DNA of 64,000 bases from an uncultured Eubacteriales bacterium (GTDB taxonomy: Bacteria > Bacillota > Clostridia > Christensenellales > UBA1242). Positions 1 through 64,000 of the stretch are shown here, piece by piece. Position numbers and translations under genes: made by a program. The notes beneath the pieces were generated by a model. That model was not told the origin of the DNA. It saw nothing but the letters and a program-made list of their open reading frames with translations, and did not search any database. How positions within the stretch are numbered: the first letter of the stretch is position 1; each line of letters opens with the position of its first letter. The stretch covers positions 7,661 to 71,660 of the forward strand of contig CARNVA010000008.1 of the NCBI GenBank assembly GCA_949031345.1. The letters are read 5' to 3'.

Positions 1-22
1 CACAAGGCGTATAAGAGAATCA

Positions 23-439
23 ATGAAAAAAGCAATTGTCTTTGCAACTATTGATTTTGAAGTTTTAATTCAAAAAATGTTGGAAAGTCCATATTTGCAT
101 GAAGTTGAAGACAACAACACTCAATTTGTATTGACACTTGAACAAATAGACTTTATATACAAAATCAAAAACATGTGTAACAAACAAATTGACTGTCAAA
201 TTGCCTGTTACCCTAACATCAATTTACCTCATCTATACAACAAGATAAGAGAGAGTGAGTTTTTGCTTACAAACAGCAACCTCAATCTTAAATGGCTTTT
301 AGAACACGCAAGCGAAATAATGAAAGATAAGTACAAGCAATACTACCCAAGACAGGAAGAACACAAAAAGGGTTTCCAAGGGCGGAATAATACACCCGAT
401 TATTGGAACTCACTATTCAACAATCCAAATGATATTTAA
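23..439 (+). CDS. hypothetical protein (element-borne)
   Basis: 138-aa ORF on the module strand. No motif recognised. Confidence 0.5.
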   Translation: MKKAIVFATIDFEVLIQKMLESPYLHEVEDNNTQFVLTLEQIDFIYKIKNMCNKQIDCQIACYPNINLPHLYNKIRESEFLLTNSNLNLKWLLEHASEIMKDKYKQYYPRQEEHKKGFQGRNNTPDYWNSLFNNPNDI

Positions 440-442
440 CTT

Positions 443-559
443 ATGAAAGCAATACAACAATCAATCATTCCTGGCATGGAAGCTTCTGTGGAAGCAATAG
501 AAAAACAATTTAAAAAGTCGAAAGCACAAAAAGAAAAACAAAAAAGGAGGAAATCGTGA
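443..559 (+). CDS. small basic K/Q-rich peptide (38 aa), hypothetical
   Basis: ORF below the track cutoff, with ATG at 443 and TGA at 557-559. Its stop overlaps the GTG start of the next gene (GTGA). Confidence 0.3.
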   Translation: MKAIQQSIIPGMEASVEAIEKQFKKSKAQKEKQKRRKS

Positions 560-753
560 AAGTTTTTAAAGGAATAATTACATTTTTGTTTATCGTTAGC
601 GTTTCATTTATGATTACAACCCTGACTTTTGCAGTAGAACATAAACATACTTTTACAGAAGAAATTCAATCTTGGAGTCCTGCAAAAGAAAGCCCAGCTG
701 ACTCAACCAATGAAAAAATTGAAATTGAAAACAACGAAATTATTATTAAATAA
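556..753 (+). CDS. small secreted or membrane protein (65 aa)
   Basis: GTG start 6 nt after AAGGAGG. An N-terminal hydrophobic signal-like segment (IITFLFIVSVSFMITTLTFA) is followed by an acidic tail. Confidence 0.5.
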   Translation: MKVFKGIITFLFIVSVSFMITTLTFAVEHKHTFTEEIQSWSPAKESPADSTNEKIEIENNEIIIK

Positions 754-769
754 AAGTCGAGGTAAAAAA

Positions 770-862
770 ATGAAGGCTGTAAGAATTATAAAATACATTT
801 TTATTTTCTGCATATTAGTCGGCAGCTCAGCACTAGCAGGCTATCTTACACTATTGAATTGA
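770..862 (+). CDS. 30-aa hydrophobic peptide, candidate coat or assembly peptide
   Basis: ORF below the track cutoff with a GAGG RBS. Translation is MKAVRIIKYIFIFCILVGSSALAGYLTLLN. Its size and hydrophobicity resemble filamentous-phage minor or major coat peptides. Confidence 0.35.
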   Translation: MKAVRIIKYIFIFCILVGSSALAGYLTLLN

Positions 863-868
863 GGTTTT

Positions 869-2158
869 ATGGAAAAATTAAAAACTGGAACAAAAGTTAT
901 TAGCATAATTTTAGCCGTTATTATTGGACTTGCCTGCTTAATTATTGATGCCTGGTTTCTGTACATAAAACTGCATGGCGAAACAAAAATGACTTCGGTC
1001 ACTGTAAATATGAATGAATTAAAACTGGCAGACGGCAGTACAAAAGAGATAATACAAATAAAACATAAGCGAAATAAAAATCGCAGCGGCATTGAACTTT
1101 TTGAAATCAAATTAAATTATTTAACCAACGAAAATAAGGATGCCTTTTTCAGTCAAGGCCTTCAATATGCCGGCAATAGCTTAAACAGTGCTATAGTATG
1201 GAAAGACTTTGATTACATTTCAAAAACAGCAGGAAATTGGGATTATAAATTTAACCAATACAAATTGCAAGAAGTCTCAAGGTTTCTTTGGAAGGGCAAC
1301 TACTACGCAAGCTACTTTTCCCCTTTTACAGACACTAAAAAATATGAATATCAATCATTCAATGACTTTGCAACAATAGGATCAACTAACCCTATAACTC
1401 CAAGTTCATACTTTACCCTTCAACTTGGCGGTACTAATGAAATCATATATATGCAATTGAAAGGCGATAATTATGCGACGATAAATAAAGCAACACATTT
1501 GATTACTGCCGACCAAGAGGAAAGTATAGGCTATAAAAGCCGTGAAGGCACCTTTGAATCCGACTATATAACTATCTTCAACGACTATAACATGGACTAT
1601 TTTGCTTACACCCTCTATCAAAGCATTTCTACTTTGCCTTCAGGCACGAAAGGAAAGTTTGTTTTTGAATTTGGGAATATTTTTAAATATTTTCTTGCAG
1701 AAAATGGCTTTGTTGGAAATGAAATTCAAACTGAAGATTCTACAAAAGTCATAAACAATATTAAGTCCTACTATACAATTTCTGTTGAAGTCTATGATGA
1801 CGGAGCAAAAAATGCAAACGATAGTATGTTTGGCGTTATTAAAAACGACCCTACCTTCTCAATTAAACCTTCTTATGGCGACTCGGGAAATTACTTTGCA
1901 GGAACGTCAATATTAGACTGCGACATTTACGATTTTGATTTAGTAAGGATTGATGAAATTTATTGTGCATTAAAACTTAAAAAAGAATTTTTAAGTGCAT
2001 ATGAAAAATATGCAAAGGATATAAAGCTGAATATTGTCATAGATACTTCTATTTTAAAAGCTCAAGGACTTGATTATGCTGGCTTTGCAACCGATAGCGG
2101 ACTTGACAATTTTACTATTTTAAACACCACCATTCTACAGGAGGTGCAAAATGCTTAA
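869..2158 (+). CDS. membrane-anchored protein (429 aa), function unknown
   Basis: Long ORF with an N-terminal TM helix (VISIILAVIIGLACLIIDAWFLYI). No catalytic motif recognised. Confidence 0.7.
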   Translation: MEKLKTGTKVISIILAVIIGLACLIIDAWFLYIKLHGETKMTSVTVNMNELKLADGSTKEIIQIKHKRNKNRSGIELFEIKLNYLTNENKDAFFSQGLQYAGNSLNSAIVWKDFDYISKTAGNWDYKFNQYKLQEVSRFLWKGNYYASYFSPFTDTKKYEYQSFNDFATIGSTNPITPSSYFTLQLGGTNEIIYMQLKGDNYATINKATHLITADQEESIGYKSREGTFESDYITIFNDYNMDYFAYTLYQSISTLPSGTKGKFVFEFGNIFKYFLAENGFVGNEIQTEDSTKVINNIKSYYTISVEVYDDGAKNANDSMFGVIKNDPTFSIKPSYGDSGNYFAGTSILDCDIYDFDLVRIDEIYCALKLKKEFLSAYEKYAKDIKLNIVIDTSILKAQGLDYAGFATDSGLDNFTILNTTILQEVQNA

Positions 2159-3458
2159 TTTATTTTTCAACATAACGCCCATTTATGACGTCATAATTCT
2201 TATCTTAATGATCCTACTCATCATTGCTGTAATAAAAGAACCAAAATGTAGAGTGTATGTATTTACCCTATTTATTGCTGCCTTTCTTGCACTGACAGCT
2301 TATAGCGGAATAGAACTCAACTATTATTACCAGGCAAAAGGTGGAATATTTGGTCACATAAAAGATATTGCTCATTCAAATAAAGTTAATATCGAAAACA
2401 CAAAATTTGAGTTTGAAAACATTGTATTAGTGAAGGATGTTGACAGCAATTTCTCTGCAGAGATTACTATTGATGACATTGTTACGCTTGACAAAAATAG
2501 CAACTATACGATTTATATCAACAACACGCCCTGCACTAATTCAGCGTTTAAAAGCAATTATTTAATGGCTGATTTTAGATACCAGTTTATAAACGATAAT
2601 GAAAAAGTATTGAAAGATGATACTTTGAAATTTCGTTTTTCGTTTAACAAAAACAATACTTACATAAAAATTTACACATCTGGTGGACAGCTTGCTGCTG
2701 ATTATTGGCTTCAGTTTTTTGACCGAAATGGCTTAATTATTGAGTTGAAAAAAGTACAACTAGATGACGAATTATCTTTTGTCGATGGTGAAATTTCTGA
2801 TTTTGTAAAAATTGAATATTATGTCGATGACGAAATTTTTACTTATCAATCAATTAAAAAAGGCGAGAAATTAAAACTCGCAAATGCACCAGAAAAAGAA
2901 AATCATATCTTCTTAGGTTGGCTTTCTGAAAGCAACGATTGCATTTTGGAAGATTATGTTGTTGTTGAGAATATGAAACTTCACGCTTCTTATAAAGAAG
3001 CAAGGATTTATTCCGATTTTGTTTTTAATGGCGGATATTTTGAAAAATATGTCGGTGTTGAGGAAAATGTTGTTGTTCCTGCGTCTTATTCGCTGACCCC
3101 CGACGGCCGTGCTTATGAGGGAGACGAACATATTGTTTTTGGCATTTCAATGTTTGCCTTTGAAAATAACGATTACATAAAGTCAATAACCTTCCCTTCT
3201 ACAATAACAATTTTAGAGTCACATTCAATTTACAACTGTAATTCACTGCAATATGTAGTTTTAAATTCTACCATTCCGCCTTTAATTGGGCCAGAGCACT
3301 TCTGTATAACAGAAGTTGAAGAATTAAATGTTTATGTTCCTGATAAAGCATTTTTAGATTACCAAAATTATTGCTATGACCCCGAAGGCTGGGGCACAAC
3401 ATATGAAACACCTTATGTAAAACTTTGTAAATTATCAACTTTGATAATTACTCATTAA
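2151..3458 (+). CDS. membrane protein with Listeria-Bacteroides-type repeat and BspA-like leucine-rich repeats (435 aa)
   Basis: The ATG overlaps the upstream stop (ATGCTTAA) behind a GGAGG RBS. It has two N-terminal TM helices, an 'HIFLGWLSE' repeat signature, and C-terminal LRRs (ITFPSTITILESHSIYNCNSLQYVVL). Confidence 0.75.
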   Translation: MLNLFFNITPIYDVIILILMILLIIAVIKEPKCRVYVFTLFIAAFLALTAYSGIELNYYYQAKGGIFGHIKDIAHSNKVNIENTKFEFENIVLVKDVDSNFSAEITIDDIVTLDKNSNYTIYINNTPCTNSAFKSNYLMADFRYQFINDNEKVLKDDTLKFRFSFNKNNTYIKIYTSGGQLAADYWLQFFDRNGLIIELKKVQLDDELSFVDGEISDFVKIEYYVDDEIFTYQSIKKGEKLKLANAPEKENHIFLGWLSESNDCILEDYVVVENMKLHASYKEARIYSDFVFNGGYFEKYVGVEENVVVPASYSLTPDGRAYEGDEHIVFGISMFAFENNDYIKSITFPSTITILESHSIYNCNSLQYVVLNSTIPPLIGPEHFCITEVEELNVYVPDKAFLDYQNYCYDPEGWGTTYETPYVKLCKLSTLIITH

Positions 3459-3472
3459 AATGGAGGAAATAT

Positions 3473-5414
3473 ATGAAAAAAAACAACAAAATGGATAATT
3501 GGCGGTGCTGTAGTATTATTACTAAGCACTGGCTTGACTTTAGGTCATGTTTTTAGACACGAAATAAAAGATTGGGTTAAAGGTTTTCAATCGTCCAAGC
3601 CAAACCCAAGCCCTGTAGATCCTAAGCCACCTATTCAACTTACTTGCTTGGTTTCAGTTGAAATTCACCGCCCTGACGGTGTTGAAAAAGAAAGTCAAGA
3701 GGTAGAAACTGGATATGAGCTGGAACTTCCTGATACTAATGCCATGGATGAAATTGAAGGTTATATTGCACGCTACTTTTATGTTACTGGATCGGGCTAT
3801 AACAACAGAAAATTACTTGGCGGACAAACTATCACCATTACAAGCGACACAAAAATTACTGTAGCTTATGAAAAAATTATCACAATTGCCTTTGACGTTG
3901 ACGGCAATATAGAATTTCAAGAAGTGATTGAAGGAGACTCCCCTTTTTGGAGAACACCTTCAAAAGTCGGCATGAACTTTGATGGCTGGACTTTGGACGG
4001 AGAAAATGTAATTGACTTATCAAAATATAAAGTAACAGAGTTTGTTACGTTTATCGCAAAATTTTCTTATAAATATTACACTGTTGAATTTGTTCTTAGT
4101 GACACAATGAGATTAAGCTGTAATTATCGCAGCGATAATCAAGTTTATGTTCCAGCGCCTCTTCAAATTGAAGGCAAAGATTGCCTGGGCTGGACTAAAG
4201 ATGGTGAGAATGTCTTTGATTTTAATAAAGTTATTACTGAAGATACCGTCTTCCACCCTTTATATGCCGATCAATCATTTGATGAAACGCTCCCTTTTGC
4301 AATAGAAAATGGTGAAATTACTGGTTATTCTGGGAACGAATCAAATGTTGTAATTCCATCCTCCTATTCTGTCGACAGTCGCGGCAATATAATCGAAGGA
4401 AATGATTATCAAATTGTTAAAATAAGAGATTTTGCGTTTAGAGATTCAAACATGGTTTCTGTTGAAATTATGCCTGGCGTAATTTCAATTGGTGACCAAG
4501 CTTTCTATAATTGCCTTAATCTTGAAAGAGTTATAATCCATGAAGGTTTGACTAGTCTTGGAGATTTAGCATTTGCTGAGTGTGATAATTTAATTTCTAT
4601 AGAACTACCATCTACTATCAATGAATTAAATGGATTTACTTTTTCTGAAATCGACAATTTGCAAAATATTCAAATTTCCGAAGATAACCCTTCTTATAAA
4701 AGTGAAGGCTCAGTTATTCTTACAAAAGATGGCTCACATTTAGTTTTTGCAACAAAAGATGCAGTCATTCCAGAGTCAGTCATTGTAATTGACAATTATG
4801 CTTATGTCTATTCTAAAGTTAAAGAACTAGTTTTGCCGGATTGTGTAACGACAATTGAAGAAAATGCTTTTATGGGATGCAGCGAGCTTACTTCATTAAC
4901 CTTGTCTGCAAACTTACAATTTGATTGGCAATCACAATGCTTTTTGCAAAACTTGGATAAATTTGAAAAACTTGTGATTAAAAATAAAATAGAGAATGCC
5001 TCAAATTTAATCCATGTTCAGTCATTTCAACCTAGAACAAGCTTAATCAATGTCTACGTTCCAGATGAATATTTAGAAGATTATATCAATGCATTCATGT
5101 ATTCTTCACCAATTGTTGTCAATACACTCTCTTCTTTAGAAACTGGCGAAACTCCAACAAAACATGCCGTTTTGTTTAGATATCCTTCAACAGCTGAATA
5201 TTTAGACAATTACAATTGTGCTGATGGTAAAATTTGTGAAACAGGCGACAAGGTTGGCTATAACCACACCGCTCAACTTGAAGGTTATAGATTCTTGCAT
5301 TGGGTAAAGCAAGACCCATTGACAATGGAAGAGGTTGAAGTTGTTGAAGATATTGAGAATTATTTAATTACAGAAAATACTATTTTTAAAGCAATATTTA
5401 GCCCAATTATATAA
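3473..5414 (+). CDS. LRR / Listeria-Bacteroides-repeat protein, candidate adsorption protein; reading frame broken at an A8 tract after the start codon
   Basis: GGAGG lies 8 nt before ATG 3473. In the sequence as given, ATG plus A8 (3476..3483) runs into a stop after 27 codons. With A7 it reads MKKTTKWIIGGAVVLLLSTGLTLGHVF..., a classic signal anchor continuous with ORF 3534..5414. The body has 'FDGWTLDGENV' and 'CLGWTKDGENVF' repeats and BspA-type LRRs. Confidence 0.7.
3476..3483 (+). repeat. A8 homopolymer at codons 2-4 of the LRR protein gene
   Basis: Counted directly as eight consecutive A. Tract length decides whether ATG 3473 is in frame with the 626-aa ORF. Confidence 0.9.
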
Positions 5415-5431
5415 AAAAAGGAGAAAAACTC

Positions 5432-5659
5432 ATGAAAAAAGTAAAAAAAACAACAAAAACACCCAAAAACAAAGAAAGACGCCCTCTAAAAGGCTCTAAA
5501 ACGCCCATTAAGTCTTCTTCAACCAAATCTTCAAGTAAAGGCTCTAAAACCTCACCTAGACCAACCAGCAAAGCCAAATTAAAATCAACTGCTCTAAAAC
5601 CATCAAATATAAGCAAAACTAAGCGTAAAGTTAAAGCTGTAACTATCTATTACGCATAA
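5432..5659 (+). CDS. small strongly basic K/S/T/P-rich protein (75 aa)
   Basis: GGAG RBS. The composition suggests a nucleic-acid-binding or disordered protein. Confidence 0.5.
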   Translation: MKKVKKTTKTPKNKERRPLKGSKTPIKSSSTKSSSKGSKTSPRPTSKAKLKSTALKPSNISKTKRKVKAVTIYYA

Positions 5660-5668
5660 AGGCAAATA

Positions 5669-6589
5669 ATGAAAATCTATGACGATATTATAAAAATATT
5701 TGAAGATGGAATATTTGGTCCCACTGATATTGTTATTATTTGGGGCAAACGACGACGGGGTAAAAGTTCCCTTGCAGGAATGTTTATGGACCAATTCATG
5801 CGACCTAAAATTGCCAAAAATGATGTGCAAACATCAAAGGCAATTTGCAATCAAATAAGAGAAGCAGGTTATAACATACACCCACCAACTGACCATACTG
5901 TTTTTTGTGATACTTTCTTTGAAAGTAAAGGGTTTGGTAGAAAAAGAAACTCTCCATATAAATTTAATGGAATAGATTTTGGACTTCCAAATGAAACTCA
6001 TAATACTGAACTATTATGTCCATGCGGTAGATACTTTCTTGACGAAACACAGGACCTTTTTGATAGTCACAGACCCTCTCTCTCCACTTTTGTTACTAAA
6101 TCAATTGAATTGTCAGGGCAAATGAAAATATTCTTATGCCTTATTGCTCAGCGTCCAAAAAGAATACATATTGACATAAGAGAACTTGCCGTATTTATTG
6201 AGGTTGTTAAAATGAAAAAAGTTTACAACAAATATGGTCGAATAATTGAATGTTTTTGGGAATGTAATATCATTTATGAAAATGCGGATTTAGAGCAATA
6301 TTTAAACACTCATGATAGGAAGTATATTGATAAGCGTGTTATGTTTAAATATAAAGGTAATATTTTCAATTGCTATGATACCAACTATTTTTTACCAATG
6401 TTTTTTAGAAACATGGAGAATCGAGATTTAATACTTGAAAAAACAAAAAGGACTGAATTCTCAACATCATTTTTTGATGAATATTTTAAAAATCGTGTTA
6501 TTGATATACCTGATTCGTATTTTGGCAAAAAACCAAAAAGTCCTAAAAAGGAGGAAGTTTTAAGTGCAGACGGAAAAACAGTGGCGTGA
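5669..6589 (+). CDS. Zot / pI-like P-loop NTPase (filamentous-phage assembly ATPase family)
   Basis: Walker A is IIIWGKRRRGKSS and Walker B is GRYFLDETQDLF. These are followed by the Zot-like segment SGQMKIFLCLIAQRPKRIHIDIRELAVFIE. No C-terminal TM helix was seen, which is atypical for pI. Confidence 0.6.
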   Translation: MKIYDDIIKIFEDGIFGPTDIVIIWGKRRRGKSSLAGMFMDQFMRPKIAKNDVQTSKAICNQIREAGYNIHPPTDHTVFCDTFFESKGFGRKRNSPYKFNGIDFGLPNETHNTELLCPCGRYFLDETQDLFDSHRPSLSTFVTKSIELSGQMKIFLCLIAQRPKRIHIDIRELAVFIEVVKMKKVYNKYGRIIECFWECNIIYENADLEQYLNTHDRKYIDKRVMFKYKGNIFNCYDTNYFLPMFFRNMENRDLILEKTKRTEFSTSFFDEYFKNRVIDIPDSYFGKKPKSPKKEEVLSADGKTVA

Positions 6590-7004
6590 ACATGAAGAAT
6601 TAAAAACCATGGCTGATTATATGGATGAATTAACAAATATGATTGAACTTTCCCAAGGCTTAGATGGCTCTCAATCTGCGGAAGAACTTGATAAAATTAT
6701 TTCATTGCTACTTAGAGCAATTAAAGAGAAAGAAAAATATGTTATTAAGCGTTCAAGGAAATGGCGAAAAAAGCAAGGCTTTTTATCAAGATTTAAAGAT
6801 ACTATTGAAGAACGACGTGCTTTAAAGGCTTTAAAACATGCTGAGAATGATGAGTACGATGAACAAGATGAAACAGACGAAACAGACGAAGAAAAAGAAG
6901 AAGAGCCTATCAATACAACTTGTACAAATCAAACGCAACAATTGATTACAAATTCACCTTCGCCAGCCCTTGAAGAAGGTCAACAAGAATTGTTGGAATT
7001 TTAA
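6564..7004 (+). CDS. acidic coiled-coil protein (146 aa)
   Basis: GTG start after AGGAGG, overlapping the upstream gene. Contains a D/E run (DEYDEQDETDETDEEKEEE). Confidence 0.5.
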   Translation: MQTEKQWREHEELKTMADYMDELTNMIELSQGLDGSQSAEELDKIISLLLRAIKEKEKYVIKRSRKWRKKQGFLSRFKDTIEERRALKALKHAENDEYDEQDETDETDEEKEEEPINTTCTNQTQQLITNSPSPALEEGQQELLEF

Positions 7005-7090
7005 AAAATCTTGAAAAAAATCAAAAGCCGGCAAAAGAAACACTATGAGCGTAGCCAAGTGTTCTTGCCGCTTTGATTTTCAAGATTTTT
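7005..7090. repeat. long imperfect inverted repeat (about 32 paired positions) in the intergenic region
   Basis: The left arm is AAAATCTTGAAAAAAATCAAAAGCCGGCAAAAGAAACACT and the right arm is AGTGTTCTTGCCGCTTTGATTTTCAAGATTTT. Small bulges lie only on the left arm, and the loop is about 13 nt. Confidence 0.8.
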
Positions 7091-7104
7091 AAAGTCCAAA
7101 TTTA

Positions 7105-7129
7105 CCAAACGCAAAATTTTTGCGTTTGG
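7105..7129. promoter_or_regulatory. perfect 12+1+12 palindrome upstream of the XRE regulator gene (operator or origin candidate)
   Basis: The sequence is CCAAACGCAAAA-T-TTTTGCGTTTGG. A further GCGTTTGCG half-site follows at about 7134-7145. Confidence 0.6.
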
Positions 7130-7216
7130 GCAATTGCGTTTGCGAAATTTTACACAAAAAAATTAAAAATTTCAATTTCAAAAACTTTCAAAATCAAAAA
7201 TTTAACGGAGGAAAAT

Positions 7217-7396
7217 ATGGCTGAAATCAAAAAAATGATAAATGCAATACTCACAAAAGGCAACATGAACCAAAAGGAACTTGCTGCCAAACTTAAAGTT
7301 TCGCCTGCTCAAATCACCCGCTGGCGTGATGACGCAGAACCACGCCTTAAAAATTACCAGGAACTTGAAAAAATTTACAACGATTTGCCAGCTTAA
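7217..7396 (+). CDS. XRE-type helix-turn-helix regulator (59 aa)
   Basis: ATG lies 6 nt after GGAGG. The HTH signature is NQKELAAKLKVSPAQITRWR. The track ORF 7073..7396 is a spurious 5' extension. Confidence 0.75.
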   Translation: MAEIKKMINAILTKGNMNQKELAAKLKVSPAQITRWRDDAEPRLKNYQELEKIYNDLPA

Positions 7397-7411
7397 AAAA
7401 AAGGAGAAAAT

Positions 7412-7819
7412 ATGAAAAGAAAATATATAAGCTATATTGAATTAGTAGAAGAATTACATAAATGCGAAAGCTTAATAACATCACTTGAAGATGATGTTTT
7501 ATATGAAAAGAAAAGGCAAGATAATTTAAACCTTTTAACTAACTATATGTTTAAAGAAGATATCAACTTCATAGAAAGAAAACATATAAAGGACAAACAA
7601 AGCCTACAACATTACATATTGCCCATCAAAGCCCTAGAAGTTGCTAGGCAAAACTGCCCTGAAATAATAATGTGCGGGAAAAGAAAAAGACTAAACGCCT
7701 TCAATGTAGGAGAAGTGCTTGAAGACTTTGTTTCTTTTATTTGTCAAGAAAAAGGTCATAAAATAGGAGTTGGTGACTATCTTATACAAAAATATTTAGA
7801 TGAAAGAGAGTTTTATTAA
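7412..7819 (+). CDS. hypothetical protein (135 aa)
   Basis: GGAG RBS and a long ORF. No motif recognised. Confidence 0.55.
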   Translation: MKRKYISYIELVEELHKCESLITSLEDDVLYEKKRQDNLNLLTNYMFKEDINFIERKHIKDKQSLQHYILPIKALEVARQNCPEIIMCGKRKRLNAFNVGEVLEDFVSFICQEKGHKIGVGDYLIQKYLDEREFY

Positions 7820-8429
7820 AATGGTTTCAAATGATTTGATTAGGTCAATTGGTTATGACCAACAAGAAATAATAAACAACATCTTAAAGCTCTACAACGA
7901 CTCACAACCTATTGATTTTGACCCTTGCTACAATTTAGGAATGTTTTATAAAAATAATAAAGTATGTGCTCCAAGAGTGAAAAGTGATATAAAACCTCTT
8001 CTACAGGGAGTCGAAAAACTAGATGTGCAATATTTACCATTCATAGATGAATTTAATTGCATTATCTTTGACCCGCCTTTTTTAGCTGGCGGTGGATCGG
8101 GCTCAAAAATGGCTCAGCGTTATGGTTCTTTTAAAAACGTTGAAGAACTTCAGCAATTTTTTGTAAATTCTTTTTTCTCTCTGCAGAGAGCTTTAAAAAA
8201 GAAAGGGCTACTTATTGTAAAATGCCAAGACTTTGTAAGTGGCCGGAGAAATTATTTCATGATTGATTTTGTATTAAACTTGGCCAGAGATTTTAATTTC
8301 AAAGTATTAGATTTGTTTATTCTTTTGTCAAAGACAAGACCAACAAAAATTCAACATCAGCAACATGCTAGAAAATATCACTCATACTTCATTGTACTAA
8401 AAAATAAAGGAGGTAAATATGGGACTTAG
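7800..8429 (+). CDS. small DNA methyltransferase (N6-adenine or N4-cytosine class)
   Basis: Catalytic-type motif CIIFDPPFLAGGG (a DPPF/Y variant) in a roughly 200-aa protein. The start codon is uncertain (7800 or 7821). Confidence 0.6.
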   Translation: MKESFIKMVSNDLIRSIGYDQQEIINNILKLYNDSQPIDFDPCYNLGMFYKNNKVCAPRVKSDIKPLLQGVEKLDVQYLPFIDEFNCIIFDPPFLAGGGSGSKMAQRYGSFKNVEELQQFFVNSFFSLQRALKKKGLLIVKCQDFVSGRRNYFMIDFVLNLARDFNFKVLDLFILLSKTRPTKIQHQQHARKYHSYFIVLKNKGGKYGT

Positions 8430-8658
8430 TATTTGGAATCAAGTCAACACGGATAAATTTTTCTGCATATCAAAGATTGACAAAAAGACATTAGAAAAGC
8501 ATGGGATAAATATACCAGTAACACAATTCAAAGATATTGTAAAGAAAACTCCACCGCACAACCAAATACCAACAGGAAGCACCAATTCGCATGGTCATTT
8601 ACGTATGACCAATATTTATCGTTTTGAGGACTTTGACTATCTAAAATCAACCAATTAA
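8419..8658 (+). CDS. hypothetical protein (79 aa)
   Basis: AGGAGG RBS. The start overlaps the end of the upstream gene. Confidence 0.5.
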   Translation: MGLSIWNQVNTDKFFCISKIDKKTLEKHGINIPVTQFKDIVKKTPPHNQIPTGSTNSHGHLRMTNIYRFEDFDYLKSTN

Positions 8659-8672
8659 AAGGAAATAATCAA

Positions 8673-9008
8673 ATGAAAAATAATAAAATTGACAAAGAAA
8701 CGAAAATTTACAAACCAAAAAAATGGAGCTTTAGAAAAAATAAAGCAAGAGAGAACCACCCTTCACTTGTTATAGGTGAAAATGGAAACAATTATGCTAA
8801 TTTAGGACTAACTCACTCTCCCAAAAGAGGACATCACAAAAATACAGAACTGTCAAAAAATCCAAATACAAAAGACAAAAAAACATCTTATATTAGAGAC
8901 GATTTAAAATATGATAAAAAAGAAAACTTAAAGGTAATTCTAAAAGATTACAAATTGTCCTCAAAAGACGTAGATAAAATATTAAAAATAATCAATAAAA
9001 AAAGATAG
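8673..9008 (+). CDS. basic hypothetical protein (111 aa)
   Basis: K-rich ORF and the last gene of the co-oriented block. Ends with TAG. Confidence 0.5.
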   Translation: MKNNKIDKETKIYKPKKWSFRKNKARENHPSLVIGENGNNYANLGLTHSPKRGHHKNTELSKNPNTKDKKTSYIRDDLKYDKKENLKVILKDYKLSSKDVDKILKIINKKR

Positions 9009-9559
9009 CCACTAGGCGGTAGTCATTAGCTACCACGGGTCTATCCTTACAGCTACAATCTCTTGTAACTATTATTAGTATATACTACTTTTTCATAAAT
9101 TGCAACAATTTAACCAAATTTTATGAAAAATTTAGGAGGTAGCCAATGTAAAATGAAAAATATTTTTGCTTAAAATCACGAAAACATATTAAAAATTGAG
9201 TAAAAAAGGCATTTTTAGTTGATATGCCTTTTTTTTGACGTCAAAAGTGCTACTAAAATCTTACTATTCACCCCGCCAAAAACTTCCAGGACTAAAAGAA
9301 AGTAGCAAAGAAAATTTACCATTATATTTTATTTCTATTATATATTTTCTTTCATAGAGAAAAACTAATACTTAATATATGCTAAATAAAAATACTTATA
9401 TTATATACTTAATATATATATTATATATAATTTATATATATAGTGTGAAAAGCGGACTTATTTCAAAAGACAGCTTCCGCTGTCGGCTAACAAGTAAGGA
9501 AAGTCTATTGACCTCATTTCCCTATTCCGCCAAGCCTGATTGAAATTAAAAACAAAAAA

Positions 9560-9583
9560 AGTTTAGTCAAAAGTTTAGTCAAA
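9560..9583 (+). repeat. tandem 12-mer AGTTTAGTCAAA x2 next to the att site
   Basis: Two exact adjacent copies, 48 nt upstream of the tRNA fragment. Confidence 0.85.
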
Positions 9584-9630
9584 AAAGTCTACTTGCCTTT
9601 GTTTATAACACTTATAGCGTTTTAATTTAG

Positions 9631-9678
9631 TGCCTTACAAGCAGAGGGTCATAGGTTCGAGCCCTATAACTCCCACCA
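9631..9678 (+). other. 3' half of a tRNA-Val(UAC)-like gene (anticodon loop to CCA), putative attR
   Basis: The fragment reads tgc-CTTACAA-GCAGA-GGGTC-ATAGG-TTCGAGC-CCTAT-AACTCCC-A-CCA. No matching 5' acceptor strand (GGGAGTT), D-arm or 5' anticodon stem lies upstream. A native-looking terminator follows. Confidence 0.6.
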
Positions 9679-9685
9679 AAACAGA

Positions 9686-9719
9686 ATACGCACACTTTAA
9701 ATTGGTGTGCGTATTTTTT
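9686..9719 (+). terminator. rho-independent terminator after the tRNA fragment
   Basis: A 10-bp stem (ATACGCACAC / GTGTGCGTAT) followed by T5. Confidence 0.8.
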
Positions 9720-9980
9720 ATAACTCCAGCAGTATATGCTTTGTTGGAACACTGAAGCAAATATTTTGGCTGCTATTAAATCGCTCACCATAAAAAGTCT
9801 GACGCGAGTTTTCGGTATAGACTTTTTTCAAAAATTAGCTAAAATACTTTTTTCATTTTAAAGTATTGAAAACTTAATTAGAAAAGCAATAATCAAAAAT
9901 GCAAAAAACATAGACGATTTAGTCTATGTTTTTATTTATTCCGCTCTTTTATAAATTAAGTGAATAAGTTGTCTTTTTTT

Positions 9981-10604
9981 CTATCTTGAAGAGAAAGGCT
10001 CTTCTTCATAAATAATAGATGCCTCATTTATTGCCTTTTCACTTGGAAATCTCAATTCTGGCATGACATTATCTATAGTTTTATTTGCCTGCGTATATTC
10101 CATTTGCTCATTATCTAAAATCTTTTCAACTGGCACTCTAAAAAAGTTTTGCTCTTCATTTTCAAACTCACTGCCTTCAATTGTGTATGAAAGCACCTTT
10201 TCAAAACCCAAACTGCTGTATAATTTCATTGCCTTTTCATTACTTGTAAACGCTTCAAGTGAAACAGTGCTATGCCCAATTGAATGGTGAAGGGCATATT
10301 CAATAATAGCCTTTCCTATCCCCTGCATTCTATGTCCTTTTTCTACCGCCAATATTGCTATATACAAACTGTTTGGAACATAAGCATCAGTAAGCTGAGC
10401 AAACCCGACAACTTTGTCATCCTTAATTGCGCAAATAATATAAATGTTTTTTCGATAATCTCTTGCCAATTTGTTGATATCTTTGATTATACACCTATCA
10501 TTAAATATTCCTCCATGAGCCTTGTCATTCTGATGATAAATTTCTTCAATATCACCCGAATAAACACTCTCTCCACGCACCACTTCAAACTTTAAATCTT
10601 TCAT
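9981..10604 (-). CDS. GNAT-family N-acetyltransferase
   Basis: Acetyl-CoA motif A is ILAVEKGHRMQGIGKAIIEYAL. 207 aa. Confidence 0.8.
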   Translation of the reverse strand: MKDLKFEVVRGESVYSGDIEEIYHQNDKAHGGIFNDRCIIKDINKLARDYRKNIYIICAIKDDKVVGFAQLTDAYVPNSLYIAILAVEKGHRMQGIGKAIIEYALHHSIGHSTVSLEAFTSNEKAMKLYSSLGFEKVLSYTIEGSEFENEEQNFFRVPVEKILDNEQMEYTQANKTIDNVMPELRFPSEKAINEASIIYEEEPFSSR

Positions 10605-10829
10605 ATTACACCTGTTTATTTTGTAATTATTCTATCATATTCTCAGCAAAATGTCAATAATGAGTATTTCTTTTTATTTATGCATAATTTAAGATAATTG
10701 CGCGAAATTTAGCAAAAAACGCAGAAAAAACACTAAAAAACCATGAATTTGTCACAATTTAGCAAATTCATGGCCTTATTTATTGATGAAATGTAAAAGA
10801 TAAATTTGGTTTTAAATTATTATTTTTTA

Positions 10830-11963
10830 TTATAAACCAACAGGAATTTTATTTTCAATTAAAATCAGTGGAACAAATACTTCTTCCGTCAGTGAACAAT
10901 GATGTCCTTTAAATCTGTGCGATTTTTCATAAATTACAAATTGCTTATAACCTTTGCAGATAGCAATAAAATCACCAAGATATTTAACATTCTCATCCTT
11001 GACGCTTCCGCCAAAATAGCCCTGATTTACCAGCTCTTCTGAGGTATAAAGCTCAAAATCTTCGCTATATTTTTCTTTAAACAGCCTTTCAAATTCTTGC
11101 TTTTTGCCCTCTTTTACTTTAAACGCAGTTGCTCGCGACTCAAGATATGGAGGAGTTTGCAACAATGAATAAAGTTGCTCATCCTTATACAATTCGACAT
11201 AACCATCAACATCAATCTGACCATGGTCAGCAGTGATGACAAATATCGTGTCATTGCACTTAGAGCATAACTCTTTCATCTTGTCATTTATATGATTTAT
11301 CAGTCTAAATGCCTGCTCAGAAGAAACGCCATAGTCGTGCATAGTCGCATCAGGCTCTGGGCAATACATATACACAAATTGCTTGCCATCTTTTTTGCAA
11401 ACTTTTTCAAGCGCTTCAAAATAGTCATTCAATTCAAGACAATCAATTCGATTTTCTGTGCAACCATCCTTCCAATAAGGAGGCACCACGCGATTTATTT
11501 CATAATCGGTCTTGGCAGAAAGATAATAAGGTTTCAACTTAAGCGTTTTATCCACAAAATCAGGGTCTATAGCCTCGCCTGTCTTTGAATCTTTTGAAAG
11601 ATAGATATCTACATTTCGCCCAAGCTCTTCAAAATACATTGCCCACCCAAATCTTCCGTGTTGCATTGGATAGCTGTTTGTATGAATGGTTGTGGTCGCA
11701 TTTGTCGTGGTGGCAGGAAATACAGAAGTGAGCGTCTGCTTGACACACCTTCTTAAAATTGCCTCCTCTCTCAAATTGACATTTATTGGGTTTATGCCAA
11801 GTCCGTCAAAGATGATAAACACAACATTTTTAAAGCCATGCTCAAGCTCTCTTTTTAAAACAGGCAAAGTTGGATTATGATTTTCACATCCAAGAAACTC
11901 CGCCAAAGTCGCTGATACATTTAAGATATTATTATTGAAATCAGGTTTAGTCAAACTAGCCAT
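10830..11963 (-). CDS. alkaline-phosphatase-superfamily phosphodiesterase / nucleotide pyrophosphatase-like protein
   Basis: Motifs seen are IIFDGLG (metal Asp), FPATTTNATTT (nucleophile Thr region), ITADHGQ and GHHCS. Confidence 0.7.
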   Translation of the reverse strand: MASLTKPDFNNNILNVSATLAEFLGCENHNPTLPVLKRELEHGFKNVVFIIFDGLGINPINVNLREEAILRRCVKQTLTSVFPATTTNATTTIHTNSYPMQHGRFGWAMYFEELGRNVDIYLSKDSKTGEAIDPDFVDKTLKLKPYYLSAKTDYEINRVVPPYWKDGCTENRIDCLELNDYFEALEKVCKKDGKQFVYMYCPEPDATMHDYGVSSEQAFRLINHINDKMKELCSKCNDTIFVITADHGQIDVDGYVELYKDEQLYSLLQTPPYLESRATAFKVKEGKKQEFERLFKEKYSEDFELYTSEELVNQGYFGGSVKDENVKYLGDFIAICKGYKQFVIYEKSHRFKGHHCSLTEEVFVPLILIENKIPVGL

Positions 11964-12108
11964 TTTATCGCCTCCTATCCATTTATTATTATTCTATCTT
12001 ATTTCCCCTTAAAAATCAAACATATTTAAAGTAATAAAATATTGTGAAAAAATCAATTAAGCAAATTATAAAATTAACTAATCATGCAACAAAAAAAATA
12101 TAAATCAA

Positions 12109-12193
12109 AATAGTATTCCAAAATCGTTCTCTATAATAAAATGTAATTCAGAATAGTATTATAAAATCGTACTGCTATAATAAATAAAATTCA
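12109..12193. repeat. tandem duplication of a 43-bp unit upstream of the phosphodiesterase-like gene
   Basis: The units are AATAGTATTCCAAAATCGTTCTCTATAATAAAATGTAATTCA and AATAGTATTATAAAATCGTACTGCTATAATAAATAAAATTCA, about 80% identical. One copy carries TATAAT on the minus strand. Confidence 0.7.
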
Positions 12194-12251
12194 TCATAAA
12201 AAAGCATAATTATAATAAAAAAAGCAAGTCATATTTTGACCTGCTTTAGCT

Positions 12252-13061
12252 TTAATTTTCTACTGAGTTATCCTTATTTTGAATTTCATTATTGTCGTTT
12301 TCTTCTGCTATTTTCTCATCTTCAGCCTTCAATTCGATATCTGTTTCTTTCAATTCCTCGTTTTCATTATTTTCATCATTTTCATTATTTTCAATCAAAT
12401 CATCTGATTTTTTGACAGAATTATCGTTTTTTGCATGTTTTTTCGCTTTTTTATCGTCTTTTTTCGCTTTTTTGTCTAAATTATCCTTATTTTTCTTTTG
12501 CGGATGAAACAGACTTAAAAACTTTCCAAGAAGGATTATGACCTTTTCTGAGTGCAGCATTGCATACTTTTTAAAATATGCCTTACCAAAAATTGTAAGC
12601 GCCGCAATAACTGCTGAAACAAGTGATGCAATGAAGACCATAAGAAAATTGTTTGATACATGAAGTATAACTGCTGCCGTGATTGTCGCACCAGCTGCAC
12701 CTGACAAAATTCCACAAATGTCACCAATAACATCGGCTGCAACACTTGCAACTTTTTCTTTGTTTTCAAGAAGTCTGATTGACTCTTTTGCCCCCCTTAC
12801 CTTTCTTGCCGCCATAGCTCTAAAAGGCTCAAAATTCGCAGCAGTAATTGCAACACCAATCATATCTGCAAAGATTGAAATCAAAATAAACACCAAAATG
12901 ACAACCACACTGACAGCTATGCCTGCACCTGAAAGTGCAATCTCACTCGCAATACCGAAAGCAAGCGATAAGAAGAAAGATAGTGCCAAAACAATAAGCG
13001 GCCATTTCCACCACACTGCAAACTTCGACGGTTTGGGTTTTCGTTCTTTTTTAATTTTCAT
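12252..13061 (-). CDS. four-TM membrane protein with paired ADMIGV / ADVIGD motifs and a K/D/E/N-rich tail (OapA-like or DUF21-like)
   Basis: Four hydrophobic helices. An inter-helix segment (FEPFRAMAARKVRGAKESIRLLENKEKV) resembles the DUF21/CNNM-type loop. A DxxxD motif (DVIGD) is present. The C-terminal roughly 75 aa are low complexity. Confidence 0.75.
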   Translation of the reverse strand: MKIKKERKPKPSKFAVWWKWPLIVLALSFFLSLAFGIASEIALSGAGIAVSVVVILVFILISIFADMIGVAITAANFEPFRAMAARKVRGAKESIRLLENKEKVASVAADVIGDICGILSGAAGATITAAVILHVSNNFLMVFIASLVSAVIAALTIFGKAYFKKYAMLHSEKVIILLGKFLSLFHPQKKNKDNLDKKAKKDDKKAKKHAKNDNSVKKSDDLIENNENDENNENEELKETDIELKAEDEKIAEENDNNEIQNKDNSVEN

Positions 13062-13398
13062 TTTTTTATTACCTCTTTTAATTTATCCTCTTTTAATGAA
13101 AGGTATTATATCATATTTTTATGTTTTTTGCAAATAATTTTATTTTTTATCTAAAATCTATAATTCACATAATATTTTACATATATCTTGTATCCTTTAT
13201 AAATAGCTAAACTTTCTATATAAAAAGCATGGTGCTCTTCCTGCATAAAATATTATGACAAAATTACTATATGAAATAATAAAGCAGCTATACCCACACT
13301 TTATATAAATATAATTGTGCTTACTGAATAAATATGACAGCATTGTCAATATAAATATAACTGCATTTTTTATCAAGATATAATTACATTTTCTGCAT

Positions 13399-13429
13399 AA
13401 AAAAAGTATAACAGCAAATGCTGTTATAC
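13399..13429 (-). terminator. rho-independent terminator of the large ncRNA
   Basis: A 10-bp stem (GTATAACAGC / GCTGTTATAC) with a 4-nt loop, followed by U7 on the minus strand. Confidence 0.85.
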
Positions 13430-13991
13430 TTAGAAGGCAGCTGGTTAAGTAAACCTTGCGCCATAGGTTCGGTCGGATTTCCCATTCTCGCACTCAAGCG
13501 TCACCGCTTCGAGCAGTTTCCTATTAAGCAAGACATTACACCGAATCGCCACTTAGGTCGCACTATAATCCCTATCCAGCCAGCACTTAGCAACAGTCTA
13601 GAAGTTTTCCTTGACAGAAAACAATTTTATTAGCCTATTTTGCAAATGCCATTTCATAAGCAGCAGTTTTCAAATTATTGGCCGATAATATGAAAACGCT
13701 TTTGCTTAATCCCAAGCCATTCACTCAAGGCAGGCTACGCTGCACACAACTTTTATCGCAATGCAGGTTCTTCCTCAATAGTAGAAGAGTTGACTTCCAC
13801 CCATTAAGGTCTCCACGAAAATTGGGTCGTGGACTGTATGCCATTACAATTCGCCCAAAATTCTTAACTCCCAGCACCAGCCCCAGTTTGGGCAACCAAA
13901 GCCAGCACCAGAAACTTCACAGATATGCCCGTCGACGCTATTACTTCGCCTTCCTAAAAAAGCCTTCTGACTAGAATACTGCACCTTCTAT
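13399..13991 (-). ncRNA. large (about 590 nt) structured non-coding RNA, class unresolved (OLE-like candidate)
   Basis: G+C-enriched block with no credible ORF. It has a consensus sigma-70 promoter upstream and a perfect terminator downstream on the minus strand. 5' AGAAGGC (13962-13968) can pair with 3' GCCTTCT (13432-13438). Several local hairpins are visible, such as CCACGA/TCGTGG and GTTTTC/GAAAAC. Confidence 0.65.
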
Positions 13992-13997
13992 TATTAG

Positions 13998-14026
13998 ATT
14001 ATATCATAAATGCAATAAAAATGCAA
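13998..14026 (-). promoter_or_regulatory. sigma-70-type promoter of the large ncRNA
   Basis: Minus strand reads TTGCAT (14026-14021), a 17-nt spacer, then TATAAT (14003-13998). Confidence 0.7.
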
Positions 14027-14228
14027 CTATTTTTTAATTTCGCTGCTTTTTGTAAAATAATTAAATAAATTAAAAAATTTTGATTTTTGTAGAAATTTAT
14101 AAAAAAGTGCAAAAAAAGTCTTTTTTTATTGTTTTTTTGACAAAAAATGATGTAATTATTTAAAATTGTGATATTTGACATCTTTTTGTTTTATTGTAAA
14201 AGTTTTTAAAAATTAAGTAAACATAATT

Positions 14229-14263
14229 AAAAAAAGCGTTGAAATAAGATGTATTCCAACGCT
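14229..14263 (-). terminator. terminator downstream of the interrupted AAA+ gene
   Basis: A 7-bp stem (AGCGTTG / CAACGCT) flanked by A and T runs. Confidence 0.65.
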
Positions 14264-14270
14264 TTTAAAA

Positions 14271-16415
14271 TTATAAATTCTTATCGTTATCGTTAAAATA
14301 TGATTGAAACATTTTCGCAATCGTATCTTTCGAATAACCAAATTTCTTTTCTCTGTCTTTTTCAAGTTTTCTTTCTTCTTCTAAAAAGGTCGTGGTATTT
14401 TTAAATCTTTCCATCATCTGAGAAGCCTTGTCATCATAATTTTTCTTTTCCTCTTCATCAATCTGATTGATTAAGATAGCACGCTCATCATCATTTTCTA
14501 TCCATAAGCTGTCAAATACTTCTAGGTTTTCTCTTCCTAAATGCACCTTTACAAATTCGCGTACCTTCTTTACTCCCTTCTCGTCCACGCACTTAAAGCT
14601 GCATGTAAGAGCATATTTCTCGGTCTGTTTGCTTGGCAGCGCTTTCAAATCCACTTGGTCTGACAATATATCTTCTATTGTTATTCGTGGTAGTGATGCA
14701 AATTTGATAAGGGCTATCGCGTTTGACTCGCCTATCTTATCTGCCAGCATCTTTATTCGAAGCTCTCCTTTATTTGCATATATGATATTCGAAACCTGTT
14801 CCCAGCCGCGTGGGTCGATTGCAAATTTTGGTGGGTTTTCTGTGTCATACTTTGTATAGAACGCATTCTTATCATTTGCTGCTACAAAGGCTGCTACTAG
14901 TGGGTGTATCTTAGTTTTACCGTCTGGTCTTTTCTCGCTTCCCCACTCCAAGAAGTCTTTTATATCTGGTTTAAGCTCGATATGTGCTTCAAAGCGGCGG
15001 AATAGTGGCTCTGGCATATTGTAGGCAGCTTCGCTCTCTTCTGGGCTATTTCCTGCTGCAATCACCACACAATTGTCTGGCAGTTTGCCTATATTTCCGT
15101 CTATCGACCTTGACAATACCAGGTGAAACACCAGTGACTGCTCGTTTGGTCTGACATTTGTAAGCTCATCTATGAATAACACATGATTGTGCTCTGGGTC
15201 TTTTTGGCAGACCTCTTTTATTCTTGTATACCAAGTTGGCTCTATCCAAAATGATTGTCTACCTTCTGTGCCCGTCTTTCCTGTTATCTCTTCTGGCAGC
15301 ATTCCATTTCTTAGTTGCAAGCATACGCAGTCTGGGTCAAGCTCTTGCACTCTCCTTGTCTTTCCTACTCCGCTTGGCCCATGCAGCATGAAGCTTATAC
15401 CTTCATCTATGTAAAACCTCATCTGCTCTTTTACTGACAGTGGCGTGTTGTTGATGCTTACGCCATAAGGGTTTGGGCGAGGCTTTGTTTCTTGCTTTTC
15501 CTCTTCTTCATCATCTTCATCTGAATAGTTAAGCTCTGCGTTCATGTCTGCCTCTTCCAAAAATCCACAACCTTTAGAATTATAAAGACGAGTTGGGGCA
15601 TCAGCCTCATTTCCATTACCCTTATTAAGTTCTTCCTCTAAATCATAGCCATTAAGATAAATACGAGGCAATGAATTTTGCCATTGCACTTCATTGTTGC
15701 GATGATAAAAAGGAACGCCTGATAAAATTCCCTTTTTGCTTCTTACTAACATCGTTTCATTTTCATCTTTTTCTATTAAAAACTCAATAGGCTCTACCTT
15801 AAACCAGTAATGTTCACCTTTATTAAAGTCGATATCACCCTCAAACGTCACCTTGCCTTTACATGTGCTTGATTTGTCCGCTCTGACCCTTACATATTTG
15901 TTGCCTTTGTATTCATACTCAAAGTTGTCTTGCAAAACGCTATCAAGTCCAGCTATATATCTTCCGCTGTAAACCCTGCCTGTAGCATTCAGCTTTCCAT
16001 CTTGATAAGCATCTTCGATTTCAGCCGAGTTTAATGCGTAAGACTGCGGGAAAACAAAATCATCAAAGGAAATGGTCTAATAATTGCCATAATTTATCAC
16101 ATTGTGATTTTTTGGAAGCTTCTTTTTGTCAAGCAACATGCTTGGAAAAATAGCATTTCTTTTGCAGGTAGATTCACAACAATATTCATTTCCTTCACTG
16201 AAACATAAGGCATCGTCATATTTTATATTTCTGATTGCAGCGTCGCATTCATTGCTGGCATTGATATCTGCACCGCAGGCGATTGCATAGTCGGTTGGCT
16301 TAAGCGGCATGAATGAATATTTCTCAAAATATTGAAAAGTATCAAAAAAAACAAGGTCTTTTGTACCACATTCAAGTTCCATCGGAATAATACAATTTTT
16401 AAAAAGTTGTGCCAT
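14271..16415 (-). pseudogene. DUF6273-like / MoxR-type AAA+ fusion, paralogue 1, interrupted by one in-frame TAG (16077-16079)
   Basis: ORFs 16077..16415 and 14271..15935 share a frame and are separated only by a TAG. The 47 codons between them have no stop. They read TISFDDFVFPQS..., homologous to paralogue 3 (TISFSKLTFPQR). The reconstructed length of about 714 aa matches the paralogues (714 and 692 aa). Confidence 0.7.
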
Positions 16416-16612
16416 TTAAACCTTCTTTCAATAAAATCTTACCTTCTTATTTTAGCACAATATCAACAGCTTTTCAATATTAAAAATAAATTTATTTAAA
16501 ACAACTTTAAAAAAAGACTTCCCTAAAACACGGAAAATCTTTTAATTTTTCTGTTTTTATTTAAAATTTCAGCTTTTTTCGCATTTTTTTTGCAAAATTA
16601 CTAAAATTTTTG

Positions 16613-17968
16613 TTAATTATCTCTATCAAACATGATTTTATAAATGATTTTAGAGTTTTCGTCAACTTTGACTTTTTCTGAAATTTCAATTCCGCCAACA
16701 ACAAAAATTTCATTTTCATTTGCAAGCACAGGCAGAAAATCTCTTATTCTTGCTGGCACCTTTTTATCAATCAAAAAGCTCTTCAGTTTTTTGCTTCCAC
16801 CACCAAATTTAGTATAGACATCCCCCTCTTTTCTCGTTCTCCACTTGGCACCTTTGGGAAGTTTGTCACCGTCTATGAAAAAAATATTTTCGCTTTTTAG
16901 TGAATCCACCAACTCTCCTTTATCTTTCACTTTCTTTATTGTGATTGTGCCAAAATTTTCAACATTGACTTTGCCGCATTTAAAGGTTGCTTCAAAGTTT
17001 GACTTTTCTTTTTGATTATTGTGAAATACAATATAGTCATATTCTTTGACCGCTTTGACATTAAATGGCAGGCTGAGCTTGCTTCCATTTTCGCCATTTT
17101 TAGCAAGGTCGATTATAAGAGAAATATGTTTTCTTTCAATATCTTTGTTTACACCAATACTCTTTAATGCTTTAAAAATTATACGCGATACAACTGCATT
17201 ATGAAAGACGAAATAACTCGTCGGCACTTTAACCAGTTTTTCTGCATGCAAAATTGCATCTTCATAAACCTGCGAATTTATATAATCGTCATCTTCACTT
17301 GCAGACCTGCCAAAATTGACAATTGCATCAACTGCATTTGGCCAGCGTGAGCAAATTTCCTTTAAAACGACATTTCGCACAAAGTTTCTATTGTAAGCAA
17401 TATCTTCATTGGTGTAATCATTGACATATTCAAGTTTGTTTCGTTTTAAATATACAAGAATATCCTCTTTAGAGCAATCAAGCAGCGGTCTGATAAAAAT
17501 TTTTTCACTTGTCGGCTCCATGCCCTTAGCCCCGCTCACGCCCGATCCTCTGAAAATATGCATGAGAATTGTCTCTGCCTGGTCATTTTTATGATGGGCA
17601 AGAGCCACTTTGTTTATTATTCCCTTTTTTACAAGTGACCTGAAAACCTCATAGCGAGCCTCCCTGGCCGCAGTCTCCAAGCTCTGTCCTCGCGTTTTAG
17701 CAAGTGCCGGCACATCTATTTTGAATTTGCAAAATCTTACCCCAAGCTCTTTTGCCAATTTTTCCACAAACTTGCAGTCTTGCCCGCTGTTTTCTCTTAT
17801 TTGGTGGTCAACATGAATGGCAACCAGATCAATTTTCAACGCGTCTTTATTCGTCGCCAGATAATGCAAAAGTGCAACAGAGTCACTGCCGCCGCTGACG
17901 CCCACACCAAGCTTATCACCACTTTTTAAAAGCTGATTATTTTGAATAAATTGTCCGCATAAATTCAT
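16613..17968 (-). CDS. tilS: tRNA(Ile)-lysidine synthase
   Basis: PP-loop motif GVGVSGGSDSVALL and a length of about 451 aa. ATG 17968 lies behind GAGGTG. The track start at 17986 is a TTG extension. Confidence 0.85.
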   Translation of the reverse strand: MNLCGQFIQNNQLLKSGDKLGVGVSGGSDSVALLHYLATNKDALKIDLVAIHVDHQIRENSGQDCKFVEKLAKELGVRFCKFKIDVPALAKTRGQSLETAAREARYEVFRSLVKKGIINKVALAHHKNDQAETILMHIFRGSGVSGAKGMEPTSEKIFIRPLLDCSKEDILVYLKRNKLEYVNDYTNEDIAYNRNFVRNVVLKEICSRWPNAVDAIVNFGRSASEDDDYINSQVYEDAILHAEKLVKVPTSYFVFHNAVVSRIIFKALKSIGVNKDIERKHISLIIDLAKNGENGSKLSLPFNVKAVKEYDYIVFHNNQKEKSNFEATFKCGKVNVENFGTITIKKVKDKGELVDSLKSENIFFIDGDKLPKGAKWRTRKEGDVYTKFGGGSKKLKSFLIDKKVPARIRDFLPVLANENEIFVVGGIEISEKVKVDENSKIIYKIMFDRDN

Positions 17969-18150
17969 GCATACACCTCTTATCAATAAAGATTTTTACA
18001 GTTTAGTATAACTTATTTTTCTTCTCAAACCAACATTTATCAACCTTTTTTCACATAAATTGCTGAAAAAAGTGTCAAAATTTGACAAAAAAGTCAGAAT
18101 TTTTCATCATTTTCAAAAAAATGATAAAAAAAAGAGCCTTCATAAGCCCC

Positions 18151-18318
18151 TTAATCTTCATCTGTTCCAAAAAGATATTTTGCATTTAAAACGCTGTGGC
18201 TGAAAAGCTTTAAACTTTCAAGAACGCGTATGCAATCATACTCTTTCTTTTTAAGTATAAGACTTATTGCCTCATCTATATATTTATTGATTATATCATA
18301 TTCGGTTTCTCTTGCCAT
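18151..18318 (-). CDS. small hypothetical protein (55 aa)
   Basis: AGGAG RBS 8 nt before ATG 18318. No motif recognised. Confidence 0.4.
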   Translation of the reverse strand: MARETEYDIINKYIDEAISLILKKKEYDCIRVLESLKLFSHSVLNAKYLFGTDED

Positions 18319-18552
18319 ATTTTTACTCCTGTTCACACTTTACTTATTTATGATTATCAACCTGTTTATTGTTTTTAAACTAAATTTAACAAAAATTTCG
18401 TCCACCAAATCAGTCTATGAAGATTTCTATTTTTCAGACACAATTTTTGCCATAAAAAACTTTAGTGCATATATTTTTATTTTTGCTCAGAAAAATCTAA
18501 GCAAAATTGCAGCATAAATTTTTCATTATTTTAAAGCTTTTACAACCTTTGT

Positions 18553-19074
18553 TTATTCAAGACCAGCTTCAGCATCATGCTCTTGAGCATACTTTCTTGT
18601 ATATTCTTTTTGGCGTTGAAGCTCTTTAAGTGCATATTTGATTGAATCTTTATTTGCTGTCAATGTTGTATAGCGAATAAGATTGTCAATTCCTGGCACA
18701 TCAATAGACTCTTGAAGCACTTTATCAAGCCCTTTAACCGCTCTGTCAAAATTAACTGCTGTTTCTTCCACCACCTCAAGCATTTTCTCATAGTCATTAT
18801 TGTCAATGATTTCTTCAAGTTTTGCCATTCTGCCTGTATGATTTTTTTCGACGTTTGCCTTAAAGGCATCAAAAAGTTTTAGGCAGTTTTGTGTAACTTC
18901 ATCATTTTCACCACTCGTGTCCATTCTAAACTCGCTGATTATGCTTTTGTATAGCCCCTGCATGCCAGCAAGGTCATTTATCATGTTTTGAAGCGTTTTG
19001 TCTACCTCTGCAGCGACCTCTTCCAAATTATATTCTTCGCCAAGAAATTTATAAACTTTTTCCATAGCATTCAC
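18553..19074 (-). CDS. helical hypothetical protein (173 aa)
   Basis: Long ORF with coding-like composition. No motif recognised. Confidence 0.6.
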   Translation of the reverse strand: MNAMEKVYKFLGEEYNLEEVAAEVDKTLQNMINDLAGMQGLYKSIISEFRMDTSGENDEVTQNCLKLFDAFKANVEKNHTGRMAKLEEIIDNNDYEKMLEVVEETAVNFDRAVKGLDKVLQESIDVPGIDNLIRYTTLTANKDSIKYALKELQRQKEYTRKYAQEHDAEAGLE

Positions 19075-19144
19075 CTCACTTATAATTTATCATATTTTGT
19101 CGATACTTGTGTGATATTTTTTCACAATAAAATATCACACAGGC

Positions 19145-19173
19145 TTGACAGTCCGCTTTTATATTATTATAAT
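19145..19173 (+). promoter_or_regulatory. perfect consensus promoter giving a leaderless or near-leaderless AraC mRNA
   Basis: TTGACA (19145-19150), a 17-nt spacer, then TATAAT (19168-19173). The ATG at 19181 is 7 nt after the -10 box and no RBS is present. Confidence 0.7.
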
Positions 19174-19180
19174 ATATTTT

Positions 19181-19888
19181 ATGATAAATATTTATAAACG
19201 GCTAAACAGTGCCATTGATTATATAGAGCAACACATATTTGAAGAGCCCGACATGAGAAAGATTTGCAGGCTCTTAGAGCTGAGTGGAAATCTTGCGTCC
19301 CCTCTTTTTGAGCTGCTCACTGGCTTTACCATAAAGGATTATATCAGAAAAAGACGGCTCAGCGAAGCTGCCCTTTTGCTTGCAAAGGACCGCGTGATTG
19401 ATGTGGCTGTTGCATGTGGATATGAGACTAGAGAGGGCTTTTCAAGAGCCTTTAAGGCCTTTCATGGAATTTCACCTTCAAAATGTCCTTCTGGCTTCAA
19501 TTATTTAAGCAAAATTCACTTTGATGAGCAGCTTTTATCTCATAGCCCTAGCCATCTTGAAATTATCACCCTTTCTTCGCGCAAACTTTATAGCCAATCT
19601 TGCACCTTCCCAGCAAAAACTTTTAATGAAGAGCTTTCATTTTTGCTGTCAAAACTAAAAATAAAAAATGAGGAAATTTTCATTTTTTCTCAAATCATTG
19701 AAGATGAAGCTCATTGCATAATCGCAAGCGAAGCCTGTTTTGAAGGCTTTAATAGCGAAAAAACTCTATGCGGCGGCAAATATATCATCAGCAAATCTCA
19801 ACAAGACAGCCTTCTTTCCTCAGCACAACCACAGACTATCCAATTGCGTAAAAATGGGGAAATTAAATATTTATATTTAATAGCTTAG
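19181..19888 (+). CDS. AraC-family transcriptional regulator with a C-terminal effector-type domain
   Basis: The HTH_18 region is LSEAALLLAKDRVIDVAVACGYETREGFSRAFKAFHGISPS. The track start at 19145 is actually the -35 box. Confidence 0.8.
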   Translation: MINIYKRLNSAIDYIEQHIFEEPDMRKICRLLELSGNLASPLFELLTGFTIKDYIRKRRLSEAALLLAKDRVIDVAVACGYETREGFSRAFKAFHGISPSKCPSGFNYLSKIHFDEQLLSHSPSHLEIITLSSRKLYSQSCTFPAKTFNEELSFLLSKLKIKNEEIFIFSQIIEDEAHCIIASEACFEGFNSEKTLCGGKYIISKSQQDSLLSSAQPQTIQLRKNGEIKYLYLIA

Positions 19889-19956
19889 TCTATTTCAATT
19901 TTTACTCTTGAAATTACAACCAATATATGTTACACTTTTTAAAGAGAGGTTTTTAA

Positions 19957-22101
19957 ATGAAACTTGAAGATATTTTAATTAAACAGACTGTTTCAAATCG
20001 AGGAATTATAACCAACGACTATGTCACGATTGACACCCATCAAAGCATTAAAGAATTAGGCCCAAATGAATCATATCGCTATATTACACCTTCCGATTTT
20101 GTTTTTGATAGTGGGTATGCAGAAGCAGCTCAGTTAAGCAACAACAGACATTGCAAAGTCTGGCTTATGCCAAACCAAAAACCCACTTTCAATTGCAGTA
20201 AAGGCGAATTTTCTAACACAACAAACTGCATAGAACAACATGGCGTACGCCCTAAAATAGATATTAAAATCGACGCTGTTCTTGAAGAATTTAGCCCGCT
20301 TGGCGTATATATATTGAATAAAATCAAAGGCGAAATTATATTTAATAATTTAGTTTATCCGCAAGAACAATGCTCAAGCTCTTTATGTGAACAACTTAAT
20401 AGAGCGAAAAAAGATAATCAAATAATTTTTACTGGAAGAAGTTTTCTTATAGATTCAGAATCAAAAGTAAATATTGCTGAAGTTTTATACAACAATGCTA
20501 GGTATGTTGAATTTGCAAATAAGTGGTATCATGTAAGTCCAATTGTATGGAAGATTGAAAATTGGAAGGATATGCCTTCTTCTTTAAATCCTATAAAAGA
20601 CCGATGGTGGAAGGAAGAAAATGCAGCAAAAGTTATGGAGCTGCGCTGCGTAAATGGGTTAATATTCCTGCCTTTCAACAACGAATATAACCTTATGCAT
20701 TCAGCCAATATTTATGAATGGCAAAATTCAAACGTCCGTGCATATTTAAACAGTCTCAACCTTCACAAAGATATTCAAGCTGGCAATGGCGACCCTACAA
20801 AACTTTGCACCAAGAATATAAACTTTGAGGGTAATGGATTTTTAGAGCAAATGTTTATTCAAGACAAAGTCCTGATCAGTGGGAAGAAAACAGAGAAGAA
20901 AATTTTAATAAACAAACAAATGAAAAAGCTTGCAGAAAAAGAAGATTCTCCTTATTCAGTAACCGTTGACAATACCCCGCTCACAGCGACCGAGCAAATG
21001 AAATTCTATCTTGAAACAGGCAAAAACTTTATGCTTCATGGCCCAAGCGGCGTGGGCAAATCTAGACGCGTCAAAGAGCTTGACCCAGACTGCGTCTGCC
21101 TGCAACTAAGAAATGGAATACTTCCAGAAGAAATTATTGGTAAGACTGGCTCTGAAGGAAAAGAAACTTTTTGGATTGAGCCAACTTGGTATACCCGCTT
21201 AAAAGAGCTTTGCGAAAACGACCCAAAGCACAACCATATTCTCTTTATTGACGAAATAACAAATGTAAGACCAAGCGAACAATCTTTGGTTTTCCATATT
21301 GTGCTTGAGCATTCTATCGATGGAAATATTGGCAAACTGCCAAAAAACTGCATAGTGGTCGCAGCTGGAAACAGCCCTGAAGAGAGTGAAGCTGCCTATA
21401 ATATGCCAGAGCCACTGTTCAGACGCTTTGCAGGGCATATATATCTTGACATTGATATTGAAAGTTTCATTGAATGGGGAAGTGAAAAACGAGCTGACGG
21501 ATTGACTAAAATTCACCCACTTGTTTCACTTTTTATTGCCGAAAAAGGAAAGAAGGTGTTCTATTCAAAATACGACCCTGAAAATCCGCCTAAATTCACC
21601 CTTGACCCTCGTGGCTGGGAGCAGGTTTCAAGCATAATCTATGCAAACAATAATACATTAAGCATCAAACTGCTTTCAGACAAGCTTGGGACAAAGGTGG
21701 CAAATGAGCTTATTTCTTTTGCCAAAAGAGCAAATTTCTTAACACTGAAAGATATTTTAAGTGGCAATTATATTGGAAAAATTCCTTTTTCAACAGAAGG
21801 CAAAGACTTTCTCGTCTGCAATCTGCGTTATACTGATAAAAAAGATGTAGGCTCAGTGCGTCAATTTATCAAAAAGCATCTTGGTCAAGACAGACTTGAA
21901 AAATTTGATAGACTTTGGATTGATGGCCAGCAAGACAAAAAAGATTATCTTGACAAACTTGATGCCGAGCAAGAAGAACAAAGACTTAGAGAAGAAGAGA
22001 GAAGGCTTAAAGAAGAAGAGCTTGAAAGAGAAAGAAGAGAAAAAGAAGAACAAGAGAAAATTAAAAATAAACAAAAAGAAGAGGATTTTTTAACCTTTTA
22101 G
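19957..22101 (+). CDS. DUF6273-like / MoxR-type AAA+ fusion, paralogue 2 (714 aa)
   Basis: AAA+ motifs are Walker A LHGPSGVGKS, LPEEIIGKT, Walker B LFIDEITN, sensor AAGN, MPEPLFRRF and DPRGWEQVS. The N-terminal module has GVRPKIDI, WYHVSPIVWKI and WQNSNVRAYLNSLN. The tail is E/K/R-rich coiled coil. Confidence 0.85.
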   Translation: MKLEDILIKQTVSNRGIITNDYVTIDTHQSIKELGPNESYRYITPSDFVFDSGYAEAAQLSNNRHCKVWLMPNQKPTFNCSKGEFSNTTNCIEQHGVRPKIDIKIDAVLEEFSPLGVYILNKIKGEIIFNNLVYPQEQCSSSLCEQLNRAKKDNQIIFTGRSFLIDSESKVNIAEVLYNNARYVEFANKWYHVSPIVWKIENWKDMPSSLNPIKDRWWKEENAAKVMELRCVNGLIFLPFNNEYNLMHSANIYEWQNSNVRAYLNSLNLHKDIQAGNGDPTKLCTKNINFEGNGFLEQMFIQDKVLISGKKTEKKILINKQMKKLAEKEDSPYSVTVDNTPLTATEQMKFYLETGKNFMLHGPSGVGKSRRVKELDPDCVCLQLRNGILPEEIIGKTGSEGKETFWIEPTWYTRLKELCENDPKHNHILFIDEITNVRPSEQSLVFHIVLEHSIDGNIGKLPKNCIVVAAGNSPEESEAAYNMPEPLFRRFAGHIYLDIDIESFIEWGSEKRADGLTKIHPLVSLFIAEKGKKVFYSKYDPENPPKFTLDPRGWEQVSSIIYANNNTLSIKLLSDKLGTKVANELISFAKRANFLTLKDILSGNYIGKIPFSTEGKDFLVCNLRYTDKKDVGSVRQFIKKHLGQDRLEKFDRLWIDGQQDKKDYLDKLDAEQEEQRLREEERRLKEEELERERREKEEQEKIKNKQKEEDFLTF

Positions 22102-22124
22102 AAGACACTTTTTCAACGGACTAT

Positions 22125-22430
22125 TTGAAAAAAGTCCAAAAAATAATCGACAAATACAAAAATGCCCCAAATCTGCCTGAAAAATTTATATTTGATTTTC
22201 TGGATACAGCAGAATCCACTGTTTTAACAAATGACCAACTTAGCAGATTTGTCATGTTATTTGATTTCATTTCACATTATAAAAATAGGATTTCTGACGA
22301 ACAATTTACGACTATACTCGATGCTTTCAATGACACAAGCTTGTCATCTAAAGAATTTTATGATTATTTAAGAAACATCATATTTAAAATTCACCGTAAA
22401 GGAGACGACTGCAACGAAATGGAGATGTAG
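22125..22430 (+). CDS. hypothetical protein (101 aa) between the two AAA+ paralogues
   Basis: TTG start with helical composition. No motif recognised. Confidence 0.5.
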   Translation: MKKVQKIIDKYKNAPNLPEKFIFDFLDTAESTVLTNDQLSRFVMLFDFISHYKNRISDEQFTTILDAFNDTSLSSKEFYDYLRNIIFKIHRKGDDCNEMEM

Positions 22431-22496
22431 TACACAATCTGTTTTCATTTAATATTCAAATTTCACAAAAAAAATATAACAGGAGATAAAAAAGTC

Positions 22497-24575
22497 ATGG
22501 ATTTAAAAACCGAGCTTTACAACTTAATAATTAAAAATGACTTTGACGACTATTTTTCTATTCCCAAAATAGCTTCTTTAAAGGCTGTTTCCGCAAAAGA
22601 GAGAAAATTGGTCCTTTCTGACTATGCACAAGCTTGTGGAGGGTTTGTCGACAATTTCAATCCTGGTCGATACACCATTTATGTTTTTAATGAAGGGCGC
22701 AGCTTTTATGCCTCACATATTGTTCCAATAGTTTGTTCAAACGGTAAATTTAATTATAATGAAGTTACTTCAAAAGATGCATGCATTGCGCCAAGAATGA
22801 TTTTAGACATTGACAAACTGAAAAACTCAAGGCTTGGCGAGGAATATAAGATTGACCCAATTGAAAAGACAATTTCTTTTTCAAAACTCACCTTTCCACA
22901 GCGTATATCACCAAATAGTGACCAACTTGAAATGCAATTTAAGAAAAATCCAGCTTCTTTTAAGACAAGCGGAAAAACTTTCAGCGGCAAGTTTATCAAC
23001 GCCCACTCTTTCGACTGCCTTGAGCACAACAACGAATATCTGATTGAGGGCAAACTTTATGCCAGAGTGAAAGTTTTAAACAACCAATCTGTAATAAACA
23101 CTCAACCCTTCTCAGACGGCAAAGTTTATGAGAATGGCAGATACATTTGGTGCATGGTCGAGCCTATCGTGTGGAAGATAGACAATTTTGGCGACATTGC
23201 AACGCTTATTGACGAAAATTCAATTATGCTTCAAAAGACAAGCCATAGAATGTATTTACATGCCCGAGATGGCATAATCAGCGGCATGCCATTTTATCCT
23301 GCTTATGAGAAAATCAACAATTACTGTGAGCTTTATCAAAACTCGCTTATACGGGCATATCTCAACAGCTTAAACACCTATGCTAACATTGAGAAAAACC
23401 CAGAAAAATTTAAACTCAAAGCCCCTCAAAATTTTAATTTTGTAGACAACGGCTTTATTGATGAAATAATTGCCAGCGACATAGAAAATCTTAAGGAAGA
23501 CTATGTCAATGGAGAATACAACCTCGTTTTTGACAATACTCCACTTTCCGTAAAAGAGCAAATGCGGTTTTATCTTAATACTGGCAAAAGTTTCATGCTT
23601 CACGGCCCAAGCGGTGTGGGCAAAACAAGGCGAGTGCAAGAGCTTGACCCAGACTGCGTCTGCATCCAGCTTCGTGACGGAATGCTTCCAGAAGAGATTA
23701 TTGGCAAGACCTCTTTTGATGGCAATGCTACAGGCTGGATAGAACCAACTTGGTATACAAGGCTTAAATTCCTCTGCAACAAAGAGCCAGAAAAAAAGCA
23801 TATTCTATTCATTGACGAGCTTACAAATGTTCATGAAAACGAACAATCTCTAGTCTATCATATTGTGCTTGAGCATTCCATTGACGGAAATCTTGGTGCT
23901 CTGCCTAAAAACTGCGTGGTAGTTGCGGCAGGAAACAATCCTGATGAAAGTGAAGCTGCCTACAACATGCCAGAGCCACTCTTTCGCCGATTTGAAGGGC
24001 ATATCTATCTTCAGCCAAACCTTTCAAGCTTTCTTGAATGGGGAAGCGGTTTGGACGAAAATGGAAATCCAAAAATTCATCCGCTTATTGCTGAGTTTTT
24101 AGCAAGCAACAAGGGAAATGCCTTCTATTCAAAATATGATTCAATCTCTCCACCAAAGTTTGCAATTGACCCTCGCGGCTGGGAGCAAGTTTCAAAGATC
24201 ATCTATGACAACAAAGGTGTTTTGCGGTTTGAGCTTTTGGCAAGCAAGCTTGGTGAGGATATTGCCAGCGACCTTATGGCATTTGCAAAGCTTCCAAAAA
24301 TTTCCATTTCAGATATTATGAACGACAAAATAAAAACCTCAATTATTCCTCCCGACAAAGACTCTAAGTTTGCCCTCACCTGCGCGTTGCGCTCTGCAAA
24401 CGAGAAGCAAGTGGAAAAAGTGCGCCAGTTTATAAAAATTTATCTTGGCGAAGAAAACCTTGCCTTCTTTGACTCTATGTGGTGCGAAGATAATGAAGAA
24501 CGGGCAATTTTGATTGGACAAATTGACTCACAATACCACCTTGAAGCTTTAAGCAATCCAAAAGAGGACTTATGA
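22497..24575 (+). CDS. DUF6273-like / MoxR-type AAA+ fusion, paralogue 3 (692 aa)
   Basis: Same AAA+ motif set (LHGPSGVGKT, LFIDELTN, AAGN, MPEPLFRRF, DPRGWEQVS). The N-terminal module has SDYAQACGG, TFPQ, WCMVEPIVWKI and YQNSLIRAYLNSLN. Confidence 0.85.
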   Translation: MDLKTELYNLIIKNDFDDYFSIPKIASLKAVSAKERKLVLSDYAQACGGFVDNFNPGRYTIYVFNEGRSFYASHIVPIVCSNGKFNYNEVTSKDACIAPRMILDIDKLKNSRLGEEYKIDPIEKTISFSKLTFPQRISPNSDQLEMQFKKNPASFKTSGKTFSGKFINAHSFDCLEHNNEYLIEGKLYARVKVLNNQSVINTQPFSDGKVYENGRYIWCMVEPIVWKIDNFGDIATLIDENSIMLQKTSHRMYLHARDGIISGMPFYPAYEKINNYCELYQNSLIRAYLNSLNTYANIEKNPEKFKLKAPQNFNFVDNGFIDEIIASDIENLKEDYVNGEYNLVFDNTPLSVKEQMRFYLNTGKSFMLHGPSGVGKTRRVQELDPDCVCIQLRDGMLPEEIIGKTSFDGNATGWIEPTWYTRLKFLCNKEPEKKHILFIDELTNVHENEQSLVYHIVLEHSIDGNLGALPKNCVVVAAGNNPDESEAAYNMPEPLFRRFEGHIYLQPNLSSFLEWGSGLDENGNPKIHPLIAEFLASNKGNAFYSKYDSISPPKFAIDPRGWEQVSKIIYDNKGVLRFELLASKLGEDIASDLMAFAKLPKISISDIMNDKIKTSIIPPDKDSKFALTCALRSANEKQVEKVRQFIKIYLGEENLAFFDSMWCEDNEERAILIGQIDSQYHLEALSNPKEDL

Positions 24576-25408
24576 TTGTAAATGAAATAAAAGTCAAGGA
24601 CTACTTGACAAAATCAAAACTTGACGATTACACAATAAACCCATATGTTGGTTGCTCTCACGCCTGCAAATATTGTTATGCCTGTTTTATGAAACGCTTC
24701 ACCGCTCACAAAGATAAATGGGGCGAATTTGTTGATGTAAAGCTTTGCGATAAGCCAATTGATATAAAGAAACTAGCTGGCAAGACCCTCTTTCTTTCAA
24801 GTGTAACAGATTGTTATAACCATCTTGAAAGCAAATATGAAGTGACCAGAAAGATTTTAACGCAGCTTATTGCCGCCGACGCAAAAATTCAAATTTCAAC
24901 CAAAAACAAACTTATCCTGCGCGACCTTGACATATTGAAACAACTTAAAAATGTCACAGTTGCCCTTTCAGTAAACACCCTCGACGAAACTTTCAGAAAG
25001 GATATGGACAGAGCAAGCACCATTGACGAGCGTCTTTTCACCTTAAAGACTCTTCATGAAAATGGCATAAAAACTGTGCTTTTCATGTCTCCAATTTTTA
25101 TGGGACTTACAGATTATAAGGGAATAATCGAGCGAACAAAGACTTTCATTGATGAATATTGGTTTGAAGACCTAAATCTCAGAGGCGAATATAAGTATGA
25201 AATTCTTGACTACATAAAAACAAAACATCCTCAGCTTTTTCCCTATTATCAAAGTGTTTATGTCGAAGGCAACAGGCGTTATCTTGAAATATTAAACAGA
25301 AAAATTGTCAAGTGCGCCCAAGCAAATGGTGTAAAATATCAAGATTACTTTCACCATACTGATGTAATCAAGCGTGAAATGCTGAAATCGAAAAACTTAA
25401 ATCAATAG
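24572..25408 (+). CDS. radical SAM protein, SplB-like (COG1533-type 'DNA repair photolyase' family)
   Basis: Cluster motif is NPYVGCSHACKYCYACF. The ATG overlaps the upstream TGA (ATGA). Confidence 0.8.
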   Translation: MIVNEIKVKDYLTKSKLDDYTINPYVGCSHACKYCYACFMKRFTAHKDKWGEFVDVKLCDKPIDIKKLAGKTLFLSSVTDCYNHLESKYEVTRKILTQLIAADAKIQISTKNKLILRDLDILKQLKNVTVALSVNTLDETFRKDMDRASTIDERLFTLKTLHENGIKTVLFMSPIFMGLTDYKGIIERTKTFIDEYWFEDLNLRGEYKYEILDYIKTKHPQLFPYYQSVYVEGNRRYLEILNRKIVKCAQANGVKYQDYFHHTDVIKREMLKSKNLNQ

Positions 25409-25410
25409 TC

Positions 25411-25433
25411 GGGGCAAAAAGCCCCTCTTTTTT
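25411..25433 (+). terminator. rho-independent terminator of the AAA+/radical-SAM operon
   Basis: GGGGC-AAAAA-GCCCC followed by TCTTTTTT. Confidence 0.75.
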
Positions 25434-25758
25434 ATCTCCAATTTGACTTAAAACCTTTTTCCAATTATAAACGCTTATATCAGCAAACTTTAATTTATAA
25501 AAAACTTTTGATAAATAAGAAAATATTATTTAAATTATTTAAAATTAAATAAAAAAAATAAATAGTAAAAATAATATAAAAAAAACATTAAATATTTAAA
25601 ATAAAGAAAAAAGATGGAAATAAAACAAAATAAATAGAGAAAAATTATTTTTTTGCATTTTTCTCTATTTTTTTTATAATTAAAATTGCTTTTTATTTAT
25701 TTAATTATTTATTTAAAAAATGTCTTATTTTTAATTATTTTTATTTAATTTATTTATT

Positions 25759-26343
25759 TTAATTATATTTATTTTTCAAGAATTTGTCTTCATCCATCAT
25801 CATATCAAAAAACTTGATAAGCTCTTCTTTTTTATATTCATTATTTTGAAGCCAATCCAAAACAATGAAAGCGAGACCGCCCATATAGAAATCAATGATA
25901 ATGTCAAGAGGGACAATATAATCTTGACTGTAATGATTTTTGCTGATGAAATATCTCACACTTCTTCGCATAGTGGTGGCAATAAGCATAATCAGTCTGT
26001 CTGAATTGTTGTTGATAATCAGCTTAAATCTTTTTCTGTTTGCTTCAATAAAATCAAAGACCCTTGTGATGATGCTGAGATACATTTCTTTTGAAGTTGA
26101 AAAGTTTCCCTTCTCAATTGTGCTTAAAAGCATCTCCTCTTCAATCTCATCAAGAGCATAATTAAAAAGGTCATTTTTATCTCCAAAATGATTGTAAAAA
26201 GTCGCCCTATGCACCATTGCCCTTTCGCACAAATCATTGACGCTTATCTTTTCAAAAGCACGCTCTTGCATGAGATCCATAAGTGCCTCAATCAAAAGCT
26301 TCTTTGTCCTTCTCACTCTCAAATCTTCTTCATTATCCTGCAT
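25759..26343 (-). CDS. TetR-family transcriptional regulator
   Basis: The N-terminal HTH is RRTKKLLIEALMDLMQERAFEKISVNDLCERAMVHRATFYNHF. It is divergent from the ABC operon. Confidence 0.85.
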   Translation of the reverse strand: MQDNEEDLRVRRTKKLLIEALMDLMQERAFEKISVNDLCERAMVHRATFYNHFGDKNDLFNYALDEIEEEMLLSTIEKGNFSTSKEMYLSIITRVFDFIEANRKRFKLIINNNSDRLIMLIATTMRRSVRYFISKNHYSQDYIVPLDIIIDFYMGGLAFIVLDWLQNNEYKKEELIKFFDMMMDEDKFLKNKYN

Positions 26344-26509
26344 AACCCCTCCTCAATAATAGACACATTTATCAAAACTGTAAACTATTTTACAAATCTG
26401 AAAATCCGTATAAAAATCTTTGTTGAATTTTTAAAAATTCTATCATAAAATTATACTGATGTCAAAAATATATACAGTTGTCTAATTAAGTATTTACAAA
26501 GGAGGGCTT

Positions 26510-27430
26510 ATGAAAAAGATAATCGTTGAAAATCTCACCAAAGATTATGGACACGGCCGAGGCGTTTTTGATGTCTCATTCGAAATTGGCAAAGGCGAAG
26601 TGTTTGGTTTTCTTGGCCCAAATGGAGCTGGCAAAAGCACCACCATTCGTCATTTAATGGGTTTCAGCAAGCCTGACAATGGAAGCACCAAGATACTTGG
26701 CCATGAAAGTTTTAATGGCTATGCAAAATTTATGGACAAAGTAGGTTATCTTCCTGGTGAGATCGCCCTGCCTAGCGGGCTTACTGGCTGGCAATTCATA
26801 GACATGATGAAAAAGCTTAAAGGCAATATAGACGAGGCTTGGCTTAAACATCTTATTGAATATTTTCAGCTTGACCCAAGTGGAGACACAAAAAGGATGA
26901 GTCTTGGCATTAAACGAAAGCTTGCCGTTGTCACAGCTTTTATGAATGACCCTGATATACTTATTCTTGACGAGCCAACAAGCGGGCTTGACCTTGAAAT
27001 GCAAGAAAAGTTTATAAAATTCATCAAGGAAGAAAAGGCTCGAGGCAAGACAATCCTTCTTTCCAGCCATATATTCAGCGAGGTTGATGCCACCTGTGAC
27101 CGCATTGCCATCATAAAAGATGGAAAAGTGGTATCTGAATTTAAGGCCAGCGACCTTAAACACAACAACAATAAAATATATAAAATAAGTTTCACCTCCC
27201 CTTCCGACAAAGAAAGTTTTTTAAGCGTAGTTTGTGCCAGTGAAACCATGGTGCTGCTTGACCAAACGGAAGAAACACTCACATTAAGCATCAACGACAC
27301 ACATATCAACGAGCTTATCAAAAAACTTGCAAGTTTCAACATGATTGACTTTAGACATTTGAAAGAAAGCCTTGAAGACTACTTCATGAAATTCTATAAA
27401 GAAGACAAGGATTTTGGAGGTGCATTATGA
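26510..27430 (+). CDS. ABC transporter ATP-binding protein
   Basis: Walker A GPNGAGKST, signature region MSLGIKRKL, Walker B ILILDEPTSGLD. Confidence 0.9.
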   Translation: MKKIIVENLTKDYGHGRGVFDVSFEIGKGEVFGFLGPNGAGKSTTIRHLMGFSKPDNGSTKILGHESFNGYAKFMDKVGYLPGEIALPSGLTGWQFIDMMKKLKGNIDEAWLKHLIEYFQLDPSGDTKRMSLGIKRKLAVVTAFMNDPDILILDEPTSGLDLEMQEKFIKFIKEEKARGKTILLSSHIFSEVDATCDRIAIIKDGKVVSEFKASDLKHNNNKIYKISFTSPSDKESFLSVVCASETMVLLDQTEETLTLSINDTHINELIKKLASFNMIDFRHLKESLEDYFMKFYKEDKDFGGAL

Positions 27431-28338
27431 GCGATAATGTTATAACCGTCAAAAATCTCACCAAAGATTATGGCAAAGGCCGAGGGATATTCGAGATATC
27501 CTTTGAGCTGAGACGAGGAGAAACGCTTGGCTTTATTGGCGCAAATGGAGCAGGCAAGACCACCACATTAAGAAATATAATGGGCTTTTTAAAATGTGAC
27601 AGCGGCGAAATCGAAGTCGAAGGAATGAACGCTTGGCAAGATGCTGAGAAAATTAAAAAATATATCGGATATGTTCCGGGCGAGATTGCCTTCCCCGACC
27701 TAAAAACTGGCACCGCGTTTATCAAATCGCAGGCAGAGCTTTTAGCTCTTAAAGATATGACCTATGCAAATCAGCTTGCCTGCAAGCTTCAGCTTGACCT
27801 TTCGGCTGGGCTTAAGCGTATGAGCAAGGGCATGAAACAAAAAACAGCCTTGGTAGCCGCGCTTATGAACGATCCTGAAATATTGATTTTAGACGAGGCA
27901 ACGACAGGACTTGACCCACTTATGCGACTTGCCTTTCTCGAAATTATGGAGGAGGAAAAGCGAAAAGGTAAATCAATCATCATCACTTCTCATCTCTATG
28001 AAGAGCTGGAAAAGATTTGTGACCGCGTTGCACTTATTGACAAAGGACATATCATCAATATCATCGACATGAAAAAATTTTGCAGTCGCACCTTGAGAGA
28101 ATTTAAAATTGAATTTAAAAATAAAAACGACTATAAAGATTTTTGCAAACTTGACTATCAAATCATTCGCAAGCAGCCAAACTTCAATCAAGTGACAATC
28201 TCAATTGAAAAGAATGCTCTTTCCCAACTTTTTAAAGAGCTTTCAATGTTTGATGTGAAATTTATCTCAGAAGTAAAATACACACTTGAAAATGCACTTT
28301 TGGCCAATTTAAAAAACGACAAAGTGGACGAAAAATGA
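27427..28338 (+). CDS. ABC transporter ATP-binding protein (second subunit)
   Basis: Walker A GANGAGKTT, signature MSKGMKQK, Walker B ILILDEATTGLD. There is a 4-nt start/stop overlap. Confidence 0.9.
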   Translation: MSDNVITVKNLTKDYGKGRGIFEISFELRRGETLGFIGANGAGKTTTLRNIMGFLKCDSGEIEVEGMNAWQDAEKIKKYIGYVPGEIAFPDLKTGTAFIKSQAELLALKDMTYANQLACKLQLDLSAGLKRMSKGMKQKTALVAALMNDPEILILDEATTGLDPLMRLAFLEIMEEEKRKGKSIIITSHLYEELEKICDRVALIDKGHIINIIDMKKFCSRTLREFKIEFKNKNDYKDFCKLDYQIIRKQPNFNQVTISIEKNALSQLFKELSMFDVKFISEVKYTLENALLANLKNDKVDEK

Positions 28339-28413
28339 TTTAAATTATACACCAAATATATAAAAGACAGGCAAAAATAACCTGTCAATAAAAAACAAAA
28401 GGAGGATAAAAAT

Positions 28414-30027
28414 ATGCTAAGCAAACCACTTTTCAAACAATCATGTAAAGCAAACATGGGTTTATGGTCATTCGTAACTGGCATAACTTGCGTAATTCTT
28501 GCCGTGCTGATTTTGGTTATTGGAAATCTAAGTGTAGGCACAGTTTCAAGCTCTATGATTGACATGTTTATTTCCAACTCGATTGAAGCTTCAGTCAAAA
28601 GGCAGGCAACAACCTACTACGACATGACCGAAACCGCACTTACAAACTTTGATGAAAACACAACTTCGTTGGACTATCTGTTAAACACCTCCCTTGACGA
28701 ACAGCAAAAGTCGCAAATAATTAGCACCTACAACTTGCTTATCGCAAGCGGAAAAACTGACGAGGAAGTACGAAAATTGATGTCGTCTTACCTTCCTGAA
28801 GAGCAAGCATTGGCTGTTGGCACTCTGCTTGACTACTATCTTGCAATGAAAGCTGAAGACGGCACAATTGACTATTCCCAAAACACCATAAACGAATATA
28901 TTTTAAGGATAATCGAAGAGGAGATATATCAGCAGCTTGAAGCAGAAACAGGCGTTGAAGCAGCCACCTACGCCCGTCAATTTATTCACCAAGCTGTAAC
29001 AGACTTTGTCGCGTCAAACTCTGACAATCCCGGCGAATATGCCACCTATTACATACCTTCCGTTCTCGAAGAAGTATTCTATTCGCAAAGCATTGAAACT
29101 GACGGAGAAACTGTTGCCGTCGCCGACTATTTCACCAAGGAAGAAATAAATTCAACTGCTCTTTCGGCAATTCTATCTTTCCGAGCTGAGTTGACATATA
29201 AAACAAACCAGCTTCGCCAGGAAATTTTATCCGAACACCCAGAATATTCACAGCAGCAAGTTGAGCAGCTTATTGCTGCTGAAATAACCTCATTTAAGAC
29301 AACACTAATCACCAAAATTTCAAAAAGTCTGCTTGACGACCTTTCAGAAGATGTATCAACCTCTCTAAAAGAGCTTGGCCAAATGGACATGGGCGAGCTT
29401 GTAATCGGCTCTATGTTTTTCAAAATGGCAGGTATACTTCTTCCAATCGTATATATAATCATGGCGTCAAACAACCTCATTTCTGCTCAAGTTGACAGTG
29501 GCTCAATGGCTTATGTGCTTTCAACGCCAACAAAAAGAAACACTGTCTCTATCACTCAAATGGCATATCTGGTACTTTCGCTTTTTGCCATGTTTGCCTG
29601 CACTACAGTCGTCGGTATGATTTGTCTGGCAATTGCAGGAAGCTCGATAACCATCACCTATGGCCAACTTGCCCTGCTAAACCTGGGCGCTTTCATAACC
29701 ATGTTTGCAATATCTGGAATATGCTTTCTCACTTCAAGCTGGTTTAACAGAAGCAAACTTTCAATGTCAATTGGTGGAGGACTTTCAATGTTCTTCTTTG
29801 TGGCAACCATTCTTGGCTTATTTGGCTCGACAAGCATTCCAAACATGATGAGAGTTGACGCGATGAATTTCTTTAACTATCTCTCAATAATAAGCCTATT
29901 TGACTGCCTGTCAATACTAGAAGGCAGTTTGACATTCTTATGGAAACTGGCAATTCTACTTGGCATAGGAATTGTCACCTATATCATCTCAATAGTCAAA
30001 TTTAAGAAAAAAGACCTTCCTCTTTGA
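28414..30027 (+). CDS. ABC-2-type permease with a large extracytoplasmic loop (537 aa)
   Basis: An N-terminal TM helix and a roughly 300-aa soluble loop are followed by a cluster of C-terminal TM helices. It lies downstream of the two ATPase genes. Confidence 0.75.
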   Translation: MLSKPLFKQSCKANMGLWSFVTGITCVILAVLILVIGNLSVGTVSSSMIDMFISNSIEASVKRQATTYYDMTETALTNFDENTTSLDYLLNTSLDEQQKSQIISTYNLLIASGKTDEEVRKLMSSYLPEEQALAVGTLLDYYLAMKAEDGTIDYSQNTINEYILRIIEEEIYQQLEAETGVEAATYARQFIHQAVTDFVASNSDNPGEYATYYIPSVLEEVFYSQSIETDGETVAVADYFTKEEINSTALSAILSFRAELTYKTNQLRQEILSEHPEYSQQQVEQLIAAEITSFKTTLITKISKSLLDDLSEDVSTSLKELGQMDMGELVIGSMFFKMAGILLPIVYIIMASNNLISAQVDSGSMAYVLSTPTKRNTVSITQMAYLVLSLFAMFACTTVVGMICLAIAGSSITITYGQLALLNLGAFITMFAISGICFLTSSWFNRSKLSMSIGGGLSMFFFVATILGLFGSTSIPNMMRVDAMNFFNYLSIISLFDCLSILEGSLTFLWKLAILLGIGIVTYIISIVKFKKKDLPL

Positions 30028-30157
30028 CGCAATTAAAACTATTAAGCACTTTGACATTTCGCAGTTTTTCTTCACCTTTCTCGTTGCTTTGCACACCAAC
30101 TATTTACATATTCTTCATTTTTATTCCTATACTTCCTTGTTCAATAATTTACTCAAA

Positions 30158-30195
30158 ACAAAAAGCAGAGCCTTATTTAAAGCTCTGCTTTTTTA
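30158..30195. terminator. bidirectional terminator between convergent genes
   Basis: An 8-bp stem (AGCAGAGC / GCTCTGCT) flanked by A and T runs. Track ORF 30024..30251 spans it and is spurious. Confidence 0.75.
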
Positions 30196-30310
30196 TATCA
30201 TTCTCAACTTCTTTTGTGTTCGAAAGCATTTCTATTTATAGTTATTTTTAACTATATATTTTTCTTTGAAAATTGTTATTTAAAAAATTAAATTTTAAAG
30301 CAACACAAGC

Positions 30311-31843
30311 TTAATCAGCTTTTAAGTTTTCTTTTACTTGTTTCTTAAAAAGTTTGTCAGCAACAACTTTAAAATATTTTGTTGTAAGTGGCAATGCAAG
30401 CACCAAATAGGTAGCCATTCCAAGAATTACTGCCAGCAAAAGACCAAATATTCCACCCATAACCGAGAGCGAAATTCTGACAATCATAAACATTATCGCA
30501 ACAGAAAGAAGAGGAAGCATGATGTCAAAGAATGGAAATTTGATAAGCGAGCCCAGTTTAATTAAAACGCACACAGATACGATAAGGGCAAGCACAATGT
30601 TGGAAATGGCTATTGCGAATATTGAAATAGTCTTCATTGGCGCGAAGATAAACAAAAATGCAAGTTTACCAACTCCGCCAAGTGCGCTGAAGACAAGAGA
30701 ATAAGAATAATATCCGTTTGCCTGCAATAGTGCAAGCAAAAATTGCATTATCGCAGTCAAGATGATGGAAATTCCAGTCAAGAGCGTCAACTGCATTGCA
30801 ATTTTCATCAGTCCTGTCATCAATTTTGGATAGATTATCGGATACAGTCCTCCACTTATTGACATTATGCCCACAACAAGCGGAAGTAAAATAAACCACA
30901 TTGCCAAGAAAGATTTTTCAATGAGTTTACGCTGTCCAGCGACATCTCCTTGTGCAGCCAAAAATGAAAGGTTTGGCAAAAGCGAAACAGCAACCGCAAC
31001 CGAGATAATAAGTGGAAAATTCATAATTGCCCCAACAACCCCCGTTTGCAGACCATAAAGTGAGGTGGCAACATCACGACTTAAGCCCGCTTTAAGCAAG
31101 AGCGTTATAATAAAAAGACCCTCGATTGCATGCGTAAGTGGCACAATTACACCGCCAAAAGAAAGGGGCAAAGAAGCCTTGAAAAATTCATTTTTCCCTT
31201 CCTTCCCAAAATTAAACTTTTCAACATGCGCTCCTCGCCAGCCCAGATAAAACGCTGCCAAAACTTCACTCACAAGAATGCCCAAAAACGCACCAAAAAC
31301 CCCTCTTGTGATATTGTTCTCACCCAGCAAATAGGCAAAAACAAGACCAAAACCAAACTTTGAAACCTGTTCTATAATCTGACTAACAGCTGTTGGCGTC
31401 ATGTTGTTATAGCCCTGCAAAAGCCCTCTCATAACCCCAACAAATGCCCCTAGTGGAAGAATTAAGGCAACCACATAATAGCAGCTTGCACCCCCACTCA
31501 GTCCCTGCAAAGAAGATATCGGACTTGCAAAAGTCAAAAATATAAGAGCAAACAACAGACTTACGCCGCAAGAAAAGAGAAAGCCATATCTTAAATAAGA
31601 GCCTATTACTCGATGGTCACCTCTTGCCCTTGCACTTGAGGTAAGTTTTGAAAGGGCATTGGTTACGCCGCCTGAGACAAACACCAGTGCAAGCGAATAG
31701 ATTGACATAATCATCTGAAACATGCCAATGCCCTCCATTCCAACAATATTTGTAAGAGGCAGGCGAAAAAGTCCGCCAAAAAACTTGCAGATAATTCCGC
31801 TTATAATGAGAATAAAAGCACCCTTTTCTACATTACTTTTCAT
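30311..31843 (-). CDS. MOP-superfamily flippase (MurJ/SpoVB-like polysaccharide biosynthesis protein)
   Basis: 510 aa with about 14 TM helices. The N-terminal pattern is FGGLFRLPLTNIVGMEGIGMFQMIMSIY. Confidence 0.75.
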   Translation of the reverse strand: MKSNVEKGAFILIISGIICKFFGGLFRLPLTNIVGMEGIGMFQMIMSIYSLALVFVSGGVTNALSKLTSSARARGDHRVIGSYLRYGFLFSCGVSLLFALIFLTFASPISSLQGLSGGASCYYVVALILPLGAFVGVMRGLLQGYNNMTPTAVSQIIEQVSKFGFGLVFAYLLGENNITRGVFGAFLGILVSEVLAAFYLGWRGAHVEKFNFGKEGKNEFFKASLPLSFGGVIVPLTHAIEGLFIITLLLKAGLSRDVATSLYGLQTGVVGAIMNFPLIISVAVAVSLLPNLSFLAAQGDVAGQRKLIEKSFLAMWFILLPLVVGIMSISGGLYPIIYPKLMTGLMKIAMQLTLLTGISIILTAIMQFLLALLQANGYYSYSLVFSALGGVGKLAFLFIFAPMKTISIFAIAISNIVLALIVSVCVLIKLGSLIKFPFFDIMLPLLSVAIMFMIVRISLSVMGGIFGLLLAVILGMATYLVLALPLTTKYFKVVADKLFKKQVKENLKAD

Positions 31844-31989
31844 GCTTTTATATTGCTTTAATTGTCTTAAAAGTATGCAAAAAATATTTTAAAATTAAAA
31901 TACGCTTGACATAAAAGCCACTCATGACTAGAATTAAAAAGGCAGTTTAATAATCGGCCACAAATAATGCAAAACTTTAGAGGTAAAAA

Positions 31990-33114
31990 ATGCAAGAGAC
32001 AAAAACTAAAAAAGCACTATTGTCCATTAAAAATTTCTTTATAAAACTTTGGAATTATTACACACTCTACGAAAAGATTTGGTTTTTAAGCATAACCATT
32101 CTCGCTTTCGTTTTCGCCTTTGTTTTCCCAGAAGAAGATATTGGCGGCGTAAACGGAAAGGTGATAATGGCACTTTACCTTCTCAACATATTTACAAACA
32201 TCCTTTGCGAGCTTTTGATTTCAAAGCAGTCAAAATGGAATTTCCTCGTTTCGCTTATTGTTGAAGCTTCAGAAATCGCGATTTTAATCATCTGCTCTTT
32301 CCGCTTCGCCACAATGGCAGCAACGATATTCTTCTGGATTCCAATCGACATAATCTCCTTCTTTGTATGGCACAAACACCCTGACAAAAAAGAGACCGAG
32401 CTTACCGAGGTGCGAAAGCTAAGCGGCTGGCAACGCGTTGCTGTAATAATTGGCATAATCGTGTGGACTGTTGGAATTGGCTATCTTCTCACACTGATTG
32501 ATACAGAAAATGGCATACTCTCATCTCAGCCTACCCTTGAAAAAGTATGCTGCTATCTCGATGCATGTTGCAGCGCAGTGGGAATTGCAAATGGGCTTTT
32601 CATATTGTTTCGCTATCAAGAACAATGGATTGCTTGGTATATGGTCACCTTCCTCGAAATTGCCCTGAACATTATCTCTGGAATGTGGGTGCTGCTTGTG
32701 CTTAAAGCGGGCTATCTGACAAACACCACTTATGGATATATTAAATGGAACAAATACATAAAAGCTCATCAAAAAACTGATGCTCAAATTGATGACGGCT
32801 CAAACGACTTATCTGACGAAAATTCCAGCACAAAGCCTGAAACCATAACTGATGTCATAAACAACGCTCACGCTGAAGCTCAAACTGACGAAAAAATCGA
32901 CACTCAAACTGATGTTATACTTGACGCCAACAATGACAACGGCTTGAATGTTCAAACTGATGTAGAGGCTGTCGACGCAACTGCAAATGCTCAATTAGGC
33001 GAAATCAGCACCAAAAGTGAGACAAACTTAGCAGGCACACCTCAGCAAGAAAATGCTCCAGCTATATTAAATGGCGTTCCACAAAACTCGCCTAAAGATA
33101 ACCCAGCTACTTAA
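31990..33114 (+). CDS. pnuC: nicotinamide riboside transporter PnuC with a roughly 115-aa low-complexity C-terminal extension
   Basis: PnuC-like helices and motifs (LISKQSKWNF, WIAWYMV, GYIKW). The D/T/Q/N-rich tail has repeated QTD. Confidence 0.7.
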   Translation: MQETKTKKALLSIKNFFIKLWNYYTLYEKIWFLSITILAFVFAFVFPEEDIGGVNGKVIMALYLLNIFTNILCELLISKQSKWNFLVSLIVEASEIAILIICSFRFATMAATIFFWIPIDIISFFVWHKHPDKKETELTEVRKLSGWQRVAVIIGIIVWTVGIGYLLTLIDTENGILSSQPTLEKVCCYLDACCSAVGIANGLFILFRYQEQWIAWYMVTFLEIALNIISGMWVLLVLKAGYLTNTTYGYIKWNKYIKAHQKTDAQIDDGSNDLSDENSSTKPETITDVINNAHAEAQTDEKIDTQTDVILDANNDNGLNVQTDVEAVDATANAQLGEISTKSETNLAGTPQQENAPAILNGVPQNSPKDNPAT

Positions 33115-33299
33115 AAGATTTATTTAACAATATGGTATGCGAATAAGACACTAATAACGAAAAAAACTATAAAAATTTACTCAATCATTAAAAACAAAAG
33201 ATAAAATTAAAACAATAAATTATGACAAAAGAATAAAATAAAATTTAAGCTAAGCTTACAAACAAAAAAGCTCCCTGTTATAAGGGAGTTTTTTAATTA

Positions 33300-34106
33300 T
33301 TATAAATCAGTGTTTTTCTCTTCTTCAACAAGCTTAACATTCTTTTTGTCAAGCAAAATTCTTTTGCCATCCAAAAGACACTTTTTGCCGTCATCACAAA
33401 TTCTTTCAAGACTTCCATCTTTGATTTTATAAGCAAGGCCATAAAGCTCTGCCTTATTTTCATCAAGTAATATATAACTTCCTTGAGGAAGGGCGATAAA
33501 TTCGCGACCCTTGCTGTCTGGAATATAGCATTCTTCAAGCAAGTTGAAACTGCAAAAATTAAATTCATTTCCATTGTCAAGATTGAAATGCGGAATAATT
33601 ACAAGCTCATAAAGCCCAATTCCATCAAGCCATCTTTCAAGCTTAACTTCTGTGTCATCTTCTGGATATTGATAGACCTCTTTACCAAGATTCATTGCCC
33701 CAGCGCTCTTTCCAACCACTACAGCAGATGAATTTTCTAAAAGCTTTGAAAACTTAATATCTTTCAAAAACTCAAGTTGGTCGCCAAGTTTTCCGCCCTG
33801 CAAATATATCAAATCGGCCTTTTCAATCAATGTTTTTGCCTGACTTTTATTTTTATTATTCAAAAGAGACATTTTCTTGAAAGGCATACCGCTTTTTTGC
33901 AGCCCTTCAAAGATAAATCTGGCACTTTCAAAATCATATAAACTCTCGTTTGGTGTATTGCAAATAAAAACAAAATTATCGCATTTTGACAAGCTGTTTT
34001 TTAAGTTTTTCGCAAAGCTGTTGTGCCTGTCCACCTTGCAACCAATTTTCACACCTTCTTTATTTCTTAAACTGATTAAGCTTTCACTAAGTAAAAATAA
34101 TTTCAT
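33300..34106 (-). CDS. S51 peptidase family protein (dipeptidase E-like)
   Basis: Motifs are IYLQGG and the nucleophile motif VVGKSAGAM. Confidence 0.7.
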   Translation of the reverse strand: MKLFLLSESLISLRNKEGVKIGCKVDRHNSFAKNLKNSLSKCDNFVFICNTPNESLYDFESARFIFEGLQKSGMPFKKMSLLNNKNKSQAKTLIEKADLIYLQGGKLGDQLEFLKDIKFSKLLENSSAVVVGKSAGAMNLGKEVYQYPEDDTEVKLERWLDGIGLYELVIIPHFNLDNGNEFNFCSFNLLEECYIPDSKGREFIALPQGSYILLDENKAELYGLAYKIKDGSLERICDDGKKCLLDGKRILLDKKNVKLVEEEKNTDL

Positions 34107-34120
34107 TCTTTCTCCTAATT

Positions 34121-35233
34121 TTAAACCATATCATCTGGCAATTTTTTTGCAAATGAATAGTTTGAATAAGCTTTGTCGTCAGTGACCTCTCTTATCACCT
34201 TAATAAAGCTTGGCATTTCAATTTTTTCGTCCTCACTTGCAAGCTCGATTTCCATAATCGCATTTTTTTCTGCAAAAGGATAGATATCAATCTCAAAATA
34301 TTTTCCATCTTGCATGAGACAATATCTGTCTTTGCGAACGGGTTTCAAATTGGTATCTGCACTTTCAAGGTAGGTAAGATATTGCTTTTGTGTAATTCTC
34401 TTTTCAAACTCCACCCTCTTAATAGGCGAAATTTTTCTTTTTGTCGTATGTGTGTAAATATAATTCCCATCAAGCCCGCGTTGTCTAACCCTAGTCTCAT
34501 CACCCTTAGGTGAAATCAAATAGGTCTGAATAATGCTTACTTTCTTGCAGTTTGGAAGAGCTTCAAGCTTTTCAAGGTCAGGCTTTTCAATTAAAAATTT
34601 CCTTTCAATTTCAAAAGGTGTAGGCTCGCCAAGCAATGCACATATTTCCTTTATAAGCCTGTTTATCTTGCCTTCAAAATCGGTTGAGTTGTCAATAACT
34701 CTAAAATGCGGATGTCCTGTCCAACAAGCAATTGTGCGGTCATCAATTTCGATTGCCTCTTGCGCAGTCTCTCTTCTTGCCGCGTTGTTTGCAAGGCTGT
34801 AACTTTCTTCAGCACCCTTAGCGCAAGTTACAAGGTGGAAAACTCCGTCATAATCATCTCTTAAAGGAATAAATTCCTTGCCTTCATCCTTTAAAATCTT
34901 ATGAAAAGATGCTTCGTCCAAATATGCAAGCCCATCCATCAATCCTCGATCGCAAACGATTAAAACCTTCTCATCAGGAAGACTTTTGCAACTTTCTTCA
35001 TAGAGTTTTTCTTTGAGAAGCTGAAGCTTGACAATAGGCTTTTGAAATAAACAAGCGTCATAGTTGAACGCTGGCAGTGAAAGCCCATTAAGCGAAAGCT
35101 CTGTTGCAGATTCATTTATGATAACAACTTTATATCCAAGTTTGCTCATCTCGCGCTCAATACAACTAAGCCCTGTTGACTTTCCACCACAAGAGCCTCC
35201 TGTAAGCACAATTTTGTATATTTTCTGGCTCAT
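34121..35233 (-). CDS. P-loop kinase-like (AAA_28/NadR-type) domain fused to a CYTH domain
   Basis: Walker A is LTGGSCGGKST. The CYTH signature EIERKFLI (ExExK) lies at about residue 207. Confidence 0.75.
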   Translation of the reverse strand: MSQKIYKIVLTGGSCGGKSTGLSCIEREMSKLGYKVVIINESATELSLNGLSLPAFNYDACLFQKPIVKLQLLKEKLYEESCKSLPDEKVLIVCDRGLMDGLAYLDEASFHKILKDEGKEFIPLRDDYDGVFHLVTCAKGAEESYSLANNAARRETAQEAIEIDDRTIACWTGHPHFRVIDNSTDFEGKINRLIKEICALLGEPTPFEIERKFLIEKPDLEKLEALPNCKKVSIIQTYLISPKGDETRVRQRGLDGNYIYTHTTKRKISPIKRVEFEKRITQKQYLTYLESADTNLKPVRKDRYCLMQDGKYFEIDIYPFAEKNAIMEIELASEDEKIEMPSFIKVIREVTDDKAYSNYSFAKKLPDDMV

Positions 35234-35555
35234 ATTTTCCTCTTTAATTATATTTATCTTTATTTTTATTGTTTAACTTGATTTTTCTGTCTTTATTTTA
35301 TTTTTAATTTCTCTTATTAAACTTTATTTGTAAGTTTATTTAATTTCTTTATTTATTCTTTCTTATTAAAATTTGATTTTTTATCTTATAAATTTTCTTT
35401 AAACTTTCAGTTTTGATATTGCAAAGCCGTCTTTTTCAGCCTAATTTTTTCAATTTAATCAAATTTTAGAAATTGCTTGAGTCAAATTCTACTCAAGCAA
35501 TCTCACATTAAAAAGTTAGTTTGACTTTTTCTTGCACGAAAACTAAGTTTTTCGC

Positions 35556-37814
35556 TTACATTTCATAGTCATCTTCATATTCATCAAACAAATTTTGCTG
35601 AGGTTTAACAGGTCTGCTTTGATTGCCATTTCCTGCAGTTTTTTGTTGAGAGCTTAAAGTTTGACTTGAAGCTTTATCAGTAAGCATACTCAATTGTCCG
35701 CCTTTTCGCACCTCGGCACTCTTGACATGAATGACTTTTCCGTCGCTGTATCTAAAGTTTGGATTGTCAAAAACTACGAAAATTATTTTCAGATTTTTAT
35801 AGTCACCATTTGGAAAACCATATCCGTCATAACCATCAGTGAAAACAATTCTGTTCACCTTTTTATCTTTTGAGAAAGCACGACAAGCACTATCAATACA
35901 TGTTCCACCACGGCCAACAAATCTGTAAGAGTCAATGTCTTTTGTCTTTTTAATCTCGGTAAAACCATGAAAAGTGTTATCAAAGCAGCCGATTTTAAGT
36001 TTTATATCTCTCGACTCACTGTCTTTGTATGCGTCTTTCAAAAGAGCTTTAACCTGTCTTAAGAAGCCTCTTAAAAGCTCATCATCAATACTTCCGCTGG
36101 TGTCAAGAATGACTTCAGTGGCTGGCTGATCATAATTTTGACGACTTTCAATTCTTGGCATATAGTAGTTGTCGCGACTAGAACGACGATAACTCCACAC
36201 AGAATCAACTTTTTCAAACTCATTTTTCAAGAGTTTCTTCCATGAAACTGCTGCCTTTGCTTCGCCAACTTCTCCAAACGCACCTTCGCCGCTGTCGCTT
36301 CCTTGCCCTCCAGCTTTGACTCTGTCACCAATTCTTTTGCGAATTTCTTCAGCAAGCTTTCTTTTCATATCCTTGTTCATGCTTTGAAATTCTTTTTCAA
36401 GCGCATCATAATCTACATCTTCATCAGCGTTATTTTGATTTTGCTGAGGGCTGTTGCCCTTATCATGTTTTTGTTGCTCGTTTGCTTTTTTATCTTTTTC
36501 AAACTCTTCTTTCTTTTCTTTTCGACTTTGATCAAGTTCTTTTCTGAATTTATCTTCAGCACTTTCCTCGCCGTTTTCATCATTTTCATCTTGGTCTTGA
36601 TTGTCTTGATCTTTGTCTTTATCTTTATTCTTTTCTTTCTTCTTTTGTTCTTCTTCCTTCTTCTTCTCGTATTTCTCTAAAGCCTTTTTCCATCCGTCGT
36701 GGTTTTGAGGTTGTTGTGGAAGAGGTTGATCTTGCTGTCTTTGGTCGCCTTGTCCCTGATTGTAATCTTCCTGTTGTTGCTGTTGACCATTGGCACCGCC
36801 ACCTTGACCTTGTTGGTTATTTTGTCCTTGCTGTTGCTGGTTTTGACCGTTTTGACCACTGCCGCCCTGTCCATGCTGTTGTTGTCCATTCTTCTGGTCG
36901 CTTTGTCCACCATTCTGTCCGCCTTGTGATTTTTGATTGCCATTTTGTCCACTTTGACCGCCGCCTTGACCACCGCCAGATTGACCTTGTTGTGAATTTC
37001 CATCGCTTTGCTGTTGACCTTGCTGGCCATGGCCACCGCCTTGACCTTGCTGATTTTGTTGTTGTCCCTGTTGTCCTTGACCGCTAGACTGTTGTTGCTG
37101 TTGTTTTCCACTGTTGAGGTCTTGCTCGCCTTTTCCATCTTTACTAGATGGGCCATTTTGTTGATTTTGGCCACCTTGACCGCCAGACTGTTGTTGATTT
37201 TGGCCGCCTTGGCTTCCACCTTGACCTTGTTGGTTTTGCTGAGATTGACCTTGCCCGCTTTGTTGTTGCTGGTTTTGACCATTTTGTTGTTGATTATGCT
37301 GAGGGTTTCCCTGTTGACCTTGACCACCAGACTGTTGCTGTTGTTGCCCATTTCTTGCTTGTTGTTGCTGAGCCTGTTGCTGCATTTTGTCATAAACAAC
37401 TTTATACATATCTTCTGCAGATTTGTCTTTCGCTTCTGGCATATCTACCAAACCGTCAGGAAGTTTCAAACCTTCACTGCGTATGATTTCATTGATTACG
37501 GCGTCGGTCGCTATGTTCCAAGCACCCATATCTCTTTCAGTGCCGTCTTTGGCTCTAAGTCTTGGAATATGATTGAAGGCAACATGCATGACTTCATGTG
37601 TCATAATTCCCACTTTTTCATCAAATGAAAGAGAATCCATAAATTGAGGTTCGAAATAAACATTTTCATGGTCTGTCATAGCAGTGCCAACGCCTTTTGC
37701 ATATTTCATATCAAGACCTGACACAGTTGTTCCGAGAGAAGGAAACTTTCTAAGCATTGCCTTTTTTAAATCTTCAAGTTCTTTCTTTCTGTCGTTTTTG
37801 TCAAAGAGTCCCAT
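35556..37814 (-). CDS. HExxH metallopeptidase-domain / VWA-domain protein (DUF2201-type) with a roughly 330-aa disordered insert
   Basis: HEVMHVAFNH lies at residues 73-82. The MIDAS motif is VILDTSGS at about residues 568-575, and RIVFTDGY lies near the C-terminus. Residues about 144-371 are almost only Q/G/N/S. Residues about 375-470 are K/E/D-rich. Confidence 0.85.
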   Translation of the reverse strand: MGLFDKNDRKKELEDLKKAMLRKFPSLGTTVSGLDMKYAKGVGTAMTDHENVYFEPQFMDSLSFDEKVGIMTHEVMHVAFNHIPRLRAKDGTERDMGAWNIATDAVINEIIRSEGLKLPDGLVDMPEAKDKSAEDMYKVVYDKMQQQAQQQQARNGQQQQQSGGQGQQGNPQHNQQQNGQNQQQQSGQGQSQQNQQGQGGSQGGQNQQQSGGQGGQNQQNGPSSKDGKGEQDLNSGKQQQQQSSGQGQQGQQQNQQGQGGGHGQQGQQQSDGNSQQGQSGGGQGGGQSGQNGNQKSQGGQNGGQSDQKNGQQQHGQGGSGQNGQNQQQQGQNNQQGQGGGANGQQQQQEDYNQGQGDQRQQDQPLPQQPQNHDGWKKALEKYEKKKEEEQKKKEKNKDKDKDQDNQDQDENDENGEESAEDKFRKELDQSRKEKKEEFEKDKKANEQQKHDKGNSPQQNQNNADEDVDYDALEKEFQSMNKDMKRKLAEEIRKRIGDRVKAGGQGSDSGEGAFGEVGEAKAAVSWKKLLKNEFEKVDSVWSYRRSSRDNYYMPRIESRQNYDQPATEVILDTSGSIDDELLRGFLRQVKALLKDAYKDSESRDIKLKIGCFDNTFHGFTEIKKTKDIDSYRFVGRGGTCIDSACRAFSKDKKVNRIVFTDGYDGYGFPNGDYKNLKIIFVVFDNPNFRYSDGKVIHVKSAEVRKGGQLSMLTDKASSQTLSSQQKTAGNGNQSRPVKPQQNLFDEYEDDYEM
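36702..37385 (-). repeat. low-complexity Q/G/N/S-coding region (about 230 codons) inside the peptidase-VWA gene
   Basis: Runs such as QQQQQSGGQGQQG and GQGGGHGQQGQQQ. The DNA is a degenerate CAA/CAG/GGN repeat, which creates long spurious ORFs on both strands. Confidence 0.9.
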
Positions 37815-37862
37815 AATTATACCACCTTTAAGTCATGCACACAAAAGTGCCTGCATGATGAT

Positions 37863-38282
37863 TTATTCTTCCACTTTGTAATAAAGTGAAAGAGAAAGTA
37901 TTTCTCTATTTATTTTAGCACGATTTCCATCATTTATCAAGATGGCAATTTGCATATTTTCAGGTAATTTAAAGCCATTCAACGATTTTCCGTCCAAAAT
38001 GCCCTTAAATTTCAACTGCTCATCCTCCGAAATAGTGTCAAGCCCTTCAATAAGCAATAAATTAGCCTTAGCATTTTTTCGTGCTTCAACTGATTTAACC
38101 CAGTCTGGCATTTTAAGACCACCGATGTCATTGATTACTCCAAGACTTGCAGAAGGCACTGTCGCAGGAAGCACTGTCGCACTTAAGAAGTCCTCCTTTT
38201 TCACGCCGCCTTCAATGATGACCGGCCAGCTTTTATTATTTTTTAAAAGTTCGTTGAGTTTTCTCTTCATATTATTATCCAC
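37863..38282 (-). CDS. degenerate (catalytically dead) mini-AAA+ paralogue (139 aa)
   Basis: It aligns with the core of the three AAA+ paralogues. PVIIEGGVKKEDF replaces LHGPSGVGKTRRV, LLLIEGLDTISEDEQ replaces LFIDELTNVxxNEQ, and KLPENMQIAILIN matches KLPxNCVVxAAGN. The arginine-finger RRF is lost. Confidence 0.7.
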   Translation of the reverse strand: MDNNMKRKLNELLKNNKSWPVIIEGGVKKEDFLSATVLPATVPSASLGVINDIGGLKMPDWVKSVEARKNAKANLLLIEGLDTISEDEQLKFKGILDGKSLNGFKLPENMQIAILINDGNRAKINREILSLSLYYKVEE

Positions 38283-38442
38283 AATTGCCTCCCTAAAATA
38301 AATATCTTAAAAGATATTTCATCATAAAAATGATAACATAAAAAAAGCAAAATGTCAAAATATATTCAAAACATTCTGCTCTTGTAAAAAATCAAAATTT
38401 AAGTGGTATTTCTTTTTGTCCACTGCTGTAAAAAATCAAAAG

Positions 38443-39723
38443 TTATGGGGTGATTCTTTCAGGGCCGCGGAAGATAAACATTGCTTCTTTGATGTTTGCA
38501 AGCTCTAAAAGATTCATAAGCATGCGGTCAAGACCGATTGCAAATCCGCCGTGTGGAGGGCAGCCATATTTGAAGAATTGGAGATAAAATTCAACATCCT
38601 TTTCAAGCCCTTTTTCAGCCGCTTGTGCCTTAAGCACATCATATCTGTGCTCTCTTTGCGCGCCAGTAGTGATTTCTACGCCCTTCCAAATAAGGTCATA
38701 ACCCTGTGGAACGCCATCTTTTCTGAGGTGATAGAATGCACGCTTGCTTGCGCCATAATCAGTTACGAACAAAAATTCATGGCCATAAACTTCTTGCGCA
38801 AACTGTCTGCAAAGCCTTTCAGCTTCTGTTGCAAGATCGTCTTTTTCTTCTTCTGTGGTGAAGCCATAACGCTGTTCAAGCTGCTTATAAAGCTCAGCAA
38901 GTTTAATTCTTGGGAATGGTAAACTTGGCACAACCACCTCTACGCCAAAAGTTTCTTTAATTTCTTCACCATATTTTTCTTTAACCTGCCCAAGCGCATA
39001 GGCAAGCATTTCCTCTTCAAGCTTCATCACATCTTCATAGCTTTCAATCCAAGAAAATTCAAGGTCAAAGCTGGTAAATTCAGTCGCATGCTTTTTTGAA
39101 TGAGACTTTTCTGCGCGGAACACAGGCGCAACTTCATAAACTCTTCCAAAACCACTTGAATTTGCCATCTGCTTGTAAAATTGAGGACTTTGTGCAAGAT
39201 AAGCAAGCCCATCAAAATATTTCACCTCAAAGACCTCAGAGCCACTTTCAGAAGCGGTTGCAATAAGTTTTGGTGAGTGAATTTCAACAAAGTCACGCTC
39301 GTTTAAATACTCTCTCATTGCATTGTTTAAAAGAGTTTGCACCTTAAAAGCAAGCAAGTTTTTATCTTGCCTAAGGTCAAGCCAGCGATAGTCAAGCCTC
39401 TGGTCAATGTTGCTTTCTGGTCCAATAGGATAAGCCTCTGCTGTGCTGGTAACTTCCACCTTGTCAGCCAAGACCTCCCTTCCGCCAAGCTTAACATATT
39501 CGCTTTTTACAAGCTGACCTTCCACCAAAACAGTAGAGCCAGCAAGAAGATGAGAAAACACCTCTCCCACCTCAGGATAAGCCACCTTATCAACTGTGAC
39601 TTGAATTTTTCCAGAAAAGTCCTTAAGCACGATAAACTGAATGTTTTTCTTGTCTCTTACCACTTCAATCATGCCTTGAAAACGCACTCTTCCTTCCTGT
39701 AATTTTGAAATTTGTGTTGTCAT
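38443..39723 (-). CDS. aspS: aspartyl-tRNA synthetase, archaeal/eukaryote-like type 2
   Basis: About 426 aa. Class II motifs with LAQSPQFYKQM and VAPVFRAE, and GGFAIGLDRMLM at the C-terminus. ATG 39723 lies behind GAGGAGG. The track start at 39774 reads through the T-box terminator. Confidence 0.85.
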   Translation of the reverse strand: MTTQISKLQEGRVRFQGMIEVVRDKKNIQFIVLKDFSGKIQVTVDKVAYPEVGEVFSHLLAGSTVLVEGQLVKSEYVKLGGREVLADKVEVTSTAEAYPIGPESNIDQRLDYRWLDLRQDKNLLAFKVQTLLNNAMREYLNERDFVEIHSPKLIATASESGSEVFEVKYFDGLAYLAQSPQFYKQMANSSGFGRVYEVAPVFRAEKSHSKKHATEFTSFDLEFSWIESYEDVMKLEEEMLAYALGQVKEKYGEEIKETFGVEVVVPSLPFPRIKLAELYKQLEQRYGFTTEEEKDDLATEAERLCRQFAQEVYGHEFLFVTDYGASKRAFYHLRKDGVPQGYDLIWKGVEITTGAQREHRYDVLKAQAAEKGLEKDVEFYLQFFKYGCPPHGGFAIGLDRMLMNLLELANIKEAMFIFRGPERITP

Positions 39724-39759
39724 AAATTCCTCCTCAACCTCGGGGCAGACACAGCACAT

Positions 39760-39960
39760 AAAAAATCGCCCCAATGTAAAATTTCTACATTAGGACGAAA
39801 TAATTTCCGCGGTGCCACCTAACTTGCTCCAAAAAAGAGCCTCTTTTCTTAAATTGTCAAACTCCAAAGTGTCCTTCATAATATCACAGTTTGGCAATTT
39901 TCACCCTCATGCCTCTCTGAAAAACTGTCGATAAAACTACTCTCTTTTTCATAGTTTTCA
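39760..39960 (-). promoter_or_regulatory. T-box riboswitch leader of aspS
   Basis: The minus strand has AGAGAG and AGTAG in Stem I and a distal GGTGAAA. The T-box sequence is AGTTAGGTGGCACCGCGG (39807-39824). The terminator TCGTCCTAATGTA / TACATTGGGGCGA plus U6 lies at 39798-39760. The candidate specifier GAC is at 39873-39871. Confidence 0.85.
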
Positions 39961-39965
39961 TCAAA

Positions 39966-39994
39966 AGTTTACTCTAGTTTAATCAGTTTGTCAA
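39966..39994 (-). promoter_or_regulatory. promoter of the aspS T-box leader
   Basis: Minus strand reads TTGACA (39994-39989), a 17-nt spacer, then TAAACT (39971-39966). Confidence 0.6.
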
Positions 39995-40016
39995 GAAATT
40001 TTGCAAAATTAAAACT

Positions 40017-42995
40017 TTATTTGCTAAAGCCAAGCTCCTGAAGCTTTTCTTCTGTCAAAGTTTCTCCACCTTCTGCAAGCCAGGTCAAACCTTTGGGCAA
40101 TGGACATCCATCAGCCATAACAATCCAATTTGAAAAATCTTCACCTACATATTTCTTTGTGCCATTGTCATAAATGCAGTTTTCAACTGTGCAAGATACT
40201 GGGCAAAAAACCTCAATTAAAGAGGAAACAATTGCCATACAATCGGTGATTTTTCCTCCCAGCATATAGCCTGAAATTAAGCCCTGATTTGATGATACAA
40301 CAAAGCCTCCTTTAAATACGCACGCTTTTATCTCAGTTTCGCGCACACCAGTCTGTCCAATAATCCCACCACTGCCAGAGCCTTTTATATTGCACCTTGT
40401 CACACAGTTTGATATGGTGATTTTGTTGTAATGATTGCTACCCAAAATGCCGCCCGCGCATGAAGTGGCAATAATATCTCCATAGTTGAAACAATAAGAT
40501 ATATCACACCCATTACTTGTTCCCACCATGCCGCAATTATCCGTGGCCCTAACAACCACGCCGCTTCGACAACCTTCAATGCTGCCCGTTTTGTCCTCGC
40601 CCGCATAAATTGCCTCAACGCGACCTGCAATTGAGCCAACATACGATTTCCCATAAACATTTCCAGATATAATATTGATATTTTTTAAAGTCGCCCCAAT
40701 GCAACAGCCAAACAAGCCAACATTTGAATAAATGTATCCCCCTGCCTCGCTTCCCTCTTTTGCACTCGAGGTGGAAAGATTTTTGATTAAATAACCGTTT
40801 CCGTCATAATGCCCTTTAAACCCATTATCACTGTCACTTCCTATCGGCAACCATAACCTGCTAACCTCAGCACCTTCTTTATCTGTTGCCAAATCTATCG
40901 TCCTTGTCTGTTTGAAATAAACGGCAGAAAAACTCGTCGAATTTTCAACCGATTTTGAAATAAACGCCAAATCTTCAGCACTTGAAACAAGATATGGGTC
41001 ATCTTTAACACCGCCACCAGCTAAACTGCTTGAAGCATATAGATTCCAAGTCTCTTCCCACTGGGCATATAATGTAAAATCACTTGTTATGTTTGAGACA
41101 AATTGATTTTCATAATAAATGGTGCCACTTCCGTCACGCTGCGTGTTCCAACTTTTGAAAATATAACCTGCCTTAACAAAGTCATTGCTTGGAAGTTTCA
41201 CGCTGCCCGCAGCATATTTGACACCTGCAGCAGACATATTTCCACTTCCACCATTTGCATTGAAAGAAATATAGAAAGTCTTGGCTTCCCACCGGGCAAA
41301 TATAGTAAAGGCTGTTTCCACATTCATTATACTTTCACTTTCAAACTTGTTTCCACCACTATCAAACCAGCCTCTAAAATCATAGCCCGTTCTCTCATTC
41401 AGCGATGGTAGCGTCCCAAAGGACGAATCGAAATCGATGTCTTTCACCGCATTGTCGCCACTCTTTGTCCATCCATTAAGAGCATTGAAATTCAAACTTC
41501 CACCATTCGGATTTGCCGTGACTTTAATTTTTTTTACTGTCCACTGCGCTTCAAAAGTGGCTTCTGGCCTAGTCAACATTGGAAATCTATCTACATATAG
41601 ATAACCATTTGAATCAAGTCTGTAAGTATATCTATTCTCAAGACATTTCCATCCAGTCAAAGTATAACCTGTTTTTACAGGCTTTAAATGTGGTCTGAAT
41701 ACCGAATTGGCAGCTACATCTTGAAAACTATGACTGCCTGTATTGCCATTTATATTTCCACCATTAAGCAACAACTTAACAGTATACTTCTGTAAAGAAG
41801 CAGCTGCCGCTGTCAAATTCAAATGAAAAGCAGGTCTTACACCTCTGCGGTGCCAAACGTCAATTGTACTTATTTGATTGCCTGTTGCACTAATAGAATA
41901 TGCTTTATTGGCATACCAAGGGTCTGCCGTTCTCAGCCATGTATCGCTGTATAAATATTCTCTATATGGCGTTTGGACTGAGCCAACGAAGCCTGACTCA
42001 TACTCATTTTTTCCTGTATAAGATTTGTTCTGCTCAACTGATGTTTGCCACATACCTTTAATTTCTGTATAACTTGGAAGCCAAATATAATCTTCTGACC
42101 AATCATTCGAAGCCTTGGTAGCATAGTTGAATGAGCCGCCAGGATAACTGTTAAAATTATAATCTTGACCATAATAATTACCATAATCTGGAATACGATT
42201 TGACCAATTCTCGTTTGATAAAGAATAATCACCCAGCCCAAAGAATGGTGCGCTCTGCCCATGTTCTTGCCATATTACATTAAACGGCTTTACAATATAA
42301 TTGGTAATACTTCCCTCGATACCAGGCATTGTGAATTTTGCAAAGGCACTATTTGTACTAGGTTGAATTGGCCCAACCATTTGACTTCCACTGCTAGCAA
42401 AATCATAACCATTATTTAAAACGACAGCACGAATGTAGTTTGCACCATACATATTTGATGGCAAATTGACTGAAGGGTCACTATTACTAAATGCCGCCCA
42501 AGAAGAATATAAGATTCCCCCTGCCGTCCCACTGAGATAACCATGCAACTGCCCTTCAGTCTGACTTCTATTTGCAAAAGCTTCTTGAAGATTGTTTGAA
42601 AGCCATAAAGTCAAAATCCAGTTTTGATTTTTGTCTGGTGTCAAACACACAGCTTGCCAGTCAAGCCCAGCAACTCTCACCATCACATCATGATTGGGTG
42701 ATTTATTATAATTTTTCGCTTTTATTGCAGATGCATCGGCAAAAGCAAGCTTATTCATATTGTACACATTGGTCTCACCACTGCCTGAAATAAGTTGCAT
42801 CAGATTGTTCAAATTGCCTTCATTAAAAGCATTTCCATTCCAAATTTCATTTACTTTTACATAACTTGAAGTGTCAGTGACTGCCACTGCATCCGCTTTT
42901 TTGATTATGCCTTCAAAACTAAGCCCCATAAGAAGAGAACAAACAGCAAAAAGAAAGCAACATATCATCACTGAAATTTCGCCAAGCTTTTTCAT
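40017..42995 (-). CDS. large secreted surface protein (992 aa) with a DUF6273-like module, Listeria-Bacteroides repeats and a GLUG-type C-terminal region
   Basis: The signal anchor is MKKLGEISVMICCFLFAVCSLLMG. Motifs include WLRTADPW...RGVRPAFHLNL, and the repeats GYTLTGWKC, GYDFRGWFD and GYIFKSWNT. GGILGSN and GGIIGQT motifs are also present. Confidence 0.85.
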   Translation of the reverse strand: MKKLGEISVMICCFLFAVCSLLMGLSFEGIIKKADAVAVTDTSSYVKVNEIWNGNAFNEGNLNNLMQLISGSGETNVYNMNKLAFADASAIKAKNYNKSPNHDVMVRVAGLDWQAVCLTPDKNQNWILTLWLSNNLQEAFANRSQTEGQLHGYLSGTAGGILYSSWAAFSNSDPSVNLPSNMYGANYIRAVVLNNGYDFASSGSQMVGPIQPSTNSAFAKFTMPGIEGSITNYIVKPFNVIWQEHGQSAPFFGLGDYSLSNENWSNRIPDYGNYYGQDYNFNSYPGGSFNYATKASNDWSEDYIWLPSYTEIKGMWQTSVEQNKSYTGKNEYESGFVGSVQTPYREYLYSDTWLRTADPWYANKAYSISATGNQISTIDVWHRRGVRPAFHLNLTAAAASLQKYTVKLLLNGGNINGNTGSHSFQDVAANSVFRPHLKPVKTGYTLTGWKCLENRYTYRLDSNGYLYVDRFPMLTRPEATFEAQWTVKKIKVTANPNGGSLNFNALNGWTKSGDNAVKDIDFDSSFGTLPSLNERTGYDFRGWFDSGGNKFESESIMNVETAFTIFARWEAKTFYISFNANGGSGNMSAAGVKYAAGSVKLPSNDFVKAGYIFKSWNTQRDGSGTIYYENQFVSNITSDFTLYAQWEETWNLYASSSLAGGGVKDDPYLVSSAEDLAFISKSVENSTSFSAVYFKQTRTIDLATDKEGAEVSRLWLPIGSDSDNGFKGHYDGNGYLIKNLSTSSAKEGSEAGGYIYSNVGLFGCCIGATLKNINIISGNVYGKSYVGSIAGRVEAIYAGEDKTGSIEGCRSGVVVRATDNCGMVGTSNGCDISYCFNYGDIIATSCAGGILGSNHYNKITISNCVTRCNIKGSGSGGIIGQTGVRETEIKACVFKGGFVVSSNQGLISGYMLGGKITDCMAIVSSLIEVFCPVSCTVENCIYDNGTKKYVGEDFSNWIVMADGCPLPKGLTWLAEGGETLTEEKLQELGFSK

Positions 42996-43159
42996 TTATC
43001 CCTCCTTTTAATGCTTAATCGTTTTTTATTATTCATATTTTTCTCTTGTAACTTAAAAAAACTTTTTATTGCGCTTTTATTTCAATCGTTTTTGAAACCA
43101 CAAATTTTTCTTAAATCACATCAAAAGAAATTATATTCCTGCAAATTAACTTCGCTTTT

Positions 43160-43187
43160 ATTTTACCCCCCCCCGATTAAATGTCAA
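43160..43187 (-). promoter_or_regulatory. promoter of the 992-aa surface-protein gene with a G9 tract in the spacer
   Basis: Minus strand reads TTGACA (43187-43182), then the 16-nt spacer TTTAATCGGGGGGGGG, then TAAAAT (43165-43160). Confidence 0.7.
43166..43174. repeat. C9/G9 homopolymer
   Basis: Nine consecutive C on the plus strand. It is the only long G/C homopolymer noticed in this AT-rich window. Confidence 0.95.
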
Positions 43188-43447
43188 GTGATTAAATATT
43201 TATTATGTGGTTTTATTATATCCATTTTTTAATAATTTTGTCTGTTTATTCAATAATAATAAACAACGAAAATAGGTTTTTTGTCTTACGGCATCGGCTA
43301 TGACAAGGCTGAAAATAAACCTGTTTAAACTTAAACTAAAGATGCACAACAAAAATTTAACAACTTTCTTTTGCAATCAAAACAAATCATTTTCATACGC
43401 TTTACGAGAAAGGAGATTTGTGCTAATATATTTGAAGGAGGTTTGCT

Positions 43448-43786
43448 TTGCTTAAGACTGTCAATTTAAAGGAAGATAATTTTAATGTTGAGCTGGCGCT
43501 TGCAGTGGTTGAGATTGAAATCGAATGTGCAAAGCGTGAAGGCAGAGCTGCACTTAAGCTATTGCATGGCTATGGCTCACACGGAAGAGGGGGCGTGATT
43601 GCCATTGAAGTAAGAAAAGCTTTATTCCACTGGAAAAAGAGCGGTTTTATTACTGATTATTTTGGCGGCGATAGATGGAATATGTTTGAAAAATGCAGTC
43701 AGCGGATATTATTAAAAGATAAAGATATCTATGCTGACGAAGACATGGGCAAAGCAAATCCAGGAATTACAATTGTCGAAATATAA
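43448..43786 (+). CDS. Smr-domain protein (112 aa)
   Basis: TTG start behind GAAGGAGG. The Smr signature is LKLLHGYGSHGRGGV. Confidence 0.7.
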   Translation: MLKTVNLKEDNFNVELALAVVEIEIECAKREGRAALKLLHGYGSHGRGGVIAIEVRKALFHWKKSGFITDYFGGDRWNMFEKCSQRILLKDKDIYADEDMGKANPGITIVEI

Positions 43787-43855
43787 CCTAAATTGAAGAT
43801 AATTTTCAAAAAAATTGTGAAAATTTAAGAAAAAATGCTAAAAAATGGAGAAATT

Positions 43856-44557
43856 ATGCTTAAATTGCAAAATTTAAAATATCAAATTGAAGAAAACGGA
43901 GAAGTTATTCAAATAATCAAAGGCGTCGATTTGCAGTTTGAAGACGGAAAAATTTATGTCATCACTGGGCCAAACGGCAGCGGAAAATCAACCCTTGTCA
44001 AACTTATAATGGGCGTGCTTGAGGCAAGTGAAGGTCAGATTTCGTTGGATGAACAAGAAATCACAAATCTTGCTGTTGACCAGCGGGCGCGACTTGGTCT
44101 TAGTTTTGCCTTTCAAAAACCAGTCACATTTAAAGGGCTGAAAGTAAAAGATTTGCTTGACATTGCAAGCGGCAAGAAAAATAATGTGGGCGAGCTTTGT
44201 GAATATCTTTCAATGGTCGGGCTTTGCGCAAAAGACTATCTTGACCGCCCTCTTGACGACAAACTTTCGGGTGGTGAGCAAAAGCGAATTGAGCTTGCCA
44301 TGGTGCTTGCCAAAGGCGGAAAGGTGAACATTTTTGATGAGCCAGAAGCTGGAATTGACCTGTGGAGTTTTGAAAACTTGGCAAAGATATTTACCTCTCT
44401 TCAAAATTCAATCAACATAATTGTCAGCCATCAAAGCAAAATTTTGCAGCTTGCTGACAAGGTAATTATGCTTAAAGAGGGCAAAATAGAAAGCATAAGC
44501 TCTTATAATGAAATTGAAAATAGTTTGCACCAAAATAAATGCGGCAAGCTTAATTAA
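43856..44557 (+). CDS. sufC: Fe-S cluster assembly ATPase SufC
   Basis: Walker A GPNGSGKST, signature LSGGEQKR, Walker B IFDEPEAGID. It is followed by a SufB/D-family gene. Confidence 0.8.
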   Translation: MLKLQNLKYQIEENGEVIQIIKGVDLQFEDGKIYVITGPNGSGKSTLVKLIMGVLEASEGQISLDEQEITNLAVDQRARLGLSFAFQKPVTFKGLKVKDLLDIASGKKNNVGELCEYLSMVGLCAKDYLDRPLDDKLSGGEQKRIELAMVLAKGGKVNIFDEPEAGIDLWSFENLAKIFTSLQNSINIIVSHQSKILQLADKVIMLKEGKIESISSYNEIENSLHQNKCGKLN

Positions 44558-44568
44558 ATGAGGTAAGA

Positions 44569-45489
44569 ATGAATAATTTAGAACAAAAACTTTTTGAAAA
44601 ATTGACCGATTTACATAAAGTGCCAAGTGGCGCTTTTAATCTCCGAAAAAATGGTCAAGCGCAGGCACGGGTGTCCACCAAAGAAATTGATATTGTTCCT
44701 AAACAAGACAAAAGCGGAATTGACATCATTGTCAAGCCAAATGTGGTGGGGAAAAGCATTCACATCCCCGTCATAATTACGGTAGGCGGACTAAGTGACC
44801 TTGTCTATAACGATTTCTATATCGGCGAAAATTCTGATGTGGTAATTGTCGCTGGCTGTGGCATACATAATGCCACCTGCAAGACAAGCATGCACAACGG
44901 CATACACAGCTTTCATCTTGGAAAAAACAGCAAAGTCAAATATATTGAAAGGCACATTGGCGAGGGCGAAGGAAGCGGCGGCAAGATTTTAAATCCTGTC
45001 ACTGATATCACCTTAAAAGAAGGCTCTGAAATGGTTATGGAGACCACTCAGCTTGGCGGAGTAACTTCAACTGTAAGAAAAACTAAGGCAAAGATATATG
45101 ACAGAGCTAAGCTTACTGTTCAAGAGAATGTTTTGACAACTGACGAACAAACGGCAAAAACTGAGTTTAAGGTCACCCTGCTTGGAAAAGGAAGCGGCGT
45201 TGAGGTAGTCAGCCACAGCGTTGCACGAGACAACTCTGTCCAAGAATTTAAATCTGATGTAATTGGCAAAAACGAATGTTTCGGCCATGTTGAATGTGAT
45301 GGAATACTTCTTGACAATGCAAGAATAATTTCTCAGCCAAAAGTGGATGCCATCTGCAAAGATGCCGCACTTGTACACGAAGCTGCGATTGGAAAGATTG
45401 CCGGAGATGAGCTTGTCAAACTTATGACGCTTGGCCTTAGTCAAAAAGAGGCAGAAGAGGTGATAATACAAGGCTTCTTACTTGGCTGA
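44569..45489 (+). CDS. SufB/SufD-family Fe-S assembly protein (short, 306 aa)
   Basis: The C-terminal signature is VHEAAIGKIAGDELVKLMTLGLSQKEAEEVIIQGFL. Confidence 0.75.
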   Translation: MNNLEQKLFEKLTDLHKVPSGAFNLRKNGQAQARVSTKEIDIVPKQDKSGIDIIVKPNVVGKSIHIPVIITVGGLSDLVYNDFYIGENSDVVIVAGCGIHNATCKTSMHNGIHSFHLGKNSKVKYIERHIGEGEGSGGKILNPVTDITLKEGSEMVMETTQLGGVTSTVRKTKAKIYDRAKLTVQENVLTTDEQTAKTEFKVTLLGKGSGVEVVSHSVARDNSVQEFKSDVIGKNECFGHVECDGILLDNARIISQPKVDAICKDAALVHEAAIGKIAGDELVKLMTLGLSQKEAEEVIIQGFLLG

Positions 45490-45631
45490 AACTCTTGACT
45501 TCTACGCTGAAAGACTTATTTTCTTACCATTAAAATATTTTTCTTAATGGATTTAAATAATTTTAATTGCGTTTAAATCTTGTTTTTTAAATTATAAAAC
45601 TTAATTTTTATATGGCTGAAATATCAAAAAC

Positions 45632-45663
45632 AAAAAAAGCATGAAATCAATCATGCTTTTTTT
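45632..45663. terminator. bidirectional terminator
   Basis: A 7-bp stem (AGCATGA / TCATGCT) flanked by A7 and T6. Confidence 0.7.
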
Positions 45664-46489
45664 AGTCCATGTATAAATCATCCAAATTGATGTAGTCATC
45701 ACCGTCTATTGACTGGTCGTTTTTAAGCTTTTGCTCATCGTCAACACTTGTTTGTTTGTCATCAATGCTTGAAAGCTCTTCTTCGTCATCGTCATCGTCA
45801 AAGACTTTAATTCCGCCCTCAGCACAAAGGCCTGCCCTATGTTTTGCAAGCATATTTAATGTCCTTGCTGCCATTTCATAATTATTTTTTTCTATTTCTA
45901 TCTGTCTATCAATGTTTGCAATGGCATTTTTTATATAATAATCTCGAATTTCATTTGCATATCCAGCGCCAAAAATGCATTTAAATATCTTTCTCATGCC
46001 ACCAACAAGCCCTTTATCCTGATAACAACACTGTAAAACTTCATCCGCTGTTGGAATTTCATCCGCTTCATAATAGTCATTTTGATAATAAATATTAAAG
46101 CTGTCATTATCACTTCTTACATACCAGTCAAAATCTGCTCCTTTCTCATCTGCCTTTCTATAACTCTTACTATTTTCCGAAGATCTCAGCAATGGATTAT
46201 AGATATACATATTGGCAAATCTCACACGCCAAATATTGTTATCGTCCTCATTGAAATTGGTGTTACCTTTTTCCAGCTGCAGCTTAAGATTTGAAAGACC
46301 AAGCTCATGCAGCTCATCTTTTTTAGCATCTTTTTCATTAGCGAAAAAGATTTCAAGCCCAGCTTCCTTATGCTTATAGCCCTTATTGTGAAATTTGGCA
46401 TAAATTATGACATATTCTTCGCCTATATCAGAATAAATCTTTCTGCCAAGCAATTCATCTGGATTTAATTTGCTAAAATATTTATTCAT
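45662..46489 (-). CDS. hypothetical protein (275 aa) with an acidic C-terminal tail
   Basis: Long ORF ending in a D/E-rich stretch (FDDDDDEEELSSIDD...). No motif recognised. Confidence 0.6.
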   Translation of the reverse strand: MNKYFSKLNPDELLGRKIYSDIGEEYVIIYAKFHNKGYKHKEAGLEIFFANEKDAKKDELHELGLSNLKLQLEKGNTNFNEDDNNIWRVRFANMYIYNPLLRSSENSKSYRKADEKGADFDWYVRSDNDSFNIYYQNDYYEADEIPTADEVLQCCYQDKGLVGGMRKIFKCIFGAGYANEIRDYYIKNAIANIDRQIEIEKNNYEMAARTLNMLAKHRAGLCAEGGIKVFDDDDDEEELSSIDDKQTSVDDEQKLKNDQSIDGDDYINLDDLYMD

Positions 46490-46572
46490 ATTTTCTCCCT
46501 GCCAACTTAATCAAAGCTGGAATAATTTCAAATTAAATATATCATAATTCTCTCATTTTGTCAATAACGCCG

Positions 46573-47808
46573 TCATTTGCGTTCTAAAATCACCACCGTC
46601 TCATATTCGCCCGTACAGGCAAACATATCAAACAAAACAACCTCTTTAATCTTATATTCAACAAGCCGACCTAAATCTCGTACCAGCGTTGCACTGTTGC
46701 AAGAAATATAGATAAGTTGATTGCAATTTTTATAATTCAAAGCCTGACAAACTTTCGCATCCAGCCCGGCTCTTGGCGGGTCAACAATGATTGCATCGCC
46801 CTCAACCCTTGGAAGCACCTCACTGCAATCACCCTGCATATTGGTGAGAAAAAACAAACTATTCTCTTCTTTAAGCCTCTCGGCATCCTTATGTTCACTT
46901 TCTCCAAGCTCAATTCCAATCACACGATATCCCAAATTTGAAAGAAAACCGCTAAGCACGCCCGCGCCGCTATAACAATTTAAAACAACCTTACCTTGTA
47001 ATTTTTTTGCCACAAATTGATAAAGCTTGCCCCCAACAAATTTATTCACCTGATGAAAACTATTTGGCAAAAACTTGCATTTAAGGCCATGCTCTTCGCT
47101 TTCAAGATACTCCTGCCCCATGCAATAAAAAAGCTTCCCTTTGAAACTTTCATAAATGACACACTTTGCGCCAAGCATCAAGAAAACACCTTGATAATTT
47201 ATCTTTCCCTGCTCTTTCTTGCAATAAAAGATTATGCCCAGACTTTCGCCCTCTTGTCGCAAAACAACTTCGCTGTAAAAATTGAAAAGCTTTTGCGCGG
47301 AAATAAAGCGGTTTAAAGTTTCAATTGCCGCGTTCATCTCCTCACTTACAAGCAAACACTTTTCTATGCCAATTGCCTCATGACTGCACCTTTCTCTTAA
47401 AGCCAAGCCATTTCTACCTACAATCAGCCTTATCTTGTTTCGATAGCCATATCGCTCATCACTTGGCTCTATTGCAATTTCACCATCATAGCCCACCTTT
47501 TTCAACTGGTTTGCCAAAAGCTCTTTTTTAATATCCAGCTCATTTTGATAGCTTGTATGTTGATAGCTGCAGCCCCCGCATCTTCCAAAATAACGACAAG
47601 GCGCAACCTCTCGTTTATCACTTGCTTTAAGCACTTTTTTAAGCTTTCCTCGATAAAAAGAAGAATGCTCATCTACAAACTCAATCTCCACCCTCTCGCC
47701 GCGAAGAGCGTAAGGCACAAACACTACCTTTCCGTCAAGCCTGCCAACTCCTTCGCCATCATAACCATATCCTTCAATAGCACAATCAAACTTGCCTCTC
47801 TTATCCAT
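46573..47808 (-). CDS. rlmD: 23S rRNA (uracil-C5)-methyltransferase, RumA/RlmD family
   Basis: N-terminal TRAM-like region, the Fe-S cysteine cluster CRYFGRCGGCSYQH, and a C-terminal SAM-MTase fold (VDPPRAGL). Confidence 0.8.
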   Translation of the reverse strand: MDKRGKFDCAIEGYGYDGEGVGRLDGKVVFVPYALRGERVEIEFVDEHSSFYRGKLKKVLKASDKREVAPCRYFGRCGGCSYQHTSYQNELDIKKELLANQLKKVGYDGEIAIEPSDERYGYRNKIRLIVGRNGLALRERCSHEAIGIEKCLLVSEEMNAAIETLNRFISAQKLFNFYSEVVLRQEGESLGIIFYCKKEQGKINYQGVFLMLGAKCVIYESFKGKLFYCMGQEYLESEEHGLKCKFLPNSFHQVNKFVGGKLYQFVAKKLQGKVVLNCYSGAGVLSGFLSNLGYRVIGIELGESEHKDAERLKEENSLFFLTNMQGDCSEVLPRVEGDAIIVDPPRAGLDAKVCQALNYKNCNQLIYISCNSATLVRDLGRLVEYKIKEVVLFDMFACTGEYETVVILERK

Positions 47809-47967
47809 ACAAAAACTGCCTCTCCCAAATATTTCAAATAGTTTTTTTAAAAGGAAGCTTTTCTGCTTAGTTAAACACGAAAACCTTCACCACTATATAA
47901 ATATTAAATGCTTGAAATCTTAAGTTTCAAAATTTAAAACATTCATAATTTAAGCTTGGCTTAATTT

Positions 47968-48573
47968 TTAGTCCTGTCTATTCGCACTAAAATACTCAAG
48001 TTTGTTTTCAATCACTCGCAAGATTTCCTCTCTGCCAAGCCCATTTTCAGAGCTGCTTGCAAGAAAAATTTCCTCTCTTAAAGAAAGCTCTTTCGCAATC
48101 GCACTTACACTTTGCTTAATCTTGCTCTTTGCAAGCTTGTCAGCCTTAGTGACAATAATTGAAAAGGGAATGTTGTAATAAATCAAAAACTTAATCATCT
48201 GCCTATCTTGCTCTGTTGGCTTATGCCTTATATCAAGCAAAACAAAAACATTGACAAGTGATTTCGACTCTGTAAGGTAATCACCTAAAATTGACGACCA
48301 AACATCAAGCTGCCCCTTGCCAACTTTTGCAAAGCCATAGCCTGGCAGGTCAACAATTCTGAAATTGTCATTTATGTCAAAATAATTTATCATCTTTGTC
48401 TTGCCCGGCGTAGCCGAGGTTTTTGCCAAACCTTTAACCTTAACTATGCTGTTGATAAGCGAAGACTTGCCAACATTACTGCGACCAACAAACGCAAACT
48501 CTGGCACTCCATCATCAATAATGTTGTTTTTATTTACAACACTTGTTTTATACACTGCTTTTTTAATAATCAT
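47968..48573 (-). CDS. engB: ribosome-biogenesis GTPase EngB/YsxC
   Basis: G1 is GRSNVGKSSLIN, G3 is DLPGYG and G4 is TKADK. Confidence 0.85.
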   Translation of the reverse strand: MIIKKAVYKTSVVNKNNIIDDGVPEFAFVGRSNVGKSSLINSIVKVKGLAKTSATPGKTKMINYFDINDNFRIVDLPGYGFAKVGKGQLDVWSSILGDYLTESKSLVNVFVLLDIRHKPTEQDRQMIKFLIYYNIPFSIIVTKADKLAKSKIKQSVSAIAKELSLREEIFLASSSENGLGREEILRVIENKLEYFSANRQD

Positions 48574-48710
48574 GATTTAATAATAACATAACTAAAACAA
48601 AAGTGCAAACTAAAGCACACTAAAAGCGCCGATTGCTTTAATTTTATTCCGATTGCTTATTATAAAACAAAAAAACTCCATACAAATCGTATAGAGTTTT
48701 TTTATTATTT

Positions 48711-50030
48711 TTATTCATAGATAAATGTTATAACAATATCTAAATGCGTTGTAATATCTTGGCCATGGCTTCCTTGAAGGAAATCAAGAAGATATTTGAA
48801 AGTAAATCCTTCTCCAATGCCTCGACTTTCTTCCATTATAAATCCAGTATTGCCAACAGCAAGTTTAACCTCATTTTTGAATGTAACTTTGTTGCCATTT
48901 TCATCTTCGAAATCAGAGTATCCTAAACTGTTGTATACATCAAGCACCTCAGCGTTAAGATCGAAAGTATCTTCAGCTTCAGTATCTTCAAAAGTAACAT
49001 TTTCAATTGTTTGTTCAACTACAATTCTCTGGCCATTTCTTAATGCAGTCACTGATAAGTCTACCATGCCACCCGCTTCTTCTACATACTCTGGTTTTAC
49101 AGCAGCGAAAGTGAATGTGTGACCTCTATACAAGCTCTTCCAAACAGCAACAGCATCAACAGTAGTTTCTTCGCCAGCAGCGATTGCATTGCCAAGACCT
49201 ATAAATGTATCGTTTGATTTGTCATAGTTGTAAACTTTGCCATTGAATTCAATTCCTGCAAGCTCATAACCTTCTCTTTCAACTTGACCCATATAGCTTG
49301 TAAAGCCAGTCTTTGTGTTGTATTCGATTGTCTTGATATTGTTTGGTTGAAGTTTGTTGAACGCAACATTTACTGTATAAGTAACATATTCTTGAGCGCC
49401 CCAAGCAGCTTCAAGCACAATATTTGCCTCGTTTTCAACATCGTCGAAAGTTGCATAGTAATATTTCTTACCAGCAAGCTCACCTTCAGCACCTTTAATC
49501 TTCCAACCTAAGAAATATAAATCTTCAGTGTTTGAAGCAGGTCTTTCAAGTTTTTCTCCATATTCAACAGTTTGAGTTGGGAAGTTGATATCAGTTACGC
49601 CATCTGCACCCTTGCCTGAATAATTTACAGTAAATTTCTTAAGGTCAGCAACGGCAGAGATTTTTGTATCTCCCTTGATGTCAAATGTGTAAGTGATTTT
49701 TGTTTCAACAGCTTTGTCAGTTTCAACATTATAGTTTCCAACATACCAGCCTTTAAACTCATAGCCAGTTGCTTGATATTCAAGTGTAACTTCAGAATAT
49801 TTGCCAATTTGCAAAACATTCTTGTCTTGAACTTTGCCATTAACTTTGACAACGACTTTGTGATTTACATTTTCATTTTCTTTTTCTGCTTCACTTTCCC
49901 TGCTTGCATCAGCGATAGTAAGTGTGCAGCCAACAGCTTCAGTCACGCCAATAGCAGCACCAACAACGCTGACCATAAGCAAAACAACTAAAGCACAAAC
50001 AGATAATATTTTTACTAAATGTTTAGACAT
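48711..50030 (-). CDS. secreted protein with Listeria-Bacteroides-type repeats (about 439 aa)
   Basis: ATG 50030 lies behind GGAGGG. The signal anchor is MSKHLVKILSVCALVVLLMVSVVGA. Repeats are GYEFKGWYV and LYFLGWKI. A TTGAAA-17-TATAAT promoter lies about 50 nt upstream. Confidence 0.75.
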   Translation of the reverse strand: MSKHLVKILSVCALVVLLMVSVVGAAIGVTEAVGCTLTIADASRESEAEKENENVNHKVVVKVNGKVQDKNVLQIGKYSEVTLEYQATGYEFKGWYVGNYNVETDKAVETKITYTFDIKGDTKISAVADLKKFTVNYSGKGADGVTDINFPTQTVEYGEKLERPASNTEDLYFLGWKIKGAEGELAGKKYYYATFDDVENEANIVLEAAWGAQEYVTYTVNVAFNKLQPNNIKTIEYNTKTGFTSYMGQVEREGYELAGIEFNGKVYNYDKSNDTFIGLGNAIAAGEETTVDAVAVWKSLYRGHTFTFAAVKPEYVEEAGGMVDLSVTALRNGQRIVVEQTIENVTFEDTEAEDTFDLNAEVLDVYNSLGYSDFEDENGNKVTFKNEVKLAVGNTGFIMEESRGIGEGFTFKYLLDFLQGSHGQDITTHLDIVITFIYE

Positions 50031-50399
50031 AATCCCTCCATGTAAACTCATTATAACACAATCGAAATATTTTTTCAATAGCTTAAGTAAAACTTTTTTA
50101 AATTTATCAAAACTATTGTGGCATTTTTTGGACGATGCTTAAAAATTTTTCCACTTTTAGTCTATTTAGTCTATGCAATTTAAACTTTTCGTATACTTTT
50201 GCAATAGCTTTGTCCCCTTTTATAAGCCAGACTATCGCGTAAAATAGAAAAACTCACTCATATTTATAATGATTATATATAATTTATATTATTTATATAT
50301 AATATATACTTGCTTTCAGAAACAAAAACCATTAAAAATTCCAGTTTTTCTTTTTAAAATATCACACCAAAAAGCAAAAAGATTTTTAAGCATTTCGAT

Positions 50400-51071
50400 T
50401 TATTTCTCCACCAAAACAAAACTCTCATCAATCATCGAAAACAACTTTTCATTTTTTAAGTTTCCATTAAGCCAAATAGACACCCAGTGCTTCTTGTTCA
50501 TGTGATAACCTTTAAAAATGTTTTCATTGTCAACAAGTCCGTCAAGTGCATCTGGCTTAACCCTTACATTTATAACCTCAATAAGCTCATTTCCGTCAAG
50601 GCCAAGCTTGCATTTGGGCAGCTTTAAAAGAGCGACAAACCATTTTCTATTGTCAGCCCTGCGAAAGACTGAATATTCCGGAAATTTTTTCCAAAGAAAC
50701 TCTGGCTTGCATTTATATCTTTCGTCAATATAATCAACAATCGCCCTCGCCTGACTTGACTTATAAATATTATCGCAAAAACATTCTTCTGCCAAATTTT
50801 TCAAAAGCTGTATATAATGCTCTCTTACCATATTTGAAAAACTGCCGCCACCTTCACTTAAAAAAAGCGTGTAAGGCTCTCCAGTTGATAGATCCACAAC
50901 TTCAGTAAAGATGTTTTCCTCTTGGTCTATGGTTATTCCCAGCTGAAACTGGTCATCAAAAAATTTAACAAAATATCTATACTTGCCTTCCTTGTAAATA
51001 AAGCCAAAAGCCCTCAACTTGTCAAAATCGACCTTCTTATTTTTAAAAATCTGCAATAAAATGCTGTTCAT
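50400..51071 (-). CDS. MmcQ/YjbR-family protein with an extra N-terminal domain
   Basis: The C-terminal signature is KGYHMNKKHWVSIWLNG. PEFLWKKFPEYSVFRR is also present. Confidence 0.7.
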   Translation of the reverse strand: MNSILLQIFKNKKVDFDKLRAFGFIYKEGKYRYFVKFFDDQFQLGITIDQEENIFTEVVDLSTGEPYTLFLSEGGGSFSNMVREHYIQLLKNLAEECFCDNIYKSSQARAIVDYIDERYKCKPEFLWKKFPEYSVFRRADNRKWFVALLKLPKCKLGLDGNELIEVINVRVKPDALDGLVDNENIFKGYHMNKKHWVSIWLNGNLKNEKLFSMIDESFVLVEK

Positions 51072-51428
51072 TAAAACACCTCTTTAACACGCTTCAGCAT
51101 ACACTCAATAAAATTGAACGATATCTGCTATTGCCCCAGTATTTAAAATCATAATTTCTCATCTGTAGCGCAACTTGTTAAACCTAAAAAATCTTTCTCA
51201 ATTAAAATCTTTCAGTCATTTTTTAATTAAAACTTCAAGAATTTAAATCACACAGTCCTTTAAAAATCGGTTTAATTTTACCGCTTTAATTTTATCACCA
51301 ACCAACAATAATAGGCAAATAAAATTGTCAAAGCAATCAAATACAACAGCAAAAAGCTTAAAAAATAAATAAAACTGCAAAACTGAAAGGAAGAAAAGGA
51401 AGAATTTAAAAATTTTTCAATAAAAATG

Positions 51429-51457
51429 TTGACAAAAAAAAAGAAATATGCTAATAT
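51429..51457 (+). promoter_or_regulatory. promoter of tRNA-Ala
   Basis: TTGACA (51429-51434), a 17-nt spacer, then TAATAT (51452-51457). Confidence 0.65.
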
Positions 51458-51468
51458 TTAAGAGCATT

Positions 51469-51545
51469 GGGGGATTAGCTCAGCTGGCTAGAGCGCCTGC
51501 CTTGCAAGCAGGAGGTCATCGGTTCGATTCCGATATTCTCCACCA
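51469..51545 (+). tRNA. tRNA-Ala (anticodon UGC), CCA encoded
   Basis: The cloverleaf was read by eye. The acceptor is GGGGGAT / ATTCTCC with G3:U70. Other elements are the D-arm GCTC..GAGC, the anticodon loop CTTGCAA and the T-arm ATCGG-TTCGATT-CCGAT. Confidence 0.9.
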
Positions 51546-51550
51546 TAGTT

Positions 51551-51585
51551 AGTCTAAACTGAATTTTCGGTTTAGACCTTTTTTA
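51551..51585 (+). terminator. terminator after tRNA-Ala
   Basis: Stem GTCTAAAC / GTTTAGAC followed by CTTTTTT. Confidence 0.75.
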
Positions 51586-51742
51586 TTCTATTTTGTTGCT
51601 TATAAGCATTCTAAAGTCTTAATTCATTAAAAGGCTTTAATTACAACTTTTTCTTATATGATATGCTTGAATAAAGTGATATGTTGCTATATAATTATTC
51701 TAGATTTTTGATTGTGATATTTTCAAGATAAGAGGTATTTAA

Positions 51743-52498
51743 ATGAAAAAATTTGATTATAAAAAATTTTTGACAGTGACAAATATTTTAATGTTGCTAA
51801 TTGTTATATTTTATATCTTTGACCATTATTTGCCATTACCTCAAAATTATACGGGATTTACTTGGGCAAGCAAAGACATAACGGCAGTCGACTATTTGCT
51901 TGGAAATTGCGGCGGTTTGCTGACCAATTATTTGGGTGTCGGCAAAGTCTTGAATTATAACAGCGGCGAAGTATATAGATATGTAACTCAGATGTTTCTT
52001 CATGGCCACCTGTTTCATTTAATTGGAAATTTAGTAGGGTTATATTTTATTGGCCATTATACTGAAAAGCGTTTCGGCTGGTGGCTGACCTGCATTATCT
52101 TCTTCACCGTTGGAATAACTGAGGCATTCATCACCGACCCCCTTTATCTAGCTATGGCACCATCAAAAGCGGAAGAATTGGCAAAATCTGTTTCTGTCGG
52201 TGCATCAGGCGGAATTTTCGGACTTGCAGGCGCTTCTCTTGCCGCACTGTTTTTCGACATAAAAAGTTTTAAACAAATCGATAAGCCCACTTTGATTGTC
52301 TCAATAATTTACGGAGTGCTGACAACCTATTTGGTAAGTTTTGGTTGGACGACCGTTTGTCACAATGTATCCTTAATTTTAGGCTTAACTGTGGGCGTAA
52401 TAATCATATTGCCATTTTACTTATTAAAAAAAGGCAAATTCTCCCGAACAAACAATTCGATCACTCAAAATGATAACGATAAAAATTCATCCCTATAA
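51743..52498 (+). CDS. rhomboid-family intramembrane serine protease
   Basis: Motifs are HGHLFHLIGN and the catalytic GASGGIFG. It has six or seven TM helices. Confidence 0.85.
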   Translation: MKKFDYKKFLTVTNILMLLIVIFYIFDHYLPLPQNYTGFTWASKDITAVDYLLGNCGGLLTNYLGVGKVLNYNSGEVYRYVTQMFLHGHLFHLIGNLVGLYFIGHYTEKRFGWWLTCIIFFTVGITEAFITDPLYLAMAPSKAEELAKSVSVGASGGIFGLAGASLAALFFDIKSFKQIDKPTLIVSIIYGVLTTYLVSFGWTTVCHNVSLILGLTVGVIIILPFYLLKKGKFSRTNNSITQNDNDKNSSL

Positions 52499-52628
52499 TC
52501 ATCCGCTCTACTAAATAATACCAAACTATCATACCTTTATATTACACAAGCGTGCTTCAATATAGTTGAAACAAATGAATTATATAAATAAAAAAAGAGG
52601 ATAAACATCCTCTCTTTTTTTAATTTAT

Positions 52629-54749
52629 TTAGTTAAGCTCAGAAACTTCTTCAGCTTCAAGTGTAACATCCATTCCCAATTGTTTTCCAATTTCCTTTGC
52701 AAGAAGTGCTTTCATATCCTCTTCGCTTTCTGCAACAGTCATTTTACCAAAATATGATTTTGATTTATTAACAATCTTTGTGCCGACAACTTTTCCGTCT
52801 TCGTTTCTAATAGCAACAAGTGCACTAGCTGTAATTGTTGTAGTCTTGCTTTTTTCATCATATCTTGAAGTGCAAGAATATTTAATTGAAGTAGCACCTT
52901 CAACAGTCTCGCCCTTCTCGTTGCTCATTTCACTGGTTTGACCGTCCATGTTTGTAACAAGGTCTTTATCAAAAGCAGTAGCAGAAATTTGCCCTGGCAC
53001 TAAGCCGTCCATCATTTGAGAAGTTGTAAGAACACTTACATTTTTTTGCATTGTATAGTTTATAAGGTTGAAATATGGCTTTCTGTTACGGCCAACGCAT
53101 TCAACTAGAATAGAAACTTCACCAGTATTCTTAACATATTCGTTTGAAACTACGCCTACAGCATAACCGCCCTTACCAGCATTGGCAAGTTTAGAGTTGT
53201 ATTCCTTAATATCTTCTTTAGTAAACTCAACAGTAGATGTAGGAGCTTTCAAAATGTCTACAATTTCGCCGATTTCGCCCATAGAAACACCAGCACCATC
53301 AAGCATTGTAGAATAACCCTTTGAAGCATCATTCTTGTAAGAAACAAGTTGATCTTTCAGTTCTGTTATAAGCCCTTTAGTTTCCTCGGCTTTAGTGATG
53401 TTCATATCTGCTTTTGCCTGTTTAAAGTCATTTACAAGCCTAGCATAGTGACAGTCATTAGTAATGTTGCCATTGTTGTCATATTTAATGAAGTCTTCAG
53501 CATTAAGTCTTGCCTCTTGAACAGCTTTGTGACCTTCAGTCATTTCATTTTTGTCTACTTCTTTGTTGTTTTTAGAAGCGAAGTGTGCAAAAACCTCTTC
53601 TCCGCCAGCTTCGAAAATTCCACTAAGTCTTGAAGCATTTGTCTCAGTTTCAAGAATTGAATCATAACTTGTTTCAATAACTGAAGTGTCAGATTCCATA
53701 ACTTGAACAATTCCAGACATAACTTCTGTATTTTCTTTGGCACCTTTTTCATTGATATATCCAGGAAGGAAAATCCCTGTAAGAGTTGCACCAATCATAA
53801 TAAGTGATGCAGTAGTTGCAAGAACAGCTCTTCCAACTTTTGTGCTGATGAAGAATTCTTTTACATTTGATTTTGATTGCTCTTTCAAAATTTGTTCGAT
53901 TTCTTGTTGTGGAGTTGCAAGGTCGCCTTTTTTAACACCTACTTTTGAAGCAAGTTTTTGTCTGTATTGCCCTACAAGCTCTTTTCCACTTGGAGTTTTT
54001 GAAAATTCATTAAGGAAATCATTGTATTCATTAAGAATATTGACCATGATAGTAGAATAAGCACTCTCATTCTTTTGAGGAGCAACAACCTGCTTGCCCT
54101 TGGCTTTTTCTTTTTCATATCTTTGCTTAGCAGTGTCATATCTCTTGTCAAAGCTCTTTGCCTTGTCAACAGCTCTTCTAAGTTTTACGCCGTTTACATC
54201 GTTTGCAGTTTCGTTTGAAAGCATAGCGAAACGAGTTGCAAGCTTAGGGAAAACAATGTTGTTGAATACATGAGTGTAAACATCAACTTTTGTCATAAGC
54301 TCTCTCATTTCAAATTCTGACTTTTCAACTTCAACTTTTGCAGCAGCAATCTCTTTTGAAAGAGCAGCTTTCTCTTCTTCAGATTTAGCTTGCACCTGCT
54401 TAACTTCAGCCTTAGCAAGTTTAACTTCCTTTTGAAGATGTTCTTTTTGCTTTTGAGCAAGTCTGTATGCTTCTTTGTTATATTTATAGTCTTCTGCTTT
54501 TTGAGCAGCTTCAAGTTTACTACTTACTTCAACATAACGCTTTTCAAGCTCGCGTGCCTTTGCTTCCATTTCTTGCTTAATAAGAGCGGCTTCTTCCAAA
54601 AGTTTTTGCTTAGCAGAAGCATCTTCTTGTGCTAGAGCAATAAGTTCTTCAGCTTCTTCGCCCCTCTTAAGAAGTTCTTCTTTTTCTCTTTCAAGGTCTT
54701 GAATTTGACCTGCCAAAAACTCTAAGTTTGCGTCCATATTGTTTGCCAT
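52629..54749 (-). CDS. bitopic membrane protein (706 aa) with an N-terminal coiled coil, a central TM helix and a C-terminal extracytoplasmic domain
   Basis: The first roughly 230 aa are an A/E/K-rich coiled coil. The TM helix is AVLATTASLIMIGATLTGIFLPGYI. A TTGACA-17-TATAAT promoter lies about 30 nt upstream. Confidence 0.75.
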   Translation of the reverse strand: MANNMDANLEFLAGQIQDLEREKEELLKRGEEAEELIALAQEDASAKQKLLEEAALIKQEMEAKARELEKRYVEVSSKLEAAQKAEDYKYNKEAYRLAQKQKEHLQKEVKLAKAEVKQVQAKSEEEKAALSKEIAAAKVEVEKSEFEMRELMTKVDVYTHVFNNIVFPKLATRFAMLSNETANDVNGVKLRRAVDKAKSFDKRYDTAKQRYEKEKAKGKQVVAPQKNESAYSTIMVNILNEYNDFLNEFSKTPSGKELVGQYRQKLASKVGVKKGDLATPQQEIEQILKEQSKSNVKEFFISTKVGRAVLATTASLIMIGATLTGIFLPGYINEKGAKENTEVMSGIVQVMESDTSVIETSYDSILETETNASRLSGIFEAGGEEVFAHFASKNNKEVDKNEMTEGHKAVQEARLNAEDFIKYDNNGNITNDCHYARLVNDFKQAKADMNITKAEETKGLITELKDQLVSYKNDASKGYSTMLDGAGVSMGEIGEIVDILKAPTSTVEFTKEDIKEYNSKLANAGKGGYAVGVVSNEYVKNTGEVSILVECVGRNRKPYFNLINYTMQKNVSVLTTSQMMDGLVPGQISATAFDKDLVTNMDGQTSEMSNEKGETVEGATSIKYSCTSRYDEKSKTTTITASALVAIRNEDGKVVGTKIVNKSKSYFGKMTVAESEEDMKALLAKEIGKQLGMDVTLEAEEVSELN

Positions 54750-55200
54750 GAGTGTAATCCTCCTTTATCTTACTTATATTATACTCTAGAAAAAAAGAGA
54801 TGTCAATAGTGAATTTAAAAAAAATTGCCAAAAGCAGCAAAATAAGGCTCGAAAAATGGAGCTGATATTTTTGCGGAATTAAATTCTCATCAGCAAAAAC
54901 AACTATATTTGGTCAAAATCACTATATCCCTTATAAAATCAAGGCATATATAGTATTTATTATATAATATTATTTTAATTTTAGTCATATTATAATAATT
55001 AAAAATATTTTTTTCTATTTTAATAAAATCCTGCATTATTTCACTCTTCGATCTATCTCATGCTCACTTTTGCCCATTTGTGTTTTGATAAATTTAAACA
55101 GCGCAAAATAAGCGCTGCTTTCAAGCTATTTTGAAATTTAATGTTAATTATACTAAATATAAAAAGGAATTATAAAAATAAAAAAAGGGGTTTCCCTTTC

Positions 55201-55785
55201 TTAATTTTCGCATTTCTCATCAAGATAAGTCGCTGTCAAATCTGCCACATGAAGCAGAAAGCAGATTGGATATTTATAATAAACATCAGCCATCATGAAA
55301 CTTCCATTTTTTGCCCTTATGTCATATTCGCCCATGTGCCAATTGATAGCCAGGGCTTCTTCGCGAGTAAGTTTAATAAAGGCAGACAAAATATAAACCG
55401 ACTTTTCACCATGCCCATAAGGCAGACTGTCTTCATAGCGGAAATATGGACGCTGCTCCCATTTTCCATCAACTTTGACATTCTTAAAGTCTTCGATATA
55501 GGTGTTCACCTTGCAAACATCATGCAAAAGCCCCATGATAGCCACACTCTCTGGCGAAACTTTCTTGCCCCAGTCGTCACCGTATTCAGCTTGCAAAAGT
55601 TTGACAAATCTTTTGTAAACATTGATGGAATGTTGGCATAAGCCCCCTCTATAATTTGAATGCCTTCTTCCACTTGCTGGCGCAACAAAAAAGTCAGACT
55701 TTTCAAGCCAGTCCACCAACTTGTCGGCGCCATCTCTGTCAACATTGTCATAAAAAATCTCTAAAAATTCATCTCTTGAATCCAT
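55201..55785 (-). CDS. HD-domain phosphohydrolase (YhaM-type HD signature)
   Basis: Motifs are PASGRRHSNYRGGLCQHSINV and MGLLHDVCK. The preferred start is ATG 55785 behind GAGGTG. The track start at 55860 is TTG. Confidence 0.7.
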   Translation of the reverse strand: MDSRDEFLEIFYDNVDRDGADKLVDWLEKSDFFVAPASGRRHSNYRGGLCQHSINVYKRFVKLLQAEYGDDWGKKVSPESVAIMGLLHDVCKVNTYIEDFKNVKVDGKWEQRPYFRYEDSLPYGHGEKSVYILSAFIKLTREEALAINWHMGEYDIRAKNGSFMMADVYYKYPICFLLHVADLTATYLDEKCEN

Positions 55786-56134
55786 AACCACCTCATAAAA
55801 AAAGCCATTTTGTTTTGAAGAAAGATTTTTATACTTAGTGTAATACTCTCCCCTTCTCAAAACACTTTCTATATGGAGTATACAATAATTATTTCTTTAT
55901 TCCAAACAAAATGCCTAATATGTGATTTTTTATTATTAAAATATTTTTTAAATCCATCCTCTTCTTATGCAAACTATGCAAATTTTTCACCATGCGTATT
56001 ATCCGCCTTTTGTTATTACTTTAAATCCCAAAAAACTGCAGGCTAGCAAATTATCTACTTGCCATGATAAATATTTAAATTGCACATATTTTGCTCACCA
56101 AAATGCTTGCATATTAAATCAACAAACAGCTAAG

Positions 56135-56452
56135 TTAAACAATGCTTCTGAAAGACTGCTCTCTTTCAATCTGGCTTTTCGCTTTCAAATATTTTTCCAT
56201 GGTTTCAAGCAGATATTTTTCTCTTCCCTTTTCATCAAGCATAAGAATTTTCTTGTCATCCATCAAAAGCTTAAGAGGGTTTCTGCTCGCCTTCTCATCA
56301 GCCAAAATATTGCGCACTTTTCCCACAAACTCAGTGTCGTCATCACTTATCACCTTAATTCTTGCGTCATAATAAGACTGACCAAGCCCCTTGTTTATCA
56401 TTCTATTTTTTGCCTTCATAGCCAAAACTTTAAGCATATTGTTTTTCATCAT
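56135..56452 (-). CDS. small protein family A, copy 1 (about 105 aa), function unknown
   Basis: AGGAGG RBS. It shares DDDTEFVGKVR...LKLLMDDKKILMLDEKGREKYLLETMEKYLKAKS with 60898..61198 and, more distantly, with 58293..58544. Confidence 0.7.
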   Translation of the reverse strand: MMKNNMLKVLAMKAKNRMINKGLGQSYYDARIKVISDDDTEFVGKVRNILADEKASRNPLKLLMDDKKILMLDEKGREKYLLETMEKYLKAKSQIEREQSFRSIV

Positions 56453-56582
56453 AACCTCCTTCTTAAATACACTTATAATCTTGTTTTTACTTTGCCATAT
56501 CTTACAACAGTTTCTCCAATCATTCTCCTATTACAACAAATTCCTGGAAGCAAGTTTGCGCTATTTGTAAAAATACTTATAT

Positions 56583-56611
56583 ATTATACAAGATTAAAAA
56601 TGATAAGTAAA
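56583..56611 (-). promoter_or_regulatory. promoter of family-A copy 1, with a roughly 120-nt leader
   Basis: Minus strand reads TTTACT, a 17-nt spacer, then TATAAT preceded by TG. The homologous block upstream of copy 2 has its -10 at 61321-61326. Confidence 0.55.
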
Positions 56612-57009
56612 CAATATAAATGTTGAAATTTGTGTAAAAGTGTCGAATTTTGTTGGACTATGTTGCAATTTGTAGAATAAATCAATATATTGAGACAAAA
56701 CAGCCTCAATGATGCCATATCTAGTTAAACAAAATCTATAAATCAGATAAAAGATTTAATTCTTCAACAAAATTTCAAAAAATCGCCTCTTTTAAAAAGC
56801 CATTTTTCACAAATAATTATAAAATTAAATTTCACTTTTGCCAATGCAAAAAAATGAAGATTTTGCGTGATTTGCGTCGAAAAAAACAAAAAAAAGTTGA
56901 AAATAACATCAACCTTTTTTAATCACTTTTTATTACTTTAAAAAAATCTAAAAAATATCAAACGCCCAAATTTAAATATCTCTTTCTTCAGGCTCAAAAT
57001 CTTCTTTTT

Positions 57010-57300
57010 CTATTTGTGTATATTTTCACTGCAGGCAAACAGCTTTCCAAACTCTTTTTTATAAAGCAAATCCAAAAGCTTATATTCTTGATAGCTTACA
57101 CTTTCCTCTATGCCTTCATTTGTTTAATATTCATCAATCTTAAACTCAATCTTGTTTCCTTCCAAAAGGTCTTATTTTATATCCTCACCGCTCTTTTTTG
57201 CAAGCGTTTCTCTTACAGCCTTCAGAATAAATCTAAGCTGATTTAAGGTACTTTCTTTTAAAACATACCGCAAGCATTTTCCCCACAACCACTCTTGATC
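57010..57300 (-). pseudogene. gene remnant with two in-frame TAA codons and no start codon
   Basis: One minus-strand frame reads ...WLWGKCLRYVLKESTLNQLRFILKAVRETLAKKSGEDIK*DLLEGNKIEFKIDEY*TNEGIEESVSYQEYKLLDLLYKKEFGKLFACSENIHK*. The composition is protein-like, with stops at 57174-57172 and 57126-57124. Confidence 0.3.
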
Positions 57301-57402
57301 TTTAATTAAAAATTAAACTTTAAGATGAATTATTAAAACCACTTCAAAAGACAGTATAATCTTCAATCTTAAAGTTTAATCGATTTTATTTATTAAATTT
57401 TT

Positions 57403-64000: not shown

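Follow-up and report, generated by a model that had tools for sequence, protein, structure and literature searches.

Among the described systems closest to the locus reported here are the stand-alone-Zot genomes of gut Firmicutes ('Clade-1', Ino-01 to Ino-06; Sugimoto et al. 2021, PMC8530359) and the candidate families of Roux et al. 2019 (PMC6813254), which share with it Clostridia hosts, a Zot ATPase devoid of a fused membrane domain and small transmembrane (TM) proteins, and some of which, as here, have a tyrosine recombinase and integrate at tRNA 3' ends. By their descriptions, these genomes are set apart by a size of 5.6–9.4 kb, a detectable Inoviridae major coat protein and Rep genes, whereas the family presented here, conserved in metagenome-assembled genomes (MAGs) of uncultured Clostridia, measures 12.7–16.6 kb, has no detectable coat family or rolling-circle (RCR) Rep, and additionally encodes three large anchored proteins, a polybasic protein and an initiator-like protein of the winged-helix (wHTH) type. 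The lack of a TM segment in the Zot ATPase has been published for inovirus-like gut genomes associated with Firmicutes (PMC8530359). Roux et al. take one or two TM domains as a criterion for a genuine pI (PMC6813254), and the present ATPase has none. Acholeplasma virus L2 (Plasmaviridae, L13696) is likewise a temperate virus, whose circular ~12-kb genome keeps its morphogenesis genes on a single strand and carries a tyrosine integrase with an attP; L2-related prophages sit in tRNA genes. Its ORF3 is a near-full-length structural match of the present ATPase, its ORF11 matches the same replication-initiator PHROGs as the wHTH protein, and its envelope protein ORF13 bears bacterial-surface Ig and internalin-type domains, where the element here has LRR and Flg_new domains. 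The L2 virion is described as condensed nucleoprotein in a membrane, which the polybasic protein here would fit. However, L2 is without a comparable polybasic protein, shares no sequence similarity with the element outside the ATPase, for which the profile match is weak (26% probability), and has type I envelope proteins with a signal peptide and a C-terminal TM, whereas the anchors here are N-terminal; moreover, its host is wall-less, whereas the host here has penicillin-binding proteins (PBPs).

Propionibacterium phage B5 (Paulinoviridae) and other Gram-positive filamentous phages resemble the element in having a walled monoderm host and no secretin, and the pI-like ATPase of B5 is related to the one here by profile, but B5 is only 5.8 kb and its ORF6 is unrelated to the 429-aa core protein described below. 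The IME1 elements of Dehalococcoides are integrated and carry a pI-like ATPase, several small TM proteins and no tailed-phage genes, as here, and their authors have proposed a dsDNA, non-lytic filamentous or budding virus (bioRxiv 10.64898/2026.09.15.751708); they exceed 20 kb and occur in Chloroflexota only, and the likeness is an analogy of concept rather than demonstrated homology, the ATPase family apart. In the phage collection, the ATPase matches a single record (27% identity, E 9e-11), Bajarodino virus 12 (PQ006185.1), which is deposited under Inoviridae; its circular genome of 9.8 kb has an integrase, a repressor, small ORFs and two large ORFs followed by Zot. Similarity to the larger element could be detected in the integrase, the repressor and the ATPase alone, and the literature searched yielded no particle data for this virus.

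The window, a stretch of 64,000 nucleotides of contig C8, opens inside a 14.2-kb element integrated at the 3' end of tRNA-Val(TAC), which spans C8 3053–17339 (window −4607 to 9679) and of which the window holds the right two-thirds, with the morphogenesis and late half. The element is flanked by a perfect 49-bp direct repeat that corresponds to the 3' part of the tRNA: the intact tRNA-Val(TAC) lies at C8 3025–3100, with the repeat copy at C8 3053–3101, and attR (9631–9679, + strand) is identical to it, the end of the block at 9678 being this half-tRNA. A tRNA-Val and an integrase had been predicted to the left by the sequence-only reading, which had called the block an inovirus-like prophage, and both are there: the intact tRNA, 4.6 kb left of the window, adjoins genes for a 417-aa tyrosine integrase, a DUF3800 protein and an XRE/cI-type repressor. 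The order of int, cI, the wHTH protein, small TM peptides, the 429-aa protein (p429), the N-module of a 435-aa protein (p435N), one or more anchored acidic proteins, the polybasic protein, the ATPase, an acidic protein, XRE and a 79-aa protein (o79) is repeated in over 15 independent loci, with one or two genes absent from some members, and such conservation is not due to chance. Among siblings, integrated copies, an attP junction and circularly permuted contigs have all been seen. One sibling, L040, shares 90–99.6% identity from RepI to o111 and sits in tRNA-Leu, where its repeat is 59 bp long; in contig L042, this 59-bp core links the right end of L040 with its integrase end. For another sibling, two assemblies made independently are circularly permuted relative to each other, and their end overlaps (77 and 55 bp) each imply a 14,077-bp circle; a third contig is made up of two perfect copies of a 16,589-bp unit. 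Tandem integrated copies could also give rise to the junction and the circular contigs.

In our reading, the element is a member of the stand-alone-Zot lineage, in a tail-less family of uncultured gut Clostridia that is without lysis genes and whose sole recognisable virion-assembly gene is a soluble stand-alone Zot/pI-type ATPase. That it is a self-sufficient, virus-like Zot-ATPase prophage is regarded as probable, and the full statement, an intact, non-lytic, tail-less temperate Zot-ATPase prophage that packages dsDNA, is put forward tentatively, a shade short of an even chance.

The ATPase (5669–6589, + strand, 306 aa) has the Walker A motif GKRRRGKSS and the Walker B motif YFLDETQD, and lacks any TM segment, as the earlier reading had cautioned in noting the missing pI-type helix. 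Its designation there as Zot/pI-like holds at profile level only: its own sequence has no match to Zot, but Pfam Zot (PF05707) is matched in 57 of 75 relatives. The family, with 170 clusters among 1.8e9 representative proteins, has 2r2a as its best PDB match by profile (E 1.3e-12, vs 0.011 for STIV B204). The AF2 model (pLDDT 94.1) matches in BFVD, among others, an Inoviridae sp. Zot (3.6e-10) and L2 ORF3 (P42538, 3.1e-7, over 286 columns), and because the latter belongs to an enveloped dsDNA virus, a Zot-type ATPase does not discriminate the type of virus. Sequence profiles nevertheless place the family nearer to the pI of phage B5 (hhalign 75%, E 2.6e-5) than to ORF3 of L2 (26%, E 7.4e-4), which counts against the reading favoured here. 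Directly 3' of the ATPase, in about 15 loci, comes a 146-aa acidic protein (6564–7004, + strand), its presumed partner, whose start overlaps the ATPase stop; it has no TM, its N-terminal ~90 aa are conserved, and it was undetected in L015, L018 and L020/L021.

In the place where a rolling-circle Rep had been anticipated, to the left, lies a gene for a 250-aa wHTH protein (HTH_36/DnaD_N-type; C8 7347–8099), which starts 314 nt left of the window and has its C-terminal 146 codons at 1–439 (+ strand). It matches phrog_186 (DnaD-like helicase loader), 19658, 270 and 428 (replication initiation) at E 1e-8 to 3e-6, 7 of 10 family members match HTH_36 and 3 match DnaD_N, and its position is conserved across loci; these weak, wHTH-level matches make it a putative initiator or organiser of replication. 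HUH, Rep_trans and G2P Reps were not found among the ORFs of the window element or among sibling genes with precomputed Pfam matches, tblastn with G2P Reps and phage B5 ORF9/ORF2 gave no match in 23 subfamily loci, and the window element has no recognisable ssDNA-binding protein. The nearest ATPase outgroups (33–35% identity) adjoin G2P-type rolling-circle Reps (REP_ORF2-G2P), which counts against a dsDNA reading; it follows that the lineage either arose from ssDNA-type elements or mixes with them.

Ahead of the ATPase come small TM peptides and large anchored proteins, in the filamentous-phage-like order that had been proposed, and the genes of the block are co-oriented, several with overlapping stops and starts (556/559, 2151/2158, 6564/6589, 7800/7819, 8419/8429), although the + strand ORFs number 15–16 rather than the eighteen first counted; nearly all the features listed at that time were found at their positions. 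A 38-aa soluble basic peptide of conserved position (443–559, + strand) has look-alikes between the initiator gene and the TM peptides in L009, L016, L022 and L017. It is followed by the expected hydrophobic peptides, both with positional counterparts in relatives. The 65-aa single-pass protein (556–753, + strand), with an N-terminal TM at 1–29, an EHxxTFTEEIxSW motif and an acidic tail, has homologues or positional analogues of 73–103 aa in L004, L009, L012, L013, L016, L017, L020 and L022 and is a candidate major virion membrane or coat protein; it has no match among Pfam/PHROG coat families, nor does any other protein of the element match a coat-protein family. The ~30-aa peptide (770–862, + strand, in an ORF open from 710) has entirely hydrophobic counterparts of 25–30 aa in the same position in L004, L009, L016 and L019.

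Three large proteins with N-terminal anchors had been described, and two are as stated: p429 (869–2158, + strand) combines a TM helix at the N-terminus with a beta-rich ectodomain, and p435 (2151–3458, + strand) has two N-terminal hydrophobic stretches. The former, present in most family loci examined, has 29 homologue clusters, none of them annotated, and Foldseek retrieves nothing for its AF2 model (mean pLDDT 75.8) from PDB or BFVD at E<=0.001. In p435, the N-terminal ~285 aa, with both hydrophobic segments, form a conserved module that is joined in 14 loci to different C-termini and stands alone (204–207 aa) in L007 and L017; here the variable C-terminus carries LRR_5 (2.8e-6) and Flg_new (4e-4). 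The third, a BspA-type LRR / Listeria-Bacteroides-repeat surface protein (3473–5414, + strand; LRR_5 4.9e-32, Flg_new 1.1e-9) and candidate receptor-binding protein, is assembled as an in-frame ORF at 3534–5414 (626 aa), its signal anchor (ATG 3473) being put out of frame by an A8 run at 3476–3483; in siblings it is intact and anchored, with 643 aa, and starts MKKITKWIIGGAAIVILGTGL. This frameshift counts against the present copy being an intact prophage. As for the claim that its domains are of the same kind as those of host surface proteins, Flg_new alone is common to host proteins near the element, and the LRRs resemble only distantly (25–29% identity) those encoded on other contigs. Between this gene and the ATPase lies the 75-aa protein rightly noted as very basic (5432–5659, + strand; pI 11.4), which is K/S/T/P-rich, ends in a short hydrophobic strand, KVKAVTIYYA, and is a candidate DNA-condensing or charge-neutralising protein. 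Proteins of 72–100 aa and pI 10.7–11.8 with the same kind of C-terminal strand are encoded immediately before the ATPase gene or a few genes ahead of it in L004, L007, L009, L012 (two copies), L013, L016, L017, L018, L019, L020 and L022; none stands out in L008 or L015, and none is present in the RCR-type relatives L027 and L031. By this distribution among the sequences, the polybasic protein is specific to the subfamily, which is counted for dsDNA.

Because the assembly ATPase of filamentous phages is present and their replication gene is absent, the particle may be filamentous or membrane-bound as in plasmavirus L2. The cI-type repressor would keep the element silent until excision yields a circle, as seen for siblings, which would replicate as dsDNA, with the winged-helix initiator recruiting the host replisome instead of a rolling-circle mechanism. 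The polybasic protein would then coat and neutralise the DNA, the small single-pass proteins and the anchored 429-aa, 435-aa and LRR proteins would gather in the cell membrane, and the ATPase with its acidic partner would drive export of the DNA–protein complex through or with the membrane, without lysis, the LRR/Flg_new protein serving as receptor binder. The points counted for dsDNA are the missing RCR Rep, the L2 ORF11-like PHROG matches, the polybasic protein, a DNA methyltransferase and the L2 ORF3 match. Non-lytic release is supported by the lack of lysin and holin families in all loci examined.

A classical inovirus (Tubulavirales) prophage, with circular ssDNA in a major and minor coat of the small TM proteins, the anchored proteins as pIII-like tip or adsorption proteins and the pI-like ATPase extruding a filament through the wall, would account for the Zot family of the ATPase, the Reps of the outgroup elements, the hydrophobic peptides ahead of the large proteins, the lack of lysis genes and the Inoviridae filing of the sole phage-collection match, and stand-alone Zot has been reported in Clostridiales-targeted gut inovirus-like circles (PMC8530359). 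The host encodes PBPs and is therefore walled, which makes budding of an enveloped particle harder than extrusion of a filament and counts against a plasmavirus-like reading, filamentous phages of Gram-positive bacteria being known. Nevertheless, the label 'inovirus' is not established, because no rolling-circle Rep was found in the subfamily loci searched, which have the winged-helix initiator-like protein instead, because the ATPase is without a membrane segment, because the polybasic protein lies close upstream of it in most members examined, and because its model matches plasmavirus L2 ORF3 about equally to an 'Inoviridae' Zot. Coat families are also unmatched, the tail of the small TM protein is acidic, unlike the basic DNA-binding tail of inovirus coats, the genome size reaches or passes the top of the range for characterised filamentous phages and, as a weak point, the coding strand is A-rich like host genes, vs T-rich in B5 or L027. 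On balance, the classical inovirus is an unlikely though substantial alternative, and packaging of dsDNA, in a plasmavirus-like or dsDNA-filament particle, is somewhat more likely than a classical ssDNA filament.

A non-viral integrative element, either a mobilisable or adhesin island or a satellite borrowing the particle of another phage, would use the ATPase and membrane proteins for DNA transfer or surface display. Consistent with this, no capsid or coat protein is identifiable, p429 is without a known fold, the LRR and Flg_new domains belong to the kind found in host adhesins, integrative elements also form circles, and the family is found on only one contig of IMG/VR, which counts against a viral reading. 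It is rendered improbable by the absence of relaxase, coupling protein, VirB4 and other conjugation families from every ORF examined in the element and its siblings, by the tie of the Zot family to virus morphogenesis in current databases, by the conserved small TM peptides, anchored proteins and ATPase, a layout by which such viruses are recognised, and by a distant faecal relative of the same layout deposited as a complete circular virus genome. That the element is a decaying, non-functional remnant, as the frameshifted LRR gene might indicate, is more doubtful still, since every other gene is open, the att repeats are perfect across 49 bp, the whole gene set matches that of siblings seen as circles, and a single homopolymer length difference may reflect assembly error or phase variation.

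The right part of the self-sufficient, virus-like prophage favoured here holds the remaining genes, and its hairpin-rich intergenic region, XRE regulator and DPPF methyltransferase had all been recognised correctly. The intergenic region (7005–7213), upstream of the XRE gene, bears TTGCGTTTG half-sites and inverted repeats (found in 7001–7203; I1–I6 across 6993–7203), with a direct repeat, D2, at 7120–7147; it is most simply a predicted operator or promoter but might serve in packaging or as an origin. On the + strand follow the 60-aa XRE/Cro-type HTH regulator (7214–7396; HTH_3 5e-7), kept in siblings; a 135-aa protein without family matches (7412–7819), present in the near-identical siblings L040–L046; the 209-aa N6/N4 DNA methyltransferase with a DPPF motif (7800–8429; phrog_24333 5.1e-47, PF01555 3.1e-5); and o79 (8419–8658), near the right end here and present in nearly all family loci. 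The 111-aa basic protein o111 (8673–9008, + strand), which contains HPSLVIGENG..GHHKN, has homologues of shifting position, before the ATPase in L007, L017 and L020, upstream of the LRR gene in L006, and also in L031. Right after attR comes the terminator hairpin of the tRNA-Val itself.

The element is an intact-looking temperate prophage, tail-less and without lysis genes, which belongs to a stand-alone-Zot lineage of gut Clostridia. In the 7.6 kb of contig that precede the window (L001), the intact tRNA-Val and the integrase that the sequence-only reading had proposed to look for in that direction are both present: tRNA-Val(TAC) lies at positions 3025-3100 of contig CARNVA010000008.1, and a tyrosine integrase of 417 aa (PF00589, 3e-11; phrog_1, 1e-36) is encoded on the minus strand. 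The last 49 bases of the tRNA gene (contig 3053-3101) are repeated exactly at contig 17291-17339, which is window 9631-9679, giving the element a unit length of 14,238 bp, with a terminator hairpin after the right-hand copy. The end previously placed at 9678 coincides with attR, while the first 4.6 kb of the element precede the window. The 49-bp att repeat, the integrase and a cI-type repressor are generic features of temperate prophages, and the excised or tandem junction and the circular contigs come from siblings, not from the window copy; when 30 relatives were compared for an empty site, those at species level were too diverged in their DNA. The host genome (1.33 Mb, 34% GC, 97.7% complete) encodes two penicillin-binding proteins with PF00905 transpeptidase domains above cut-off, indicating a walled host. 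Genomes of the host genus are very small (0.8-1.3 Mb, 94-100% complete), yet penicillin-binding proteins are retained.

The part to the left of the window holds the lysogeny genes. Between the integrase and an XRE/cI-type repressor of 115 aa (HTH_3, 8e-16), all three on the minus strand, lies a gene for a DUF3800 protein (L001 4692-5507); it occurs in this position in the window copy only, and may be a cargo of the lysogeny module. Beyond the repressor come an intergenic region between divergent genes, containing two direct repeats of 37 nt, then small ORFs, and then a plus-strand gene that runs into the window (contig 7347-8099) and encodes a 250-aa protein with an N-terminal winged helix, hereafter the wHTH protein. 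Just inside attR, at the opposite end, are a tandem 12-mer, AAAAGTTTAGTC x2 (window 9557-9580), and a 22-nt repeat with 84-nt spacing (window 9493-9598), which may be arm-type binding sites of the integrase or an excisionase.

Within the window, the ORFs listed by the sequence-only reading are present, but they number 15-16 rather than 18. They run from a 38-aa basic peptide through a 65-aa protein with an N-terminal TM segment (556-753), a hydrophobic peptide of about 30 aa (770-862), a 429-aa protein (p429, 869-2158) and a 435-aa protein (p435, 2151-3458), both with hydrophobic segments at the N-terminus, to an LRR_5/Flg_new protein (3473-5414). A 75-aa protein with a pI of 11.4 (5432-5659), the 306-aa P-loop ATPase (5669-6589, plus strand) and an overlapping 146-aa acidic protein come next, followed by a repeat-rich intergenic region, a 60-aa XRE regulator, a 135-aa ORF, a DPPF methyltransferase (phrog_24333, 5e-47) and two more small ORFs. 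The LRR protein matches LRR_5 at 4.9e-32 and Flg_new at 1.1e-9, and its signal anchor, starting at ATG 3473, is out of frame owing to a run of eight A's at 3476-3483. Because five near-identical sibling contigs encode an intact anchored LRR protein of 643 aa, the frame defect is specific to this assembly or strain, and the run could be due to misassembly, to decay or to phase variation.

The identity of the ATPase emerges from its family rather than from the single protein, for which scans returned neither Pfam Zot nor a PHROG, only a weak nSTAND3 match, and for which a single-sequence PDB search found no match. In a family defined by exhaustive phmmer search (170 clusters, mostly of 260-300 aa), PF05707 Zot is matched by 57 of 75 diverse members, with a best E of 3e-12, and the best PDB entry for the family profile is 2r2a (E 1.3e-12), the N-domain of a Zot protein from Neisseria, ahead of KaiC at 1e-3 and STIV B204 at 0.011. 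The inovirus-like interpretation had been staked on a Zot/pI profile match, and such a match thus exists at the level of the family. In 50,697 phage records a single gene is matched, annotated "Zot" in bajarodino virus 12. Its protein passes the Pfam Zot threshold, and the genome of the virus is circular, 9.8 kb long, and encodes an integrase and a repressor. Modelled with AF2 (pLDDT 94.1), the ATPase takes a soluble alpha/beta fold, which in Foldseek matches Zot proteins of gut "Inoviridae sp." in BFVD at E 3.6e-10 to 1.6e-5. Hydrophobic segments are absent from the 306-aa protein, from 24 close aligned homologues and from the ATPases of three more distant relatives (L027, L029, L031), as the sequence-only reading had cautioned for the window protein. 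Genuine pI-like proteins have one or two transmembrane domains according to Roux et al. 2019 (PMC6813254), and none is found in this ATPase; another mark used by these authors, a morphogenesis ATPase with Zot as its closest known domain, is present at the level of the family, the window protein alone giving no Zot match in Pfam. A "stand-alone Zot domain" has been described for circular human-gut genomes targeting Firmicutes (PMC8530359), and these resemble the element in having a Zot protein without a membrane segment.

Homologues at 45-70% identity come from unannotated contigs and from 15 MAG loci titled uncultured Clostridia, Eubacteriales or Firmicutes. When all element proteins were compared with family loci by tblastn, a conserved gene order was recovered, consisting of int, cI, the wHTH protein, small TM peptides, p429, the p435 N-module, one or more anchored acidic proteins, a polybasic protein, the ATPase, an acidic protein, XRE and o79, the ORF of a 79-aa protein (window 8419-8658), with single members being without one or two of these genes. 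The wHTH initiator-like protein, the polybasic protein and the p429/p435 pair are the hallmarks of the subfamily. The ATPase family is present in 28 of 301 sampled species genomes of the host's order and in 16 of 150 genera, as against one contig in IMG/VR, which was found with alignment A2 of the family and not with the single protein. Tail-less, non-lytic phages have very poor coverage in virus catalogues.

Members of the family are integrated in tRNA-Val, tRNA-Leu and tRNA-Arg genes, and several siblings carry traces of mobility. Two sibling assemblies from different samples (14,154 and 14,132 bp) share 100% identity in circularly permuted order, and subtracting the overlap inferred at the ends of each (77 and 55 bp) leaves a circle of 14,077 bp in both cases. 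In addition, a MAG contig of 33,279 bp (L021, CARJLX010000007.1) is a perfect two-fold repeat with a period of 16,589 bp; it stems either from a circular genome that the assembly went round twice or from tandem copies placed in the MAG by binning. The closest sibling (L040/L041) is 90-99.6% identical to the window copy all the way from the wHTH gene to its right-hand end (L040 1308-14087 versus contig 6769-17174), but it lies in tRNA-Leu(TAA) with a 59-bp repeat, has a different integrase of 363 aa and is without the DUF3800 gene; elements that are otherwise nearly the same have exchanged their integration module. In a contig from another run (L042), an L040-type right end is fused to the integrase end exactly across the 59-bp core, a junction that represents attP of an excised circle, a tandem array being the less likely source.

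No initiator of rolling-circle replication (RCR), whether HUH, Rep_trans or G2P, was recognized by Pfam or PHROGs among the ORFs of the window element, nor among siblings' genes with precomputed Pfam matches, and tblastn gave nothing at E<=0.1 in 23 subfamily loci when the queries were two G2P Reps (from L027 and L029) and ORF9 and ORF2 of the filamentous Propionibacterium phage B5. The place to the left where an RCR Rep was to be sought is occupied instead by the wHTH protein, which matches PHROGs labelled DnaD-like helicase loader or replication initiation protein (E 1e-8 to 3e-6). HTH_36 is found in 7 of 10 members of its family and DnaD_N in 3 of 10, and a PDB profile search returned MarR-type winged helices only; the protein is a putative replication initiator, and from this gene content we infer a replication mode other than RCR for the element. 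The next ATPase clusters, at 33-35% identity, belong to elements with REP_ORF2-G2P initiators, one of which also has an rve transposase, and a third ATPase relative has a Lin1244_N/DnaD-type protein beside the ATPase. Replication modules have evidently been exchanged within the ATPase lineage. In base composition, the element is A-rich like its host, B5 and L027 are T-rich, and the RCR-type L029 is also A-rich.

The 65-aa and roughly 30-aa peptides are conserved in position and have the size and build that Roux et al. give for structural proteins (30-90 aa, single TMD), and Pfam and PHROGs disclosed no homology to known coat families. The polybasic protein is 72-100 aa long, rich in K, S, T and P, with a pI of about 11 and a short hydrophobic strand at the C-terminus, and is encoded upstream of the ATPase, directly or a few genes apart, in most members examined. 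One member (L012) has two copies, at 7432-7665 and 8305-8538, with more basic proteins encoded after each. In L008 and L015 no such protein stands out, and the RCR-type relatives do not have it. Inovirus coat proteins carry a basic DNA-binding tail; the tail of the small TM protein is acidic. The polybasic protein may serve to coat the DNA.

Among the larger proteins, p429 has 29 homologue clusters, all without annotation, and its model (pLDDT 75.8) shows a helix at the N-terminus and then a domain rich in beta strands, a fold without a match in PDB or BFVD. The N-module of p435 is fused to varying C-termini among members and stands alone in two. These C-termini, together with the variable anchored proteins, which are acidic and contain LRR, Flg_new or no known domains, are what would be expected of receptor-binding parts. 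The likeness to host adhesins proposed by the sequence-only reading holds for Flg_new, which is common to host proteins beside the element and at window 40017-42995; for LRR it is limited to 25-29% identity with host proteins, which are on other contigs. The link to host adhesins lies at the level of domain families only, and an origin of the LRR protein as a recent copy of a host adhesin finds no support in such identities.

Beyond filamentous phages, the ATPase resembles a protein of Acholeplasma virus L2 (Plasmaviridae), which is an enveloped, pleomorphic, budding dsDNA virus that, per the ICTV profile (2018), has only its integrase in common with other viruses. The P-loop ATPase ORF3 of L2 (P42538; L025 2278-3216) aligns with the Zot-type model along almost its entire length (Foldseek E 3.1e-7, probability 1.00, 286 columns, TM 0.45/0.44), and the match is of a quality comparable to those with "Inoviridae sp." Zot proteins. 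The family profile matches L2 ORF3 weakly (26%, E 7.4e-4) and B5 pI at 75%. A single-sequence PDB search with L2 ORF3 found no match, and no mention of a link between L2 ORF3 and Zot was found in the literature searched. Further likenesses are that L2 ORF11 and the wHTH protein have initiator PHROGs as weak matches in common, with nothing by BLASTP between the two, that the L2 envelope protein has bacterial-surface Ig and internalin-type domains, and that L2 is temperate with relatives in tRNA genes, just as the element encodes a tyrosine integrase and is inserted in a tRNA gene. The two differ in their hosts, that of L2 being wall-less. Homologues of the L2 envelope and structural proteins (ORF1, ORF13, ORF14) were not found, tblastn of all element proteins against L2 gave nothing, and hhalign of p429 with L2 ORF1 and ORF13 (probability 0.2%) and B5 ORF6 gave nothing either.

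Several identities may be weighed for such an element. A Tectiviridae- or Corticoviridae-type virus would also be tail-less, and the ATPase profile does reach STIV B204 (0.011), but it lies nearer to the Zot N-domain (1e-12), and no capsid-like protein is encoded; a conjugative element is rejected, as relaxase and type IV secretion families are absent. Nor is "Inoviridae", the name that database practice would give from the Zot match alone, a safe one, because the subfamily is without a recognizable replication gene that makes ssDNA and the ATPase fold is common to the dsDNA virus L2. The temperate stand-alone-Zot element is a candidate for packaging dsDNA, somewhat more likely than ssDNA, and for leaving the cell by non-lytic export. 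A more far-reaching proposal, which we regard as tentative and rather unlikely, is that the family links filamentous phages and plasmaviruses, as Zot-ATPase viruses of walled gut Clostridia in which theta-type replication by the host replisome replaced RCR and dsDNA condensed by the polybasic protein is carried in a membrane- or protein-coated particle. If so, Plasmaviridae would be kin to the lineage from which Tubulavirales have their morphogenesis genes. With this family it can also be tested concretely whether Zot-type motors export double-stranded genomes too, and its host-adhesin-type LRR/Flg_new proteins and swaps of integrase modules between tRNA sites bear on the host range and surface variation of gut Clostridia.

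Basic proteins of about 110 aa occur in both RCR-type and wHTH-type Zot elements, at differing positions (L029 2709-3053, L015 9153-9479 and window 8673-9008). The motif LNPEH..G.PHD is common to those of L029 and L015, and the corresponding stretch of the window protein reads HPSLV..GHHKN.

Follow-up and report, generated by a model that had tools for sequence, protein, structure and literature searches.

Results

Features of the locus

On the minus strand of the window (the whole 64,000-nt stretch of DNA analysed here, from an uncultured Eubacteriales bacterium), positions 12252..14026 hold a large structured RNA gene followed by a gene for a membrane protein, with promoter-like and terminator-like sequences around each (Table 1). 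We conclude that this is almost certainly an ordinary ole-oapA locus, from a gut member of the Clostridia that is uncultured and low in GC. The RNA gene is a typical example of OLE (ornate, large, extremophilic) RNA, a known bacterial RNA that is large, structured and membrane-associated, and not a new RNA class, the protein gene is by its sequence that of OapA, the known membrane-anchor partner of OLE RNA, and apart from small local peculiarities the features of the locus are already known. An identical contig is present in the MAG GCA_948596945.1, and RNA and protein of identical sequence were seen in several independent samples. The loci most closely related to this one carry the labels uncultured Clostridia, Eubacteriales or Christensenellaceae, consistent with the Bacillota hosts, typically anaerobic or extremophilic, in which OLE RNAs occur.

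Table 1. Features of the ole-oapA locus, in the direction of transcription (positions in the window)
Feature	Position	Strand	Basis or remark
ole promoter: TTGCAT (14026..14021), 17-nt spacer, TATAAT (14003..13998)	13998..14026	-	Read from the sequence
OLE RNA gene	13418..14003	-	Extent of the Rfam RF01071 match
P1 closing helix, 5' strand AGAAGGU	13983..13989	-	Pairs with 13438..13432
Long-range helix, 5' strand CAGAAGGC	13962..13969	-	Segment presumed in the earlier note to close the RNA
Palindromic GGCC, terminal loop of the long arm, corresponding to L9.3	13680..13683	-	Alignment to the Rfam model (uGGCCaa)
Long-range helix, 3' strand GUUUUCUG	13615..13622	-	Covariation with 13962..13969
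Junction of the absent P13 hairpin	13535..13541	-	19 consensus positions reduced to 1 nt
GUGA (GNRA) tetraloop on a P14.1-type hairpin	13501..13504	-	cmscan alignment, GCGGUGACGC
P1 closing helix, 3' strand GCCUUCU	13432..13438	-	Covariation and RNAalifold
ole intrinsic terminator: 12-bp stem, 4-nt loop, seven U	13397..13431	-	Terminator scan and folding
oapA promoter-like site: TTGCAA, 17-nt spacer, TATAAT, upstream TG	13105..13133	-	10 of 12 matches in the scan
oapA, 269 aa, four long presumed transmembrane helices, basic-then-acidic tail	12252..13061	-	BLASTP, Pfam, AF2, Foldseek
Terminator-like hairpin and T-run after oapA	12221..12247	-	Terminator scan

Identification of the RNA

A scan with the Rfam covariance models, proposed as a check in the earlier note, placed the RNA far above the OLE threshold: cmscan matched it to RF01071 with 407.9 bits (E 2.2e-116) against a gathering score of 50 bits, and the match spanned model positions 1-616 without truncation. 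All of the conserved OLE sequence blocks were present in the window RNA, as judged from the cmscan alignment and from 66 relatives, across which more than 200 columns were invariant or near-invariant. OLE was the sole Rfam match here and RNase P, tmRNA, SRP and 6S gave none in the region, in agreement with the failure to find their hallmarks by eye. Of 80 related genome loci, about 70 had the OLE gene upstream of, and in the same orientation as, a gene for an OapA homologue. The earlier note had left the choice between a divergent OLE/oapA locus and a new large RNA; the full-length RF01071 match, the OapA reference match described below (E 1e-25) and this gene order together establish the OLE/oapA reading, while 'divergent' does not fit an end-to-end match of 407.9 bits. 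An undescribed class of large structured RNA resembling OLE merely in size and gene context could appeal to the lack of housekeeping-RNA hallmarks and to the absence of the classic ole neighbours, with tilS, AAA ATPases and a phosphodiesterase nearby instead, but it is refuted by that full-length match and by the presence of every conserved block, and we regard its probability as negligible.

The structured core, from the 5' to the 3' strand of P1, covers 13989..13432 (558 nt), and the gene measures ∼594 nt when counted from its predicted start through the terminator, both in keeping with the size of about 600 nt of OLE RNAs. The GC content is 0.38–0.465 over 13400..13999 versus 0.16–0.24 in the flanks, which bears out the G+C enrichment noticed earlier at 13399..13991. 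The only ORFs in the region are the short ones listed in the earlier note, those of 71 and 98 aa among them, and none of the internal ORFs matched Pfam even at E<=1, so that their coding potential was rejected. There is practically no chance that the region codes for protein through one of its 46–98-aa ORFs on either strand: the 71-aa and 98-aa ORFs do exist, and the public MAG annotation of the identical contig calls the former a gene (L001, 5429..5644), but substitutions among the relatives track base-pairing rather than codons and the OLE model accounts for the entire region.

Secondary structure and covariation

From a MAFFT alignment of 66 OLE sequences, on which the covariation tests were based, RNAalifold predicted 144 pairs, 80 of which showed compensatory changes, in support of a multi-helix secondary structure. 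The closing helix P1 was paired in 96.8% of cells over the 66 sequences, with changes on both sides at four of its seven pairs (17 sequences, for instance, have A-U in place of a G-C pair), and was independently predicted by RNAalifold. The second long-range helix, formed by CAGAAGGC (13962..13969) and GUUUUCUG (13622..13615), was paired in 78% of cells with both-side changes at seven of eight pairs, and the two helices outscored shuffle and slide controls. The RNA had been proposed to close by pairing of AGAAGGC with GCCUUCU at its 3' end; the 3' strand was correctly recognized, but its actual 5' partner is AGAAGGU at 13989..13983. The proposed pairing of 13968..13962 with 13438..13432 is complementary in the window, but only 30.7% of its cells are paired in the 66 relatives, equal to shuffles, and it was rejected.

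The palindromic terminal loop of the long arm corresponds to L9.3, the loop through which the two RNAs of the OLE dimer make a symmetric kissing contact (PMC12286853). All of the 66 relatives carry a G/C-containing palindrome at this loop, namely GGCC, GCGC, GUAC, ACGU, CGCG or UCGA. The loop of one arm is 7 nt shorter than in the OLE model (cmscan alignment). The P13 hairpin, with its GNRA loop and bulge, was not found in the cmscan alignment, where a single nucleotide replaces its consensus positions, and the P13 site has no insert in 65 of the 66 aligned sequences, that of the window included, L067 alone having one. P13 with its GNRA loop and bulge is the primary OapB site in Halalkalibacterium halodurans and is found in most, though not all, full-length OLE RNAs. 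The window RNA retains a GNRA tetraloop on the hairpin of the P14.1 type, which is a weak secondary OapB site in H. halodurans (PMC7936274).

Transcription signals and gene neighbourhood

The promoter-like TTGCAT-17nt-TATAAT arrangement at 14026..13998, read by eye in the earlier note, is present, and its -10 element is of the extended type (TGaTATAAT, 14006..13998). In nearly all of the 66 related OLE loci, a TATGnTATAAT box stands at a constant distance from the RNA. Since the -35 hexamer TTGCAT matches the consensus at only three of six positions, the site was missed by our consensus scan, in which promoter sites were overall no more numerous than in shuffles. Transcription is predicted to start near 13991, 1–2 nt before P1. 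The stem of the terminator spans 13431..13404 (-16.1 kcal/mol, z = -4.41); the hairpin and U7 had been noted before, although the stem, described as a perfect 10-bp one, has 12 bp. A hairpin with a T-run was found no more than 75 nt after P1 in 39 of 76 related loci. The earlier view that the RNA has its own promoter and terminator thus agrees with the extended -10 box and the 12-bp-stem terminator seen in the sequence, from which ole is predicted to be transcribed alone.

The start of oapA lies 370 nt downstream of the P1 3' strand, compared with a median gap of 95 nt in relatives. TATAAT-type boxes also precede oapA in close relatives, while the spacer sequence is otherwise not conserved. 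With 370 nt between them, the two genes appear to form separate transcription units, and oapA is apparently expressed from its own promoter. We considered whether the spacer holds another RNA element or a riboswitch; Rfam gave chance-level hits only (15 bits versus a threshold of 60), the spacer shows no conservation beyond the species, and the candidate was rejected. Short AT-rich repeats in the spacer look like chance. In a subclade of the related loci, the ole-oapA distance has grown to 0.2–2.1 kb; there, a promoter of its own precedes ole, and a terminator of its own often follows it. When all genes of the window were scanned against Pfam, no classic ole neighbour (isoprenoid, DNA-repair and similar genes; ispA, dxs, xseAB and others) came up. 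Genes for TilS, AAA ATPases and a phosphodiesterase are located near the locus.

The OapA protein

Residues 20–208 of the 269-aa protein matched residues 10–194 of the reference OapA (194 aa, from Supplementary Table 4 of PMC12286853) by BLASTP with E 1e-25 and 35% identity, the DVIGD motif being aligned between the two. Both motifs pointed out earlier as a pair are present, ADMIGV at residues 65–70 and ADVIGD at 109–114, but the DxxxD signature belongs to the second alone (D110-V-I-G-D114); D66, D110 and D114 do not vary among 68 homologues. Four transmembrane helices had been proposed, and hydropathy and an AF2 model of moderate confidence (pLDDT 68, pTM 0.54) agree on four long hydrophobic helices, at about residues 13–45, 48–74, 101–132 and 138–169 in the model and covered by two broad hydrophobic regions in the hydropathy profile. 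The K/D/E/N-rich tail is likewise there, as 83 residues (187–269) that are Lys-rich and then Asp/Glu/Asn-rich. After F185 the protein has 84 residues, versus a median of 46 and a maximum of 87 in 67 homologues.

Of the two families suggested beforehand for comparison, OapA gave the reference match, whereas the CNNM/DUF21 profile (PF01595) scored 20.7 bits, under its cut-off of 28.4. The top six PDB fold matches of the model in Foldseek were all CorB/CorC CNNM domains, with TM-scores of at most 0.54; the best (7M1T, 7M1U, 7CFG and 7CFF) had probabilities of 0.96–1.00 and weak E-values, 7.8e-3 at best. No NCBIfam model matched the protein, and no solved relative of OapA came up when the PDB was searched by sequence. 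Together, these data strongly support a model of OapA as a four-helix membrane protein with a CNNM-like fold and DxxxD.

Discussion

Comparison with known OLE systems

The window RNA resembles the OLE RNAs of H. halodurans and Clostridium acetobutylicum in length, conserved blocks, helix architecture, P1 and the GGCC loop, and, like characterised OLE RNAs, it has oapA next on the same strand; its host probably belongs to the Bacillota, as theirs do. The setting differs: ole of H. halodurans is embedded in a long polycistronic cluster, whereas the window ole has an extended -10 promoter and a terminator of its own, and the usual neighbours of characterised loci, such as ispA, dxs and xseAB, are missing. 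The RNA departs from the Rfam model in lacking P13 and in the 7-nt shorter loop of one arm. Variant OLE RNAs have been described from uncultured gut clades, variant 1 in TANB77 and variant 2 in RF39 (Fernando and Breaker 2024, PMC11332333), in which OapB and OapC are lacking. Variant 1 shares with the window RNA an uncultured gut host and the missing OapB-binding element P13, and because P13 loss is known in such variants, it is no argument against OLE membership. The long arm (P7-P9) is shortened in the gut variants (PMC11332333), whereas that of the window aligns to the Rfam model without deletions, so that the RNA looks full-length and lacks P13 only.

The window OapA is like the reference in its four helices, DxxxD, weak CNNM relationship, CorB-like fold and place after ole, and exceeds it in length (269 versus 194 aa) by its 83-residue tail, which is at the top of the homologue range. 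A mark of OapA proteins in general is the lack of a proline that is conserved in CNNM domains. The window OapA shares its membrane-domain fold with the CNNM/CorB/CorC/MpfA Mg2+ transporters (PF01595). Members of that family carry cytosolic CBS-pair or CorC_HlyC domains, whereas the window protein has neither and its C-terminus is of low complexity; CNNM domains have three helices and no DxxxD, in contrast to its four helices with DxxxD. Given these differences and the sub-threshold PF01595 score, the window OapA is not a member of the CNNM family.

Proposed mechanism

The dedicated extended -10 promoter and the directly following intrinsic terminator would lead to transcription of ole on its own. 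The RNA of ∼590 nt has the OLE architecture, in which a multi-arm 5' domain is enclosed by P1 and the second long-range helix and the conserved junction lies in the 3' domain. OLE RNAs are characteristically abundant transcripts that form RNPs and localise to the membrane. By analogy with H. halodurans and C. acetobutylicum, two OLE RNAs may dimerise, partly through the palindromic GGCC loop, and OapA dimers would bind to the RNA and anchor it at the cytoplasmic membrane or through it. Such a particle might then help the cell to withstand stresses that include short-chain alcohols, cold, excess Mg2+ and poor carbon sources, although a gut anaerobe may not share this stress role, which was described in a distantly related aerobic alkaliphile. 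Since P13, the OapB site in H. halodurans, is missing, the particle here is probably a reduced one built on OLE and OapA; a tblastn search of the 64-kb window for OapC found nothing.

Decay or rewiring of the locus

We consider it very improbable that this ole copy is decaying or functionally uncoupled, with OapA acting alone as an MpfA-like Mg2+ exporter. The 370-nt gap to oapA against the median of 95 nt, the terminator of ole, the loss of P13 and reports of defective ole genes in rare genomes (PMC11332333) would fit such a reading, but the invariant blocks and helices are all intact with a full-length score, identical RNA and protein sequences occur in several independent samples, and the whole subclade keeps ole beside oapA with a conserved promoter. 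The reported defective copies, moreover, occur in genomes without OapA (PMC11332333), whereas OapA is intact here with all of its invariant residues.

Somewhat less improbable, although still unlikely, is that the OLE particle of this gut-Clostridia subclade has been both reduced and rewired, with independent ole and oapA units, P13 lost, and the OapA tail replacing OapB or OapC. The long, basic-then-acidic, disordered tail would then take over their partner-recruiting or RNA-chaperoning role, and ole and oapA, as separate units, would be open to independent regulation. If true, the rewired locus would represent an OLE system pared down to two components, which would lend itself to reconstitution.

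Under the ordinary ole-oapA reading that we prefer, the locus has little significance except for its correct annotation: in the public MAG the RNA is not annotated, and a spurious ORF of 71 aa is called within it. Three minor points may be of use to OLE specialists: the clean covariation of P1 and of the second long-range helix in the alignment; the retention of the palindrome in all of the 66 relatives, which supports the existence in uncultured gut lineages of the dimer seen by cryo-EM; and the subclade in which ole and oapA have moved apart.

Identification of an OLE RNA gene

The earlier note described a G+C-rich stretch between AT-rich spacers, bearing only short ORFs, and proposed either a divergent OLE/oapA locus or an undescribed large RNA. 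G+C content was 0.38–0.465 across 13400..13999 versus 0.16–0.24 in the spacers on either side (35% in the whole window), and the only ORFs found inside were the short ones already named, none of which had a Pfam hit at a cut-off as loose as E ≤ 1. When the whole window was searched against Rfam 15, as had been suggested, the OLE model (RF01071, gathering score 50) gave the single strong match in this region, with 407.9 bits and an E-value of 2.2e-116, spanning model positions 1–616 without truncation. The other two matches in the window, a T-box leader and a tRNA, lay elsewhere, and the models for RNase P, tmRNA, SRP and 6S, whose signatures the earlier note had also failed to find, matched nowhere in the window. 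The OLE blocks conserved in the Rfam alignment include GGUGCAGUAUUCUAGUC, GUUAAG, UAAUGGCAUA, GUAGCCUG and CUUCUAGACUGU, and further GGAUUAUAGUG, AGUGGCGAUUCGGUG, GGGAAAUCC and CAAGGUUUAC. Relative to the OLE consensus, the RNA lacks 7 nt from one hairpin loop and has a single nucleotide in place of 19 positions just 3′ of the 5′ strand of a P12.2-type helix. Judged by its sequence, the predicted RNA is an OLE RNA; with a downstream protein matching the reference OapA, and with ole and oapA linked clade-wide, the first of the two proposals is the one that held. In the public annotation of an identical MAG contig, the OLE RNA is unannotated and a 71-aa gene is called within it on the opposite strand (L001 5429..5644, equal to window 13418..13633 (+)); this ORF, which has no family match, is probably spurious.

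Features of the ole–oapA locus and of other genes in the window
Feature	Position	Strand	Description
ole promoter	14026..14021 and 14003..13998	−	TTGCAT, 17-nt spacer, TATAAT; sequence reading
ole (OLE RNA)	13418..14003	−	RF01071 match
P1, 5′ strand	13989..13983	−	AGAAGGU
P1, 3′ strand	13438..13432	−	GCCUUCU
L9.3 equivalent	13683..13680	−	GGCC
GUGA tetraloop	13504..13501	−	hairpin next to missing P13
ole terminator	13431..13404	−	12-bp stem, 4-nt loop, run of seven T
oapA promoter-like site	13133..13105	−	TTGCAA-17-TATAAT, upstream TG
oapA	12252..13061	−	269 aa
oapA terminator	12247..12221	−	terminator scan
AAA_5/AAA_3-type ATPase	14271..15935	−	
AAA_5/AAA_3-type ATPase	19957..22101	+	
AAA_5/AAA_3-type ATPase	22497..24575	+	
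T-box leader	39788..39961	−	97.5 bits (gathering score 93), Rfam
Class II aminoacyl-tRNA synthetase	38443..39774	−	Asp/Asn/Lys type (PF00152)
tRNA	51469..51542	+	69.8 bits; anticodon loop CUUGCAA
DUF2201/VWA-like protein	35556..37814	−	752 aa
Surface protein	2151..5414	+	BspA-type LRR, Listeria-Bacteroides repeat
Surface protein	5669..9008	+	BspA-type LRR, Listeria-Bacteroides repeat
Surface protein	40017..42995	−	BspA-type LRR, Listeria-Bacteroides repeat
Small membrane protein	57403..58056	−	YQEYF-DEK-type motif
Small membrane protein	58826..59356	−	YQEYF-DEK-type motif
Small membrane protein	59571..60167	−	YQEYF-DEK-type motif

Helices, dimerisation loop and loss of P13

Covariation was evaluated in an alignment of the window RNA with 65 relatives (66 sequences), where RNAalifold predicted 144 pairs, 80 of which keep pairing through changes on both sides. 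A terminal helix (P1) closes the molecule, as the earlier note had proposed, but in the pairing tests its 5′ strand, at the extreme 5′ end, lay 20 nt further upstream than had been suggested. The P1 strands were paired in 96.8% of cells, and four of seven positions carried compensatory changes (in 17 sequences, for instance, A-U replaced G-C); the helix was recovered independently by RNAalifold. The helix originally proposed, in which AGAAGGC (13968..13962) pairs with the same 3′ strand, was paired in 30.7% of cells, a rate not distinguishable from that of the shuffles and exceeded by several slid versions of the helix. The 13968..13962 segment pairs instead with GUUUUCUG at 13622..13615 in another long-range helix, which was paired in 78% of cells with double changes in seven of its eight pairs.

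The loop through which C. acetobutylicum OLE makes its symmetric kissing contact in the cryo-EM dimer, L9.3, has been reported as GGCC covarying with other palindromes (PMC12286853). The window equivalent is GGCC, and a G/C-containing palindrome (GGCC, GCGC, GUAC, ACGU, CGCG or UCGA) occupies this loop in all 66 sequences, 56 of them recovered by an automatic procedure and the rest read from the alignment.

By its position, the element missing from the window OLE is P13 of the H. halodurans OLE–OapB complex structure, a small GNRA-capped hairpin containing one bulged nucleotide that serves there as the primary OapB-binding site (PMC7936274). The GUGA tetraloop retained in the adjacent hairpin corresponds to the weak secondary OapB site of H. 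halodurans. Gut clades with variant OLE RNAs reportedly lack OapB and OapC for the most part (PMC11332333), OapC was not found by tblastn within the 64-kb window, and the P13 loss would fit a reduced particle. An insert at the P13 position was seen in only one of the 66 sequences (L067, 2246..2892), and the OLE of another locus (L081, 1795..2476) has an extra insertion of ∼60 nt in the long GGCC-loop arm.

The partner protein

The gene following ole encodes the paired motifs that had been pointed out, ADMIGV at residues 65–70 and ADVIGD at 109–114, and ends in an 83-residue charged tail, Lys-rich first and Asp/Glu/Asn-rich after. The protein is OapA. The reference OapA sequence (Supplementary Table 4 of PMC12286853) matched it across the whole membrane domain with an E-value of 1e-25 and 35% identity, with DVIGDI exact, and D66, D110 and D114 were invariant in alignments of 18 and 68 homologues. 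NCBIfam gave no match, and the Pfam match to CNNM (PF01595), a Mg2+ transporter membrane-domain family, reached 20.7 bits against a cut-off of 28.4. This sub-threshold behaviour resembles that of published OapA proteins, which cluster just below true CNNM/MpfA proteins in CNNM-model searches and are set apart from them by a DxxxD motif (PMC11332333).

An AlphaFold2 model from the 68-sequence alignment, of moderate confidence (pLDDT 68, pTM 0.54), bore out the four-helix description with long helices at residues 13–45, 48–74, 101–132 and 138–169. Its six best PDB fold matches were all CNNM membrane domains, including MtCorB (7M1T, 7M1U) and CorC (7CFG, 7CFF), with probabilities of 0.96–1.00 and TM-scores up to 0.54 but weak E-values. 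The model thus reproduces the published CorB-type match of H. halodurans OapA, for which 7M1U was the top structural match (PMC11332333); no solved relative of OapA was found in a PDB sequence search. The tail is not conserved: 84 residues follow the last invariant Phe (F185), above the median (46) and close to the maximum (87) of 67 homologues.

Promoters, terminators and spacing

The promoter and the hairpin with U7 described as bracketing the RNA were both present on the minus strand. The −10 box is of the extended type, with TG one base upstream of TATAAT, and the promoter was not listed by a consensus scan because its −35 element fits TTGACA at only 3 of 6 positions. In nearly all of the 66 relatives, a TATGnTATAAT box precedes the P1 5′ strand by a fixed distance, and a dedicated ole promoter is therefore a feature of the clade. 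Transcription is predicted to start at ∼13991, 1–2 nt before P1. The terminator folds at −16.1 kcal/mol (z = −4.4 versus shuffles), and a hairpin with a T-run was found within 75 nt after P1 in 39 of 76 related loci. Since composition, ORFs, promoter, terminator and protein motifs were all confirmed, every feature described in the earlier note was located where it had been placed.

Among related loci, the gap between P1 and the oapA start had a median of 95 nt and a range of 15 to 2120 nt; that in the window, 370 nt, falls in the upper tail, as do those of its closest relatives (233, 331, 447, 740 and 1521 nt). The spacer contained no recognisable RNA family in Rfam and no conservation outside the species. 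Between a 16-nt spacer segment (13329..13344) and one arm of the ole terminator (13417..13432), complementarity reaches 88%, which may be chance, given that the spacer is unconserved beyond the species. Whereas ole of H. halodurans sits within a gene cluster transcribed as one polycistronic RNA (PMC12265935), the window ole has its own predicted promoter and terminator.

Related loci and neighbouring genes

Using the N-terminal 192 residues of the window protein as a query, we obtained 1075 homologues at E ≤ 0.001. A search covering one genome for each GTDB species gave 80 loci encoding relatives, all from uncultured MAGs (Clostridia, Eubacteriales, Christensenellaceae-like or similar). The exact window protein is carried by a 59-kb contig of MAG GCA_948596945.1 and by several metagenome assemblies. 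The homologue collection suggested earlier, carried out by nhmmer with the window RNA as a query, showed a same-strand OLE immediately upstream of the OapA gene at ∼70 of the 80 loci, the exceptions being mostly loci cut off by a contig end. From this gene order, the predicted ole and oapA genes are linked across the clade. The two are separated by 0.74, 1.5 and 2.1 kb in L007, L011 and L060, respectively, and in L079 oapA is followed by an oppositely oriented OLE gene (844..1404 (−)).

The Pfam scan of the window genes revealed none of those that usually neighbour ole; the genes around ole–oapA encode an AAA_5-type ATPase, TilS, a type I phosphodiesterase, a GNAT acetyltransferase, ABC transporters and others. 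The three paralogous AAA_5/AAA_3-type ATPases, one encoded directly upstream of ole, have near-identical ATPase cores and divergent N-terminal regions. The T-box leader precedes the aminoacyl-tRNA synthetase gene, and the anticodon loop of the tRNA suggests tRNA-Ala(UGC). In the 752-aa protein, a Gln/Gly-rich low-complexity insert of ∼250 residues separates the DUF2201 metallopeptidase N-domain from the VWA-like C-domain. A run of small genes adjoining the surface-protein genes, including those for an HTH_3 protein and an N6_N4 DNA methylase, is possibly a mobile-element remnant. The three small membrane paralogues had no Pfam match.

Relation to known OLE systems

In other species, OLE RNA binds OapA at 1:2, requires OapA for membrane localisation and dimerises, and H. 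halodurans without the OLE complex is sensitive to ethanol, cold, Mg2+ and poor carbon sources (PMC11332333, PMC12265935, PMC12286853). By analogy, the window OLE RNA would bind OapA at the same ratio, localise to the membrane, dimerise and act under stress. The RNA class, partner protein, CNNM relationship and dimerisation loop are already published, as is the loss of the OapB site from OLE RNAs of uncultured gut lineages, and everything found at this locus falls inside those descriptions, with a separate promoter and terminator, a widening ole–oapA spacer in one subclade and a long acidic OapA tail as minor variations. In sum, the ole–oapA locus of this bacterium is a known system that was correctly recognised by eye.

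Follow-up and report, generated by a model that had tools for sequence, protein, structure and literature searches.

Three MoxR-type ATPase paralogues with DUF6273-like heads as probable subunits of a multi-component MoxR-VWA system in uncultured gut Clostridia

What would a cytoplasmic AAA+ motor do with a head that resembles a domain of bacterial surface proteins? The question is raised by three paralogous genes, here called A, B and C, in a 64,000-nucleotide stretch of DNA from an uncultured gut Clostridia bacterium (this whole stretch is referred to as the window). Few AAA+ machines are as widespread as MoxR-VWA pairs and as little understood, and, to our knowledge, client choice is known for only a few such pairs, for instance those serving Rubisco and cNOR. 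We consider it probable that the three genes encode paralogous ATPase subunits of an undescribed multi-component MoxR-VWA system of these bacteria, with the heads serving as receptors. The first-pass annotation of this DNA knew of no described function for the architecture, and our searches of the literature and of defence databases found neither a function nor a prior description of the system. The features on which the argument draws are the following.

14271..16415, minus strand: paralogue A, with an in-frame TAG at codon 113 (from translation and sequence).
19957..22101, plus strand: paralogue B, an open reading frame of 714 aa as encoded here, with head and AAA+ core.
22125..22430, plus strand: 101-aa open reading frame, the C-terminal extension of paralogue B, here detached from it.
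22497..24575, plus strand: paralogue C, an open reading frame of 692 aa and the sole fully intact copy, with the head at aa 1-335 (nucleotides 22497-23501), the MoxR-type AAA+ core and lid at aa ~345-590 and a C-terminal helical region through aa 692.
35556..37814, minus strand: DUF2201 partner, 752 aa (Pfam DUF2201_N, E 3e-26; DUF2201, E 2e-8).
37863..38282, minus strand: p139, the small third component, apparently a degenerate AAA+ core fragment.
40017..42995, minus strand: secreted or surface protein of 992 aa with DUF6273 in canonical order and Flg_new repeats, used as a comparator and lying outside the system.

The three paralogues of roughly 700 aa lie where the first-pass annotation had placed them, but A is not one open frame and B is truncated. 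The TAG in gene A (window positions 16079..16077, minus strand) leaves two open reading frames, 16077..16415 and 14271..15935, while the orthologues in sister assemblies are uninterrupted, 711 aa long, and carry Lys at the TAG position. Gene A, which keeps every ATPase motif despite the nonsense codon, is likely a pseudogene in this strain. In gene B the lesion lies in a T-run at 22086..22091, which is T6 here versus T7 in sister assemblies L001 and L003; a further sister assembly, L007, has one extra base at this site (A+T6). Elsewhere gene B is longer (826 aa in L001 and L002, 824 aa in L007) and takes in the open reading frame 22125..22430, which is 99% identical to a stretch within the 826-aa gene and has no match in Pfam, NCBIfam or PHROG. 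A 1-nt loss in the T-run shortens gene B here, and its C-terminal domain is gone by frameshift. Damage to two of three paralogues raises the possibility that this strain can do without them.

The ATPase core is MoxR-type. Pfam AAA_5 (cut-off 22 bits) matched C, A and B at 31.1, 26.2 and 23.7 bits, and AAA_3 passed its cut-off for C only. The six core motifs quoted in the first-pass annotation, LHGPSGVGK[TS], LPEEI[IT]GKT, LFIDE[LI]TN, AAGN, MPEPLFRRF and DPRGWEQVS, all occur in A, B and C; GPSGVGK[TS], LFIDE, AAGN, PEPLFRRF and DPRGW are invariant among the three and nearly so in 71 homologues. Walker A, Walker B, the sensor-1 Asn, an arginine motif (xLxDRF-type; PEPLFRRF) and a sensor-2-like DPRGW motif are thus intact. 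Sequence searches of the PDB with the core reached CbbQ and a MoxR at marginal significance only (E 0.06-0.2). An AF2 model of paralogue C (pLDDT 87.5), whose secondary structure indicates a hairpin at aa 404-415 past the LPEEIIGKT segment, in line with the beta-hairpin inserts of this clade, was searched with Foldseek, and the top 13 matches of the core were NorQ and CbbQ structures (E 2e-9 to 2e-7); the best PDB matches, NorQ (with the NorD VWA) and CbbQ, had E 2e-9 to 4e-9 and a target TM of 0.56-0.60. The cores had earlier been called near-identical, which overstates the case, as the measured identity is 59-63% over 340 aa; a repeat search of the window related A, B and C at the DNA level in the AAA core only, at 74-79%. 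The heads share 27-32% identity, and the earlier picture of a conserved motor with variable heads stands. As previously noted, none of the three proteins has a transmembrane helix or signal peptide, the highest Kyte-Doolittle mean over 19-residue segments being 1.24.

Profile comparisons indicate that the head is a circularly permuted domain derived from DUF6273 (PF19789). The relationship of the window copies appears through their family only: the head family HMM matches C at E 1e-73 and B at E 4e-64, whereas Pfam DUF6273 has no match at E<=5 in the heads of A, B or C, either native or re-permuted. Ten homologues do match PF19789, with aa ~3-122 of the head falling on profile positions ~50-171 and scores of 20.8-38.7 bits, nearly all over the gathering score of 23.5 bits. 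These native heads are not co-linear with the DUF6273 profile (positions 1 to 172): the C-terminal two thirds lead, followed on the C-terminal side of the head by the N-terminal part of the profile with a beta insertion of ~70 aa. When the homologue heads were re-permuted artificially, the matches stretched to profile positions 2-171, 28-171 and 30-171, and the scores rose by 5-11 bits, up to 46 bits. In addition, the head profile pulls out the giant surface proteins P0130 and P0196 (259 bits), in which the matching regions are Pfam DUF6273 arrays, and hhalign aligns the head family with aa ~294-408 of the 992-aa protein of the window (probability 85%, E 6e-6). The latter protein has a hydrophobic N-terminus and a Pfam DUF6273 match at E 4e-7, and contains WLRTADPW and GVRPAFHLNL, as the first-pass annotation had reported. 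The fusion of a DUF6273-like module to a MoxR-type core, which that annotation proposed, is thus upheld on both sides, for the core by AAA_5, NorQ and CbbQ and for the head by the homologue PF19789 matches and the hhalign result. Its head motifs occur, though not in full in every copy: DYAxACG is present in A and C (DFVFDSG in B), WxxVxPIxWKI in B and C (WFKVEPIEFLI in A), and [WY]QNSxxRAYLNSLN in B and C (WQNSLPRIYLNGYD in A). We infer that the head is a C-type-lectin-like domain. This fold assignment comes from sequence, since a confident head model (pLDDT 88, pTM 0.89) had no significant Foldseek neighbour in the PDB or BFVD, a DUF6273 phage protein appearing at E 0.48; Foldseek aligns sequentially and is therefore handicapped by a permuted head.

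Two further gene families belong with the ATPase. p139 covers the part of the core from Walker A to sensor 1 but is missing the Walker B glutamate; its family aligns with the core family over 90 columns (hhalign probability 88%, E 3e-6), although p139 itself has no match in Pfam (E<=5), NCBIfam, PADLOC or PHROG. The alignment suggests that p139 derives from this AAA+ core and is a fragment without catalytic activity. The DUF2201 protein has an HExxH metallopeptidase-like domain at the N-terminus and, at the C-terminus, a VWA-like domain bearing the MIDAS motif DTSGS...GGT...FTDG, with roughly 350 aa of low-complexity Q/G-rich linker in between; the HExxHxxxxH and MIDAS residues are kept in at least 90% of 40 DUF2201 homologues. 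Co-occurrence of the ATPase with the gene pair at 35556..38282, suggested in the first-pass annotation, was borne out: in 37 of 76 related genome loci an ATPase gene is followed on the same strand by p139 and/or DUF2201, the canonical operon partners, and in 32 of the 76 by p139 (~135 aa) and then DUF2201. p139 comes directly after the ATPase gene in 35 related loci, a DUF2201 gene lies just downstream of the ATPase gene, usually past p139, in 37 of the 76, a DUF2201 homologue is present in 39, and the gaps between ATPase and partner are mostly about -76 to +100 nt. Beyond ATPase, p139 and DUF2201, no gene family is conserved across loci. The window carries the p139-DUF2201 pair (38282..35556) without an adjoining ATPase, at 11-21 kb from the ATPase genes. 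Heads also occur on their own: one locus (L068) reads headless AAA, p139, DUF2201, HEAD; another (L020) reads HEAD-AAA, p139, DUF2201, HEAD, HEAD; and two (L039 and L042) read DUF2201, HEAD, HEAD, p139, HEAD-AAA, HEAD-AAA, HEAD, HEAD.

The most likely reading is that each head is an exchangeable module by which a MoxR/VWA-metallopeptidase machine recognises its targets. The components of this machine would be a MoxR-type AAA+ ATPase, usually with a permuted DUF6273-type head of ~335 aa that includes the beta-rich insertion; p139, as a dead AAA+ fragment of ~135 aa; the DUF2201 protein, with its HExxH metallopeptidase-like domain and its VWA with an intact MIDAS; and, in some genomes, additional free-standing head proteins. 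The ATPase would assemble as a hexameric ring and the lectin-fold heads, fused or free, would act as exchangeable receptors that choose the target. If DUF2201 works as its counterparts do in NorQ-NorD and CbbQ-CbbO, its VWA/MIDAS may dock on the ring and hold the target by an acidic residue. Hydrolysis of ATP would drive remodelling of the target, and the attached metallopeptidase domain would process it. Different head paralogues could in this way give one set of motor and cofactors several specificities. In this window the ATPase paralogues at 14-25 kb would serve the p139-DUF2201 pair in trans, an arrangement we infer since the two are unlinked here.

In sequence, the heads are more variable than the core. 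Entropy is 2.37 bits in the head versus 0.94 bits in the core and peaks within the head at 2.99 bits at aa 47-98, a segment equivalent to the C-terminal portion of DUF6273, where the variable regions of DGR-diversified phage proteins map (PMC11792537, PMC10743442). The heads could be a germline-encoded set of cytoplasmic sensors of foreign proteins, those of phages among others; on binding, the MoxR/VWA-metallopeptidase module would be triggered to destroy the invader protein or a host target in an abortive-like manner. We hold this to be a real possibility, though one we would stop short of calling likely. The paralogue expansion fits it, as does the concentration of variability in the ligand-binding, variable-region-equivalent segment of heads that vary far more than the motor. 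So do the lesions, which hit different paralogues in different strains, and a mosaic history of head and core that suggests recombination. The head is also joined to BspA-type LRR proteins that have no signal peptide, the homologous MoxR and DUF2201 pair is carried by phages, and bioinformatic work on the MoxR-vWA ternary conflict systems offers a precedent for coupling MoxR-vWA to a C-type-lectin-fold sensor in the cytoplasm (PMC7159879, PMC10907252). On the other hand, the surroundings, both in the window and at the inspected loci, are housekeeping genes with no defence-island context; PADLOC gave weak generic AAA matches only and none for p139 or DUF2201; and there is no classic toxic effector besides the peptidase-like domain. 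Neither a TR/VR-type repeat in the window nor a reverse-transcriptase family recurring across loci was found that would point to a DGR or another diversifier, and within-species omega (0.14-0.47 for heads, 0.04-0.15 for cores) indicates purifying selection on both.

Alternatively, the system could be a housekeeping chaperone for the maturation or repair of specific host complexes, like NorQD, CbbQO, CoxDE and RavA-ViaA, with the head paralogues as adaptors for distinct host clients, possibly glycosylated or cofactor-bearing. We know of no experimentally characterised MoxR-VWA pair that is not a maturation or remodelling factor, and the core is structurally nearest to NorQ and CbbQ; the housekeeping neighbours and the purifying selection on heads agree with such a role as well. 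However, no conserved client gene adjoins the operons, only the three system families recurring across loci. The distribution is patchy, with several paralogues per genome in strongly variable copy number and some copies pseudogenised, and the known maturation pairs have no peptidase-like domain on their VWA protein. We therefore regard a dedicated maturation role as somewhat unlikely, and slightly favour surveillance or conflict recognition of variable or foreign cytoplasmic proteins. This preference is by analogy and is not a result, because the head is permuted, two of three copies are damaged and the heads are under purifying selection. A bolder version of it, which we consider less likely than not, is a receptor-guided AAA+ protease or innate-immune module, in which germline multi-paralogue lectin-fold receptors, fused to a MoxR ring or free next to it, would pass targets to a VWA-tethered metallopeptidase for processing driven by ATP, with p139 as regulator. 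In that case its targets might be proteins or glycan-bearing molecules, and the module would be unrelated to Clp, Lon, FtsH and STAND systems.

It is improbable that the head is unrelated to DUF6273, with convergent short motifs on some other beta-rich domain. The window heads do lack a Pfam match and Foldseek found no significant neighbour, as noted, but the matches of ten homologues to PF19789, nearly all above gathering, the single near-full-length match after re-permutation, the retrieval of P0130 and P0196, the hhalign match to the secreted protein of the window and the handicap that permutation imposes on sequential alignment all argue against convergence. Slightly less probable still is a prophage or virion-assembly remnant, descended from a phage MoxR and metallopeptidase-vWA chaperone of present or past virion morphogenesis. 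In its favour, PHROG profiles match the core (phrog_1297, E 1e-37) and DUF2201 (phrog_1314, E 3e-60), 321 phage records hold a headless homologue at 23-28% identity, the MoxR and DUF2201 genes of phiTE lie close with only an HNH gene between them, and virion assembly has been put forward as the function of the phage pair (PMC7824862). Against it, no phage structural, integrase or lysis genes surround any copy in the window or at inspected loci, an IMG/VR scan of 2.9 million viral contigs returned only 5 matches, distant and headless, and the phage homologues inspected lack heads and p139.

If the heads are target-recognition modules, the specificity element of a MoxR-VWA machine seems in this case to come as a module that can be read from the sequence and of which each genome has many versions. 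As these versions are fused, free or replaced by other domains, client selection becomes directly testable. The lectin-like fold that serves hypervariable binding in phage and surface proteins would have been moved to the cytoplasm by circular permutation, which bears on how scaffolds are reused. The family is confined to abundant, uncultured gut Clostridia, and its members carry no label more specific than 'hypothetical protein' or 'AAA family ATPase'; naming the system and defining its genes would improve the annotation of thousands of metagenomic proteins.

Among known systems, NorQ-NorD and CbbQ-CbbO of the CbbQ/GvpN/NorQ group are the closest in structure. They share the AAA_5-type motor with the same motif set, a partner with a C-terminal VWA and MIDAS as in DUF2201, and, as in the canonical loci here, an ATPase gene directly upstream of the VWA gene. 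However, identity to the ATPases here is only 13-18%; NorQ and CbbQ have no N-terminal recognition domain, NorD and CbbO no HExxH peptidase-like domain, and these systems have neither a p139-like third gene nor paralogue families. Genes for their clients (cNOR, Rubisco) lie close by, while no client is evident here.

The pair noted in jumbo phages (phrog_1297 and phrog_1314 in rV5-like, PA5oct-like and other large phages; PMC7824862) consists of a homologous ATPase and a DUF2201 protein with HExxH, G/Q-rich linker and MIDAS as here, and phiTE_060 aligns with the DUF2201 protein of the window in the HExxH and MIDAS regions. The phage ATPases differ in being headless and ~350-410 aa long, with 23-28% identity to the family here, and phiTE has no p139 between its MoxR and DUF2201 genes; the proposed phage role is virion assembly, whereas the cellular family lies outside phage contexts. 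The heads belong by profile to the same family as the DUF6273 domains found in surface proteins of Bacillota and in the DGR targets of gut phages (tentaclins, Mtd-like proteins), and share with the DGR targets a concentration of variability in the C-terminal variable-region equivalent. Unlike canonical DUF6273, they are circularly permuted, without signal peptide, cytoplasmic, ATPase-fused and not DGR targets.

McrBC, whose AAA+ ring belongs to the same structural clade and which is the next best core match after NorQ/CbbQ and RNF213, resembles the model proposed here: target recognition falls to a variable N-terminal domain, and the effector is a subunit of its own. McrB, however, is a GTPase that reads modified DNA and its partner McrC is a nuclease; no McrC homologue is present here, and McrBC in turn lacks a VWA. 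The MoxR-vWA ternary conflict systems (VMAP, iSTAND, FtsH and beta-propeller types; Kaur et al. 2020, PMC7159879; Dore et al. 2024, PMC10907252) share with the system described here the MoxR and vWA core with a third component, a cytoplasmic C-type-lectin-fold domain as proposed variable sensor, an associated peptidase and expanded component numbers. In those systems the lectin-fold (FGS) domain sits on the vWA protein and is usually DGR-diversified, whereas the DUF6273-type domain of the present system sits on the MoxR ATPase or stands free next to it, with no sign of a DGR. p139, in the place of the third component, is an apparent AAA fragment, set apart from VMAP and iSTAND by its lack of Pfam matches and its alignment with the AAA core, and the hosts are unicellular gut Clostridia as opposed to multicellular cyanobacteria or actinobacteria.

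The three paralogous genes A, B and C each join an N-terminal domain of ~335 aa (the head) to a C-terminal MoxR-type AAA+ part (the core). In an ORF scan, B and C were found as the first-pass annotation had described them, while A lay at its coordinates but was split by a TAG codon:

16077..16415 and 14271..15935, - strand: paralogue A, split
19957..22101, + strand: paralogue B, 714 aa
22497..24575, + strand: paralogue C, 692 aa

Every core motif previously quoted was recovered, and none of the three proteins has a segment hydrophobic enough for a TM helix or signal peptide, as had been claimed; the secreted 992-aa DUF6273 protein (40017..42995, - strand) has one. The cores had been called near-identical, but their measured identity is 59–63% over 340 aa, with 27–32% for the heads.

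To the Pfam AAA_5 model, A, B and C all score above the cut-off. An AlphaFold2 model of C built from 71 homologues (mean pLDDT 87.5) has as its top PDB matches NorQ, NorQ-NorD VWA complexes included, and CbbQ (E 2e-9 to 4e-9), followed by RNF213 and McrB. These results support a MoxR-type core. Since PDB searches by sequence alone gave marginal matches, the core represents a divergent branch.

The heads are far more diverged. Pfam scans of the window heads, both native and re-permuted, gave no DUF6273 match, so that the DUF6273-like module proposed earlier is upheld by family profiles and homologues and not by Pfam matches of the heads themselves. An HMM built from 92 homologous heads matched A, B and C at E 1e-54 to 1e-74 and, among all six-frame ORFs of the window, nothing else; the 992-aa protein was unmatched. 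The head family profile did align the DUF6273 region of that protein (probability 85%), a link visible solely by profile-profile comparison. Ten full-length homologues match Pfam DUF6273, nearly all exceeding the gathering score, and every time residues ~3–122 correspond to profile positions ~50–171. The remainder of the head, with the motifs FGEYPQ, WxKVEPIxWxI and WQNSxIRxYLNG, corresponds to the start of the profile. When the C-terminal part of the head was placed before the N-terminal part, single matches were obtained (positions 2–171, 28–171 and 30–171), with a gain of 5–11 bits over the partial native matches. The single, higher-scoring matches identify the head, at the level of profile alignment, as a circularly permuted DUF6273 domain with a beta-rich insertion.

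Searching 1.84 billion representatives with a head-only profile returned 8,372 matches at E<=1e-3 and 320 at E<=1e-30, including giant surface proteins that carry tandem DUF6273 arrays; such an array is a plausible origin of the permuted unit. Two of the matched proteins, P0168 (1050 aa) and P0176 (927 aa), carry the permuted head from residue ~5 without a signal peptide; in place of the AAA+ core they have BspA-type LRR_5 repeats and, at the C-terminus, ~550 unannotated residues. The structure model of the head alone is confident (pTM 0.89). Because Foldseek found no significant match to this model in PDB or BFVD, assignment of a lectin-like fold is a sequence-based prediction. Published work describes DUF6273 as C-type-lectin-like and as a target of DGRs in gut phages, the variable region lying at the C-terminal end (PMC10743442, PMC11792537, 10.1101/2024.10.15.618418). 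In two other MAGs, homologues of the 992-aa protein are found 3–6 kb away from ATPase paralogues (L010:3861-6773, L016:940-3852 and L067:1881-6534), which may be plain synteny among relatives and not a functional link.

Across the family, column entropy is higher in the head (2.37 bits) than in the core (0.94 bits), with a maximum of 2.99 bits at aa 47–98, the counterpart of the DUF6273 end that binds ligands and is varied by DGRs. Within the species, purifying selection acts on head and core alike (omega 0.14–0.47 for heads and 0.04–0.15 for cores). A DGR as a regular feature was rejected: the window contains no template/variable repeats, and no reverse transcriptase recurs near family members.

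The first-pass annotation had proposed examining co-occurrence of the ATPases with a gene pair elsewhere in the window:

35556..37814, - strand: DUF2201 partner, 752 aa, with HExxH and VWA/MIDAS
37863..38282, - strand: p139, 139-aa ORF

Taking one genome per species, the locus scan yielded 76 loci, nearly all from uncultured gut Clostridia (MAG labels Christensenella, Catabacter, Eubacteriales, Clostridia and Lachnospiraceae) and often 3–6 per MAG. A few family matches come from MAGs labelled Alphaproteobacteria, Prevotella or archaea (L043, L057, L069, L075, L080-L082); the archaeal matches are remote and lack a head, with DUF2201 adjoining in L080 only, and the Alphaproteobacteria- and Prevotella-labelled ones reflect either mis-binned contigs or horizontal transfer. 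The pair proved to be the canonical partner of the ATPase, since a same-strand DUF2201 gene directly follows the ATPase in 37 of the 76 loci, with a p139 homologue between them in 32 and intergenic gaps of mostly about -76 to +100 nt. All-against-all clustering of the locus flanks gave ATPase, p139 and DUF2201 as the only recurrent families. In the window itself the pair has no ATPase alongside; upstream is an aminoacyl-tRNA synthetase-like gene (38443..39774) controlled by a T-box leader (39788-39961, - strand, 97.5 bits).

Conserved across the DUF2201 family are HExxHxxxxH, WNIATDAVIN and a complete MIDAS motif. The window protein also contains a low-complexity linker rich in Q, G and N (roughly 350 aa; ~36300-37400, - strand), and its 752 aa compare with 413–643 aa among 39 homologues; the homologue of phage phiTE has a G/Q/S-rich linker too, a shorter one. 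This linker could be the part threaded or gripped by a MoxR ring. No database match was obtained for the p139 family, BLASTP of p139 against C found none, and a word-indexed homologue search returned just 7 close relatives, none with a name. By family-level hhalign, the only method that detects the relationship, p139 corresponds to the AAA core stretch from Walker A to sensor 1, minus the Walker B glutamate (probability 88%).

Free-standing head genes (376–415 aa) also occur within ATPase/p139/DUF2201 clusters, in the following gene orders:

L068: headless AAA, p139, DUF2201, HEAD
L039 and L042: DUF2201, HEAD, HEAD, p139, HEAD-AAA, HEAD-AAA, HEAD, HEAD
L020: HEAD-AAA, p139, DUF2201, HEAD, HEAD

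Of the evidence that the head takes part in the working of the MoxR/VWA system, this pattern of fission and fusion is the strongest. Further variants are headless ATPases, double heads (L032) and ATPases in which an N-terminal core without a preceding head carries a 300–550-aa unannotated C-terminal extension (L047:9947-12733, L048:9941-12493 and L050:9998-12289), with p139 and DUF2201 still downstream.

Among the three window paralogues only C is intact. Read in one frame, 14271..16415 is a 714-aa paralogue with a lone in-frame TAG at codon 113 (16079..16077). Counterparts of A in same-species assemblies from other samples are intact (711 aa) with Lys at this site, and since that codon is AAG, a simple nonsense mutation or an assembly error would be more economical than a pyrrolysine reading. 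B encodes 826 aa in sister assemblies (824 in L007), and the final ~100 residues there are window ORF 22125..22430; DNA alignment places T6 at 22086..22091 in the window versus T7 in two sister assemblies and one extra base at that position in a third. Other paralogues are frameshift-split in other MAGs (L007:3316-5394, L062:9938-12032 and L056:555-2649), the C orthologue in L007 comprising 440- and 219-aa pieces; these are either frequent true lesions or homopolymer errors of MAG assembly. Compared with L001:1773-3908, A shows 99.7% identity in the head (dS 0.02) and just 89% in the core (dS 0.43), a pattern turned round against L002/L008, which suggests recombination or gene conversion between paralogue cores.

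Directly downstream of A on the same strand is a full-length OLE (ornate large extremophilic) RNA (13418-14003, - strand, 408 bits), followed by a gene for a 269-aa multi-pass membrane protein (12252-13061, - strand), located where the OLE-associated protein OapA would be expected. A radical SAM gene (24572-25408, + strand) has a 4-nt overlap with the end of C, at its stop codon. The model nearest to this gene, 'radical SAM mobile pair protein B' (TIGR04470), scores 297 bits, under the 410 cut-off, and the gene also matches phrog_13321 (E 9e-56). We rejected it as a system component because it is conserved beside C only in the same species and at one other locus (L060). The AraC gene, the 173-aa gene and tilS were rejected as partners on same-species conservation only, with tilS also in one distant locus.

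The gene set, domain identities, conserved catalytic and MIDAS residues and variable heads are established and, by analogy with NorQD and CbbQO, the ATPase would form a hexameric ring, with the VWA protein as a ring-bound cofactor gripping the target via its MIDAS. The heads would be receptors choosing this target, the HExxH domain would process it, and p139 might be a non-catalytic regulator or spacer. We slightly favour a conflict or surveillance role, for which paralogue expansion, variable heads, lesions scattered among paralogues and ternary MoxR-vWA systems published with lectin-fold sensors in the cytoplasm (PMC7159879, PMC10907252) all argue, although the neighbourhoods consist of housekeeping genes, a defence-database search gave no match and selection is purifying. 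Client maturation would be consistent with every characterised MoxR, but no client gene is visible. The ATPase/DUF2201 pair may plausibly have originated in phages, as its members match phrog_1297 and phrog_1314, a headless ATPase homologue is encoded in 321 phage records, phiTE carries both genes and the pair has been noted for phages as MoxR plus metallopeptidase-vWA (PMC7824862); however, the family is cellular and outside prophages, and IMG/VR yields only five, distant matches.

The earlier statement that no function is described for this architecture agrees with the literature searched on DUF2201, COG3864, DUF6273 and MoxR with phage/anti-phage, which contains no description of it. Membership in known defence systems was rejected, the matches to DolB and IteA being just weak and generic to AAA. 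Unlike canonical, co-linear DUF6273, the heads have a permuted order; unlike DGR-diversified lectin-fold proteins, the system has no DGR; and unlike the phage MoxR/DUF2201 pair, it lies outside a phage context. It is alike in logic to ternary MoxR-vWA conflict systems, but these carry the lectin-fold domain on the vWA protein and include a VMAP or iSTAND component, whereas here the domain is on the ATPase and neither component is present. By analogy, it would work similarly to NorQD/CbbQO and to McrBC, with a receptor added.

Follow-up and report, generated by a model that had tools for sequence, protein, structure and literature searches.

The window analysed here, a stretch of 64,000 nt from an uncultured Eubacteriales bacterium, carries on its minus strand a pair of genes downstream of aspS (Table 1). 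The first gene, which starts with GTG and has AGGGAGG just ahead of the start, encodes a protein of 139 aa, and its downstream partner, separated from it by a spacer of 48 nt, encodes a 752-aa protein with a zincin-like metallopeptidase domain and a VWA domain (DUF2201). A promoter is predicted 5' of the 139-aa gene and 3' of aspS; it was the top promoter match within positions 35300-38500 in a consensus scan, in agreement with the initial annotation of this DNA, which had placed a promoter of the same sequence downstream of aspS. The hairpin past the stop codon of the 752-aa gene probably terminates transcription of the pair; its U-tract is weak, and the consensus scan therefore missed it. 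The spacer and the hairpin within it, to which the initial annotation had also drawn attention, are both present, but this hairpin is not exceptional, because it folds no better than shuffled sequences (z -0.5). In addition, it is kept only in a near-identical relative (locus L001), the spacers between the small and DUF2201 genes of the relatives are mostly 10 nt or shorter, and the hairpin is probably incidental. The neighbouring genes, aspS and a SufBD-family gene, are housekeeping genes, as is tilS, which lies close to the ATPase paralogues described below.

Table 1. Coordinates of the two-gene unit, its parts and the large ATPase genes of the window
Feature	Position	Strand	Basis or remark
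Predicted sigma-70-like promoter, TTGACA-17-TATCAT, extended -10 TG	38330..38358	-	consensus match 11/12
Pseudo-AAA+ protein, 139 aa	37863..38282	-	family profile homology to big AAA cores; AlphaFold fold
Intergenic hairpin, 7+3 bp, UUUU loop	37833..37858	-	-13.2 kcal/mol; RBS AAAGGTGG follows it
Zincin/VWA (DUF2201) protein, 752 aa	35556..37814	-	
Zincin-like metallopeptidase domain, aa 1-160, HEVMHVAFNH	37335..37814	-	Pfam DUF2201_N; pLDDT >90
Q/G/N/S low-complexity linker, aa 145-371	36702..37382	-	composition; pLDDT <50 for aa 174-361
K/E/D-rich segment, aa 372-480	36375..36701	-	predicted long helices with disordered breaks
VWA domain, aa 509-705, complete MIDAS DTSGS ... GGT ... TDG	35700..36290	-	Pfam DUF2201; Foldseek
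Disordered C-terminal tail and stop codon, end ...LFDEYEDDYEM	35556..35699	-	pLDDT <50
14-bp hairpin past the stop codon of the 752-aa gene	35469..35504	-	region folds at -29.9 kcal/mol, z -4.1
Big AAA paralogue 1, 714 aa	19957..22101	+	Walker A/B, sensor 1 and RRF intact
Big AAA paralogue 2, 692 aa	22497..24575	+	catalytic motifs intact; N-terminal aa 27-101 homologous to the DGR-variable module of relatives
Big AAA paralogue 3	14271..16415	-	554-aa ORF 14271..15935 and 112-aa ORF 16077..16415, same frame

A truncated, catalytically dead AAA+ core

The smaller of the two proteins is an AAA+ alpha/beta core that is truncated and catalytically dead, and a paralogue of the AAA_5/MoxR-like ATPase family, as the initial annotation had proposed from its likeness to the three large ATPases of the window. 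BLAST did not detect its relation to these three ATPases, and the generic sequence profiles of Pfam, NCBIfam and PDB gave no AAA+ match; the relation was recovered with a profile of its own family and by fold comparison. The HMM of the small family matches all three ATPase cores of the window with E-values of 4e-9 to 5e-8 and 53 big AAA proteins in one common register of the core, always on the stretch spanning PxW, Walker B and sensor 1. Alignment of the small-family profile with the big ATPases by hhalign gave an E-value of 2.5e-4 across 62 columns, and the reciprocal AAA HMM matches the small proteins of two loci (L010 and L021). The AlphaFold model (pLDDT 91, pTM 0.85) points to the same fold: the 50 top PDB matches listed are all AAA+ proteins, led by NorQ structures that include or lack the NorD VWA domain. 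The same holds for the majority of the leading viral matches, among them dynein-related, MoxR-like, CobS-like and phage AAA_5 ATPases (TM up to 0.74). TMq values for the two sets range from 0.5 to 0.74, and a non-AAA fold is absent among the matches listed.

The protein lacks the P-loop, helix alpha1, the Walker-B Glu, the Arg finger and the C-terminal lid. Two of the motif losses listed in the initial annotation are borne out by alignment, in which GPSGVGKT of the paralogues corresponds to EGGVKKED at the P-loop and IDEL to IEGL at Walker B (LLLIEGLD in the window). None of 135 small-family members has GK[ST] at the P-loop position, and across the family the first acidic position of Walker B is D, E, K or N and the second N, G or D. 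The third, the change of RRF to SLS (small-family consensus S-L), would follow from where helix alpha4 and strand beta5 lie in the model rather than from an unambiguous alignment. In the model the chain ends after strand beta5, with no lid bearing sensor 2, and the beta-hairpin insert regions and the face running from Walker B to sensor 1 are kept. The small gene evolves under purifying selection (dN/dS 0.09-0.17).

The small family, which was previously unannotated, falls into about 205 clusters at 50% identity, with a length of 120-140 aa in nearly all, and no fusion was found among the best 150 of the 205 family matches, all of which are 195 aa or shorter. It thereby defines a lid-less and P-loop-less AAA+ core family of about 130 aa, which regularly supplies the third subunit to an AAA_5/zincin-VWA module that is widespread in uncultured gut bacteria.

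The zincin/VWA protein

The domains of the 752-aa protein are as the initial annotation had described them, an HEVMH zincin domain and a MIDAS-bearing VWA domain encoded in one unit with the dead AAA+ core. Pfam DUF2201_N covers aa 11-216 (3e-26; 93.1 bits against a cut-off of 23.2) and the DUF2201 VWA-like profile aa 568-696 (1.9e-8; 34.9 bits against 26.4). In the zincin domain, H73, E74, H77, H82 and the WNxATD motif are invariant in the family, as are the MIDAS residues D570, S572, S574, T658 and D659; among 58 homologues, HExxH with the extra His and DxSxS...T...D are invariant or nearly so. Foldseek with the AlphaFold model recovered the VWA fold, matching CLCA1, NorD and the MIDAS domain of MDN1. 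Acidic-hydrophobic C-terminal ends are also found in the clade of the window and in several other clades.

The two domains are separated by a low-complexity linker followed by a charged segment, also in accordance with the initial annotation. The linker is 44% Q, 26% G, 10% N and 7% S, which together make up 87% of its residues, and contains one aromatic and two aliphatic residues; its Q runs reach at most five residues. The following segment (K 22%, E 18%, D 15%) opens with a family-conserved H-D-x-x-W motif. The linker was found in four independent assemblies or samples with an identical 752-aa product, no tandem repeat was found in the DNA that encodes it, and it differs from its counterpart in L001 by small in-frame indels. 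The Q-rich linker is genuine and not an assembly artefact, a concern that the initial annotation had raised.

The cassette in relatives and its retroelement link

Comparison with 80 related loci revealed that the genes for the big AAA ATPase, the small protein and the DUF2201 protein follow one another in this order in 49, and that the ATPase gene lies directly 5' of the DUF2201 gene in a further 10, giving AAA-DUF2201 adjacency in 59 of 80. The median gaps within the cassette are -1 nt and 4 nt. These three families (found in 80, 69 and 69 of the 80 loci) are the only broadly conserved ones in the neighbourhood, and neighbourhood clustering detected no conserved further partner gene at any locus. 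About 7-10 related loci have no small gene between the ATPase and DUF2201 genes, and N4-like phages carry AAA and DUF2201 pairs without it, as seen in the two phage loci checked; in some settings the small gene can thus be done without. The module is kept in many reduced gut genomes.

In the clade of the window, the small gene followed by the DUF2201 gene is kept at 55-67% identity. No ATPase gene was found in the flanks of L001, L004-L006 and L035, for which 2.6-8 kb of upstream sequence is available, or in that of L003, for which less than 2.5 kb is available. As the small gene is a conserved third component, usually placed between the ATPase and DUF2201 genes, the arrangement in the window reflects the splitting of a three-gene cassette in this lineage. 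The small/DUF2201 pair is normally accompanied by an AAA paralogue, as the initial annotation had anticipated, and in the window three ATPase copies with differing N-terminal modules lie 13-23 kb from the pair, as it had also stated. About 13 kb separates the pair from the closest active AAA gene, in place of the canonical MoxR-VWA adjacency. In paralogue 3, a single TAG, which is an ordinary stop elsewhere in the window, divides the 554-aa and 112-aa ORFs. Judged from family membership, the ATPase paralogues of the window would work with the small/DUF2201 pair, and paralogue 1 is presumed to be the motor acting in trans.

An Avd-TR-RT diversity-generating retroelement (DGR) lies directly upstream of the cassette in 18 loci, about a fifth of those related. 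The RT was detected in all 18 (RVT_1, 1.8e-20) and a bAvd-like match in 14, the latter weak (3e-4) and below the Pfam cut-off. In 14 loci the VR maps to the N-terminal module encoded by the ATPase gene, at about aa 60-110, and mismatches between TR and VR fall almost only at TR adenines (for example 16/17, 22/22, 15/15, 19/19 and 18/18). The targeted module carries a '...W..S...VRPAL' motif; aa 27-101 of paralogue 2 match this module of the relatives with an E-value of 6.7e-5, and the 112-aa ORF of paralogue 3 likewise matches it. The window itself contains no RT, no Avd and no TR/VR-like repeat in its 64 kb, so hypervariation is not operating within it. The module is thus connected with DGRs that mutate the head of the ATPase itself, and both N-terminal VRs and AAA+ targets are rare among described DGRs.

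Candidate functions and likeness to known systems

We consider it reasonably probable that the two genes specify the ATPase-less subunits of a module composed of an AAA+ ATPase, a pseudo-AAA+ protein and a zincin-VWA protein, in which they would form the shared adaptor and effector of a MoxR/VWA-type, probably conflict-related sensor machine. The big ATPase would be both ligand sensor and motor, with a variable head that may be retro-mutagenised in some relatives and hard-wired in the form of paralogues in the window. The DUF2201 protein would dock on the AAA+ ring through its VWA/MIDAS domain, like NorD on NorQ, and the small protein may be a non-catalytic, ring-like adaptor or regulator that links motor and VWA protein, functionally akin to the dead N-terminal AAA module of the Mg-chelatase subunit BchD, yet a separate polypeptide. 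ATP-driven remodelling would then control the zincin peptidase, hung on the disordered Q/G plus K/E/D tether, and a single small/DUF2201 pair may serve several ATPase paralogues in trans. An adaptor role of the 139-aa protein, which the initial annotation had suggested, is plausible. Both the docking of VWA domains on MoxR rings and linker remodelling have precedents (PMC13036017, PMC9976466), as do DGR-linked MoxR-vWA conflict systems (PMC7159879, PMC10907252). The most likely role is conflict (anti-invader) sensing, which is also the weakest step of the proposal; if true, it would provide a compact and tractable case in which an AAA+ motor and a protease respond to programmable ligand sensing. 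An extension that we regard as unlikely is that the small protein and the zincin-VWA protein form a common effector hub into which several sensor ATPases plug in trans, with different ligand-binding heads that are retro-mutagenised in relatives and fixed as paralogues in the window. This would be an intracellular, anticipatory 'antigen receptor' of gut bacteria with reduced genomes, in which the expanded Q/G linker would tune reach or cause activated complexes to cluster.

Less probably, the small protein would be an inhibitor instead, capping the protomer interface of the ATPase or the MIDAS face of the VWA domain and keeping the machine off until a ligand is sensed. It keeps the face from Walker B to sensor 1 and the insert regions and has neither half of an active site, its dispensability in some loci and phages is what would be expected of a regulator, and the tight translational coupling in the cassette suggests a fixed stoichiometry; the present data, however, fit the adaptor model equally.

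It is rather unlikely that the module is a housekeeping chaperone or maturation system like NorQD, RavA-ViaA or CbbQO, acting in cofactor insertion or substrate processing. The MoxR-VWA pairs whose function is known do act in maturation (PMC9976466, PMC13036017), the neighbouring genes are of the housekeeping kind, and reduced gut genomes retain the module. In addition, PADLOC gave no match for the small or DUF2201 proteins, and its only hits were weak ones to DolB, at about 1e-5, for two of the ATPases. However, no client gene is evident, because the flanking genes are not conserved across loci, and DGR targeting of the ATPase head, seen in 14 loci, is atypical for a dedicated maturation factor and implies selection for changing ligand specificity; moreover, homologues are frequent in lytic N4-like phages. 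A chaperone function, if true, would represent a new MoxR-VWA build with a stand-alone BchD-like dead module.

The initial annotation had interpreted the locus as one in which the usual MoxR partner was locally replaced by a pseudo-enzyme, with the linker as a prion-like or phase-separating switch, and this we now find highly unlikely. The dead small protein does occupy the site expected for the ATPase gene, but its family is widespread and normally stands beside an active ATPase in one cassette, as in the 49 loci above, which does not fit local replacement. Similarly, the linker has a prion-like composition (54% Q+N and 7% charged residues over aa 145-371, where a Q/N-rich, low-charge stretch of at least 60 aa is the criterion), is longer than in most homologues and differs in length between close relatives; however, polar linkers occur family-wide, with lengths between almost nil and about 430 aa in a rough estimate based on motifs, the one in the window lies at the long end, and neither their length nor their Q content (median 17%) is conserved. 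The high Gly content, the near absence of aromatic and aliphatic residues, the short Q runs and the plain disorder predicted by AlphaFold also argue against a prion, and disordered or charged linkers ahead of VWA/MIDAS domains are usual in AAA_5-class partners, as in BchD and midasin. A flexible tether fits the linker at least as well as a prion or condensate switch, and a prion role is unsupported. A decaying remnant of a formerly DGR-linked, mobile or phage-derived cassette, to which the split operon, the lack of a DGR within 64 kb, the in-frame TAG in one ATPase paralogue and the homologues in phages might point, is very improbable given the purifying selection on the small gene, the intact zincin and MIDAS residues, the intact catalytic motifs of two ATPase paralogues, the clade-wide retention of the small and DUF2201 genes and the same 752-aa product in four independent samples.

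The proposed sensor module resembles several known systems in part. In BchI/BchD and CobS/CobT, the partner of an active AAA+ protein carries a MIDAS/VWA domain at its C-terminus, joined by a long low-complexity linker to a dead AAA+ module. The same elements recur here, and phage CobS-like ATPases are among the fold matches, whereas the dead AAA+ core is a separate, lid-less 139-aa polypeptide with its own gene, the VWA protein bears a zincin domain, and neither a BchH/CobN-like subunit nor a tetrapyrrole context is present. Midasin/Rea1 is likewise of the AAA_5 class, and its MIDAS domain, represented by MDN1 among the VWA fold matches, sits at the end of a long low-complexity tether that lets it dock on the AAA ring; midasin is, however, a single giant eukaryotic polypeptide of ribosome biogenesis, with a D/E-rich unstructured region and no peptidase. 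CLCA1, whose VWA domain is the top fold match, has an HExxH metalloprotease domain followed by a VWA domain and cleaves itself, but it is secreted, eukaryotic and without an AAA+ partner or low-complexity insert, and the resemblance is probably a convergent architecture.

NorQ/NorD, with RavA/ViaA and CbbQ/CbbO, provides the best solved match of the small protein (NorQ) and a similar MIDAS VWA domain (NorD), and the VWA partner of this type has a functionally important linker (PMC13036017). These systems differ in having two components, with no pseudo-AAA subunit, a VWA protein without a peptidase and an ATPase without a variable N-terminal head, and the surroundings of the locus in the window contain neither denitrification genes nor other client genes. 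In the ternary VMAP/MoxR-vWA conflict systems with DGRs (Kaur et al. 2020, PMC7159879; Dore et al. 2024, PMC10907252), the variable domain is a C-terminal C-type lectin, usually fused to the vWA, whereas in the relatives of the window the VR lies near the N-terminus of the ATPase itself; in addition, their third component is VMAP, iSTAND or FtsH and not a truncated AAA core, and they are enriched in multicellular bacteria, not in small-genome gut lineages.

The N4-like phages (Schitoviridae) carry homologues in adjacent genes, an AAA protein (phrog_1297) and a DUF2201 protein (phrog_1314). Their ATPases are headless, of about 355 aa, and their DUF2201 proteins, of about 390-416 aa, have almost no linker; the small pseudo-AAA was not found in the two phage loci checked. 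The phage copies belong to replication modules, a setting that could hint at a function outside defence. RefSeq often labels the phage DUF2201 gene as an HNH endonuclease, a widespread misannotation that the present assignment corrects.

A pseudo-AAA subunit and its three-gene cassette

The locus is a MoxR/AAA_5-VWA system in which a pseudo-AAA forms a subunit of its own, and the version in the window is split and carries no diversity-generating retroelement (DGR). The kinship of the 139-aa small protein with AAA+ ATPases, claimed in the initial annotation, escapes generic libraries but is recovered by the family's own profile and by the fold. A tblastn search of the window with the small protein gave no match, comparison with Pfam, NCBIfam, PADLOC and PHROGs returned nothing, and PDB sequence profiles from small-family alignments of 10 and 124 sequences reached chance level only (homoserine kinase, uS13). 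Ten close homologues were obtained in a first search, and an exhaustive profile search extended the family to 205 representative clusters, almost all of 120-140 aa. A 124-member profile of this family, which contains no ATPase, matches the three window ATPases (E 4e-9 to 5e-8) as well as 53 big ATPases of other genomes, and the register is constant, with profile positions ~51-119 on the PxW/Walker B/sensor-1 stretch of the AAA core. In addition, hhalign related the small family to the big ATPases (E 2.5e-4), and the reverse (AAA) profile picked up small proteins in two loci. The best match of the AlphaFold model (pLDDT 91) is NorQ, a MoxR ATPase working with the VWA protein NorD, followed by other AAA+ proteins; its viral-model matches include dynein-related, MoxR-like and CobS-like phage ATPases (TM up to 0.74).

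Strands beta1-beta5, helices alpha2-alpha4 and the beta-hairpin inserts are present in the model; the P-loop with helix alpha1 is missing, and so is the lid. A P-loop at the expected position was found in none of the family members, the Walker-B Glu is absent, and Ser or Leu occupies the Arg-finger position, so the AAA domain is rightly called dead. The missing catalytic parts, taken together with dN/dS values of 0.09-0.17 between the small gene and its relatives, indicate that the protein is a selected pseudo-enzyme rather than a decaying fragment.

To place the pair in its genomic context, one genome per GTDB species was scanned with the conserved DUF2201 N-domain, since alignments of the small family had too little conservation for such a scan. 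Of the 288 matches, the best 80 loci were analysed further, with gene orders called by home-made HMMs on six-frame ORFs. Their source genomes are MAGs of uncultured gut bacteria with the labels Clostridia, Christensenella-like, Bacilli/Mollicutes or 'Alphaproteobacteria'. In 49 of the 80, the big AAA, small and DUF2201 genes follow one another in this order on a single strand. Median gaps are -1 nt (AAA to small) and 4 nt (small to DUF2201), and the big AAA proteins of related loci (400-1080 aa) belong to the family of the window's three paralogues. An AAA gene lies directly upstream of DUF2201 in 10 loci (small gene elsewhere in the locus in 3, undetected in 7), the small gene precedes DUF2201 with no adjacent AAA gene in 14 (5 with <2.5 kb of upstream sequence), and neither is directly upstream in 7 (4 with <1 kb upstream). 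Clustering of neighbouring ORFs revealed only three broadly conserved families (80, 69 and 69 of the 80 loci); the unit therefore consists of the big AAA, small and DUF2201 genes, and its flanks are variable. The split arrangement is common to the window and its nearest relatives (L001, with 95% identity, L003-L006 and L035). Given this distribution and the cassette order in the relatives, the pseudo-AAA is a regular third subunit, and its detachment from the ATPase genes is a peculiarity of the window's lineage. The observation in the initial annotation was borne out and its interpretation stood in part; the proposed local replacement of the ATPase by a pseudo-enzyme was not supported.

The gene pair, spacer and TTGACA-17-TATCAT promoter reported earlier are present in the sequence, and no other site in the region matches the consensus as well as this promoter, which has a TG upstream. 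The large gene has on its 3' side a hairpin that is strongly structured and resembles a terminator (z -4.1). The spacer hairpin exists as well; its fold is no better than those of shuffled sequences and it is kept only in a near-identical relative, so the idea of a regulatory element was dropped. A second, weaker promoter-like site within the 3' end of the small gene (table) could serve as an independent promoter for the DUF2201 gene. Downstream of the pair are genes for an AAA_28 NTPase and a Peptidase_S51 protein; such genes occur near the cassette in 6 related loci each (e.g., L003 4650-5762; L041 983-1735), too rarely to be assigned to the system.

Features of the locus (window positions unless amino acids or another locus are indicated)
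Feature	Position	Strand	Remarks
Big AAA paralogue 1	19957..22101	+	
Big AAA paralogue 2	22497..24575	+	
Big AAA paralogue 3, whole frame	14271..16415	-	~714 codons; TAG at ~16074-16076
Paralogue 3, main ORF	14271..15935	-	554 aa
Paralogue 3, upstream ORF	16077..16415	-	112 aa
Radical-SAM gene	24572..25408	+	278 aa; 4-nt overlap with paralogue 2 stop codon
AAA_28 NTPase and Peptidase_S51 genes	33300..35233	-	370 aa and 268 aa
DUF2201 gene	35556..37814	-	752 aa; 48-nt spacer from small gene
Small gene	37863..38282	-	139 aa; GTG start preceded by AGGGAGG
Internal promoter-like site	37912..37940	-	TTGATA-17-TAAAAT with TG (10/12)
Surface-protein gene	40017..42995	-	992 aa; two genes upstream, past aspS
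DUF2201 N-domain	aa 4-160		confident in AlphaFold
DUF2201 disordered stretch	aa 174-361		AlphaFold
DUF2201 three long helices	between aa 373 and 500		AlphaFold
DUF2201 VWA domain	aa 509-705		AlphaFold
DUF2201 C-terminal tail	beyond VWA domain		disordered in AlphaFold
DGR template repeat, L018	4135-4244		
DGR variable repeat, L018	5776-5885		

The DUF2201 protein and its linker

The large protein combines Pfam DUF2201_N (putative metallopeptidase, 3e-26) with DUF2201 (VWA-like, 1.9e-8). Among 58 homologues, the HExxH motif with a further His (HEVMHVAFNH), the WNxATD motif and the MIDAS residues (DxSxS, the Thr of GGT, and TDG) are invariant or nearly so, and Foldseek matched the C-domain to VWA domains including those of CLCA1, NorD and the MDN1 MIDAS. 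Among the C-terminal tails compared (35556..35699 in the window; L001, L002, L004-L006, L035 and others), those of the window clade are acidic/aromatic (DEYEDDYEM, DEDEFDM, EEDDYYM) and those of a second clade have the ending E(P/D)EL(S/F)(L/M); acidic-hydrophobic tails recur in several other clades; we speculate that they may be docking motifs for the ATPase.

The Q/G part (aa 145-371) is flanked by the peptidase core on one side and a conserved H-D-x-x-W motif on the other, and a K/E/D-rich part (aa 372-480) follows it. Its main constituents are Q (44%), G (26%), N (10%) and S (7%); a single residue is aromatic, two are aliphatic, and the longest Q run is 5. In the 80 loci, which were picked regardless of Q content, a crude motif-based estimate gave linker lengths from near zero to roughly 430 aa (median ~147 aa, median Q 17%), the shortest DUF2201 proteins being 385-416 aa; the window linker is at the long, Q-rich extreme of this range. 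As the linker varies across the family, has few aromatic or hydrophobic residues and is high in Gly, we take it for a disordered tether that can expand. Prion-like behaviour, proposed earlier for this Q/G/N segment, is conceivable but unsupported, and is the weakest of the readings. A recent microsatellite or an assembly artefact, the latter allowed for in the initial annotation, was rejected because the linker DNA has no tandem repeat, its codons are mixed (CAA/CAG, GGN), and the product has the identical length in four independent, syntenic assemblies from two projects. In a related MAG the product is 771 aa long and differs by several short in-frame indels, which are restricted to low-complexity parts.

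Variable ATPase heads and the DGR link

The next commonest neighbours of the cassette are a reverse transcriptase (RT), found in 18 loci and matching Pfam RVT_1, and, in 14 loci, a protein with weak similarity to bAvd (E 3e-4, under the Pfam cut-off). They always occur in the order Avd-RT immediately 5' of the big AAA gene and in its orientation. In 14 loci, a ~110-nt segment between Avd and RT recurs in the 5' part of the AAA gene (~aa 60-110), and mismatches between this template repeat (TR) and the variable repeat (VR) fall almost only at TR adenines (e.g., 16/17, 22/22, 15/15, 19/19 and 18/18). Avd-TR-RT with adenine-biased mismatches is the signature of a DGR; complete cassettes are those of L007, L013-L016, L018, L023, L026, L036, L040, L041, L051, L070 and L071. 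Shortened RT ORFs and the lack of a detectable TR in L020, L034, L045 and L052 look like the marks of degenerate DGRs. The VR-encoded motif, '...W(S/L)(A/R)S...V..V..DG...(A/C)(V/A)RPAL', is reminiscent of how C-type-lectin-type DGR targets end.

DGR-linked MoxR-vWA-VMAP ternary conflict systems have been described (PMC7159879, PMC10907252); in these, the lectin domain that varies is located C-terminally, as a rule in the vWA protein, whereas the VR of the relatives examined here lies in the N-terminal part of the ATPase. A DGR survey reported unclassified candidate-phyla targets matching a midasin-type AAA domain and found N-terminal variable regions to be rare (PMC5758913). Our literature searches turned up neither the small pseudo-AAA nor a DUF2201 partner in such a role, and for DUF2201 itself they gave nothing beyond incidental mentions. 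Two points stand out: the pseudo-AAA family, which lacks annotation, and the targeting of the ATPase head by DGRs.

No RT, Avd or TR/VR-like repeat was found in the window, and a DGR inside it was rejected on this basis. The variable-module profile matches the N-terminus of paralogue 2 (aa 27-101, E 6.7e-5) and the ORF upstream of paralogue 3 (5e-4), and paralogue 1 has, by eye, a similar 'HGVRPKI' ending. Pfam searches with the N- and C-terminal extensions of the big ATPases and a phmmer search of PDB with full paralogue 2 gave nothing. The upstream ORF continues in frame across a single TAG into the main ORF of paralogue 3. TAG ends 6 of the 39 long ORFs in the window and is thus an ordinary stop, so recoding was rejected, and the interruption reflects readthrough, an error in sequencing, or a nonsense mutation that has left a pseudogene or a split gene.

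Paralogues 2 and 3 also have weak PADLOC matches to DolB (~1e-5), and one matches the anti-phage ATPase IteA of NCBIfam at 0.018, probably through generic AAA similarity. The radical-SAM protein encoded next to paralogue 2 (Pfam Radical_SAM 4e-16, weak DUF5131) has a strong match to phrog_13321 (9e-56) and further matches, at ~1e-8, to the PADLOC candidates PDC-M41B and PDC-M30B, and may be functionally tied to the ATPase paralogues. The predicted surface protein has a DUF6273 domain and Listeria-Bacteroides repeats, and one of its domains ends '...GVRPAFHL', similar to the VRPAL with which the ATPase head modules end; this suggests that the heads may come from the same lectin-like fold family.

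Proposed mechanism and phage relatives

The most likely mechanism builds on what is shown: the homologies, the cassette and its split, DGRs that target the ATPase gene in relatives, and zincin, MIDAS and ATPase motifs that are intact. The variable head of the big ATPase would take a ligand while the ATPase forms a motor ring, onto which the DUF2201 VWA domain would dock after the NorQ-NorD model, where a VWA finger enters the pore, the partner C-terminus touches the ATPase and the linker is remodelled (PMC13036017). The small pseudo-AAA would bridge or regulate the ring/VWA contact, as a free-subunit counterpart of the dead AAA module of BchD, and the peptidase on its long tether would thereby be activated or positioned. 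In this genome, one small/DUF2201 pair would serve the two intact paralogues and the interrupted third in trans. Given that the cassette is mobile and linked to DGRs, we favour conflict sensing as its role, and regard chaperoning or maturation as a serious rival.

Relatives are also encoded by phages. The large protein matches phrog_1314 (2.8e-60) and the ATPases match phrog_1297 (~1e-36), and tblastn found homologues in 212 phage records, mostly of N4-like Schitoviridae. In the phage replication module, an ATPase of ~355 aa lies beside a DUF2201 protein of ~390-416 aa without the long linker, and a search of two phage loci found no small gene. RefSeq often names the phage DUF2201 gene 'HNH endonuclease' (e.g., NC_023581.1 14924-16009, NC_070861.1 and NC_049467.1), and in the GenBank versions those genes go by metallopeptidase or von Willebrand factor type A. 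The name HNH finds no support in domain content and looks like a propagated PHROG mis-annotation.
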